Below are positions 1-64,000 of a DNA stretch of 64,000 nt, one piece after another (positions within the stretch are counted from its first letter, which is position 1; each line of letters begins with the position of its first letter). Source of the DNA: Octopus vulgaris (Eukaryota); assembly GCA_951406725.2 (NCBI GenBank), contig OX597833.1, forward strand, positions 33,170,001 through 33,234,000, in the 5' to 3' direction. The position numbers and the translations under genes are program-made. The notes under the pieces were generated by a model, which was not told the DNA's origin, searched no databases, and was given only the letters and a program-made list of their open reading frames with translations.

Positions 1-3000
1 CGAGCAACTCGACCGGACCGTCGGTCCAGCGTCCCACGACGGAGGCGCTGATGGACGGCATGGGTTTGCTTCTCCAGGTGCCGAGTCGCAAGCCCACTAA
101 TTTTTCCCGGTTGATTTTCGCTCCTGTCAACGCTTCGTAGTCTTTCAGTGTCTCGCCAACCAGGTCGATGTGCTCGTGGCTAGACACTATAACGGTGACG
201 TCGTCCGCGTATGCAGACACGCTCGTCCCGCATCCCAATTCTCGCGGGATACCTCTTAGAGTTGCCAGCTTCCGCAATAATAGCTCGAGAGTCAATACGT
301 AGAGAAGCGACGAGAGGGGCCATCCTTGACGGACCGAACGTGCAATGTCGAAAGGTCTCGATAGATGTCCATTTACGCGAATTACCGAGCGGATACCTCT
401 GTACAAAGCGGCTATCTAACCGCGGAAAACAGAACCGAAACCAGCCGCTCTGAAGACAGCCTCCAAGTATCGATGGTCTACCCTATCGAAAGCTTTCGAT
501 TGATCCAAATTGATCAGCGCCCCACCCATGCCAGGTTCCTTAACTACCCTGTCTATGATGATGCGCATCAGGTGGATGTTGTCATGAATGCTCCGGCCCG
601 GCACGGCGCACGTTTGCGCCTTGTCGACCAGTTTCTCGATTGACAAGCGCCAACCTCTTGGCTAACACCTTGGCCAAAATTTTCAAGTCTGCATTAAGCA
701 GAGTGATGGGCCTAAAATTATCTATTACATCCCCCTTGTTTAGATCTTTCTTCATCAGTGTTACGGCTCCTCGGCTCACAAAACCAGGAATTCTCCCGTT
801 TTGCTGCCAGTTGCAGTACAGCGCTGCCAAGACGTCTCCAAACAAATCTGACATACAAATGTAAAGCTCGTAGGGTAGACCATCCAAACCCGGCGATTTG
901 TCCCTGGAGCATTCTGCCATCGCGAACTGCACTTCCTCCGCCGTGATGGCACCTTCGCACGCCCTACCTCTCTTGTCAAGAGTCGTGGTAGGCTGTGTAG
1001 GTAGGCACTGAAATCCACCCTACGTTCTTGCCCGCCACTCGTCCCGAACAGTCGGGCAAAATGCTGTTGAAAAGCCTCACGCATTTTACTTGACTCGAGC
1101 AATTCGCGTCCCTGTTCATCTACCAGAGACCGAATGGTGGCTTTGTTGCCCTGTTGCGCCTCTGCTACCCGAGCCTCTCGCGCAGCTCCAACACCTTCGT
1201 TCCTTAGAGCACGCATCCTAGCTCTGACAACACACCCTTCGTGTTTGGCGTTGAAGTGTTGATCGAGGGCCAACCTCGCCGCCAAAACGTCGGATGCGAT
1301 GCCGCTTCTAATTGCCTCTTCTAGCTTCTTAACTAGCTCACCCTCTACTGTTTCTATCTATGATTAGTGCTTTGCTGTACCTAATCGCTTCTGCTTTTAC
1401 TGCTCTCTTGGGGGCAAATCACCATTTGTTGTTGATGATGGCTCCCGTCAAAGCCCTCTTTACTAGTGTGCTAATCCGCTCTCTGAAAACCTGTCTCGAT
1501 GGGAAAGACGCGTTTAGTTTCCAGTATCCAGGACCCTGCCTATGTGTCTTACCTAAGTCTAGCGTACATGTCACAAGTTTGTGATCCGTGTAGCTGACTA
1601 TGTGGAATTGTGGACATCCTACGCTATCTCTATATACTGTCCTACACAGTATCCTATCTAGATACGATCTCGACGACTCGATGCGGTCACTCCATGTCCA
1701 CGTTGGCGCATTTAGGTGGTCGAGTCGGTACCTGAGAAGGTCTCTGAGGCATTTGCATCCCCGTCTATTCCTATCTCTGCCCACGTAGTCTACATGATGT
1801 GTTCAAGGTAGCATTCCAATCCCCCACTAAGAGTAAAGGACGAGACATTCCCAAGAATACTTCTAGACGTTGAAAGAAATCCGCCCGACCTGTTAAAGGC
1901 GGTGCGTAGACTGATACGAATCGAAAAGCGTACCCATTGCTGTCTCCGGATCTACGAATATTGTCTTTACTTTGAGATCTAGACTCTTGCGAAAAAGTAC
2001 AGCGGTGCCACTACCGCCCATCCTTGGCAGACAGGGGAAAATAAATGTTGAACTGTCCGCCAAACATGGTCTTTATGACCCGCGGATTGTGGAGTCTGGT
2101 TTCACTTATGGCTATGATTTCTAACTTGTCATTTAAGAGGTAACCTTGTTTCCAAGGGGACCCGAAGCCACGCGCATTTACACAACCAATCTTGATCATA
2201 ATCCTAGTGAATTAAAATACAAGCAAAAAGAACAGAGGGTTACTTACTGTTCGAAAGTTTTTGCTTTCTCCTCCTTTGGTTTGTCCTCGAGGAGTTTGGT
2301 TTGTCCTTTGGTTTGCCATTTACCAACCGCACTGGGGAAAATGCCTTTTAGTGTGTGGTGCAGACTTCTGGAGTTATGTAGTATTTTGATGTCATCCGGT
2401 GGTGTTGTGTATGGGTGATTGTTTGTTTTTATGTCATCTTCAACGTGGTCGCCTGCCCTCTACCACTACATAGAGTTTGTAGCCTTCTGGTAGTTCTATA
2501 GTGGTGGGTATCTTTTCTCTTGTTGTTTCATCCAATTGAAGGAGGAATTGGATTGATTTTCCCACCCAGTTTTACTGTTCTAGAATAGCGATTTCAAGAA
2601 TGTTTGTCTCTACCATTTCAAAGCAGATGGCAGAGACTAACCATTATATTTCGACTTCAGATGGAACATTTTTTATTTGGACTTTCGTCACCCTCTAGCC
2701 TAAATAAGTTGTTATCATCACCAAGTCCTCTGAATGTGGAAAATCGTTTTGTTAGATTTTCGTTGTGGAAACGTACTTGGACTGTGCCAAATTTATGTCC
2801 CCAACTAACATACTCCTTTGAATCCTTTCAATTTTTTCCTGTGGTGCACTTTCTGGTCGTCTTGTCTTCTTGTTGATGACTTTGTATATTATTGTTTTTT
2901 TTTGTGCGTTTTCCACGATGTGTTGTGGAATGTGAAGATGCGATTTATCTCCTTCTTTGGTGAAAAGTGCCTTTGTGAGGTTTATTTCCTGTGCGGTGAA

Positions 3001-3690
3001 TTTTACGATTGTCCTTTTTTGTTTTATGGCTTCCGCGAAGTTTGTTTTATTTTTGGTGGTGTTAATGGCAGGGGAGTTTGTTGTAGCAGTTGAAGTCGTG
3101 GTAGTCGTGTTGGTGTTGGCGGTGTTGTCTTCGGTGGGCGGCTTTGTGCTGATTTCGTTGTTGTTGTTGTTGGTAGTGATGGTGGTGGTACTGGCATTCA
3201 TGTTTGCGTCTGTATTCCTTTTTGTAATCCCTTTCTCCGTTCTTCTTTCAACGACAGGTGGTGTAGGTGGTGGAGGGAAATCTAAGTTAATGTCTTTGGT
3301 GGCGGCGATGGTGAATGGTCTTGCGATGTTAGTTTTGCTGTTGTTGTTGTTGAAGGTGGTGGTGGTGGTGGTGACAGCGGTGTTCAAGCTGCGAGGTTTA
3401 GCAGCAAATGGCAGCAATTGTGTTTCGCTACCGTTCCGCATGACTGGCGGGCTAGCCACGTGGTTTCCAGTTGCCATTTTCAAAATGAAAAATGGCTAAA
3501 AAGAACCCACGAAAGTTTTGAAACTTTTGGTAATTTCGCCCATACAGGGGCGGAATTCTACGTGAATAATTCTCAGGTCTTTTAGTGAATGCTCTTGCAC
3601 AACGATTAAAAACAAAATATTTGACAAGGAGTTTTAAACATGTAAAAGTGGCCAACTTACGTGGAGCCCATTTGATTAGCGTCCGTCCAT
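1..3690 (-). mobile_element. Tx1/L1-clade non-LTR retrotransposon, degraded; 3' part runs off the window
   Basis: Frameshifted ORF2 pieces on minus: APE endonuclease start (MIKIGCVNARG...ISETR, 2011-2199; SYLDRIL, SYTDHKLV, GPGYWKLN), RT (KSPGLDGLPYE, NFRPITLLNADLKILAK, LDQSKAFDRVDH, RQGCPLSPLLY and YADD near 190-340); ORF1-like 2752-3483 upstream. Confidence 0.9.
2752..3483 (-). pseudogene. ORF1 N-terminal remnant of the Tx1-like element (Thr/Asn/Pro-rich)
   Basis: 243-aa ORF upstream of the endonuclease on the same strand; low-complexity N-terminus followed by TNFAEAIK. Confidence 0.55.
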
Positions 3691-3694
3691 GCTG

Positions 3695-6400
3695 AGATAG
3701 ATAACTTAGATTGGTTTCGGCCATTATCGGCCCAGGCCATGACTAACTCAATAGCACCACCTGGAAAAGTCTTTTAGTTAATTATTTCGGGACACCATGG
3801 ACCACTTGAGCAGAAAGTTGTTGTTGGTTGAGACGAATCCATGTGTAGGTGGTTTATCCGGTATTTCCCGAAGGAATATGTCCAGGTACAGTTTGAAAGT
3901 TGTTGGGTCTTTTTCTACTTTAATTTCTTTTGGAATTACATTGAAAAGTGCAGGACCATTTGCTGTGAAGAAATTTTGTCGCAATGTTCTTATGTGATGA
4001 GATCGCGACCTTTGTAGGGGACGCATTGCACGGGGGCCTAATCTTGGGTGAATTGTAAACATAATGCCAATATCATTTGGATAATATTGATGGAATATAT
4101 TTCCACATGGTGCAAATAATGTATCGCTCGCGGCGGCGTTGCAGAGAATAGAGCTTCAGCTGTTCAAGTCGAGCCCAATAATCAAGTCCCATCATGCCAT
4201 TTATTTTTCTTTGTGATTGATCTTTGTGGCGCTTCGATCCTACTAATGTCTTGTTTTTTGTAGGGGAACCACAATGGGCAGCAGTATTCGAGGTGAGACC
4301 TAGCGAATATGGAGAAGAGAAGGATAATGGTTTCATGATCTCTAGATTGGAAAGTTCTGAGGATCGATGAGCACATTCTGCGGGCAACATCGACTTTTTG
4401 TTGATGTGCACACTCCAACTAAAGTTGCTGTCGACAATTACACCTAAGTCTCTGATATTATCTGACGCTTCAAGTAGGTCTCCCGACGGCAGTGTATATG
4501 GTTATTTGAGTGTGCCCTCTCTTCCAAAGTGGATGAGCTCAAATATTTCTTCGTTCAACTGCATATTGTTTTGTTTTGTTTTTTTTGTGTGTGCCCACTG
4601 GGTTACTGCGCATAGGTCCGATTGAAGCATTGTTCGATCATATGCTCCCTTAAGGACTTTCTGGAGCTTAGATTCTTCTGCAAATATTTTTATGGTGCTA
4701 TGTTCAATGGAATCTGCAATGTCATTGATATAGTGGTGGAGGAACTGTGTTAGACAGTCCCTCCCACCACGAAAGCCATACTGGTTGCAATTTAGGAGAT
4801 GATTTTGTTCAAGGAAGGCTGTTATTCTTGATCTCAACACCTTCTCAAATACTTTGATGATATGTGATGTAAGTGAGACTGGGCGGTAGCTTACAGGGAG
4901 CGATTTATTCCCCTTTTTAAAGATAGGAAAGACTAACTGGGAGAGAAGGTGTGCAAGTTGCAAGAGGAGCTGCAAGTTGCTGTCTGCATCCTTCTAGCAC
5001 TCTAGCAGGGAATCTGTCGGACCTACTGCTGAATCAGGTTTGATTTCTTTATTGCTACTAGGATATCAGTGACATCGAAGGAAAGGACATGTCGAGGATT
5101 CACAGTAGCAAAGCTGCTTGTGTCAACTGAATCAGAGTCACTGAAGACAGAGCAGTATTTACTTTGCAGGATCTCAGCCACATATTTGGCATCACTGTGA
5201 AGGACGCCGTTTCCGTCAACCAGTGGGCCGATAGAAGAAACTGTATTCCTATATGTTTTTGCAAAGGAGTAAAAGACCTTAAGATTATTCTTGATGTTTT
5301 TAATAGCCCAGGCTTCCTCTGCAGCTCTTTAATCGTTTATAAGGGTTTTCATACAGTCCTGCAGTTGTTGCTTCCTTGATTCCAAAGTTGCTAATGTTCT
5401 CGATTGGGGGTGATGCTGATGGTGGTATTTTAGGGTATTGATTTTTCGGTTTATTCTTTTTATTCTACTGGTGAGAGATTTTCTGTTTTGGAACCCTGCA
5501 TCTACTTTTGTTTATGAGTTGTGAGGGTGTGTGTTTTGAACATATGTGGGTGACTGTGTCCTCAAATAGTTGCCATGCGTTTGTGTTTGTTGTGGTATTG
5601 GAGGAAGCAAGGGTGAAGGACCAGTCCACTTGCGATAAGTTTAAATGATCGCATTCCAGTTTGACTTATGTAACATTATGTTATCAAATGGGTGCACTGG
5701 AGTTATTGATTTATGCCAAATTTTTGGATGTTGAAGATTGAGGATACAGAGTACTATGTCATGATCGGAGAGAAGGGTTCTTTCCACTGTGATGTTATGA
5801 ATAGTGTTGGCATGGTTGCTTAGCACTAGGTCCAAGACACTTTGGTTATTTCTGGTTGGTTCATGGACAAGTTGTGACAGGAAAAATTATCCATAAATTA
5901 AAAAATTAACTCCCACTGCTGCTTTGTCTGAGCTTGAGGTGAAGGTTCTTGGTTTAACAATATTAGTGGACCAGTCTACAGAGGCTAGGTTGAAGTAACC
6001 CATCATCAGAATATTTTCTGGGTTACATTACAGGCACTCTTGGAAATAGTTTAAGGGTGCTTGTGCGAGTCTGTAGAGCCCAATCATAGACAGGTCTTTA
6101 CCTTTTTTGTGTACAGAGACTAATTTGCAGTAGCCGTTGTAGAAAATGTCCTTGGTATCTGCAAGGAGGAAAACAGCAACTCCATCCTTTCTTCGGCCTG
6201 CCCGATCAGCGCGAATGGCAGTGAAGTCTCTGATTTTCATTATAGCCTCTAAATGACAGTCGTTTAGGTGGATCTCAATTAGGACAAAGAAAGGAATTGG
6301 ATGTGAGTGTGCTGCAATCTATCCCTTAATGTAGGGTATTATCCACTTTTGAGCCTTGATGGCTGGGTTGAAACCTTGGGCATTAAGGAGGAAACCCACT
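3695..6400 (-). mobile_element. CR1/L2-group LINE, degraded ORF2 (endonuclease + RT)
   Basis: LLNAQG near 6375, LDLVLSN...LSDHDIV (5641-5835), PIFKKG...YRPVSLTSHIIKVFEK...QYGFR (4502-4975), ARSHLEYCCPLW, RLEQLKLYSLQRRRERY. Confidence 0.85.
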
Positions 6401-7432
6401 TTACGCGAAGTGGAAAAAACATTTACACGGAGAGAATAAACTAATTCACGTGCAAAATTAAATAACTCGACAAAAAGAAACAAAATTTTTGTTGGGTAAA
6501 CTTACGAAAATCGTAAAATATGGAAGACTTGTTAGCTGGGGTAGTTGAGTTGCAAAAACAGCAACAACAACAACTCGAGAACAACAACAAGGAGTGCAGC
6601 AGCAAATGTTACAACACGTAGAGTTGATAACCAAACCGGAGAATACATTTTCATCTAAACACGTAGCAAATTCTATAAGCGAATTCAAATATGACCCCGA
6701 AGAAGGAGTAACCTTTGAGGCTTACTTTCGAAGATTTGAACAAATTTTTGGAAAAGATTGTCAAGATTGGACGGACGAAATGAACACGCGTCTAGTTTTA
6801 AGAAAAGTAACGACAGCAGAGCATGATACTAGATGGAAATGTTTAAACATAGAAAAGAGCGACGATGAAGACTTCACTACTTACACAGGCAGAGTCAACA
6901 AAGAGTGTGAAATATTTAGGCTGGATATTATTACTCCAGATCTTTTCAAGTCTTGGAATTTTGCACAAAGATTGTCAGATAAATGGGATGCAGAAATCCG
7001 AACGAAAATTCTAGTAAAACGGGAAATGAACCAGGATTTGACATTACAGAAACTGTCGGAAGATATTTCTGATATTAAAATTAAGAAGAAATTCAACGGA
7101 AAGTGTGTTTTCACATAAGACCAGTGCAAGGAGTTGGAAGACAAATAAAGTGTAGCAGGAAAAACAGAGAAAATATTGGAATGTAGACCCATGTATGGCA
7201 TGTGGTGAGATGCAGCTGATAAAAGATTGCCCGAATAAAAAAGCAAAGTGTTTTTGCTGTAGGTTTACAGGGCATATAAAATCGCACTGCAAAACCAGAA
7301 TGATAGGAAAATGGAATAAACAACAAAAAAGGAATAGTTTGTCAGCAGGAAAAACTGTGACTACAACAAATAGAAAATTCGTGAATGTGAGAATTGAAAC
7401 CACTAGTGTCAGGATGCAATTAGACACAGATA
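6400..7432 (+). mobile_element. Ty3/Gypsy LTR-retrotransposon gag-protease fragment
   Basis: gag-like FKYDPEEGVTFEAYFRRFEQIF; zinc knuckles ending CFCCRFTGHIKSHC; aspartic protease start VRMQLDT cut off at about 7430. Confidence 0.8.
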
Positions 7433-8878
7433 TCTGGGAGCATTTCTATGAGAGGTCGTAATACCTGTGAGATGAAGTAGGACATTCTATAATTGCTGGA
7501 GATATTCGCTCCGCAAACTGGTGGGGTTGGGGAGGGGCGCATGACAGGGTTTATGTAGGGTTTATGGTCTTTGCGTAATCTGTATAGTGGTAGGAACATC
7601 ATTGATGGACGCTTGGAAATTCTGTACAGTCCGTTTCTTTGGTTGGAGTATGTTGCACCACATTCCCATGTGTGTATTGAGGAGTTTTTGCACTCATATG
7701 GTGTTAAACTTCTCCCATGCTACGGATGTGTTGTTGCATGGCCTGGACATAGTTCTGTGGACTGTCTATTGACAGTCTGCTAGACTTGTCCGTCGGGAGG
7801 CACACCAATTTCCTGTTCGTAATTCGCTGTTTCAGTTTTTGTAAGCTTTTTGGCAACAAATGAACTGAGTTGGTGGTCCCCTCCACATTGTTTTTAGTGG
7901 ATTTGTTGTACTGGTTTAAGATGTGTCGAAGTTTGTTTCTAGCTAAGGAGATTTTTGCTTCTGTTTCACTGTCAGTTTGGGATGAGATACATACCTTTCT
8001 GTTGAAGGGTAAATCTGTGGGGTAGATCCTCGTCATGTCATAAGATTTGTTAAGGTTACGGAAGACAGTGTAGAGTATTATTATCATTGTGGTTGTTATT
8101 ATTGGTGGTGGCAGTGCTTGTACTGTGCCCATTTTTGTTGTTGTTGCTATTGTTGTGGGTGGTGTTGTTGTTGGTGTTGACGTGGGTGGTGTTGTTGGAT
8201 ATGGTGTGGATGACATGGTTGGTATTATCGTCTGCGTGGAGGATGTTGTTGTCATTGTTGCTGTTGCTATTATCATCGTTATTATTGTTGTTTCGGTTTC
8301 GTATGTTTGTGTTGTTGTTGTTATAGGTGTTTGAGTGGGGAATGTTGTGGTTATCATTATTATTGTTATTGCCACTAATGCTGTTGTCATCAACATCGCT
8401 ATTGTTATTGTTGTTGTTTCGGTTTCGTATGTTCGTGTTGTTGTTGTATTGTCTTAACCTCCATCTTAATTTTAAGAACATTGTTTTTCAATTTCAGATA
8501 GACAATCCATTTTTTGACCTTTTTATACGTAGCAAATTTCGGTGCTAACTCTAAAGCATGCATTTCATCTGTATCTAGCTGTACTGCACCGTATATTCCA
8601 AAAGTGTAATTGTTGTTGTTGTTGTTGGCGGTGGAAGTATTGTTTTCCGGTTTCCTGGCGCCGAAGTCGCCTGGTAGTTTACATTCCGACATACACAATC
8701 CCGTCCATATTGTTTGAGTATTTGTATTGATTCTTACCATGCTGGGATCGTTGTTGTTGCTGTTTCATCCACTTGAGTTTGTTGTTGAAGTGTTTGTTAC
8801 AGACATGGATTACTCGGTGGTATTCTTGTTGGATGTTTGTCACCGGTAAAGTTGCCAATCATTTACTTATTTGTTTTT

Positions 8879-8915
8879 CTAAAATTTTCGTTGCGTCTTG
8901 CAACCTTTTCAATAG
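8879..8915 (-). ncRNA. Minimal type-I hammerhead-like motif, U3-A8 core
   Basis: Minus strand: CTA TTGAAAA G GTTGC-AAGAC-GCAAC GAAA AT T T TAG; helix I only 3 bp. Confidence 0.5.
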
Positions 8916-9488
8916 TTGTCGACTCTGTCCGTTATCCGAGTTGCGTTCTTTTTGTTTGTTAGTGCGCATGTGTGTGGGTCAGTGTGTGTGCACATACACA
9001 TGTATTTATGTATGCATGAATGTAAGTGTGTGTACCTCTGTCTCCTTGTGTGCGCATATCTGAGTGTGTCTGTGTATGTGGGTGGGGGGCTTGTAACTAT
9101 GTTCTGTGTCTATGTATGGATGTGTATCTCTGTATGTGTGGATGCATGTCGCCATATGTGTCCTTGTGTGAAGTGAAGTGTGTGTGTGTGTGTGTATTGT
9201 CATGCACACACAAGGAGACAGAGGTATACATATACACACATGCAAACACACACACACAAATACACAAGCACATGAATATGCAGAATGCCTACATACTAAT
9301 GTACACTCATACATACATAAATACACACGTACACACACATACATACAGGCATACATGCACACATACATGCATGCATGCATACATACACACACACACACAT
9401 ACATATGTATGTGCACACACACTGACCCACGCACATGCGCACAAACAAACAAAAAGAACGCAGCTCGGATAATGGACAGAGTCAATAA

Positions 9489-9525
9489 CTATTGAAAAGG
9501 TTGCGAGACGCAACGAAAATTTTAG
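9489..9525 (+). ncRNA. Minimal type-I hammerhead-like motif, U3-A8 core (inverted copy)
   Basis: CTA TTGAAAA G GTTGC-GAGAC-GCAAC GAAA AT T T TAG. Confidence 0.5.
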
Positions 9526-9627
9526 AAAAATAAATAAGTAAATGAATGGAAACTTTACCGGTGAGTGTGTTAAATTACAATGCACTAAAAGAGAATGACT
9601 ATTCCCTGACGAAATATGTGTGTGTGT

Positions 9628-9692
<65 letters not shown>

Positions 9693-10495
9693 CATACAAA
9701 AAATATATACATAATTATATACAAGGTAAGAATTCAGATTCATTTTCTTCTAGTGCATTTCTAATCTATAAAATTACGTAGCAAAAGAAAGTATATATAG
9801 TGAATGAAAAAAAACGGTGCTCTTCCATTTATTTTGCACTGAGTCACACAAATTTTTTCCTTTTCAGCATCACCTTCGTAAATGCAGAAGACCGTGATTG
9901 GTCTACTAGATACTTATACATAATTAATGTAACATTCAATATAAATTTAATAAATGAATGTATTTATAAATCTTTCACAAACAGTGTAAAATCATATATT
10001 TATACTTTATATTCTGCGACGATACACTCTTGAAGGTTCTATATATGTGCACACACCCGCGCGTGTGTGGTTGTACAATTTATGATACAAAATAAATATA
10101 TAGATAAAAGGATTTCTCGTAAATATCTTAAAAGTTTGCATTTGCACTCAATATTTTTCAGAGTCTGGCTGATGGTGGACAGTATTTACCGGAAGCAATA
10201 ATACATGTGTAGTAATAAATTAAAGTAACATTTGAGAGTATAGTTGAAATCAATCGAAAATAAAAGTATCTGTTCCTTGGACAACGGTGACGACGGTGAT
10301 AAAGGTGACATTGCCACTTCAAAATATATAAACAGGGAAAGGCAACGAAACAACTAGTAGTTAATATGCTGAATCATTTCAGTGTGATACAAGGGAATGC
10401 CTAAAGGAAACCGAAGACTACTGAAACTTTGGTCTCTACTGACACCCAATGTATATACGAGCGCGTCTGGGTTTATATACATTATATAAATATCG

Positions 10496-10693
10496 ATTTC
10501 AAATTTTGGTACAAGGTCAGCAATTTCGGGGAGGAGTAAGTCGATTACATAGACCCTAGTGATCTACTGGTACTTATTTTGTCGACCCCTAAACGATAAA
10601 ATGTAAAGTCGACTACGGCGTAATTAGAACTCAGAACGTTAAGAGGTCGAAATGTCGCTAATCATTTTTCCTGGCATGCCAGCTGGCTGCCTT
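10496..10693 (-). mobile_element. Degenerate tRNA-derived SINE (Nin-domain-like family)
   Basis: Diverged reverse-complement match to the SINE units at 28399-29165. Confidence 0.6.
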
Positions 10694-10848
10694 GCATTAT
10701 ATAAACATTACATTACACACACGTATGTGTGTGTATACATGTGTATAAATATATTTATATGTATGTAAATATATATATGTATTGAGCCATCAACTATGCA
10801 TTTCGCCCCATATCCTGCTACACACACACACATGTATGTATGTGTGTG

Positions 10849-10896
<48 letters not shown>

Positions 10897-10899
10897 CAT

Positions 10900-11000
<101 letters not shown>

Positions 11001-11201
11001 TATACATAGCTATATATATATATATATAACATAAGGGGGATCAGCCATCTGAATGTGGCTAGGGTCAGGGCGGGGTGGTGGGGGTGTTACTGATGCATTT
11101 AGCCCCAGGCGAACATCAACGTCACCAGAAGAGCTGACACCATCTCGGTGTCCTTGCCAGCCTGCAAAGGGAGATCAGCCTCCCCGAAGATACGGATACT
11201 A

Positions 11202-11244
11202 CACACGGACCGATTTCGAGGTTATTGCCTCTTGTCAACGTATG
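11202..11244 (-). ncRNA. Minimal type-I hammerhead ribozyme, U3-A8 core
   Basis: CATACG TTGACAA GAGG-CAATAA-CCTC GAAA TCGG TC CGTGTG. Confidence 0.75.
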
Positions 11245-11440
11245 GTAAGCACCGCTCTTCGTTGAGGGACTCTCTCTACAGGCTGGATATATAGATTTTC
11301 ACAGTAACCACAGTCACTGGCGTAGAAAATCCGTTCGAAAACAATAATAAATCTCTGAGCGAGATATAAACAGTAACTGCTCTACAACATAAGGGGGATC
11401 AGCCATCTGAATGTGGCTAGGGTCAGGGCGGGGTGGTTAC

Positions 11441-11483
11441 CATACGTTGACAAGAGGCAATAACCTCGAAACCGGTCCGTGTG
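11441..11483 (+). ncRNA. Minimal type-I hammerhead ribozyme, U3-A8 core, GUC site
   Basis: CATACG TTGACAA GAGG-CAATAA-CCTC GAAA CCGG TC CGTGTG; 6-bp helix I, 4-bp helix II, palindromic ACCGGT helix III. Confidence 0.8.
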
Positions 11484-11697
11484 TAGTATCCGTATCTTCG
11501 GGGAGGCTGATCTCCCTTTGCAGGCTGGCAAGGACACCGAGATGGTGTCAGCTCTTCTGGTGACGTTGATGTTCGCCTGGGGCTAAATGCATCAGTAACA
11601 CCCCCACCACCCCGCCCTGACCCTAGCCACATTCAGATGGCTGATCCCCCTTATGTTGTAGAGCAGTTACTGTTTATATCTCGCTCAGAGATTTATT

Positions 11698-11783
<86 letters not shown>

Positions 11784-11828
11784 AGAGAACAAGATGTACG
11801 TTACGCCACAATAATATATGTATAAAAA

Positions 11829-12053
11829 ATATATATAAAAATACAAAATGGGACAAGAAAGCAAAACACTCAAAGAGACGACACAAAAATCGGACGGGTC
11901 ATTCGAAGCCGCTAATCTTCAGTCAAGAGCCGAAATTGCGAGGATGATCCGGTTCTTGACTGAAGATAAGAGGCTTCGAATGACCCGTCCGTTTTTTGTG
12001 TCGTTTCTTTGAGTGTTTTGCGTTCTTGTCCCATTTTGTATTTTTATATATAT
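11829..12053. repeat. Fold-back element, about 104-bp arms with a 17-nt spacer, between (TA)n tracts
   Basis: 11829-11932 is an imperfect reverse complement of 11950-12053. Confidence 0.85.
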
Positions 12054-12059
12054 CATTTT

Positions 12060-12115
<56 letters not shown>

Positions 12116-12117
12116 GT

Positions 12118-12159
<42 letters not shown>

Positions 12160-12380
12160 ATACACACACATACATACATGGGGCGAAATGCATAGTTGAT
12201 GGCTCAATGTACGTTGTCGTGTATAGGGGATGAGGATAGGCGTGTTGGACATCAAAGGAAAACAATGATGAAAGTATCAGGATGTAGTTTAGATAATTTA
12301 TTTGATCAACAGTCGCATCTACGTCTTGGATACACAAAGCTTGGTTCGAAATGTCAATAAAGGCCGCTACATAAAGTAAA

Positions 12381-12724
12381 CTACTTCGAGTGGACAAAAG
12401 GAAAAAGAACAGGAGAAATAGAATGTTGATTTGATGAGATAGTACATCTTTTGTGTATTTTTGCAAGTAGAAAATGAAGACACTGTCATTAGAAATCTAT
12501 CTACTTAACTTCAGATGTCAGACTTCCTACATTAGCCTTTGCCTATAACGCTACTTCGAGTGGACAAAAGGAAAAAGAACAGGAGAAATAGAATGTTGAT
12601 TTGATGAGATAGTACATCTTTTGTGTATTTTTGCAAGTAGAAAATGAAGACACTGTCATTAGAAAGCTATCTACTTAACTTCAGATGTCAGACTTCCTAC
12701 ATTAGCCTTTGCCTATAACGCTAC
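12381..12724. repeat. Tandem duplication of a 170-bp unit
   Basis: CTACTTCGAGTGGAC...GCCTATAACG occurs twice back to back, nearly identical. Confidence 0.9.
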
Positions 12725-13979
12725 AGTTTTAAGTGTTAACAGCATGGCAGGTCAAAGACCTGCGAAAGTTGGTCTAAAATCATTAAATCAAAACCCAAAT
12801 CACAATCATATGTACCGTTTCAGAAGCGCAGCCTCCTGTAGTAACAGATTTTTGTCGTTTTGGATATGGCTTAGCAAACAAAGACGCTGATTAACATCAG
12901 TAGGGGCACGCAAACTCTATTTTATTTAGAATTTTTCAATCAAAATTATAATTTTCAAAGTTTGCGCTGAAATCATTCTTTTCTTTCGTCACAATGCCTG
13001 GATAATGATAGAAACACTAGTTGAAGAGCTACATTCTTGACATCGCTCTCTATTATAATTTACAGTTGGAGTTCGTTTTCCAGAAAAGAATAAATAATGA
13101 ACGGCAAGTAGCAAGAGTACAGATTGTCTCAGATCATGGCCTTTTACGATTATGCTAAATCTGAGTAGACAAAATATACCACTAACCACTCTCTTTTGAA
13201 TCGAACAATAAGGATACAGGGCTTTATTATTTTGGAGAAGATTTACAAAAAATATTTCCTAGATTAATGGTGACTGAAACAGATATAATGTTAGAACAAA
13301 TAAAACTATTGATCTTGTCATAGATAAGGATCAATGACGAAAGCTGAATGGTCAATGTTGAGTATACAATAAATCTTTTTGTTGTTGTGGCTTGAATATG
13401 ACCTGAGCGATGTTTAGATTTCATTTGTAGAATTGTCAAGCATCTGTGTAAATATTCCGTCATTGGAACCATTGAGAGATGAGCTACGTGCCAGGTACAT
13501 AGCTCATCTCAGTGCCGACGATATAATGCCTACCACTGCCTTCGTATTCTATATACACTGATACTGACTCTCTGACATAAATAACTCACTAATTAAATTT
13601 GTATCTTTTGAGGATTCTAATTGAATTTGTATGTTTTCATGCGGGGGAAGTAAAATACAAATCAACAAGTAGATTTTTCATTTCTAATTACCGTGAAGAA
13701 TACAATAATCTCAGGTTTCATGTCTTCATAGGAAAGTGTTCACATTTATTTTTCTGGCCATTCTTATCAACGGCGTTTTCAATCTTTGACTTTAGACGTG
13801 TCCACTCACGCCTTCTTTAATCTATTATATTCACATCTATGCCCCTCTCTCTCTCCCTCTCTCTCTTTCTAATATCCTTTATATACATAGAGATATGTAT
13901 ATACATGCACATATCTACATATATATTTCTATGAGTGAGTGTCATTATCATGGCGATATCATAACAAAAACATGTGTGT

Positions 13980-14095
13980 ATACATACATACATACATACA
14001 TACATACACACATACATACATACATACATACATACATACATACATACATACATACATACATACATACATACATACATACATACATACATACATAC
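13980..14095. repeat. (TACA)n microsatellite
   Basis: Direct reading. Confidence 0.95.
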
Positions 14096-14301
14096 AATAA
14101 AGATAGCGCTGTCAACATCAAGCTTGCAAGCGTAGAGAACCGTCTGAAATTTCTCTTTAACGTTTTCCCCATTTATGCCGACTCCTCCTGTCTAAATTTG
14201 TAACTGGTTTATTCCTCTCATTATAAGAGAAACACTTCTTACTTATCATCGTATCATTATTCAGACCGGAGTTTGAAAATATACCTTATATCACGTGGAA
14301 T

Positions 14302-15620
14302 TTGGTTAATACGATAATGGCTGAAATGAACAACACCATCACCAACGAGAGCAGCACTACTACACCAGTAAACTATTCCCTTCATTTTACTTGGACTCTG
14401 CATCTAAACCAAGATCTACTCCAATACTACGAAAAAGGCCGTGAAAATTCTTCTAACGGACAGATAAAGCGGTTTAAAAAAGTACAGGGATGCAGATCGC
14501 CCCCAACTTAAGCACGTTCACAGTGAATCAGCGTCGGCAATGAGCATCTTTCTTTTTAAAAACAATTGCTTGGTCTTGTGATGTAAACCGATCTCCTCAA
14601 AACACAGAACTGACCAAAACTGGCCAGAAGAGAAATCGAAAATAGTGTAAACAAACTCTTGCCGCCATCATTAAATTCTCGAATCTACCCCAATATAGCT
14701 GAGTCAACTGAGAAAACAGTGGAATGTATTCAACTTAGAAACATCCTAAAACTACAGGTGGTAGAGCACTTTTCTACCTTTTCAAAATTATCGTTAAACG
14801 ACAGGCCATTCTTAACAAGATTATGAAAAAATCCAACAACAATAATATTGAAAGTTGTCGACGATGTCATTGAAGAGCACATGGAATCGAGATGTTAATT
14901 ACTGGAATATTAATACTCTCATATAAACAGCTGCTATCACTCTTATTAAAGAATATCTAGTAGAAATCTACAGTATACATGGTAATCAAGGTACTGAACG
15001 GAAGCAACATGAAAACAAAACTTACAAAAATCATCAACAATCTGCGTTGCTATATTGGATGGGTAACCACGATAATAAAATGTAAGAGGAATAATGAGTT
15101 TACACTTCATCATGAGGGAAGGTTAATTACTCTAAAACACGAACTCAAGGTGCTGAGTGAAAAATCTTCGCTACCGCAGGCGAATTTTTTAACACTCCTG
15201 TATAAACCGCAAATTTACTTCGAACCCGTAGACATTATACAGAGAGATGAGGAAGGAAAATAGTACGGTTAAGAAAGCCCCCTCCCAAGAAGATCTTGAA
15301 TTATTTTGGATGGAAATCTGGAATGCAAAGAGCTATTTCAACCATAAGGCATTGTGGCTAAATGTAGTGAGCGAATACTGTACCAACATCACAGTAAAAC
15401 ATATGCAATAGACCCGGAATCTTTCGCCATAGCTGTAGGCAAACTACATATTGGGAATGCATCCGGAAGGGACTTAATGGTTGGATACTGATGCATGAGA
15501 CCGACATTTTACAGGAGACTACTTATATGTATATTCAAAAGGACTATGGAAGGTCAGATTTACACACCAAATTGGCTTGCTATAGCACAGACGAATCTTG
15601 TAGCCAAGTAAGTAAATGCC
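14302..15620 (+). mobile_element. Highly degraded R4/Dong-like non-LTR retrotransposon, 5' half
   Basis: HFTWTLHLNQDLLQYY resembles the N-terminal motif at 42983-43183; pre-RT-like segment near 15440-15490. Confidence 0.45.
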
Positions 15621-15880
15621 TAAGTGTGAATCTGGATGAGCTTAGATTTTCAAAAAAAGGAAATCAACCAACTAATTCGCACATTACAAATACAGTCTGT
15701 AAGTAGAACAGTAAAGAATATATACAAGACTTTTCTCAAGTTTAAAATGTGACTGTTTTTGTTATCTACATTTCAATGATGAAGTTTTGTATCTTTGTTA
15801 GAGACCAGCTCCTTCTTCACGCGAAGAATTTAAATTTAAAAAAAAAAAACAGAACATACATACACTATAGTGTGTGTGTT

Positions 15881-15912
<32 letters not shown>

Positions 15913-15921
15913 CGTGCGTGT

Positions 15922-15960
<39 letters not shown>

Positions 15961-17954
15961 GTACTTTAGCTCGAAGAATTATTGTGTGTCGCCGTAACAA
16001 TGATCAAAATACGAGATATATTTCACTATTAAACAGAATAACTGAATGAATATGTTGTAGATGTGGTTTCAAACGAGAATGCGCGCGCGTATGTGTGTCT
16101 GTGTGTGTGTCTGTGTCTCTGTGTGTTTGTGTGTATGTGTGTGTGTGTGTGGATACTCACGCCTCACAGATACAAATATCTACTAAATTTTCTTCCCAGG
16201 ATACTTGGGAAGAAAATTCTGCTAATTCTCGTGCAAAGCAGGAGAATCCGAGTAAACTAGTGACGGTCTTGTGTTGACAAATACTAAACACAAAACGTTC
16301 ACAATGTGGAGTAAATTATTTTGCCACGAAAAAGGAAGGAAGCCTAAAGTTTTGGCCAGAACCATTCGTTGGAGAGCGTGAAGGGGTTGAAGGGAAAAAA
16401 AGAGAGATGATGAGAAATTGAGTAAAAGAGAGCGAGAAAGGAAGAGAGAAGGGTAGAAGAGATTCAGAAATAGACAGAACAAGAGTGAGAAAGAGGGAAA
16501 TGGAGAGAAATTAAGACAGAATGGAAAGTAGAGGAAAACTTGATGGAATTCGAACTCAAATACAATGAGCATTTACTCGGTACTCTAACGAATCAGCCAG
16601 TCCACCTAGAGTGTTGCTATATTTATCGAAGTTTGAAGTTTGAAAGGAATAAATACCACAAGGTATTTCGTCTGATACTCTAACGCGTTACTCAACTGAC
16701 TGCCTTCAAACTATATCCTGTTATTTGTTCTAAAAAAGATGAATTACAAACCCCGGCAGGTTGAGTCTCAAACTAGGTACGTACACAACACATACCCAGA
16801 ATTACGATCACCTTTGGACATCGGTGACCTGAAGAGCGAAAACATGTGTATATGTGCTTTGTGCTTGTCTTCTATAAGAAACATTACCGTATCTGCACCT
16901 TGCAAAGAATTTCTAGATCACGCTGAAGTTATCTTCACCTTCCATCTTTTCGAGTTTCAATTAATAAAGTACCACTCCAAGCATAAGAATAAATGGATTG
17001 TTAAAGCTTTGGAAAGGGAATTTTTGTCGTTCCCTTTTTGACCTCTATATTTTGAGGGCGATGTCTGCGACGACACTGACGTCAGTGTGTATTAGTCACT
17101 ACTTCTCTTGAATAAAGTCGATGACGCGGTGAAAGGAGACTTACATGCACTGATGATTATTGGATTTCCATAAAAATAACATTTTTCCTAGGTTTACTCT
17201 TTAGAGAGGAACTTGGCATAGATCCAGGCCCCGGAAGGATTACGGATGCATGGAGTACCGCTAAGAGTCCTACATTTGTTATCAATCAAATAATTCTATT
17301 ATTGATATATGAGGTCCTGATTTTCTCTGTCACTCCTATTCTGCCTTGTATATCTCCACTGACCAGTAACCATCGTAATTATCTCCTTCTTGGTCCCATC
17401 AATGAAAGCTGGATCAACAATGGTTGCTGTAATCATTGCATTGATTGTCACTTTAAGTGGTATAATCGACTACCACACCCCACCGCACGACCAGAATATC
17501 ATCGGCTTTATTTCTTTTTTCATTTCTATGCGTCCACCTCTATTAACATCACAACACTACCAACCACCATCACTAACCTATCACTATCATCCCCACCACC
17601 ACAACCACGAACGCCATACCACCTCTTCCTCTTCATCTTCATTAGTATCTGCTCACTTGCCATTAATACCAACAACAGCAACAACATGAACGATGATACC
17701 GGTGCTAGTACCAATCATCGTTACCTAACACCAACAACAACGATACTACTACCCAACCATCGTTTCTATAACCACCACCAACAAATACAACAAAACAATA
17801 TCATTGATAATAGTAATAGTACCACCACACAACTATTATATCACAGTAATTACCCCCATCACAACAACAACTATAACAATAATAATAGCAATACTATTTT
17901 TTTACTTGTTGAGACTTGTTGAGGAAGGGGCAGTGCCCATGAACTTTGCAGCCT

Positions 17955-19400
17955 CTCCAAGACCAATGAACCTGATGCTATCAGTATTCCGTTAAACTGT
18001 TGACAGATCAGCGCCTGCCAGAAATACATGAACAGGGAGAATATTCCAGAGGGCTGATGTTCTGGTGAGAAAGACCTGGGAATAATGGTTAGTGCAGGAC
18101 TGATGGGGTTGGACGCACCAAGGGAAACGAGTAATGGAGGAAGAAGTGGGTCAGAGGTACGAGACTCACCAGCTTAGTGGAACAGATGTTATTATAGTAG
18201 CGATAAAAAAGATAGAGAGAAAGAGGAAAAGAGAGAAAGAGACAGCATGCCTGTGAGCCTCATGTAATGGAATAGAGAAGATGAAAAGATTGGCCAAAGG
18301 TGTGGCATGGAGTTGGATGCAAAGCTAGCAATAAAGGCTGAAACTTTCTTCAAGGAGTTACTGTTTGCAGAGGAGGAAAAAAGAACTCCAGAAAGTTGAT
18401 GGAGATTCTTTTGTCAAGGAAGCAAAAGAGTCGGCTGGGAGAGATTCTGCAGATGTTGTAAGTCTTGTATTTTATCCGGACAGCTACATTCCAACTACAT
18501 GTACACTACTTGGAAAACTTAGCACATTGAGGTTTTGATGTGTGGAATACATGAAAAAGCATGCCTAAAATAATGGTTTCACCTCTCGTTTATCTATTTC
18601 TTATGAGTCTGGAGTGAACCACGGATACTACCTGAAATAAGTAACTTAAGACTAGAGAAGCTCTGACCATCCGTCTGACTTGAAGTTCCATAGAGTCTGA
18701 AGAGAAGTTGCTGCTGTCTTGCATGTGATTGTGTATTGGACGTTTGCAACGAAGCGAGAGCCGAATGACCCTACAGATGCAGAGATAGATACGGTTTCGT
18801 AGAGATTGGATTTTTGGTTGAAGAAGTTGAGGGTATCTGGTGTGTCTGTGCGTCGGTCTGGAAAGTGAGTAGATGAAAGATGTTGGTATAAAGAGTTTAA
18901 AAGGTCAAAGGATGGATTCAGCTTCTGCACCAGGCAGCATCGGTATGGGATGAGCGTAAGAACTATAAGGTGTTGTAAACGTTAATTTATTGAGGATGAT
19001 GTTTGTGATGTGAGATTTATGTTCTTAATGCAGGAGAAGATATGGTCAAAGTGTTGCAGGTAGTTTGAGGTGTTCGGAGAGCGACTGAGAGAGCAGTATT
19101 TGGGGGAATAAGGGGAAGAAACTGGATGACATTGTTGCTGATATCTAAGCAATGGGAGGAGCTGAGTCTTTGAATGCACAGATACCACCTTTTGAAGAGA
19201 AATGTGAACAGAGAATGCATTCTGGACAGCAGAAATGGATTGTAAAGGAGGCCTGAGAAATTTGACATACATAGAGAACTAAAATGTATAAGATGTGGTG
19301 TGTGAAATCTAGGCTAGAGAGAAAACTTAGGATAGTTGAAAAGAGGGTGAAGGTAGAAATGTCCAAGAGACTTGGATCAATTTTTTGGCATTGAAACGTA
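17955..19400 (-). mobile_element. Degraded CR1/L2/Jockey-group LINE, endonuclease region
   Basis: THFPDRRTDTPDTLNFF...SVGSFG...WNFKSDGWSELL resembles the endonuclease C-terminus (HPTRFPD..LDLF..GSSDH..W.F..ADW). Confidence 0.55.
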
Positions 19401-19994
19401 GAGGGTGATGTGCGAAAGGTTACTGAAATTCTTGTGCCGGAGATCTGGTCCTAAATCCTAAATGTTGACATTACATAACATGTGAGGCAATGTGGGGAAA
19501 AAGTTTCATAACTTCACTATTATGTGTGTGTGTCATTTAATGAATGCTGGAGGTAAATGTGAGCCACGTCAAGCTTCATGCTTGTATAGTACAGTAATCG
19601 GACGAGGTTGTACAACTTATAGGGCACGATCTAGCAATTACTCAAGCTCAAGTAACATAAGTATTCCGTAAAAAAATTACTAGAAAAATCATTAAGAAAT
19701 GTTTTAAAGGAGACAGGGATAATTCCTCTCGTGAAATCTATGTTATGTCCCTTTAACCCGTAAAAAATAAGGATATTGTTAATGCTGAATGTTTGTATCT
19801 GAAAAAACAAATTATGCCTAGTGGGTTCAGTCGAATGGAGGAAAGGCTAAAATAAGTTACACTGTATCTAATTTGGTGGGGTGAGGAACATCTAGTTTTG
19901 ATAGCAGAAGCCTGTCGATATTTATACATTTTAAAAAAATTGCTGCCCTAGAATTTACGTCAGTGCAGTACATGAGTCAAATATAGATTCTTTT

Positions 19995-20958
<964 letters not shown>

Positions 20959-21666
20959 TAGATGTGTATTTATTTTTTTCAGTTGTACAAATCCTGAACT
21001 TTTTGGGACCGTAAAGTTCCGGCCTAGATCTTTCACCGATACTCGAAGATGTGTGGTATACTGCTGTCCGTCAGGTTCCAGATATGGCTTGCTAGCTTTG
21101 TGCCTTTGGAATTTTTTTTTTACATATACTTGTTTGATGGTTGGCATATCTCGTTTTGAAGACACTTTCGCACAATTCAATATATTTTTCCTTTGTTCTC
21201 ATATTTGGCGGAATGGAGACGGCTTCATAGACGACTGAACTTAGCATGCATGCCTGGGCTAGTAGACAAGTATTTTGGTTTCTGTAGTTACTTTCTTGAG
21301 TTGGATCTTGATTGTTTTATGTGAAATGATGTTTTTCATATTAGGGGCGCAGCTGTAGGTAGTTATTACAGAACACCTATTGAAGATTTTATTATAACAA
21401 TGGGTATCAGAGAAATTTATTCATCAGAGCTAGGAATTTTTACCTTACATCAGTTCAGATATTCAAGGGGAAAGCAATAGCGGCAGTGAACCATATGTCT
21501 TTCATAGTTCTACTCTTAGCTTTAGTCCCTCTTTCGATTGGTATGTATGATATCTCTCTGACCCTGTCAATTTATCTCTCTGATCCTGTGTATTTATCTT
21601 CCTATCTACATATACATATGTGTGTGTATGTGTGTGTGCGTGTGTGTGTGTGCATGCGTGTGGGCA

Positions 21667-21734
<68 letters not shown>

Positions 21735-22654
21735 CGTGTGTGTGCAGAAGGATCAAAATTAGAATTAATCAAAGGGCATACTAAGTATGTCTACCTGCTG
21801 GAAATAACAGTCAAAACTCTTATTTAAATCTACAAAATACACCGATGATAACTACAGAAATCAATCGAAAGCAGATCACGTTAATAAAATCTCCCAACGT
21901 ACATTTAAGTATATGTTTTCACTGTTATTTCCAGCTGGTAGACATACTTATTATGCCCTTTGATTAATCCTTCAGCTATTTAATGCTTTTCTTGGGCCTG
22001 CAATCGCCTGTATTATTGCATTTTTTTAGAATAGTCATTCCCGATAATAACAAAATTAATATCTTAGCAAATTAATTTTTCGAGAATTATTTTTTCTCGT
22101 GAATTGTTTGCCCTTGTATCGAGAGCATATACATATGTATGTATCTCTTATTATAAAAGGCAGATTTTATCTGCCTCCCTTTGGGAGTTATACAAATCTA
22201 CAATATAGGATTTCTTCAATTACAATTTACCTAGCATTTTTAAGAGTACAATGCATCGCGTCATGCCAGGTCCAGTTTTTAAAATTTAAACTCCAATTAA
22301 GCAAAATTTACAGAAAACTCACATTCTGGTGTGTGTGTCAAATGCTTTTCTTAGTCTGGTTTACACCACACGCAAACGCACACACACAGTGGGCAACGAA
22401 TAAAATGAAAGTAATTTTACTTACTGTAGTGAGTGATTCTTTCACTCTGCTTCCCAATTCCTCTTTCCACACATAGACACGCAAATATATTAATCTAACG
22501 TGCGTGTGTGTGAGTGTGTGTGAGTGTGTGTGTGTGTGTGTGTGTGCGTGTGTGTGTGTGTGAGGGTGCGTGTGTGTGTGTGTGTGCGTGTGCGTGAGTG
22601 TGTGACAGGAAAGTTTTTTAGACGAATATAAGACCTATATCCAAGTAGCAGAAA

Positions 22655-22921
22655 GATAAGACAGTAAGGTGTGATTTGAGGGAGATTTGGCTGCTATTTC
22701 TACCATGTCTAGCTGCCATGTAGGGGTCTCCCTCATAGGCTCATACATACATATATACATAGATAAGACAGTAAGGTGTGATTTGGGGGAAATTTGGCTG
22801 CTATTTCTACCAGGTCTAGCTACCATGTAGAGGTCCCCCTCATTGGCTCATATATATATACATACATAAGACAGTAAGGTGTGATTTGAGGGAGATTTGG
22901 CTGCTGTTTCTACCAGGTCTG
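22655..22921 (+). repeat. Three imperfect tandem copies of a roughly 105-bp unit
   Basis: ACAGTAAGGTGTGATTTG...TTGGCTGCT.TTTCTACCA at about 22661, 22768 and 22871. Confidence 0.85.
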
Positions 22922-22989
22922 TTAGGCCTTCTCATGTAAACTCAAGCTTTCTCATGCCTTGAACATAAGACCAAAGCAGAGAATGTATT

Positions 22990-23200
22990 CTTTTATTCTT
23001 CTGCTTTTTCCAGCCATTGGTCTGTGGCCATGCTGGGGCAATGCCTTGAAGAATTGTAGTTTAATGAATCAACTCCAGTTTTATTTTCGTAAGCATTGTA
23101 CTTATTCTATCTGTTTCCTTTGTCAAACCACTAGGTGACAGGGATGTAAACAAACCAACATTCGTTGTCAAGCAGTGGTGGAGGACAATCACAAGCACAG
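22990..23200 (-). mobile_element. Partial SINE (3' half of the 20224 family)
   Basis: TGTGGCCATGCTGGGGCA...GTACTTATTCTATC...GTTGTCAAGC. Confidence 0.65.
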
Positions 23201-23279
23201 ACACGCACACACATACACATACATGCATACACATATACACACATACATACATACATATATATATGTGTGTATATATATA

Positions 23280-23538
23280 TTGCAGCGTGGAAGGTGTTTG
23301 TAAGCCATTTAAGAAACACACAAAAACCGTTACATTCACTTCAACATTTAAATTTAATTTGCCAAAATATTTTCGTCGCTTTGAGACCGCCACCTGTTCA
23401 CTGACAAAAATATCGTGCTAACAGGTCGCGGTCTCAAAGCGACGAAAATATTTTGTCAAATTAAATTTAAATGTTGAAGTGAATCTAACGGTTTTTGTGT
23501 GTTTCTTAAATGGCTTATAAACACCTTCAACGCTGCAA
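23280..23538. repeat. Fold-back element, 119-bp arms with a 21-nt spacer, next to (TA)n
   Basis: 23280-23398 is the reverse complement of 23420-23538 with few mismatches. Confidence 0.9.
23358..23408 (-). ncRNA. Minimal type-I hammerhead-like motif, G3-C8 core
   Basis: TTTGTCA GTGAACA G GTGGC-GGTCTCAAA-GCGAC GAAA ATAT T T TGGCAAA; the opposite arm has perfectly pairing GTCGC/GCGAC; palindromic AATATT. Confidence 0.6.
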
Positions 23539-23706
23539 CTGTTTTCGTTCCAGCACACGATCTCAGATCAAGTCACTTGCTATGCAAGTACATCTCTGTA
23601 ACTATATATATATTTATATATATATATATATATATATGTATATTGGTAAAAACAGTAAGATAACAAAAGAAAGAAAGAGACCTCAATATTATGTAAATAG
23701 AGGAAA

Positions 23707-24101
23707 TCTTTATATATAAAAGTGAGGTTGTGTGTCTGTCTCCTACGATTTAGATTCCTAACTACTCCCACATTTTGCGGTGCAGTTTAACCAAAACCGG
23801 GTATCTTATAGTCGTGATTCATATCGAGACCGTCTGGGTATTAGCGCGCGTCTACGATGAGTCTACGATTTAAAAAAAAATTTACCATCAATTTTTCCCA
23901 TTTTTAATCCATTTTTGACATATATAAGGGAAGTAACTCTCTAAAATTTATTATTAAATCTCAGAACGTAAAAAGCTACAGTAACACCCCTCCCCCTTTG
24001 TGGTTAGCCATATTGAGATGGCTATTATACTTTACATCTCTAAAAATGCTTATATAATTATTTCCCTTACAAACCCGAGCAACGCCGGGCGATACTGCTA
24101 G
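23707..24101 (+). mobile_element. Non-autonomous Helitron
   Basis: 5' TC (TCTTTATATATAAAAG), subterminal hairpin CCCGAGCAACGCCGGG, 3' CTAG, inserted between A and T with no TSD. Confidence 0.85.
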
Positions 24102-24627
24102 TACATATATATTTGTATAATTTTACCTAAAAATGTTATTTTAACTTACCGATCTACTTGGTAAAATTATTAATTAATTGATTAATTAATTAATTAATTA
24201 ATCTTATCCCTTTATTATTAATATTAAAATTATAATTTACTCCCTGATCGAAAACTGCAGTTTCTGCGGGATTGCTCGTAACATACACGTGGCTACAAGG
24301 GATAAATATGTATTCACATTAGGCAGTGTAAATTCTGGAAGTATTGGTTGGATATCTGTTGCGTGATGGCGTTTGATCGTGTACATATTTAACCCTAGCA
24401 ATTTCAAATTTTATATTTAAAACGCGTATGTGGCTATTCAGAGTCGTGTGGATTCATTATTTTTCTTTTTGCCTACGTAAAAAGTGTGTTACTGTCTGGG
24501 AGATTCTTACAGTAGCAGAAAAGGATTTTTTATCTCTTATTTCTAAATTCGGTATGTGGTGAAGCAATTAGCTGATCCCTAATTATAATTAAGTTTATAA
24601 TTATAGAATATTTGCATTCTTACATAT

Positions 24628-24628
<1 letters not shown>

Positions 24629-24703
<75 letters not shown>

Positions 24704-24780
24704 CAGACACACACACACACACATACACACACACAGATAGAGAGAGTGAGTGAGTGAGTGAGTGAGTGAGTGAGTGAGTG
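24629..24780. repeat. Compound (GATA)n/(CA)n/(GAGT)n microsatellite
   Basis: Direct reading. Confidence 0.95.
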
Positions 24781-26250
24781 GTATAAATCGTAATTAAAAT
24801 GACCCTTTAGAAATTCAGTAACTATAAACGCTGATTGTCATTATTTGATATGTTGGAAGGCATCTGCTTAAACGGTTTTATGGTGGTTAATGTATAAATT
24901 TATTAAATATGATGATGTGGTTTTATGGGGAAATAAACTTCTATATATATCTTTATTTGTATTTAGTCAAATTTATCTAGCAGAGTAATATTTAAAGGGT
25001 AAGCCATTCTAATGCTATTATGTTATTTAAAGAATACGTCTTGTCATTTCAGGATTACGCTTGGTGAAATGCCAATATAATATTATACAAATAAGAATGT
25101 GCGTAAGGAAACATTTTTCTTTTCAATAACAGCATAATGAGAAAAAAAAAACATTTTGTGGAAGCTAGAAATTGCACATGTAGTAGGCTTATAAATACTA
25201 AATGTAATTCAAAATAAATCCGTCTATTAATGGCGGAATTTATAGAGATGACGGCATATAAATCTCCATACGAAACAACAAACAAAAGAAATGTAAGCAA
25301 GCTATTCAGGAAATTGAACCCAGAAATTACAGTATGTAACGATTTTAAAATAGATCATTATTTAGAGTAACATGTAGCGTCATATTATTTCATCTTCTTC
25401 GCCCACTTATTCTAGAGAAGGTCGCAGGAGAAGAGTTTTCAAGCACGTCTTCCATCGGATCCTGCCAGAAGTTACCATTTCCAATTGATTTGGCAGGATC
25501 CTGAAGGGAGACTAACCGAACTAATGGGTGTTATCCAACCGTCTTGCTCGTGCTCTATCCCTGGAACTCCCTTAAAACCTGTCCAGTAATTAACGTTACC
25601 TAACATATAAGCTTACTAACAAATTCTGACCTATCAAGTTAATATTATGTATAAAACTCAATCGTAACAACCCATCATGCGTTCTTAGAACTTTCACCGT
25701 CACTTTACTAAATGATAAAGCCTCATTCACAGAGTACCAAATTTATAAAATAATTCAGCCACATTTAGCAGTTTTAATGAAACCACCAAATAACAAAGCT
25801 ATACACAGTTTAATAAAAAGAAATCTTAAAATAATGGCCACGTGGGTTAATCAACCACGTTCAGTCAATGTTAGTACAATGTTAGTACAATGTTAGTACA
25901 AAGAATCTATTACACTTTTCAATACAACTTTACTAAAAGTTGGCTGTGCTACACTGATGAACTTCGCTAATGCCCTATCATCTATTATTAACAAAAAAAT
26001 ATTAATAATTTAAATTACACGAACTAAATAACAACACTACCCCCAAAATGTAATAATAATTAATACGTCTGGTCACTGGCAATAGACGCTAGGTGTTGGT
26101 ATTGGTAATTTATTCAAGCACAGTCAAAGTAACGTTAATCAGGGCAACATAGAATACATTGAAGTGCAAATCAATTTTATATCACACATACTTCGCAGAC
26201 ACATCCTCCATCATATTTTCTTTAAAGAAATACATAAAAACAAACATTAA

Positions 26251-26283
<33 letters not shown>

Positions 26284-28174
26284 AAAAATTTGCTGGACTA
26301 AAGAGTCATTTCTGGTCGCATAACACATAGACTAACTCTAACCATCTTCTAGTAATTTTGAACTGTAAATATTCGGCTCCATATTACCTACGCGTTTGTG
26401 TTGTCAGTTTTTAACTACTTTGGTGCCTATGTGTAAATACTCTCTCAGTGCTGGAGAAGAGTCTTACTGGTTGCAGCCTTAGACCAACAAGTCGAAGTCG
26501 TTATTTTCTCATACTAACTTTTATTACCCTTGGCTGTATCTGATGCAGTCAGTCTTTTTGCTGACGTTCATAATTTTATCATTTCGCTGTTGTTGTCGTT
26601 CTTCAGTATCATTATATTTCGTTTTGATATTTCTGTTGCTATCACTGCTGTTGCTATTCTCTTATCACTTTCACTACAACTCTTAGTCGTTAATAAAGAA
26701 AAGAATATTGCTGTTATTACTAGGATTGCTTCTGCTGTTGCTACTGCTTCTGCTGCTACAACTACCTCTACTGTTGTTGTTGTTGTTGTTATTCTTGTTG
26801 CTTTGCTTTATCATTGTTATCTCCATGACACTGTTGCTCCTATTGTTGTTATGGTACTACTGCTGTTGCTGCTGCCGTTGTCCTCATCGTCTGTTGAACC
26901 GCCCGAAATCCAAAGTATAAAACATTATACAAACGACAAACAAAGTAGCAACCTCCATTACAGAAGGTTTTCTTCGTCATTAGCTTGGGTTCTTTTTTCT
27001 TTTTCACTTTCAATTGATGTAATTATTTTGTTTATCTGTATGTTGTTATTGTTGTTATTTTCTTTTGTATGCGATTTGAATTTGTTTGAAGAAAATATTT
27101 ACGTCTGTATATGTTGATTTCATTTTTTTTTGTTACTATTTTAACATTTATATATCACCTGGTCGATATCATTTTAGATATGTAGTATGTATTCTAGATA
27201 AAGTAAGAAATCAACTTTGGTGTCGTTCTTGTTCTTGTTTTTGTTATCTAGCAATTACTTGGCCGACCTTCATCAAATGCATTCTGAGACCATCCGGTCT
27301 TTATTTTTTTTTTTCAGATATAGTGTATCTAAGATTATAATACCAGTGAGTCTTTCGTATGGAAGGGAACGATTTAGTTGCTATTCCCAACATAGTAGAG
27401 TTTACAAGTAACAACGTGTATCTCTTGTTGACATGCAACTGTTAATGTCATTAGGCAGAATCATCAGAGCGTTGGAAAATTGATTTGTCGTATTTGTTCT
27501 GGCTTTTATGTTCTGAGTTCAAATCCCGCTAAAGTCAACTTTGCTTTTAATCCTTTCCCACTCAAAATTGCCGGCTTTGTGTATAAATTACAGACAATTG
27601 TTATTAGTTTCCCTCTAAAGGCATCAGATTGGCGTAGTTGTTTGACTGAGGAAAAATAATTCCTTGCATTATTTTCGTTCTGAGTTCTAGTCCCAAACAG
27701 GTCAACTTTACCTTTCATTCGTATGGAAGTCGATAAAGTTAGAATCAATCAAGTAACTAAGACAGATGTAATCGACTAGATTCCCTCCCTACCAAATTGC
27801 TTCCGCAATCGATAAAGTAAAGTACTCTCGTCGATATACAAGATTATTACTTAGCGCTTTAATGTATTAATTAGAGTTTTACTATATTACTTCGTACTTT
27901 TGAATGTTAGTACGTTACACTATGATCGGATGCTATTGCATATTATTTGATAAGTATTTTAGCAAATTACTCGGCTCTTCACTATATTATTTGGTACTTC
28001 AGTATGTGACGTAATATTTTATTATGTTATTTGACACTTAACTATATAACCTGGTATGATATTTCAATAGAGATGGCGGCATATAAATCTCCATACGAAA
28101 CAACAAACGTTACCTAACATATGGTACGTGAGTACATTACTCAGTTCTTTAATATGTTACTGGGTATCACAATA

Positions 28175-28370
28175 TTGATTTCAAATTTCAGCACAGAGCC
28201 AGCAAGGGTAAGTCGATTACACCCACCCTAGTGTTCAACTGGTACTTACTTTATCGACTCCGAAAGGATGGAAGGCAAAGTCGACTTCGGTGGAATTTGA
28301 ACTCAGAATGTAAAGATGGACGAAATGTCGCTCAACGTTTTTCCTGGTGTGCTAACGATTATGCCAGCTT
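28175..28370 (-). mobile_element. tRNA-derived SINE (Nin-domain-like), minus copy
   Basis: GAAAGGATGGAAGGCAAAGTCGAC...GGAATTTGAACTCAGAA. Confidence 0.75.
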
Positions 28371-28398
28371 ATTTGGCATTACGAGATTAAAGCGTCTT

Positions 28399-29165
28399 AA
28401 GGCAGCGAGCTGGCAGAAACGTTAGCACGCCGGGCGAAATGCTTAGCGCTATTTCTTCTGCGGTTGCGTTCTGAGTTCAAATTCCGCCGAGGTCGACTTT
28501 GCCTTTCATCCTTTCGGGGTCGATAAATTAAGTACCAGTTACGCACTGAAGTCGATATAATCGACTTAATCCGTTTGTCTGTCCTTGTTTGTCCTCTCTG
28601 CGTTTAGCCCCTTGTGGGTAGTAAAGAAATAGGTATTTCGTCTGCCGCTACGCTCTGAGTTCAAATTCCGCCGAGGTCGACTCTGCCTTTCATCCTTTCG
28701 GGGTCGATTAAATAAGTACCAGTTACGCACTGGGGTCGATACAATCGACTTAATCTGTTTGTCTGTCCTTGTTTGTCCTCTCTGTGTTTAGCCCCTTGTG
28801 GGTAGTAAAGAAATAGGTATTTCGCCTGTCTACTTTCTGATTTCAAATTCCGCCGAGGTCGACTTTGCCTTTCATCCTTTTGGGGGTCGATAAATTAAGT
28901 ACCAATTACGTACAGGGGTCGATATAATCGACTGGACCCTCCCTATAAATTTCGGGCCTTGTGCCTAGAGTAGAAAAGAATATGAAAGTGTGTTGCAAAA
29001 TGCTTAGTAGCATTTCGACCGTCTGCACGTTCTGAGTTCAAATTCCATCGTGATCAGCTATGCCTTTCATTCGTTCGGGACCAATAAAATAAGTACCAGT
29101 TGAACACTGGAGTCGATGTAATCGACTTAGCCCCTCCCCTGAAGTTGCTGGGCTTGAAACCAATA
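28399..29165 (+). mobile_element. tRNA-derived SINE with a tandemly repeated core of about 190 bp (Nin-domain-like)
   Basis: Head GGCAGCGAGCTGGCAGAA, B-box GAGTTCAAATTCC, repeated GGTCGACTTTGCCTTTCATCCTTTCGGGGTCGAT...GTACCAG. Confidence 0.85.
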
Positions 29166-29305
29166 TTAAAGTGTGTTACTTTGTATTTGTTTCATGAACT
29201 CAGTAATGAAAAAATGTTAATTTTTAAATACAAATAATGCAGATCTGAGGAATTATGTACATTATTTACATTTGACGGATATTTGTCCTCATCTTGTTTG
29301 TTGTT

Positions 29306-29351
29306 AACACAATGTTTCGGCTGATATACCCTCCAGCCTTCATCAGGTGTC
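29306..29351 (-). ncRNA. Minimal type-I hammerhead motif, C3-G8 core
   Basis: GACAC CTGATGA A GGCTG-GAGGGTATAT-CAGCC GAAA CAT T GTGTT. Confidence 0.65.
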
Positions 29352-29446
29352 TTGGGGAAATTTCGAACCTGGGTTCTCATTCCTGAGGTATTTTTCGATG
29401 TTGTTGTTGTTGTTGTTGTTATTATTATTATTATTATTATTATTCA

Positions 29447-29518
29447 GGTCACTGCTGGAATCGAACTCAGAATCTTGGGGTTGGTAGTCCGCGCTCTTAA
29501 CCACTACGCCATATGCCC
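29447..29518 (-). other. tRNA-derived segment (Pol III A/B boxes) inside the Penelope 3' region
   Basis: GGGCATATGGCGTAGTGGTTAAGAGCGC...GAGTTCGATTCCAGCAGTGACC; acceptor stem degenerate. Confidence 0.75.
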
Positions 29519-30179
29519 GTGGGTAATTGTGGAATGAATTTTAGGGCTTATAAATCTAATATTCTTCTATCCTTTCTTAATACCAGTTCCCATATGCTAC
29601 TCATATCTGCACTCGATCTGCTTAGGAATTTGTTGTGTCCTAACATATGTGCTACTTCTTTTAGTTTTCGTATTTTCCAGTGGTGTTCTCTGTCTATTAT
29701 TTTAACTTCATCCCACAGGGGGAGGTGGTCTCCATTTTTCCATATATGATCAGCTATATTCGATTTATCAATATCTCCTGGTGTCACAGCTTTGCGATGT
29801 TCGTCTATCCTTATTTTGAGGAGGCGACATGTTTCGCTTTTGTATAACCTACCACAGCTGCATGGGATGGAATACACACAGTCTTTGGTCATATTCTCTT
29901 CTATCGGTGGTTTTATTCGAAGGAGATATTTGCGAAGTGTTGTATTACTCTTGAATACTGTCCTGATGTTATATGACCGCATATCTTTTGTATCTTTCGG
30001 AGAGGCCTTTCACATAGGGTAAACAGACTGTGGACAGTTTATTGGCCTCATCCGCTCTCTTCTTCATAATTGAAGTGGATAGTATCCTTTTGGGGTAGTT
30101 GTTGCATAACAGATCGTTATGAACTTGATCATTTCTTCGTGGTGGGTATCACGATCGCTACTTATATTCTTTGCAGTCT

Positions 30180-30700
30180 AGTTTTAAAAAATTCTGAAAT
30201 TCTTCCAGAGTGCGGTAAGATCCATCTAAATTGATAAAGTCACGAATCTGGCTAACACCTCTCTCAAACCACGCAGGAAAAAAGATTGCCTCTTTACCGA
30301 TACTTAAGTGTTTATTAAAGTAAATTGGTTCTGTTATGAATTCATCAAATCAATTAGGCTGTCTTATTTGTAAACTTGTCAAAGGCAGAAATACAGTCAT
30401 GCCAAAAATCATTCCGGATAGTGTTAGCTAGTTTGCTCGGGAAAACGTTACCAAATACAGCTAAATTTTTCAGTTTAGTGGAGGAGGTATAGCATATGTG
30501 CTTCCATTTGGATTAATATTGAATGTCTAACAACTTTCTCATCCAGGATAGCTTTAGAGAGCTGACGTAAGCAAAAGTTTCGACCATACCAAGTCCATCT
30601 TCTTTAACAGGCTTACAAGCAACAGCTCTCTCAATTTTATCAGGTTTTCCACTCCAGAGAAGGGTATCTTTTGTAAATATTTAAGGAATATTTATAGACA
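30180..30700 (-). mobile_element. L1-type LINE ORF2 fragment downstream of RT
   Basis: Minus translation LWSGKPDKIERAVACKPVKEDGLGMVETFAYVSSLKLSWMRKL. Confidence 0.65.
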
Positions 30701-31799
30701 GTTGCGATAGAAATTTGTCAGATAAAATTAGGTATCATCTCGGTTTTGTTTTCTTTTTTCCACCTATTATAGGGGTCATGGAGTTCTGATTTTCTTTTGT
30801 TTGCTTATCTTTTGGTACAGTGTTTTGCAGTATTTTGTTTAGTTACAACTATTCAACTTGTATTTGTATTTACTTTCTACTTATCTTTAAATTTATTCCT
30901 AATATCATTGTTTTTAATAGCATTTTTATGACAGGAAGACATACATATACACATATACCACACGCACACACACACACACACACACATACACACACACACG
31001 CATACACACTCACATATACATACATGCGCGCGCGTACAAGAATGGATGGATGGATGGATGGATATCATTAAACTCTCGAACATTTATTGCAGATCATGCG
31101 GTTCAATGTTGTTAACAGACCATGAGGTTGCCCGATGAGTCCTTACTAAGTGTCGTCACTGTCCAAACCTTCAGAGTTCTGGCCTTCTGGGTCAAAGAAG
31201 TCACCGTTAGTCCATCATCGTCGTCGCTGCACTTTGTCTCTCCTCATAGTATGCATATATTGTTTTATTTCTTCTTACTCACCATAATCATCATCATCAT
31301 CATCATCATCATCGTCATTGTCATCATGTTTTCCTTATTTTCCATCATCATTTCAGTTTCTTCTTCCGATACCTTTTCTTCACATATTGAATTACATCCT
31401 GTGTTCAAATCACACCGAGGATGATTTTGCTTTTCATACTTATAAAAAAATATATAACAAAATACCAGCAGTTACTGGTATCGAAATAATCGATTATATC
31501 CTGTCCCAAAATATACGATTGTGTGCTTATGCTAGAAACTATTATTACCTCTGTTATTTTGTTTGTTGCAGCCTCCTGTTTCAGAGTTACGCTTAAAACA
31601 ATGGAAGAAATTCCAAGACACCATCGAAACTTTTTAAGAAAATGAAACATATTTGAGTTTTTCACTTTAAACAACCTTAACTACGGAACGAAATCAAAGA
31701 CATAACACAAGCTAACAATTTTTTCTGTTGTCAAAAATTTAGATCTGAACTTGGGATCTTTTTTGACAAATAGAATTCGAAAATGACATCCAATTATTA

Positions 31800-32765
31800 C
31801 CATCAAGTCAAGATTTTATGGTACTGGAACCATAGGATTTAATTGTCTTCAACTGCAAGGCATAACTTACAAACATACATAGAAATTGGTTTTTCTTCAA
31901 AACCAGAATGTTTTCTTAAAATTCTACTGAAAAGTAGTAAAACTCTTAAAATTTCAACAGATAAATTACATTGTTTATGCCTGATTTCCCATCAATTCGG
32001 GTCTGGATGATTTTCTTGACTGCTGAAGATCACAAGCCAAGTTCCAGCAACATCCTACCATCATATGCAAGGCCCAATTGCCTTGATATCTTTGTTCCAT
32101 TCATTTTATGTTCTGGTGGAAACGTTCTCCTAACTCGTCACTTGTGTCACCAAGATTTTTCAGGGAAGCTTATCAGGGTGACTGTAGAGATAGTGCAGCT
32201 TTATGCTCATGTTTTCTCCCAACTTTAAATAATTATCCAGCATGTTGTTGACTATTTCAACATTATTGGCTGTTTTTTGGCTGCCCAGAAAGTCATTCAC
32301 AACTATTACAAATGAATTCCATAATACTGCTCCAATGCAGTTCATTGAATTTACGAAGTTCCCATCTTACATCAATTTACTGAGTTGCGGCCCATCAAAT
32401 ACTCCAAATTTATCTTTTCGCTGCTCAGATATAGTGAATGTAAGGTCCATTCAGAGTTGGTCTGATGAGTTAGTGTCAAAGTAATCCGGATCATATGTTG
32501 TTTCCTCTGACTCGGATAATACTTCCTGGTCATGAAGATTGTGAGGTTTTGTACAAAATTTCACAGGTAAACAATACACTTTTCTGAAAAATGAGGAAAA
32601 TTGCGAAAATTGTGGGATTTGGGCATCTTGAAATCTAGACGTCGTGATAAAAAAAAAAAAACATGGATTCCATTTTAGGATTTATCATATCAAAGCACCC
32701 TTCAAATCAGTTAAAAACGTCTTGACAACAAAATGCCTCTGACAAGTAAATCTGTGGTACTGAAC
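31800..32765 (-). mobile_element. Internally deleted DNA transposon remnant, possibly Chapaev/Transib-related
   Basis: VVNDFLG...NMLDNYLKLGENMSIKLHYLYSH, then in an adjacent frame LGDTSDELGERFHQ..MEQRYQG..MLELG; superfamily assignment from memory only. Confidence 0.6.
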
Positions 32766-32879
32766 AGAATATTTATTGTAGCCCATCTTGTATACCACGA
32801 CAAAATATCTACATGATGGCACTTACAATCAGATAGGATCAGAAGGCATGAGAGTCGCTGTCTGGTATTGAACTAGGAC

Positions 32880-33545
<666 letters not shown>

Positions 33546-33570
33546 GCTTCCAATGTATGTAGGTTCCAAC

Positions 33571-33646
<76 letters not shown>

Positions 33647-33658
33647 TATTATTATTAA

Positions 33659-33691
<33 letters not shown>

Positions 33692-33711
33692 CATTATTAT
33701 TATTATTATTA

Positions 33712-34830
33712 TATGTTTGACTTTTTCTTCATCTTTGTACAAGTTGGCTCCAAGTCTCACCCACAGATCTCAAGAGACAACAAGTTAGACGTTCAAGTTG
33801 GTGTTATACCTACGGTGTCATGTATTTGGTTTTGCACATAGTATTAATCTAGAGAATGTCTAAGAAAACATAAGAAAATTATAAATTTGTTTTAAACTTT
33901 GAGATTACATAAACAGTATTTTATGTAAGATATGGGCAGTTGCTATGAGCACTATCTTTTGAATTTCTGTCATATTGGAGTTTCCTGGTATCTGAGATAG
34001 GTAGCAATCAACCTCTTTTGCTATCATTCCTAGGGCACCTATGACAGCAGGTATTGTTTTAGTCTTCAGGTTCCACATTTTGCCAACTTCTATTTCAAGA
34101 TCTTTTTTGGTAGGTCTTGACAGATACATTTATATCGATTGGGACAATCATATTAAAAAGGAGGCATGATTTTTGTCTGAAGTCTTTCAATATAATGTCT
34201 GGCCTATTCGCATCTATCTTTCTGTCAGTGTTCCCACCAGTTACTATCATGGGGCAGATCCAGGTGTTTGCAAATTACCCAGTGGATATGCTGCTCTATC
34301 ATGCCTGTTGAGATACTCTGTAGGCGCAAGAAGACTGCACATGGAGACATCATAATCAATGGTTTCATTTTGTTGTTGACATCAATGGTTTCATTTTGTT
34401 GGGCTACTGCCGTTCTACAATATGTTGGCCTGGTAGATCCTTGTAGGAAGGCATTGGTCTTGGGTTGCTATGATAAATACTTCTACTTCTGATTTCAAGC
34501 CAGAAGACACTAACTATTGATGGGTAAGGGCTTCGTCAACATCGGCATTATTAGCTCTCATTGGATATTTGCCATCGAGTGGTTTTTCTTGCCATTTATT
34601 AGTAAGAATATCAAAGGCAACAGTTTTCATACGCTTAGCATTTTTGTGCTTGTTTCCACTACGTCTAATTCTGGGATTTATTGTATTTGGAATTTACTTA
34701 GATATCATTTTGCTTGTTTTGTTACTGAGTATGATGCTTTCTTATTTTCGTGCTTTAAGACAAGTTTTAACATCTTGCTATCAGAGATTTACAGGTAGGT
34801 ATTTAGGTCAATTGTAGCAATCTTCATTGT
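33712..34830 (-). mobile_element. Second R4/Dong-like element 3' part
   Basis: DLEIEVGKMWNLKTKTIPAVIGALG...TAHILHK; QDQCLPT and HGKYP-like motifs upstream; (ATT)n flanks. Confidence 0.8.
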
Positions 34831-34847
34831 TAATTCATTATTATTAT

Positions 34848-35030
34848 TAAGACGGTGATCTGGCAGAATTGTTAGCGGTATTTCGTCTGCCTCTTTGTTC
34901 CAGGTTCAAATTCCGCCGGAGTCGACTTTCCCTTTAATCCTTTAAAATAAGTATCACTGAAACACTGGGGTCGATGTAATCGACTATACCCCTCCCCAAA
35001 ATTACTGTCCTTGTGGCAAAATTTGAAACC
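34848..35030 (+). mobile_element. Degenerate SINE (28399 family)
   Basis: CTGGCAGAATTGTTAGC...GGTTCAAATTCCGCC...CACTGGGGTCGATGTAATCGAC. Confidence 0.7.
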
Positions 35031-35035
35031 ATTAC

Positions 35036-35093
<58 letters not shown>

Positions 35094-35101
35094 ATTATTA
35101 A

Positions 35102-35179
<78 letters not shown>

Positions 35180-35181
<2 letters not shown>

Positions 35182-38100
35182 TTGCTGCAGAGTACATGGG
35201 AGGTGTCTTCAAACGCTCATGTAAGTTCAGTTTAAAACATTTGTTTACACCATTTTGGTGCTGTTGTTTCGTTTTACATTTTATTCCAAGTTGTTTATGG
35301 AAACACCAGAAATCTGTCGCTGGTTTTTCCGAGTTTGTTTGGCCCCTCGTAGGGCCATATTCAGCCCTCCAAATAAGTTCAGTGGGTTTAATCACATACA
35401 ATTCAACAAGATGGCGGAGCGCATCTTGAAAGAGTTAAGGAAAAAATCTTCCCCTCCCGCAACGCTAGTGACTGCTGAAGATTTCCCTCCTCTTCCCTCT
35501 GTTACTGGCAACAATGCTGTTGAGGGAATGCTGGAGAGAAAAAAGTGAGGGTGTAAAAGTATTAAGTCCACTCCGTGCTAACAGCAGTGGCAAAATCGAC
35601 AACAGCAGTGGTAGCAGTAACAGCGGCGGCGGCAGCAGTGATAGTAGCGGTGGCGGAGGTGACGGCGGCGGCAGCAGTTGTAGTAGTGGTAACAACAACA
35701 ATGCGAAAAACAACAACAGCAACAGCAGCAGCAGTGATCGCAGAGACAGTAGTAGCAGAGATTGCGGTTTTGTTAATAACACAACGGATTTTAGCAGAGA
35801 AAATAATGCTAACATTGACGGCAGAGAAGTGGAAAATAGGAATGACTGGGAGTGGCAACAGTAGAAGTAGCTACAACTCCACTATCACTATCAACAGCAA
35901 CAGCAACATCAGCTGTTACAACAACAACCACAACAAGAGCAACGTCGACGACGACAAAAACAATAACAGGTTTGCTGAGGTAGCAAACACAAAGAGAGAA
36001 ATGTTTCCCATCCTACTCGATGACAAAGCTCGTGAACTCTTGAAAGCGAAAGATATCATTGAATTGGAGTGGGGTAAGGTTACAGTGCTCCTGCCTCCCG
36101 AAATAATAGAGGCAAAAGAGAATATGACAGTATGTTTCAGATGCGTTTCACGATAATGTCGAAGAGATGAAATAGCCTCCATCAGTCATGTTGAGAAGGT
36201 CCTCAGAGAAATGTTAATACATGTAGCCCATATACAGGGAGGGAGGCAGTTTGCCAACATTGAAGTCATCTTTAAAAGTAAGGACCTCGCGCGAAGTCAC
36301 GCAGTATCATTCCGGTGGACTGAGGAGTAGTTCCTGTATTCCACCCACCTCTCAAAGAGAACGATCAGAATTAGCGTGCCACCGGGCGTAAATATCTGTC
36401 GTCTGCGGTTCAGGACCCAGAGTCACTTCTGGGGGTAAAAACGAGCAGCAAGGAGAACTGGTGTGAGATCAACTTGGAAATATTAATCCATGTGAAACCA
36501 GAAAACATCTAGAAGTTCCCGGACCTGATCCAGTTGCTGAATGGGGTGGAACTGCGTGTCGTCGTGGAAGGCAGGAAGCCCAGATACGACATCTGTATGG
36601 CCACAAGCCGTCTGAGAGCTTTCTGTCCAAAAATGTTGGGAGGTATACGACCACACTTGCAGCCTACATCGCACCCCCAACAACAGCAACAGCAACAACA
36701 GAGACCTTTTAATAAAACGGTAGCCTCATCTCTAACAACAATATCAGAGGCAATAGAATGGGTAAAACCACCCTGAGTATCTGTCAAACCAGCCCCCTCA
36801 CCCTTTCTCCCTAGCATACACTCACACCAACACTCTCACACTACCACAGACACACTCACACTCCCCGACATAGATCCTATGGTCCTTCCTCATCCCGTAG
36901 TGGATATGAGCAAAAAACGTAAAAGACAAAGGAAAAAGTAGACGAAATTACATCAACACCTGAAAACAGAAACCCCCAGTACATCGAACATGGACACGGC
37001 ACAAACAACACCAGTACCACATCTTCACAACTATCACAACCCCAACCAAATCCATCAATGCACTCACAACCACATGTAGCCCAAAAAAGAAAGCTCACAG
37101 TCACCAATACGAAAACACCGAATTGTGCTCGTGAGGAGAACCAACAAAAATGTGTTGGCTCTCATAGCCAGAAACAAGGAAATTGAGAGAGAGAGTGCAA
37201 TTTACAACACCAGCACCCTTAGGGTTTCGGATCGCTTAATACCAATTCGGCTACCCCTCAAAGCATACAAAGAAATTCAGAGGGATTTCCCGCATCATGT
37301 GGGAAGGCCAAACGTCCGCACCACGAAGCGGCTTTTAGCCGGTTTCCCCGAACTAGATCTGGAGTTCGCTCTTTCTTTCTTTTCCTCAACACTTTCGAGC
37401 CGTCGTGGTGATTGTCAGAGTGGGATGCATAAATGTTCGCGGCCTGCAAAACAAGGTCGCTTGCTCAATGACCTGAGGTCGCTAGGTTTGGATGTGATAG
37501 CAGCCAGTGAGACCAGGATTTCCAACACACGCGATCTTGCACCCAGTTTCGACGATTATGAGATCTACACATCTCTTAGTGGGTCAGGAGTGAGAGGCGA
37601 GGTGGCAGTGTTGTTTAAGAAAGGCCTGGATCTCGAAGTTCGGACGATCTTCCTGGACCCAGAGAATAAGTTGGTGGTCTTGGGCGTGAGCGACAGTGAA
37701 GGTGGTGCCTTTAGACTAGTCACTGTTTACGCCCCCACGGAGGCGGGGCAATCAGATAGCTTCAGACGTTTGGAGGTTTTCCTTGGGATGCCATGCCTTT
37801 TAATCTTAGTGAGTGACTGGAACGATAGCTTGGATGCACGCCTGGATAGGGTGGGGCTTGTTGATAGGAGAGTGGGGAGTAAAAGCCTCACAAACCTGGT
37901 CAGCTGCTTCTATTTGGCTGATAAGTACCGACTGGACTTCCTGAATGCCCAGAGTGGACATGGGCGAGCCGCATCGGGTCTTTCAGACCGTATCCAGATA
38001 GAACATTTTGTATTCCTGTAGACAGAAGTAATATATTGTCCACGTTTCAAAGTCGTCGGCTACACGGACCACAAGTTTGTGATCTGTATGGTCGACATAG

Positions 38101-40940
38101 GTCTATAGACAGGGCCCCGGATATGGAAGCTAAAGGCATCCTTACGGGCGCGCCAAACTTTCAGGTTAGTAAGTTAGTCCATCGAAAGTTGGCGTATACG
38201 ATCGTCAACAGCCATTGTTTGATAGCCCTGAAAAGGGCTATTATAGTAGAGGCGGTAGGTTTTAGTATGGAAATAGCATTAGAGGAATCTAGGATAGAGA
38301 GAGACCTAGTTAGGAAGCTGGAAGTAGCGCTTAGGAAAGACATGCTAGCGGTGAGATTGGCTCTTAGTCAATTCTTCAATGCCAAGCACGAAGGTTGCGT
38401 TCACTGAGAGGCGCGTGCACTGAGAGGGGAGTGGACGAAAGTTATTCGATTGGTCCGGGTGGCAGAGGCGCTTCGTGGAGACAAAGCAACAATTCGGTTT
38501 TTGGCGAGCTGTGATGGGCGCATGATAACTGAGTCCAAGCAGATGAATGCAAAATTTCAGCAGTACTTCGCCAAACTGTATGAGGGCGCGGTGGTTCTGG
38601 GACGGTGGTGGATTTCACCTCATATCTCAGTGGCATGCCGCACCTCTCGGTCAGGGATGCGGAGTTCTGCGAAATGCTGATAGCAGCCAAAGATATAAGA
38701 GAATCCATAAAGGCCTGCGCAAGAGAAGTCTCCGGGGCGGGATGGTCTGCTCTTCGAGCTTTATTTTCATATGCCAGACTTGTTTGGTGGTCTGCTGGCA
38801 GACGTCTGCCACTGGCAGCAGAACGGGAGAATTTCCAGTGTTGTGAGACGTGGATTGGTGGTGGTGAGGAAGTAGGAAGAAGCCTAACTAGGGGGACAGA
38901 ATTGAAAACTTAAGGCCTATAACTCTGTTGAATGCAGATTATAAGATGTTTGCCTAGGTATTAGCCAATAGGTTGGCACTTGTCGTCGACAAGTTGGTTG
39001 GTGACGTGCTGATATGCACTATCTGAGAACATCAACCTCCACTTTACGTGCTGCATGATAGAGAGAGTTGGTAAGGAGCCTGGCATGGGTGGGGCCCTGA
39101 TCAATTTGTATCAGTCGAAAGTTTTTGATAAGGTCTATCACCAATACTTAGAGGCTTCACTCGCAGCAGTGAGTTTCGGTCCCGTTTTCAGAGTCTGGAT
39201 CGGTGCAATGTACAGCGGCATCTGTTCGGTGGCCAAAGTAAATGGCCGCCTTTCGGAATCGTTTAGCATCGCTCGTTCGGTCCGTCAAGGATGCCCACTG
39301 TCGCCTCTTCTGCACGTACTGGCTCTCGAGCCATTGCTGCGGAAACTGAATATTTCGAGGGACATCTCGCGTGATCTAGGATGCAGAAGGTTCGTGTCGG
39401 CTTACGCAGACGTCACTGAAATAGTGTCGGACGTTTCGGAAATAGAGGTGGTCGGCACTGCTCTAAGGGAGTACGAAGCGGTTACAGGAGCAAAGATCAC
39501 CTAGGAGAAGTCGGTGGGCCTGCAGCTCGACACCTGGAGAGACAGGTCCATGCCAACCGACAGCGTTGTAGAGCGCTGGGCAGGAGGACCGGTTAAATTG
39601 CTCGGGGTCCGATTTGGTCCGGATCTCCAAGTGGACAAGAACTGGGGTAGGTAACGAGCAGGGTAGCCAATGTCACCCAGAAATGAGCAGAGAGGAAGCT
39701 GTCCCTGAAGGGTGGAGTGGAGGTGGCGACGCGTACATCGCTTCCGTCATCTACTTCTACCTGACTGTCGTCCCTTGATAAAGTTGGTGCGCTTGCACTA
39801 CCACTTCCTATGGAAGGGACGTGTTCCGCTCGTCAGACGACCCATCTGCTGTCAACAGCCGTTGAGTGGAAGACTGGGCATGCATGCCGTGGCTAGTGAT
39901 GCGCAGAAATGAGCTGAAGCTGAAACGTCTCCAACTTTTCCTTAACGGTGAACAGGTGTGGTCGCCGTTCGTCAAAAGGGACTTACCGCAACTCGTCTCA
40001 TTGATGGAGCTACACTCCTTGTTCAAGCGCAGACCAAGAAAGGGCGCTAAGCACCTGGAGTATCGGCAAGCGCTCACGGCCTTCTTCCAATCGAGCTACG
40101 CGGTTGGTGGAAGTTCCACTATGGAATTCTATAGAGGATTAGTGGGGGAAAAGAGTGACGACGTACGCGGGGAAACACTGGGTGTCAAGCGGGATCAACT
40201 AACTAGTCTTTTTCGGAGAACTTTTAGGCCAGGGCCTATGGATAACTTCCAGAAATACCAGACACAGAAGTGTTGTCAGACAGACCTGTCCGAGGTGTGC
40301 ACAAGGCAATGAAACCGTCCTGCATGCACTCGTCCAGGGTATGTGCATTATTGACCTGTGGAGCTTTGTCGAACAGCTGTTATCATGCGTAGAACGGATG
40401 CGGTTATCAGTCGAGTCAGTTGTAAGGATCACCCCGCCGTCTTCTGTTGGTCGGGAAGGAAAGGCAATATTCCTCTGCTTGGTGGCTGTAGTGAAAGAGA
40501 TAGTATGGTGGACGAGGTTGAAAGTACTGAAGACAGACACTTTCTTCCTCGGCTGAGCCCTCATCGACTTTTTGAAAAGGAAAATGGGGGTAGAAGGAAA
40601 AGTACTGCCTGCCCGCCACCCAGTAAGTTTGTTGAAAGGTAGGGGAATGTTGCGAAAGTGGCTCGTGTGAGTGGGCCTACTCTGTATATTCGTCTGTAAT
40701 CCGGAGCAGTTGAGTGTAAGAGAGGTGCCCTAGGCAGTCGGGGTGGCCAGAGTGTGTGGAGTTTCCTGGTTAGCCCTGAGTGGACTCACTCCTATTGGAG
40801 AATTTCGTTACTTAAAGTTTTGTTTTTTGTTTTTTTGTTTTTTTGCTTATATTTCTGTTTTAAACCCCACTTGTCCCTTGTTTTGTATGGTCCTGAATTA
40901 ATTGTTTTTGTGTTCGGCCCTTGTGGTCAATAAAGAAAGA
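35180..40940 (+). mobile_element. Near full-length degraded Tx1/L1-clade LINE, same family as 1-3690
   Basis: ORF1 from about 35410 (MAERILKELRKK); endonuclease (DVIAASETR, VTVYAP); RT (KEPGMGGALINLYQSKVFDKV, VRQGCPLSPLL, SAYAD); C-terminal Cys/His region near 40285-40340; T-rich 3' UTR with AATAAA at 40929; (ATT)n on both sides. Confidence 0.9.
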
Positions 40941-40979
40941 ATTATTATTATTGTTGTTTTTGTTGTTGTTGTTGTTTTC

Positions 40980-41380
40980 AAGGCGGCGAGCTGGCAGAAA
41001 TGTTAGCACGCCGGGCAAAATGCTTAGCGGTATTTCGTCTGCCGTTATGTTCTGAGTTCAAATTCCGCCGAGGTCGACTTTGCCTTTCATCCTTTCGGGG
41101 TCGATTAAATAAGTACCAGTTACGCACTGGGGTCGATATAATCGACTTAATCCGTTTGTCCGTTCTTGTTTGTCCTCTCTGCGTTTAACTCCTTGTGGGT
41201 AGTAAAGAAATAGGCATTTCGTCTGTCTTTACGTTCTGAGTTCAAATTCAACCGAGGTCGACTTTGCCTTTCATCCTTTCGGGGTCGATAATTTAATAAC
41301 CAATGAAACACTGGAGTCGATGTAATCGGCTTAGCCCTTCCCCAAAAGTTTCAGGCTTTGTGCCTTTAGTAGAATGGATT
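40980..41380 (+). mobile_element. tRNA-derived SINE with two core units (28399 family)
   Basis: AAGGCGGCGAGCTGGCAGAAATGTTAGCACG head and repeated core. Confidence 0.85.
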
Positions 41381-42146
41381 ACTGTTATTAGTATACATCA
41401 GTCGACGCACGTTCACATCGCTCTGTAAGTTTTGCTGTTATTCATATTGTTATGCACTGTTATACATTGTACGTTTGTTATCGTTACTGAGTAAAACTGA
41501 CCGGGACCTTGGGAAGCTGGCTGGTTCTTCTCCATTTGTAACCCTTAGAGGGTATTTTATGCTTGTTTGGGCAAAGACGCCCCTCATCTGTTTTTTTTCT
41601 TCTTTTTTTGCTAAAAAACAAAGATGGTGACAGCATTTTGAATAACAGCACACGTGAGGCCTATTAAAGCAATTTTTCACTTGCTTCTACCTTCCCCTTC
41701 ACCATCGCAGAAATAAAAGAAAATTACCAAAAGTGACAACACAAGCGAGAACATTGCCACCGCCACAGCCACCGCCGATTTCAGCAGAACGTCCACCACC
41801 AACAACATTAACGAAAAAGACAACAAGGAAAACGAGGCATGCAAATCCTGTCGAAGAAGTTTCGATTTTGTGAAAGCGATCAGAGACGTGAGTAAGACAT
41901 TTTCATTGAGTAAAATGGAGAAATGTGGCAGAAATGTAGTACTAAACGTTCCTAGAACTGTCCAGCAAGATATTGATTCGCGGACAGTTTTATATAAAAC
42001 AATCGGACCCAAAAGTAGAGAAATGGATCAGGCAATATAGCAGCAAATAGAGTAATGCTTAAAACAAGAGTTCTATATTTAAGAGATGGGGAATTATGTA
42101 CATTATTTACATTTCACGGATATTTGTGCTCATCTTGTTTGTTGTT

Positions 42147-42192
42147 AACACAATGTTTCGGCTGATATACCCTCCAGCCTTCATCAGGTGTC
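42147..42192 (-). ncRNA. Minimal type-I hammerhead motif
   Basis: GACAC CTGATGA A GGCTG-GAGGGTATAT-CAGCC GAAA CAT T GTGTT. Confidence 0.65.
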
Positions 42193-42239
42193 TTGGGGAA
42201 ATTTCGAACCTGGGTTCTCATTCCTGAGGTATTTTTCGA

Positions 42240-42308
<69 letters not shown>

Positions 42309-42310
<2 letters not shown>

Positions 42311-42381
42311 TCACTGCCTGGAATCGAACTCGGAATCTTGGGGTTAGTAGCCCGCGCTCTTAACCACTACGCCATATGCCC
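42309..42381 (-). other. tRNA-derived Pol III head
   Basis: A-box TGGCGTAGTGG, anticodon-like arm GGG-CTACTAA-CCC, B-box GAGTTCGATTCC. Confidence 0.75.
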
Positions 42382-42493
42382 GTTTAGTACTACATTTCTG
42401 CCGCATTTCTCCAACATACATTTCGGGCTCTTGAAGTCATTCTCATCTATGAAATACCTTAGGAATAAGAACCCAAGTTCGACATTTCCCCAA

Positions 42494-42539
42494 GACACCT
42501 GATGAAGGCTGGAGAGTATATCAGCCGAAACGTTGTATT
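42494..42539 (+). ncRNA. Minimal type-I hammerhead motif (inverted arm)
   Basis: GACAC CTGATGA A GGCTG-GAGAGTATAT-CAGCC GAAA CGT T GTATT; palindromic AACGTT. Confidence 0.65.
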
Positions 42540-42829
42540 AACAACAAACAAGATGAGGATAAATATCCGCCAAATGTAAATAATGTAAATAAGGTGCTTA
42601 AAACTAGTTTGGAAAAACAAAATCTATGTAGTGAGAGGGAAGAAATGTGGGACTGTCGGGGTGAGATTCACCTCAGAGGAGGAGATCAAAAATTACACGA
42701 CAGCTACCTTGTTTGGGGAGTATTCGGAATTAGAATGCTCAGCATCCCACCAGTGATAAACATCTGCTAGTTAATGATTGCAATCCCCCTCGACATAGAT
42801 GAGAAAGATCTATCTGCTGCTATTTTCCA

Positions 42830-43250
42830 AGACCCGTCTTTTGATAGCTTCGAGCTCTACTTCTGTGAACCAACGATTTTTTTTTTTATTGCTCTAGTTT
42901 GATCACACAGTCTCTGTTCCGTGAGTTGAAACAATCCCTTTTCCCTCCGATGATCATACATGCGTTTTCCGTAACCCCTAATTTAAGCACCGTTTTCATC
43001 TACCGGGTTGCTCAGGTAGTAACACTCCATGACCACAGCATTAATTTTCTTGCTCCATCTACGCCGTGTGTGGTGGTCCCTTTCTGGATATCGACAGGCT
43101 GGAGCCGGACCAAAAACTCTGAGCCTTCCAGGTGCAACACTGTCACCATCAATGGCTTCAGTTTCATTACCACCGTTATTCACAATATTTTGTTTTTCAT
43201 TGTCACTCGTAAGAGGTAGCGATTATCAGGTTGCGCAATTACCAGTGTTT
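42830..43250 (-). mobile_element. R4/Dong-like element N-terminal fragment
   Basis: RRRWSKKINAVVMECYYLSNP. Confidence 0.55.
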
Positions 43251-43769
43251 TTATTGTGACACCATCACTGGATGTATCATTAATCAGGACATGTGCAGGC
43301 TCCACCCGCTTCCTTTCATTATTATTATTATCATCATCTCTGATATCACTGATATTATTGTTTTTATTTTTTTACTATTTGCCGTTGTTATATTAACAGA
43401 CTCAGAGGTTACACAGGTGGGGGGAAGTGGTAGTAGTGGTAGTAGGGCCTCAGATTCCTGTGCTATCAGAATAATAGAAGTTGTAGTATTAGCAGCTGCA
43501 GTATATTATCATTATGAAATTGTCCATGCATTCTTTTCTTTACCCACCTATTTGCAGATTCATTCGTTTCCAATTGCTTGTACAGTGCTTTATCTTTGCA
43601 CTCTTTCATTCTATACAAGCCTGACCTTCTTAGTTCTCGTAATATTGGTTCTGTTGCATTTTTACATTCCATGCTATGTTGTTTTCTTTTGTTTTCTTCT
43701 CTATTATTCTTATTATCATTATTATTATTATTGTTGTTGTTGTTGTTGTTATCATCATTATTGTTATTT

Positions 43770-44520
43770 AAATGGATAGGGTATTTCTAAGGATGTGGGC
43801 AGTACTTGTCGATACATTCTTTTGGATTTCTCTGAGGCATGGTGCTCCTGAGATCATATCTAGATGTTTCTGACATCCTTTTTATCATGCCTACGGCACC
43901 TAGAATAACAAGAACAGTTCTCGTTTTAAGATTCCACATCCTTTGTATTTCAATTTCCAGGTCCTTATATTTACTTAGTTTGTCAAATTCCTTTACAGAT
44001 ATATTTTTATCAGTGGAAACACATCTATTAGTCTACAAGTATTTTGTTCCCTGTCTTTAATAATTATGTCTGGTCGATTAGCCTGGATCGTTTTGTCAGT
44101 GTTGACTGGAAAATCCCAGAGGATAGTGACATTTTTACCTTCGGATAAGGTTCATACCAGTATGCAGGAGTGTTGATTTTGTAGTGTTTACATATTTTCC
44201 AGTGTAAATATTGTCCTACCCTATCGTGGCGATTTTTGTATTCCTTTCGTATCAGCACAGGACATCCCGAGACAAAATGGTCTATTTTTTTGTCAAATGT
44301 GTCGCAGAATCTGCATTTAGCGTCAGAACCGTTTTGAAGAAAGTTAATCTGCTTTTTTTTTTTTTTTGTGAACAAGCTTTGATCTTGTGCCGTCAATATG
44401 AAACCTTCACTCTCTGCTTTCAGTCCTGAACTTCTCAGCCACTGATGGGTTGTTGCTTAATCTACATCAGCATTTCAACTTCCAAGTATATACTGTCCAT
44501 GCAGAGGCTTCTGGCTCTAC
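43770..44520 (-). mobile_element. Third R4/Dong-like 3' fragment
   Basis: LKAESEGF..AQDQSL, CRFC..IDHFVSGC..YKNRHDRVGQYLHW, KLSKYKDLEIEIQRMW; adjoins (ATT/GTT)n. Confidence 0.8.
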
Positions 44521-46559
44521 CGCTTTTATTTTTATTGTCGCTAACTTAGGTTACATATCTTGTGCTTGTTATGTTATTGCTATATCAAGTGAAAAGAAGT
44601 ATATTTATATATCATGAATATTCTTATTTCCTATTTCACTCTGCTTTCAGTACAGGCATTCATTTCCATCAAGCTATGTAGTTGAAATGGTAAGAGATGA
44701 TTCTTATAACATTAACAGCTGATTTTCTCTTAGAACTTACAAAAAATATGTTTCTAGTTTGGGGAAGAATTACTTAAGTAGAAGTAATATTTCAACACCA
44801 GGAAGAATACTTGTATGTACAAACACAATATTAAGAACATAAACATTGATCTTAATGTAGACATTTGTGGATATGACTGGGCTTTCACATAGCTATTCCA
44901 CCTACTGAAATCAGTAACCGAATCTTCACGTTAAACCCTACCAGCTTAACAAAGGAAAACTCCTACATATAGAGTACACAAAAGACGAGATTATCATGGT
45001 TGGAATGCCATTAGTTATACATCTGTTCGATCAGCATAACTGCAACAATATAATCAAATGACGAAACCTCTACACAGTTGTTTGACCTGCTAGAAACAAC
45101 CACCAAATCCATTTTAACTCATACCCTATATATTGGACCCGATGTAGTTCTGAGTCTGAAAAATAAATGAGATGAAGATCTGCTTTATCAGTACATGTCT
45201 GGGGTTGACAATAGCGTCTGCATCATCTACAAAGAAAAGAGCTACACCATCATCAACAACAACAGCAGCAGTTGCAACAACAACAACAGGTGCAACGTTA
45301 AAACCAACAACAGTAACAGCGGTGGCAGTAATAAACACAGCAATTAAAATCAGTAAAACTGATTCCAGTAATTAAATGGATGAGAAAGAAAAAACCATTT
45401 GCACTTGTAAACGATTGTGTACGGAGACATAAATATGTTAGGAAAATAAAAAGGTCAGCAGCCAGCGAAAAGTAACATTACCAAACGAAAGCATTACAAG
45501 TATAAAACAAGACGAAACTTTAAATGCAACTTCCACCAAACAAGGCCATTTGCGAACTTGTTTTTGGAGGAAGACTTCAAAGATATGATTAAAGATCATT
45601 TCATGTGTCACACGTGCGAGGAAAGAACTCTTTTCCATAAGGAGTCGTTATTTTTCACACGAAAAAGCAGGCAAGAAAAAATAATGCCTTCGAAGCTTCG
45701 CATTCCAGTAATATTAGTGGTGGTATATTCGTTATCGAAATTGTCCTGGTTTTCAGAAAAGATTATAGAATTGTATGGTCTTTAGAAAAGATTTTTGAAA
45801 ACCAGAATAATGACGGTCACAGAGGAAATAATCTTTTGGTTTAACGTTGTTTTTCAGGATCTCATTTAAACCAAGAGATGCTCATTGTTATCTTGTGAAG
45901 AAGTTCCATTTAATTGTAGAGAGAATTCCTTGGCTTGAAATGAACTGAACAATCCATCTTCAAAATCCCAAGCTATCGTATCGAACCTCCCGGTAATAGT
46001 AGAATTACATGAAAAAAACTAACTGAAGTGTTTGTTCTTTGTTTTTGATTTTGTTTTGGGAGGGTGTTTTTTGCTGTTGTTTTTTGGTAGGGGCGACATT
46101 TCCCTAAAGTTTGCGATGCGACTTAAAGGCAGAACACTGAACTCACCAACGTCATGTGCATTTCTAGATTTAGCAATAACCTGTCTAATGTTGTATAATG
46201 CAACAATTTCTGTGACATTTGATTAAGGAAATGTTTCAGAGCAGGCCTTCTTTCAAAATGATCTCGAAGGATTTTTCAATTCGTTTGACTTCCCTTTTAC
46301 ATTCGAAAATGTCGTCATCATACACATCAAAACGCAACCAGAGATGAGGTTTGCAGTAAGTAGTCCATAAAATACTGCGGACGGTTTTTTTTTTTCAAAG
46401 AAGCTCACAATTAAAATCATTTTTTTAAATAACCATAAAGCTTTTCCTGGACACCAGTGCTTGATAGTTATCGTATTTTATCGACCCAAGAATAATGGAT
46501 GTTATAACTGAAATTTTTTGTTGTTATCGTTTATCCCTGCCTTTAACTCTGATTATATT

Positions 46560-48760
46560 GTCTTTTTAGACGTTTCCCATCATAATCAGATATAATCTGC
46601 TCTCAGTAGATTCATTCTCTATGGATCGCCATGGCAGTCGTCCTTGTACATTTCCTGTGTTTGCAGTCTGTCCTTATACATTTACTGATTTGTAGTCTAT
46701 TCAACTCTGGGATTATCTATCCATGTAATATTTTGTTTTCTCCTCTCTCTTCCTTCCTTCATTTAGACTTGACAGTTTCTGTGAACAATTTACCCTAAAT
46801 CAAGAGTTCAGAATATTTGGGTTTTCTCTGATTGTAATGTTCTTCCTTGATACTGATTTTGTTTTTTCGGTTCATTTTCATTTTATAATACATAGTTACT
46901 GGAGTTAAACGGTTCTGTGGACCATCTTTTTTGAGAGTCAATAAAGCATTATTGGCTGTATCACTAAGTTGTTGATGTTCATATCTCTTATTGATATTCC
47001 TCGCATGTCTTCACTTCTCCGAAGATTTCATCCAATTGTTTAAATAGGCTACAGGATAGTATACAACCTTGCCTACTTCTATTCCTAATCTTAAGTTCTG
47101 GTTTTTTCTTCGGTGAGTTCTTATCAACTTTGTTTGCTTCCATACGTATTTATTACAATAATACGCAACAGTAATATGCAACTATAACCTGTGTTTTTAT
47201 AGACATTAGAATATCTAATCTGTTAAATATTTTCGCATAATCTATAAAACATGTAAATATGATTTATATCTAGATCTTTTTTGCAAGTACTTTTAAGTTA
47301 TCTATTTCTTCATAAATTTATGGTCTAAACCACTTTGCAGCTGATTTATTTCTTAATTTATTTCTGATGTAATTCTTTCCTGTATGATTTTCAACAATAA
47401 CTTAGCCACGGGTCTCATTACATTTATAGTGTGGTATTGTGTTTTACGTTTCTTTGGTCATGAAACAAATACAGTTGATATGTGCTCTCTGTTATATATT
47501 ATATTACACAAGTCTATTATTAATTTAGTTTATAGCTATGTAATGCTTATAATACTTTAGTTAATATTTCATCTAATTTAGTCGTCTTTCCATCTTTTAT
47601 GACTTTAATGCCTTTTCTGCTTATTTTAATATTTAGTTTCCGTAACTTTGAAATCGAGCACAGGTGGTCTATTCTCATCATCATACAGATCTTTTAGGTA
47701 TTCAACTCGTCCCGATGCAATGTGATCATGATCAAACAGTAAGCTTCCATCTTTACTTTCAATGTTAGATGTTTATGGTTTCACATGTTTTATCATACGT
47801 TTCTCTGAATTTATACAGAATTTTTAGTTTTTCATCTTAACTTTTTTATCAACCAGCTACTTGGTTTCCCTTTTTCTACATTCAGAACACACCACATTAT
47901 TTAGGCTGTTCTGTCTCTCTTTATCTTTATTCTTGTGCTTTTTACTTCACTTTTTAAAGTTCTTCGTCAGTTTCTTTTTTCTTCTTTTCTTTTCCGACAC
48001 AGTTTTGTTTTGTGATGTTTGCACGCAAGTTTTAATCGCATTTAGTTTCGCTTTTATTTGTACCTTATCAAATGGTTCTTATATTTCTTCTTCAGTGTGT
48101 CAATTTTCCTACTTGTTTCCTATTTCTAAATTATATTTCTGTTTGTATTCTGTCTGCTTGCGCGGGTTTACGTTTAATTATTCTCTTCTTTTAGCCATTT
48201 TCATTTTCTTATGTTTGATAAGTAATTTAATTATCACTGGATTATCCTCTGAATTGATATCTGTTTGAGAGTGTTTTCGTAAGTTTTCACATGGTTTTTA
48301 AAACGCTAGTTTATTTGTGTATAATATTTCCTGGTGGCAGCTGCGTATATTTCTAGTTTATGTGTATAATATGTTTTGGTGGCAGCTGTGTATAATATTT
48401 CTAGTTTATCTGTGTATAATATTTCTTGGTGGCAGCTGCTGGAATAGAGCACTGGTGACTTCTAAATTCTTACTTTGATAATAATGGAGTAGTCGGTTAC
48501 CTTTCTCGTTTCGTTCACTTAATTCGCATGACATTTTTCCCTGCCGATTTTTATCATTAAAATCTTCAGTTACAATTTCAATTTTTTATCTTTGATATAT
48601 TTTACCACATTATGAATGTTGGGGTGAACATTTTCAATCACTTCATCCTACAGTGGAGGTATATACCTGTTTACTGTTTATATTAAAAGCTTTCCTTCTA
48701 GTTGATAGAAGAAAAGATCCTGGCTAAAAACTCTGATTTATTAAAGGGGAATCCTACTTC
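46560..48760 (-). mobile_element. Highly degraded RTE-like LINE
   Basis: Minus-strand remnants of endonuclease motifs (QVYIP, NE.GNRLL) and RT-region motifs; many stops and indels. Confidence 0.5.
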
Positions 48761-50158
48761 CGTATGAAAGATTAGAAAAAATTCCCTTAACTGCAAGTGC
48801 AGTTTTACTATGGAATGTAGGAGTAAATGTATACTGGCCTAAACGGTTAAAGGATGTAAGGCGTCTGCTGAATGAAGCCTAGTTGTTGGATTCAAATATC
48901 TAGCCTTAGAATCGCTGTGCTATTTCGGAAAAGCATAAATTCGAAAGTAGGGACATTATTTTGGGTGCATAAAAACATTATAGGGAGAGAAGTTTGAAAA
49001 CATTCGTGGTGAGATTCCTTTGATTTGTACGTATGAAGCCGTCAAGAAGAATTAGATAAGAGGACAAAATATAAGAAAGTTTCCCTTTTGATACTAACCC
49101 GCCTTAGACCTCTCTTAGTTCTATGACACAGCCCTCTTGTTTTCAAAGCGATTGACAGAATGGATTCCGCTAAAGTTACCCAAGGACTAGGTGGTAATGT
49201 TAAACTGGGTGACATATTAAGTCTCTCCATCCAAGAACTCGTAACTCAAAATACTGCAACGAATACCATAAGACATATCGTCTAACAGTCTAGTAATTCT
49301 GCCAATCCACTGCCTCTGCTAGCATTCTGTTTTATGGACTCTAAAAGGATAAAAAAGCGGAGTTATCCTCGGCATGATTTGAACGCAGATCTCAGAGAAC
49401 CAGAAAAAATATTATATAGTTTTCTATTCAACGCTCTAACAACCTTAACACTTTTTGAGATGACAAATGTAAAACGATGTCACGCTGCAAAATACCATCC
49501 GAGGAACCCTTTTCGCCTTGAATAATAAAGGTTTTACCACATTCACTATGAAAAGCAGTTGATAGGCAAAAACCTTAGAACACCGGGCAAAATTCTTGTA
49601 TTTATTTACAACTCTTTAAGTTATGGGTTCAAATACCGCCGATTTACAATTCATTTACTCTACTTTTCATTCGTTCAAAATCCATAAGAGTATTGTAGTT
49701 GATTTAATTAACGGCTGTGAATATTGTGCTTTAAGATCAGATCAGGAGTAAAATCCAACTGCAACAGTATTCTTGTGAAAAGCAAGAGGAGCGCTATGTT
49801 GTGTTAACTTTAAAATGGTGGTGGGGGTTGGGTGGTGATGATGCTGATGAGGATGTTGGTGGTAACGACGACGATGCTTACTCGTTGTACATCTTAATAT
49901 TGATGCCTATATAATATTTCTGAAAGCCTCTAGATTAAGGTAATGATGGTTTCCTATTCGAAACCTAAAGAAAAAGATAACAACATGTAAGTGAAATTGA
50001 GAGCAATTATTCTGTTTAGTTTCCTATTAAAATGTTTACTTCTTGTTATGTATGTTAAACTTATTAAGAATGGCATTATTTGCCTCCCAATACAATATAT
50101 CTAGAATTTCTCCGTTTACTTATATTTTGATTATTCTTTTTTTTTTATCAGATTCTCC

Positions 50159-50995
50159 ATGGACGGAAATTATTCTTTGATACGTAGTTTCACACTTAAT
50201 AACATTTCTGATATGATAGCTATCTTTGACCAGCTGCAACCAAAAGAAAGAGAACTTTTACGACGACTCAGTAAAAACAATGACCTATCAGATTTCCTCA
50301 GAGAGACAAGGACTTTATATTTCTTCCCGGAATACCGCCTTCACAAGATTTTATTGCTTTATGTATCTCCGTTATTACTCGTTCTCGGAACATTTGGTAA
50401 TATCTTCTCTGTCTTTGTAATGAGACAAAGATCGATAATAAGAATGACAGCTTACGTGTATCTAATCAACCTAGCTATTGCTGATTCAGTTGTACTCTAT
50501 ATTGGCTTGCTTAGACTTTGGATAAGCGAACTAACTGGAATGGATATACGAAATCAAACGTCCTGGCTTTGCAAGCTTGTTGTTTTCTGTGGTTACGTCT
50601 CCAGTGATTTCTCCGTCTGGTTAATTATTGCTGTAACCATTGAACGTTATATTGTTGTCTGTCACCCTCGCAAAGTAAACAACTTTTGCACTGTACAGAG
50701 AGCGAAATGGGTTGTCTGTGGCTTGTTGCTCTTGTTCGTTGCAATCAACATTCACTTCTTTTGGACTATCTCACTAAACGAAAGAAATGTCGACAATAAA
50801 ATCAGCTATTACTGTAGTAGTCGAAAAGATTTTGATTACTTAGTGACGGTGTTGTGGCCGTGGGTCGATGCGTTCCTTTACTGTTTTGTCCCGTTTGGCA
50901 CCATCTTGTCGCTTAACACATTGATCATCCGTCGGATTGTGACTCTCAGCCGTGGAACAATAAAGATGCAAATTGCACAAAGTAATTTGTTACAA
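50159..50995 (+). CDS. Rhodopsin-class GPCR, FMRFamide/peptide-receptor-like; coding exon 1 (TM1-TM5)
   Basis: Acceptor TTTTTATCAG just upstream; TM1 LGTFGN, TM2 NLAIAD, TM3 WLCK..VTIERYIVVCHP, TM5 FVPF..LN; donor CAA|GTAAGT at 50995/50996, phase 0. Confidence 0.92.
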
Positions 50996-51149
50996 GTAAG
51001 TACAATCCAAATAAATTTATCGCTATGCATTATGTTTTATAATCATGTTCGAGTTAACATATTTTTATATTTACAAAATGTAGGGAACATTATGTAGGAA
51101 ACATTAAAAAAACCTACTAGAGATAATCATGGGTTAAGGAATAAAGAAT

Positions 51150-51733
51150 ATTCTTTTCTACTCTAGGTACAAGGCCCGAAATTTTGGGGAAGGGGATCAG
51201 TCGATTAAATCAACCCCAGTACGCAACTGATGCTTAATTTATCGACCCCGAAAGGATGAAAGGCAAAGTGGACCTCGGCGGAATTTGAACTCAGAACGTA
51301 AAGACAGACGAAATACCTATTTCTTTACTACCCACAAGGGGCTAAACACAGAGAGAACAAACAAGGACAGACAAACAGACTAAGTCGATTACATCGACCC
51401 CAGTGCATAACTGGTACTTATTTAATCGGCCCCGAAAGGATGAAAGGCAAAGTCGACCTCGGCGGAATTTGAACTCAGAGCGTAGCGGCAGACAAAATAC
51501 CTATTTCTTTATTACCCACAAGGGGCTAAACACAGAGGGGACAAACAAGGACAGACATAGGTATTAAGTCAATAACATCGACCCCGGTGCGTAACTGGTA
51601 CTTAATTTATCGACCCCGAAAGGATGAAAGGCAAAGTCGACCTCGGCGGAATTTGAACTCACAACATAACGCAGACAAAATACCGCTAAGCATTTCGCCC
51701 GGCGTGCTAACGTTTCTGCCAACTCGCAGCCTT
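51150..51733 (-). mobile_element. SINE with three tandem core units, in the GPCR intron
   Basis: Reverse complement of the 28399 family. Confidence 0.85.
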
Positions 51734-52135
51734 AGGAATAAACGATATTAATTGAGGACTAATAGTATTCGTTTTTAAGGAAACTCCTGACAGTTTTTAG
51801 CATTATCCTGATTTCGTTAGAAGACCATATAGGACACCATATTTTCCAAACAAATGATGAAAGAATATCTAATTAAAATTTACATAAGTTAGCATAGAAA
51901 AAGATAGCATGGTTCAAGGAATGAAATCTTGCTAGTGACAGTTAGTAACGAGGGAGTATTGTATTGAGAGCAGAGAAAAAAGGGAAAACAAAGGAAGAAG
52001 TACAAAAAGGACATGAAGACATGAAGTTCTTAATATATTACATTCTCACGAGTGTAATATTATATCTACATAACACTCCTTGTTTCTCTTCTCTCTGACC
52101 GTTATCTCCTTTCTCCGCTCTCTCACTGTCTCTTC

Positions 52136-52190
<55 letters not shown>

Positions 52191-53638
52191 CCTGCCACTT
52201 CGATCAGTATAACTACGCTCCAGTTCATGGAAAGTTTCTTAAAGGCGCTTCATGTCTGTGAAGGAACATGTGTATTCATATTATAGATACTAATCCACAA
52301 TTTCATGCACCCAAATGTACTAATATTAACGTTTTCGTTTTAATAGTTAAGACTAGTATGTCATTTGCATAATCTAGAGTCTCTGTGGTGGTGTAGCCTA
52401 AAGTGTTAAAGGAGATGAACTTTGCAGATATAAGAGATTATCATGTCTTCAGTCTTGTGACCAAAGAAGCTTGTTAATTGTTGAAATGGTGTGCTTTCTC
52501 GCTTTGAAGTAGATGTCATCAGAACCAATATTAGATAATATTGAGAGAAACTGCATGTTTTTGGTGAATATGATAAGTTGGGTGCAGAGCGACAATCTGC
52601 TGCAGATGAGCTCATTCAAAATGTAGCCGATTAAATTCTGTACATCACTCTAAAATGTTAGAACACGTAGTTTCAGGAAATGATATTGCCAGGTTGTGTT
52701 AGCCATATTCAGCTGCTTGAAATGATTATCAATAATTTTACCTGCAAATGCAAAGAATTGTTATTATCACACGTCTACAAAATCGTCAAAAGAAGGCTAT
52801 ACTCGAGTTTTCGCGGCTATGTCCACCATGTGTAAAGATGGTTTGGGGAAAACATACATAATTTGTAATTATTTTCATTCTGCCTTCTGGCCTTCAAGAA
52901 ACACATTTGAGAAAGTGCACGAAATTGATGCTGATATAGATAGCGATCAAGAATCTAGTAATGTCTTCAACACAGGGAACAGCAATGCCGACTAATTAAT
53001 CTTCATTAAGTTAAATAATGCTGAAGTACAGATGTAAATGGATATTAACAGTAATGTTATCATCTCTAAGGACTTCTGGATAAGACAAAGAACTTATAAA
53101 CCACGATCTTCTAATGCCAGTTATAAAATTTTCGATGGGTCAATGATCAAACTAATGGAAATTTTAGAATCTGTTTTATAGATGTAACTTAAACATGATA
53201 CACACTTAGCATAATTGTCGCTGGTTATCATAAGAAACATGGATGGGATGAATGCGTTGAGATGTTATTGGTATGTCATGTAATGGTATTCATCACACGC
53301 AGTTTGACTAAAACAGTTACTTAAATGATTATAAAGTTGAGTGTTAAAATAAAATCTTAAAATAATGTTTTAAGTTACTCTCTTTACTCTTTACTCTTTT
53401 ACTTGTTTCAGTCATTTGACTGCGGTCATGCTGGAGCACCGCCTTTAGTCGAGCAAATCAACCCCAGGACTTATTCTTTGTAAGCCTAGTACTTATTTTA
53501 ACGGTCTCTTTTGCCGAACCGCTAAGTTACAGGGACATAAACACACCAGCATCCAGCATCGGTTGTCAAGCGATGCTGGGGGAACAAACACAGACACACA
53601 AACATACACACAAACACACTCACAAACACACACACACA

Positions 53639-53713
<75 letters not shown>

Positions 53714-53716
<3 letters not shown>

Positions 53717-54412
53717 ATTAATTAATAAGGGTGAGAGAATTAGATACTAATTTAATAGTATACCTATTCAACACCAAGTGGCCCAGTGCCCCGAGAAACC
53801 TAGATTATTATAATATTTTATAACATATTATAATATTTTATACAAAAATAAATATAAGAGAGTGGTCACTATGTGGCTCACTCTAGCACTAGTAATAGAT
53901 CCAATAGGTTTCAACCACAAAAATACATGTTTCCCATGAAAGTCAGTACGATTGTTAGCTCACACGAACAGGGCAAATAAAAAATAACAAAAATACAGAT
54001 TATTTTGGGACAATTGTTTCGCTATTAATGAATTAAATGTAATTTTACTCACAATAACTCACTTGTAGCTCCTCAGCCAAAACTATCTGGATGAAATCCA
54101 CTCAATCACACGCCAAATTTTACCATAACGATAAATACACGTGTGGTTCAATTGATTACATCCGACGTTATAATTCAAATGCCCCTACCAACAGCGCGCC
54201 AAACTTTCACGGAAACAGATACTACATTTAGAAATAAATGCAGCATAATTATAATTAATTAATAAGGGTGAGAGAATTAGATACTAATTTAATAGTATAC
54301 CTATTCAACACCAAGTGGCCCAGTGCCCCGAGAAACCTGGATTATTATAATATTTTATAACATATTATTATATTTTATACAAAAATAAATATAAGAGAGT
54401 GGTCACTATGTG
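53714..54412 (-). mobile_element. ORF-less hammerhead element, 537-bp unit with 162-bp terminal redundancy
   Basis: 53714-53875 repeats at 54251-54412; hammerhead in the unique part. Confidence 0.8.
54003..54082 (-). ncRNA. Type-I hammerhead ribozyme, canonical core, GUC site
   Basis: TTTTGG CTGAGGA GCTA-(long loop)-TAGC GAAA CAATTG TC CCAAAA; palindromic ACAATTGT. Confidence 0.85.
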
Positions 54413-54583
54413 ACGACGGGCTTCTTTCAGTTTCCGTCTACTAAATCCACTCACCAGGTTTTGGTTGACCCGAGGCTATAGTAAAAGACTAAGGTACCAC
54501 GCAGTGGGACTGAACCCAGAACCATGTGGTTGGTAAGCAAGCTACTTACCACACAGCCACTCCTGCGCCTAAAATTGTGTGAC

Positions 54584-54701
54584 GCTTACAGCACCAGGGT
54601 TTCCCAAGCGGTCACCTATCTAAGTACTAACTAGACTTGACGTTGCTTAACTTTGGTGATCGGACCAAAACCGGTGCTTTCAACGTGATATGGCCGTAAG
54701 C
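54584..54701 (-). pseudogene. 5S rRNA pseudogene or diverged copy
   Basis: GCTTACGGCCATATCACGTTGAAAGCACCGG...CCGATCACC..AGTTAAGC...TTAGTACTTAGATAGGTGACCGCTTGGGAA...GTGCTGTAAGC, 118 nt. Confidence 0.88.
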
Positions 54702-54849
54702 ATATATATATATATATAAGTTGCATATAAATCTGAACAAAACCTAAATATATTCATCCCCTTGCTGTGGTAATACGAAAAGATATGCTAAATAATAGAT
54801 TAATGGATAATGGATAAATGAAAAAGAAGTTGACAGGAGAAAGTGAGTT

Positions 54850-56350
54850 TCATTGTTGTTTGTGGTTTGCAAGCCCAAGTGAGAACATATATTGCAAATA
54901 AATCCCAATATGTTCCTACTCTTATTCTATACCAAATATTGAGATGGTATACACCAGCTGGCACTATGAAATAATTTGCTTTGATCGGAGCCTACCAGCT
55001 AATCATAATGTCTGATGAAGCTTGAGAAATACCAATAGTGAAAATTCCCCTGGGATTATTGCGTTGGACTCGTCTGCCAAACGGTATAAAAACAGCAGCA
55101 AGTGCTGTATTTCGATGTGCTATGGAAAATATCACTGATATAATAATTTATAAAGATGACAGTTGTATTGGCGGCCGCCCCATTGATGGCCTAGAGCAGA
55201 AACTCACTCGCTATGATGTGGTCATTAATAAAAAGAAGAGTGTCATTTTTGCAGAACAAAATTACCTTCATAGGACAGATCTCCAATCATGACAGTCAAC
55301 CAGACACTACGTTTGTGAAGAAGATATTAGATGTGAAGATCCCAGAGCGAAGGAAAGAATTCGAGTGACTAATTTTAATGCTTGATTTATTCCAATATAG
55401 TCTGAAAATTATGGACTTTCAAACCAAGAAAGGAAGAACTCCACATTTTCATGAAACTTGTTTGAAACGTTAATGAAAGATTTGACTAAACCAACCCTGC
55501 TACAGATATTTGATATAACGAATAATGTTGAATAATGACAGGTGCTTGTCGGGATTCAATATCTGGTGTACTGTCTCAGAAGGGGTACTCAGTCCTACAC
55601 TTAACATTATGTCTATCTCGAAAGAAGGCTTTGCCGATTGTCTTGAGTATGTAAGGAGGTTGTCACTTTTCATTACTACGACATAACACAAATTTTCCTA
55701 CAAGCTGTACATGATGACGTCCATAGCTCTAGCAATTAAAATAGACTACGACTAGAAGTATGATGACCTGGCTATTGTAATGATATTCAAAATTATGTTG
55801 GAAAATTTCCCTAAATCTACCAGGTTAAATCCATACAAAAAAATTGTTGAGCATGCTTGGTCAACTGAGGTAAACCTATGATCACGCGTACGTAACAGAT
55901 CACAGTTATAATCCTGACGTTGGTTTGTTATCAATTTTTTGTTGGCCAAAGGTTATCAGGATTTATGACGGATTAGCTAAAACGATGATCTATGGATTGA
56001 GAGCTATTTTTGCAAAGAATGTGTTTTCACGGGCGTTAACCATTTTATATACTGCCATACCATCTAGCTGCTAATGATCAAGTTGAAAGAATGGTGTCAA
56101 CTATGAAAATGATAATTAAAGCTTTTTTCTAAGCAATTCGGATTCTTTGATGCCTATTCATTGAAATTTTTTCTCATATACCCGTCGATTTCCCTTAGTG
56201 GAAGAAAAGAAACCGTTTCAGTATTAATGTTATGTCAGATAAGAATACCTTTAACATAGACTTTTGGTGTTGCGGTTCCTCCGTGTTATTACCATAAATC
56301 TGGTGCAATACTCGAAAGGTTCAAGTACCCTTTTCCTTGTTTTAGATTTT
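54850..56350 (+). mobile_element. Degraded Ty3/Gypsy pol remnant in the GPCR intron
   Basis: RT-like TRLPNGIKTAASAVF..IIIYKDD; integrase-like PYHLAANDQVERMVSTMK near 56055-56110. Confidence 0.65.
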
Positions 56351-56449
56351 AGAGACAAAAAATAAGAATTACCTGAAAATGCCTGAGGGACGTTACTACT
56401 GGTCTGTAATCTTACATGTTATAAATATATTTAATTCTTTCTGTTTTAG

Positions 56450-56839
56450 GTCCGGCGTTGTCATACCGACAGTAACCGGAAACTAACTCTAATGCTGCTT
56501 ACTCTCTCCTTCATGTTACTGTTGACAACACTTCCGCTGGCAGTCAGCTTAATTCTAGCTCATTTCTGGAACTTCAGCATGTCACGAGATTTGGCTTGGG
56601 CGGCGAAATACCAGCTGACCAAGACGATAGCTGAATTAATGATGTATCTCAACCATTCCATGAATTTTATATTGTATTGCACAATGGGACGTAAATTTCG
56701 TCAACAAGTTGTGCGGATGTTCTGTAATAAAAACAACATGACAAAAGGTTTATCAGATCATACACATCACATATACTGCTCCAGAAACTGTTCTCCACAG
56801 ATAAACACTTCACAGCAATGTCCCGACACAGAAATATAA
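56450..56839 (+). CDS. GPCR coding exon 2 (ICL3 end, TM6, TM7, C-tail)
   Basis: Acceptor TTTCTGTTTTAG at 56449, in frame: VRRCHTDSNRKLTLMLLTLSFMLLLTTLP...NHSMNFILYCTMGRKFR; spliced product 408 aa. Confidence 0.92.
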   Translation, partial: VRRCHTDSNRKLTLMLLTLSFMLLLTTLPLAVSLILAHFWNFSMSRDLAWAAKYQLTKTIAELMMYLNHSMNFILYCTMGRKFRQQVVRMFCNKNNMTKGLSDHTHHIYCSRNCSPQINTSQQCPDTEI

Positions 56840-57038
56840 TGCCCGACAGAGAGTTAGTTGTGAATCTCTTCAAACTCTTCTGATACATTGTGTATGCATA
56901 TTTCTGTATGCGTATATAAGCCATCACATATCCAAGAAATCAAAAGTTATCTACTGATATATATATATATATACATATATATATATTTATATATATATAT
57001 ATATATATAAATTTATATACATATATATATAAATATAG

Positions 57039-57176
<138 letters not shown>

Positions 57177-57248
57177 AAAATGTGTTGTTGAAAATGCACT
57201 TAAATTTCAAAAGCTCGTAAATGTTTAAAATACATTTATTTGCATATA

Positions 57249-57290
57249 TACCAAACTAGTTTCAACAATATCTTTTGTTTATCAATGGTA
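57249..57290 (-). ncRNA. Minimal hammerhead-like motif, U3-A8 core
   Basis: TACCA TTGATAA ACAA-AAGATA-TTGT T GAAA CTAG T T TGGTA. Confidence 0.6.
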
Positions 57291-57637
57291 AAAGTGTAAA
57301 ATTAGAAAAACATCGTTATAAGTTTCAATGTTGACAAAGGGGAAATTACTCAGTCGCTTCCGAAATCTCCCCTTTTTTTTGCTATTTTAATTCTCACACG
57401 TTTTTTTTTTTTCCAGTATGACTTATCGACCACCACTAAAATTAATGAACCTTATACATTCTAACATATTAATATACAGTTTTAATTTCAAACTTACACC
57501 TGTTTTGAACATGATAATTTATCAACATTTAAACATTTTAATTTAACAGCATTGAAACAATTCAGTTTGTCAACATTGAAACATTTTGATTTGTCAACAT
57601 TGAAACTTATAACGGTGTTTTTCTAATTTTACACTTT

Positions 57638-57679
57638 TACCATTGATAAACAAAAGATATTGTTGAAACTAGTTTGGTA
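57638..57679 (+). ncRNA. Minimal hammerhead-like motif, U3-A8 core (inverted arm)
   Basis: Same sequence as 57249-57290; palindromic ACTAGT. Confidence 0.6.
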
Positions 57680-57793
57680 TATATGCAAATAAATGTATTT
57701 TAAACATTTACGAGGTTTTGAAATTTAAGTGCATTTTCAACAACACATTTTCCTATATATATATGTATATATATATACATATATATATATAAC

Positions 57794-57879
<86 letters not shown>

Positions 57880-57907
57880 CATATATATATACATATATAT
57901 ATATAAC

Positions 57908-57965
<58 letters not shown>

Positions 57966-57970
<5 letters not shown>

Positions 57971-58533
57971 GTGTCTGAGAGACACAACCATGCCGAAATA
58001 GCAGTCAAATCCCTGGCTCTAAAAACCACCTTAAATGTTCATATCGCACCACGAGATAAGACAGAGGGACAGAATAGACTAGCAAAAATATATTACTGAA
58101 TAATTCAAGATCCTGGATTTCTAGCTTTGCTTCAAATAAGCTCTGCCTTCATCAGTTGAATATATCAGATGGGCATATAAATACAAATATATATATATAT
58201 ACAGAACACATACGAACGTCCATACATACATATATATGCACGTATGTACAAGGCCAGTTCAAATTGCCCGCCAACCACCTCATAAGCACGATATGGTCAG
58301 AATAAACACCGCATTGAATATAGTGACGAATTATATAAATTTATAAATAAGGATAATATCGATATTATCAAGTGGCCAGCATGGGAATAAATACCATACA
58401 AAGGTAATAATTTTTTACAACTATAAATAAGGCTGCCTGAGAGACACCACCATGCTGAAATAGCAGTCAAATTCCTGACTCTAAAAACCACCTTAAATGT
58501 TCATATCGCACCACGAGATAAGACAGAGGGACA
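57966..58533 (-). mobile_element. Hammerhead-bearing pLTR or retrozyme-like unit (462 bp, 106-bp redundancy)
   Basis: 57966-58071 repeats at 58428-58533; begins directly after (TA)n. Confidence 0.75.
58103..58161 (-). ncRNA. Type-I hammerhead motif, C3-G8 core, AUC site
   Basis: ATTCAA CTGATGA ...AGCTT-loop-AAGCT.. GAAA TCCAGGA TC TTGAAT; base of helix II imperfect. Confidence 0.7.
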
Positions 58534-58584
58534 CATAAACATACACACAAAAAAAACATATACATACATACATGCACGACTACA

Positions 58585-58628
<44 letters not shown>

Positions 58629-59026
58629 CACATATACATACATACACACACACATATATATATACCTACACACATACACACACATATACATACAAACATA
58701 CACATACATACATACATGCACATATAAATATGCACACACATAAATACGGATATACATGCACGCCTACACATGCACATACACATACACTTGTGCATACACA
58801 TATACAAATGCACACATATATATGTTATAATGAATTATCAAGTACCAGTAAACAAAAAAGTACAAATAAGTACAAACATACATAAAAACAACCTAATATT
58901 GAAGACCACCATGTGGATTCCTACAAAGACCTACAAGAAAAATAAATATATACGTACACACATACATATACACCCATATGCATGTACTCAGACGTACAAT
59001 AGGAGTATAGGGTTCAGTTTTATCTT

Positions 59027-60026
59027 CTAGATAGTAATCAAGCATAATGGTACAATTTTATACTTCTTCGTAATTTCTTTATGCAATAACTCATGGTATG
59101 TAAGAATGGCAATATTGTAAATGTTACTAGTTTTGTCAGAATGGGTTAATATACCATTCTTACCCTTAAGAGTTCTTATTAATTCCTTTAATTTTCTTTG
59201 GTACGGGTTGTTCCTCAATGGGTGGCTTTTAAATTTAATATTTCTGATGGTGTCCCATAAATCCTGCTCGAAGTTTTCCAGATGTTTGTTTGGTGGTGGT
59301 GATTTCCTTGATTTGAAGGTGTTTCCCGTTAGTTTAATTGCTTCCTCATAGTTACTCCTTGTTCCATTACTTCCTTCTTCTTGGTTCACTTTTCTTATAT
59401 TTTTTTCGTGGTGAAATACTTTCCATCTAATCCTGCGTATAAACTCGTTCATTCTGTAAATAAGCTCTTTAGTGTAGTGGTCCCTAGTTGGTATGGGTAC
59501 ACCTTTCATTGATGAATTGATCAGAATCTTCTCCATTTTACCAGCGGTATTCATCCTGTGGAATTGATATATTATACTTGGATGCACTCACTTATACTAT
59601 CAACACTTAAAGTATTGAATAGATACTCCATGCAAATTCCTCAGAAAATTAACTTAAAAGTACAAAGTGAGATAGGGGTTATGAGTGTAACCCACTATGG
59701 GATATCAGTTATCCAATAAACTGCCAGTGAAGTACCCAAAAGGATAATACATAAATGCTTACAATTGCAATGCAATTAGTTCATTTATTGTATTAGATGG
59801 GCGAAGTTGATGATTGAAAGGAATCTGTTCTTCCATTTTTTTATTTGTATTATGATTTGAGGTAAAACATTTTACCTTCGCCCATCTCATACAATCAATG
59901 AACTAATTGCATTGCAATTGTAAGCATTTATGTATTATCCTTTTGGGTACTTCACTGGCAGTATATTGGATAACAGATATCCCATAGTGGGTTACACTCA
60001 TAACCACTATCTCACTTTGTACTTTT
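59027..60026 (-). mobile_element. Penelope-like element 5' end: ORF N-terminus and inverted repeat
   Basis: SMKGVPIP..HYTKELIYRMNEFIRRIRWK..FKSRKSPP..LENFEQDL..SDKTSNIY; inverted repeat 59656-59806 vs 59876-60026. Confidence 0.8.
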
Positions 60027-60036
60027 ATATATATAT

Positions 60037-60119
<83 letters not shown>

Positions 60120-61649
60120 GGTATTTAAATATGAGCTACAAATAGTTTAATGTTGTAGAAACACAATAGTTCAACAGATTTATATATCGTGCTTTCTGGC
60201 TTTAAGCAATCCTTCACCTCATATTTAAAAACCGTGTGTACATACATACACACATGCATACATATATATATTGTGTGTGTGTATGTGTGTGTGTGTGTAA
60301 AGAAAAGAATAAATAGAGTCAGACGGAAGAGGGAGTGCGATTCGACAGCTGTTTAATGACCGCTACACATTTTTCGATACAACACAGATCAACATATATA
60401 CAGGATTTAAATTAAGTAACGGTTTACCTGTATAAGATCTAGTTGTATCTCCTCAGGTGATATGTAATCGCTCTCTCCGTAAGTAAATGTTTGATTTCGA
60501 TGCTATCACATCCAACTGGCTCTTTTGAATCTGACACTTTCAATCCACTCGCTGTGAGCGTGCCTCTACATGCTCAACATGAGCGGCATTTTTTCGTTGT
60601 CTGTTGACTTTGCTTCACATGTTAGGCAGCACATACTAAATTTTATTATTTCGCAAATACACTCACACACACGCTCACACACAGACACACACACACACAC
60701 TCTCACATACACACACATACATATATATACAAATTAAGATATAAACTCAGATTAGGCATTCATACTCATGCATTTATAAATTCGACTTAAAATGTGTATA
60801 CATATATTAATACATACCGACACATCTGAATTTTTTGTACTGAAATTAAGAGCGGTTAAGTGTTTCGATTAAAAGATCCATAGAGTTCGGTGTGTTTTTT
60901 TTTTAATATAAATGATATATAAGGTATATAGTACAGTTCGAGGAGGTTCACTTTCAACGACCATTTCTAAAATTCCTGTCCTGGTAGAAAAATTAATAAA
61001 TCTTACAAACTATGTGGACCTGACTTCATCAGAAAAGGTATCCTCATAAAATCACATTCTTGATACTTTTGATTCTTACAGAATAATGGATATATATAAA
61101 AAAGATTTTTTTCTTACTTATGCTAATGGGTAGAGAGCAAGGAATGGTGGAACAAGTACATTAACCTATAGAAATTTAATTCTGACTAAACACAGCGCAA
61201 TAAAATTTTCACTGTACTAAGAGCTAAAAGGTTTCAAGTTGCAGGCACTCTTCCAAATAATCCAATATGTTTTGTTCTATAATTTTTCAAAAAAGTGGAA
61301 TGGAATTTATGACTACATGAAGGAATCGCATCAGAGAATTTATTCATTATATTTAAACTATATGATCTAAGGATAATGTACTATTCACTTATACATAACT
61401 TGCATCTATTCGAAGTAGCAATATAAGGGGGAGAACCGCAATTATGGGCCAGGATAAAGAACAATCAGTGTTGCTCTCTCTCTTAGGTGGTGTATATATG
61501 AGGCGAGAGTTGTTGACATTCCTATTATTGTCTTTTTGTTTTATTGTTGTTGTTTTTTTGTTTTTGAGGGCTGGGTTGGCATGATCGGTGACTACCAAAA
61601 GTTGACCTGGATTAACATTATTAATTTCGATTTACTTAGATTTATTATT

Positions 61650-62480
61650 CTAGATTTGTTCTTGTTACCAGGGCCTACATTAGGTACGTTATTAGTGTTG
61701 GAGTCCTTATTCGATTGACGTTTTATTTTACTTCTATTTATGGAAGCTATAATAGATCCTATATTAAGAATTGCAGAGTAAGAGAATTTTATCGAATATT
61801 TATTTCAAATTGAGTAATACTTGTGGTGCTTTGAAAATTAGCCTTCAAGATCTTGAAAAACAATTTAGGCAAGGTCTTAACTCTAAAAGAAAAAGGAGGG
61901 GCAAACCAGATTACTTCGCATTTTCTTGAATTGGATTGTTGTCATGCTTGACTTTTCAGAATCAGGTTGTTTATACTTATAATATTTGTTACTAGGTTGT
62001 ATTCTACTAGGTATGACAGGATTGCCACATGACTTATTTAAATCTACGTTTGTGAAAACAGTGTTTGCGCTAATAGTTTTAGAGAAAGAGAGGAGATATA
62101 TTTGCTAATTTTCTTTTAAGTTTCGTGTGAGGTATGTAAGAAATTTGACCATTGAAACCACTTAGTTTCAGGGCATTATTGTAAACCGGGGCACGTTGAT
62201 TAAAAATCTCTTCATTAGCTGATAAATTTGAGATTCTAACGGAAATAGCTGTAACCTTGCAATTGATAGTCAATCTAGGATGGTTCGAGGAAACGTTAAT
62301 ATATTGCAGAGATTGATTAAGTTTTCGAAAAGGGTATTATAATCCAGTATTAAGATCCAATGTTACGTCAAAAATAATATTAAGATTAAAAAATCTAACA
62401 AAAATTTCCTAGGGGCTTTCTTTAACTTTTCTACCGCCGGTTTAGATCGTCCTACCTCGACAAACATTTATTCACTCTCT
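61650..62480 (-). mobile_element. Penelope-like element remnant (RT thumb/linker region)
   Basis: FDVTLDLNTG..YINVSSNHP..RISNLSANEEIFNQRAPVYNNALKLSGF; K.SYSAILNIGSII near 61760-61790. Confidence 0.75.
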
Positions 62481-63928
62481 TCACTGCTCTACCTTCACAT
62501 ATAAAAGACACTAACCATGCAATACACCTCTTCAACGCATTCTCTTTTCTACCTGGGTGAATCCAAACTCCTTTTCACGATGGACATTAAATCTTTGTAC
62601 ACAGTCATCCCTCACAATGACGGTCTCCTAACACTCAAACACTTCTTAGACCGTCGTTCTGTACTTGAACCCATCACTAATACACACCTCCGCCTAGCTG
62701 AGCTCTTCTTAACAGTCAATTGTTTTCCTTCTCTGGTGGATTCTATAAGCAGTTCAGTAGTGTTGCTATGGGCACCAGAATGGGCCCCAATTATACCAAC
62801 CTCTTTGTAAGTTATGTAGAGGGGCAAATCTTTGCTCACTTTCCTGGACCCATCCCAGAGCTTTATGGTCGTTACATTGACGACTGCATTGGCCCCACAA
62901 GCCTTAACAGACAACAGATCAACGATTTTATTTCTTTTGTTATCACCTTTCACCCAGCCTTGGAATTCACCGACACCATTTATAATACATCTGTTTGCTT
63001 TCTTGACATTACCGTCAAAATACACAATACCCACCTCTCCACCTATGTCTACTATAAACCTACTGACTCCCATTCCTACCTCCACTACTCTTCCTCTCGT
63101 CTTAAATATATAAAAGCTGCTATGCCTTTCTCTCAATTTCTTTGACTTCGATGACTTTGCAGCTTCCATTCGGATTTCGAATCCCATTGCAAATCGAGGG
63201 TATCCTCGGCACTCAACCGAGCTCAAGCCATCAACCGCACAGCAGCTCTCCTACCATCTTCACGCACTTCCACCGACCGTTTCCCACTTTCTCTCACCTA
63301 CCACCCCCATCCTCCCTCTGAAGCACAAACTCACCCACAACTTTCGCATTCTTCTTTCTGACCCAACAACCGCCCCTTTCTTTTCCACACCACTTCTTAG
63401 GAGATTTCTAAGGCTCTTAAGAGTCTTAGAAATCTCTTTGTTATAAGCTTCACATCTCACAGCTCCGCACAACCAGGAACCTTTAAATGTTCTCGCCGAC
63501 GATATAACACATGCCCCTACATCAACAATATTACCACCATCATGGGGCCCAAGAAGCAATATCACATAACACACCCCTTCTTTTGCACTTCGGCGAATCT
63601 CATATATTATATTGTATGCAAATTCTGCGGTTCTGGGAACCGTTTTCGCGAACACATCAGAAGCATAAGGCTTCGTATGCCAGGCCAACCTGTCGCCACC
63701 CACTTTAACACTGTGAATCACTGTATCAGATTTATCAGTGTGTGGTATGGCCTGGCACCACGGATCCCCCCTTCTCTAGGAAACGAAAGGAGCAACGTTT
63801 CATATTTGATCTTGGCACTATGTTCCCAACAGGTATGAATGAACACATTTCCTTTCATCCTTACACCTCCTATTAATTTTTTTAGCCTTTTTAATCCTCC
63901 TTCCACACTCCCTCAGCAACATTCCCTA
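62481..63928 (+). mobile_element. Penelope-like element, RT and GIY-YIG, frameshifted
   Basis: FTMDIKSLYTVIPH, VAMGTRMGPNYTNLFV, RYIDD, FLDITV, VYYKPTDSHSYLHYSS, FCTSANLIYYIVC..NRFREH..PVATHFN. Confidence 0.9.
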
Positions 63929-63930
63929 CA

Positions 63931-63966
<36 letters not shown>

Positions 63967-64000
63967 TGTATGTATGTATGTATGTATGTATGTATGTATG

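Follow-up and report, generated by a model that had tools for sequence, protein, structure and literature searches.

The locus at positions 11028 to 11702 of the 64,000-nt stretch of Octopus vulgaris DNA analysed here (the window) very probably holds an ORF-less element that depends on Penelope-like elements (PLEs). A fuller account, in which a multi-copy ORF-less element was inserted in the PLE manner from an uncleaved linear template, with every step of the mechanism as laid out below, is in our judgement somewhat better supported than not. The element is likely non-autonomous, of the non-LTR retrozyme type, and copied in trans by a Penelope-like reverse transcriptase (RT)/GIY-YIG protein. 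The features of the locus are as follows, with u denoting the complete unit.

10849 to 11027, no strand: (TA)n-rich target tract of the left flank, with a TA tract reaching 11028 (repeat scan)
11028 to 11385, sense (ribozyme) strand minus: complete unit u, 358 nt, GC 49.4%, ORF-less (self-comparison)
11158 to 11286, minus: predicted long rod extending helix I, with the hammerhead at its tip (folding prediction)
11202 to 11244, minus: type I hammerhead of the left arm, U3-A8, with the minority-allele helix III AUCGGU; cleavage predicted after 11208 (descriptor scan)
11341 to 11385, minus: 45-nt 'tail' segment, sense 1-45, inside the left unit and running into the body without an ORF (read contigs and alignment)
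11386 to 11437, minus: partial tandem, a 52-nt 5'-truncated upstream copy (100% identity to u1-52)
11432 to 11437, no strand: head-to-head junction, with 5-of-6 microhomology between the arms (arm alignment)
11438 to 11702, plus: inverted 5'-truncated arm, sense 133/139-358 and then 1-45 (self-comparison)
11441 to 11483, plus: type I hammerhead of the right arm, with the family-majority helix III ACCGGU, a perfect palindrome; cleavage predicted after 11477
11658 to 11702, plus: tail, at the right end only, at most 1 nt from a family boundary in read contigs; putative RT start 2
11702 to 11781, no strand: (TA)40 target tract of the right flank (repeat scan)

The original prediction described a 358-bp unit that runs into a second copy, followed by an inverted segment that reads across the unit-end/unit-start junction, and both points were borne out: the partial tandem continues directly from the unit, and the inverted arm is the reverse complement of u314-358 followed by u1-226 (or u231 with the junction overlap, from 11432). 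The copies are almost identical, as claimed, with 2 differences in 271 nt (approximately 99% identity) when the junction overlap is included. One difference, at 11436, lies inside that overlap, and the other, 11472 versus 11213, lies in stem III of the hammerhead. The description of the element as recent holds for this insertion, whose arms carry a single mismatch outside the junction, but not for the family, most of whose contigs are 90-99% alike. The forward unit carries the ribozyme on its minus strand, so that the arms lie head-to-head; on the ribozyme strand they point apart, with 3' ends that both meet (TA)n, the first where the unit stops and the second 45 nt beyond. The unit 3' end at 11028, which meets the TA tract without a tail, is the putative RT start 1. 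The join between the arms is asymmetric, linking u52 to u226-231.

The predicted (TA)n on both sides was confirmed (10849-11028 and 11702-11781), and the element sits among a cluster of TA/CA microsatellites, where any target-site duplication would be masked by the TA repeats. Self-comparison revealed no LTR layout at the locus, and nhmmer no further copy of the unit within the 64-kb window. Lack of coding capacity was likewise upheld: ATG ORFs of the closed unit reach no more than 30 aa on the ribozyme strand and 70 aa on the other, and no protein matches were obtained, including for the sense frames of 64 and 48 aa, for which a search at E<=10 among longer proteins is a weak test. Two frames of the unit considered as PLE N- or C-termini were rejected, as they had no protein matches. 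ORF analysis and protein searches identified no RT plus GIY-YIG ORF between the repeats at the locus, and the unit is thus not classed as an autonomous PLE. There is no tRNA within the window, and therefore no tRNA-SINE head. A scan for bacterial promoters, irrelevant here, found nothing.

Each hammerhead is composed of UUGACAA (U3-A8), a 4-bp helix II with a 6-nt loop, GAAA, a 6-nt palindromic helix III, GUC and a 6-bp helix I. The descriptor, run over both strands of the whole window, returned these two hammerheads and one weak unrelated match, and it matched none of 20,000 shuffled units. Neither over 3 kb at E<=1 nor over 671 nt at E<=10 did Rfam searches return a hammerhead; their matches were low-complexity, miRNA-like and below gathering. 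We rejected an alternative hammerhead on the plus strand, around 11092-11128, because it does not satisfy the descriptor. Judged as a sequence motif, the hammerhead is well formed, and the type I, U3-A8, GUC assignment of the original prediction stands at that level, with all eight of the listed family variants within it (see below) compatible with the fold.

In folding predictions for the unit, helices I and II form at probabilities of 0.78-1.0, and for the circular fold the ribozyme strand scores z = -3.75 and the opposite, less stable strand z = -1.84 (100 shuffles each). For the right-arm, majority allele, the catalytic dimer is the minimum-energy co-fold, at -26.5 kcal/mol, whereas with the left-arm allele the dimer falls short of the minimum by 3.3 kcal/mol. 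By this prediction the ribozyme would act as a dimer, and might process multimeric transcripts of the family into monomers or circles. A good motif is no guarantee of activity, given that just one of nine predicted retrozyme dimers of Xenopus is reported to have cleaved in vitro (bioRxiv 10.64898/2026.07.22.740005). When read-through RNA of the complete locus is folded in silico, the two arms pair with one another, which brings the probability of helices I and II down to 0. With only one hammerhead per strand, the locus itself would not release a circle; it is likely a dead end, its one hammerhead per strand being buried in the 229-bp hairpin of any read-through RNA.

Public sequencing runs were used to examine the family. 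Among 24 listed runs, 20 contain the stretch or part of it, 7 of them with at least half the words; they cover 10 studies and 4 organisms, and none of the runs is recorded as RNA. Thirteen of the 20 contain it at a share below 0.5, and of those only X10 and X12, which are RNA by guess only, were used in contig alignment. Contigs aligned to the unit in four of four runs (1785, 1630, 150 and 31 contigs). In run X1, 308 contigs are at least 99% identical to the unit, 570 are at 95-99%, 716 at 90-95% and 191 below 90%. The joint between unit end and unit start (11384 to 11028) was present in three of the four runs (6, 3 and 1 contigs in X1, X3 and X12). The point where tail meets body, 11340/11341, is bridged without an ORF, with at least 31 letters on each side, in 2 of 32 listed pieces, from a set with 3594 others: one from X3 with 7 differences and a depth of 3321, depth figures being sums over contigs and not copy numbers, and one from X12 with 12 differences. 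Since these diverged pieces carry the tail into the body without an ORF, the 358-nt period is not a one-off of this locus. Among the listed pieces, none covers a whole unit.

Loose ends accumulate before 11342 in four of four runs (75, 79, 9 and 5 contigs; agreement 0.51-0.64), and summed contig depth steps 8- to 29-fold at this position, 1 nt from the right-arm end. The last letters of the loose-end consensus are common to three runs, and in X12 the consensus resembles the unit's own continuation. These ends are mixed, many of them belonging to diverged sister families rather than to insertion ends, so that the position of the tail end is a putative one. By the same summed measure, read-contig depth over the tail and over the 3' 95 nt of the unit exceeds that of the unit body 10- to 50-fold. 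The tail and the unit 3' part (11340-11380, 11040-11123) recur in at least two sister repeat families of far greater abundance, which diverge just beyond; one abundant sister family may be the autonomous partner. The 4 joints listed include no change of strand, and hence none that matches the locus. Pattern scans gave 0 loci for the unit 3' part in metagenome, viral and genome contigs, for the tail in metagenome and genome contigs, and for the hammerhead in viral contigs.

Sequence variation in the family falls in a manner that spares the ribozyme. We analysed the 40 substitutions listed out of 56, which are unphased and come from other individuals or species; 8 of them fall in the 43-nt motif, and all 8 keep the hammerhead fold under a compatibility rule set in this analysis (type-matched permutation of the listed substitutions, P=0.0013). 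Three are in loop II, two preserve helix I, one restores the helix III palindrome, and the remaining two, U3->C and A8->G, are the canonical core letters. The palindrome-restoring letter accounts for 14426 of 14478 summed depth in X1. Over the whole unit, 9 of the 40 listed substitutions break the predicted fold, versus 15.2 expected (P=0.014). A single contig in run X10 (depth 5.9) skips 34 nt, 11202-11235, corresponding to most of the hammerhead, and represents a ribozyme-deleted copy of the family. A>G and T>C changes were equally common in DNA runs and in guessed-RNA runs, and we therefore claim no editing signal.

The arrangement of the locus is that described for PLE insertions, namely a partial tandem, an inverted 5'-truncated copy, a 30-40-bp tail at one end and a bias for TA (PMC8557442), and the same pattern is described in PMC3846280. 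Here we found the partial tandem with its inverted copy, a microsatellite, AT-rich target, and a right-end extension of 45 nt, slightly above the described 30-40 nt, whose coincident contig boundary has mixed loose ends. The protein of one PLE is reported to cut and extend both strands of AT-rich DNA (PMC11167929). The same report describes two internal RT starts that delimit the tail, with uncleaved RNA as the main substrate and ribozyme cleavage dispensable. What had been read as circular permutation is better seen as standard PLE anatomy, with partial tandem, inverted copy, a 45-nt 'tail' at one end, TA target and microhomology at the join; the inversion is the usual head-to-head arrangement, of which the window holds other examples, and does not call for a special strand switch. 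The proposal of insertion by a Penelope RT is itself supported, on the basis of this anatomy.

Setting out from the observed anatomy, motif, family variation and ORF-less continuity, we infer the enzyme (a PLE protein), the RT starts, the form of the template and the role of cleavage as follows. A source copy consisting of a partial copy, a full unit and a tail would be transcribed, and the (TA)n tract nicked on both strands by the PLE protein. Two cDNAs would then begin 45 nt apart, the left one (410 nt) at the unit end and the right one (265-271 nt) at the tail end, both reading through an intact GUC site. Their 3' ends would anneal through the 5-of-6 microhomology, and fill-in would yield the head-to-head structure. 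Self-priming on an antisense template has been proposed for such head-to-head junctions (PMC3846280); the asymmetric join seen here would fit two opposite-strand cDNAs better. From these starts, a cleaved monomer allows just 180 and 225 nt, versus the 410 and 265-271 nt observed, and both arms cross the intact ribozyme cut site, indicating that the template was uncleaved. The cutting step of the ribozyme is unnecessary for building the locus. The claim of a circular or multimeric template thus stands insofar as the RNA was uncleaved and longer than one unit, but a circle is allowed rather than required, as a linear 455-nt RNA suffices.

We consider it rather unlikely that the same element and the same PLE enzyme worked from a circular 358-nt template, which hammerheads would cut from multimers and the host would ligate, and which the RT would go round more than once, as in the original prediction and the model of Cervera and de la Pena. 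The left arm spans 1.15 units and both arms cross the cut site, as a circle would provide, but the 455-nt linear RNA, with one ribozyme, holds both arms equally well, and the cDNAs end after 0.75 and 1.15 units. Moreover, the junction crossed by the inverted arm is the pLTR/tail boundary that PLE insertions normally include, which makes the argument for a circle weak. The unit does match in size the mussel retrozymes of 350-390 bp, which give abundant circles (PMC7229834), its circular fold is stabler on the ribozyme strand (z of -3.75 versus -1.84) with helices I and II still formed, and family variation preserves the ribozyme; on the other hand, no locus with two tandem hammerheads was seen among the data examined, uncleaved RNA was used for PLE insertion in vitro, and the Anolis reads reportedly never ended at the cut site (PMC11167929). 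We therefore favour the linear template over the circle, to a modest degree. In the original prediction, copies with fixed ends that always adjoin an RT ORF would have pointed to an ordinary pLTR. The ends do look fixed and not random, which weakens the argument for a circle, but the unit is ORF-less in many copies, which argues against an ordinary pLTR. Overall, the circular-permutation argument is weaker than was held, and the case for an ORF-less family with a ribozyme is stronger.

It is improbable, in our estimate, that the arms are pLTR stumps of an autonomous PLE which template jumps or an internal deletion have brought together, here alone, as a 358-nt period. The anatomy is that of ordinary truncated PLE ends, and the greater depth of the tail and 3' 95 nt (10- to 50-fold over the body), shared with the sister families, would suit such an origin. 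Retrozymes are also reported to be homologous to pLTRs (bioRxiv 10.64898/2026.07.22.740005), so that the boundary between the two is soft. Diverged contigs, however, bridge the tail-to-body point without an ORF, the hammerhead is canonical and not minimal, unlike the other PLE hammerheads in the window, and no reading frame has protein relatives. Far less probable still is an assembly chimera or a DNA-level rearrangement, by slippage or fold-back in the TA tract, in place of a retrotransposition product. Palindromes flanked by long TA tracts do assemble poorly, and the locus junction was not among the 4 joints listed from the 4 runs aligned, but a fold-back read would mirror from one point, whereas the join here is asymmetric (u52 to u226-231) and has microhomology. 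In addition, the arms differ at one stem III base, at which the right arm has the family-majority letter, the right end coincides with a family boundary, and more head-to-head PLE-like ends are found elsewhere in the window. We thus retain PLE-type insertion of the ORF-less element from an uncleaved linear RNA as the preferred reading.

Coding relics of PLEs occur in the window, with protein-atlas scores of 0.97 and 0.91, the second below the recognition threshold, which suggests that such enzymes were once active in this genome. Pfam left the 5 PLE-like ORF relics among the 13 window proteins unrecognised, and those beyond the two scored by the atlas are ones that we take to be PLE-derived on the strength of familiar motifs. 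The higher-scoring relic, at 62400-63840, consists of a decayed PLE-type RT, a Cys-rich linker and an endonuclease-like end (0.97 to RT/HTH_animal clusters). Other head-to-head PLE-like ends lie at 8840-9564, 11814-12069, 42094-42592 and 59655-60027; none resembles the unit. An autonomous partner was not found, the unit matching none of the other PLE-like ends in the window.

The adjoining head-to-head inverted element at 11814-12069 sits in the same TA cluster; its arms are approximately 89-93% alike, each with a degenerate hammerhead-like CUGAAGA..GAAU motif, and it is likely an older PLE end pair. The inverted arms of 8840-9564 carry a U3-A8 hammerhead-like motif, UUGAAAA (-8912, +9492), are unrelated in sequence to the 358-nt unit and lie upstream of an N/T-rich PLE-like ORF relic (7704-8453, minus). 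A PLE-like end of 141 nt occurs three times (29253-29393, 42094-42234 and 42452-42592), its hammerhead being of the minimal build (CUGAUGA, extra A, GAAA); the last two form an inverted pair, and the first is downstream of a GIY-YIG-like relic at 29548-30009. At 59027-60027, a PLE-like ORF start (minus) is preceded by a 375-nt palindrome beside a TA tract.

The window also contains two exons of a rhodopsin-family peptide GPCR (50105-51097 and 56450-56839), with exon identity of 98% over 85% of the exon's length to an Octopus bimaculoides protein named as thyrotropin-releasing hormone receptor and of 83% to an Argonauta protein, which marks the window as octopus DNA. A SINE-like repeat family is present at 28450-28933, 51199-51684, 40980-41374 and 10497-10679, in places as 184-bp tandem units (2.6 copies). 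Further repeats are a 170-bp near-perfect duplication (12381-12724), a 107-bp tandem (22656-22955), a 261-nt palindrome (23280-23538) and a 381-nt inverted pair in the GPCR-adjacent TA region (56958-57967), and other retroelement relics (RT and AP-endonuclease fragments and a DUF7083 gag-like piece) lie at 1-1800, 4073-4993, 37080-40312, 44064-44456 and 6549-7118.

PMC7229834, PMC7761336 and bioRxiv 10.64898/2026.07.22.740005 treat it as an open question which autonomous element moves the non-LTR retrozymes of animals, and whether they move from circles; they argue for PLEs from common ribozymes, co-occurrence and pLTR homology. The octopus locus adds another type of evidence, namely the anatomy of a PLE-type insertion in a unit that lacks an ORF and has a canonical hammerhead; the class itself was already known, and the inverted arrangement is ordinary for PLEs. 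Only tentatively would we entertain that this is a genuine circRNA-producing retrozyme, the first in cephalopods, with copies that bear every mark of a PLE insertion (RT starts fixed at two sites 45 nt apart, priming on both strands in (TA)n and a head-to-head join). If so, we would have in its insertion junctions direct physical evidence for the mobilisation of canonical-hammerhead retrozymes by Penelope machinery, the 3' end and tail common to the sister families would be a cis element that names the partner RT, and the family would hold a living switch between C3-G8 and U3-A8 cores.

The non-LTR retrozyme class is described in PMC7229834 and bioRxiv 10.64898/2026.07.22.740005. Like metazoan members (Cervera and de la Pena 2020, PMC7229834, with Mytilus units of 350-390 bp; Li, Clavereau and Pollet 2026), the octopus family has a non-coding unit of a few hundred nt with GC below 50% and a head-to-tail period, a type I hammerhead of canonical size whose palindromic helix III is free in the predicted fold, a mollusc host, and PLEs in the same genome. 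Indeed, at 358 nt and 49.4% GC, the non-coding unit falls within the size and composition of retrozymes (150-450 bp, GC <50%), and we found both a canonical type I hammerhead and a multi-copy head-to-tail family. It differs in having a U3-A8 core within a canonical-size motif, and in that the locus comprises just 1.15 units plus an inverted arm, with one hammerhead per strand, and so would not rank as 'active' under the criterion of two hammerheads set by Li et al. The main text of PMC7229834 makes no mention of inverted arms or tails ('inverted', 0 matches). No cephalopod retrozyme was found in literature searches or in the words of PMC7229834, PMC5680766 and PMC7761336, although Repbase, Dfam, Lunse et al. 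2017 or the supplements of PMC7229834 and of bioRxiv 10.64898/2026.07.22.740005 may list one; the suggestion of an undescribed cephalopod element thus holds for the host, for which no example was found in print, but not for the class, which was already described.

With endonuclease-bearing PLEs, as presented in Arkhipova et al. 2013 (PMC3846280), Craig et al. 2021 (PMC8557442) and Frangieh et al. 2024 (PMC11167929), the locus shares the partial tandem, the head-to-head 5'-truncated inverted copy, a putative tail at one end only, the TA/AT-rich target, a hammerhead in the repeat and microhomology at the 5' join. The octopus unit differs from them in lacking an RT/GIY-YIG ORF, in its 45-nt tail and in its hammerhead, which is canonical and not minimal, the two builds being defined in PMC4209133. 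The U3-A8 core was already known from the Cercyon PLE hammerheads of Schistosoma mansoni (Cervera and de la Pena 2014, PMC4209133), which share with the octopus unit the U3-A8 covariation of the catalytic core and for which opposite-strand pairs 100-700 bp apart had already been noted; the Cercyon hammerheads, however, are minimal, with a long helix II and an extra base after A9, whereas the octopus one has helices of 6, 4 and 2 bp and no extra base. Chlamys MRC1 and similar elements (PMC8557442) offer a parallel as ORF-less PLE derivatives with pLTRs, head-to-tail insertions and 3' ends common to related families, although they are described from green algae, in a PLE clade without canonical hammerheads. 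A non-autonomous PLE derivative would be expected to have its 3' end and tail in common with an autonomous PLE of the same genome; those of the octopus unit are shared by the abundant sister families and matched by no PLE end in the window. Placed by its sequence, the octopus unit can be classed as a new member of the known non-LTR retrozyme/non-autonomous PLE class, one that would behave like a non-autonomous PLE and is a retrozyme by its sequence features.
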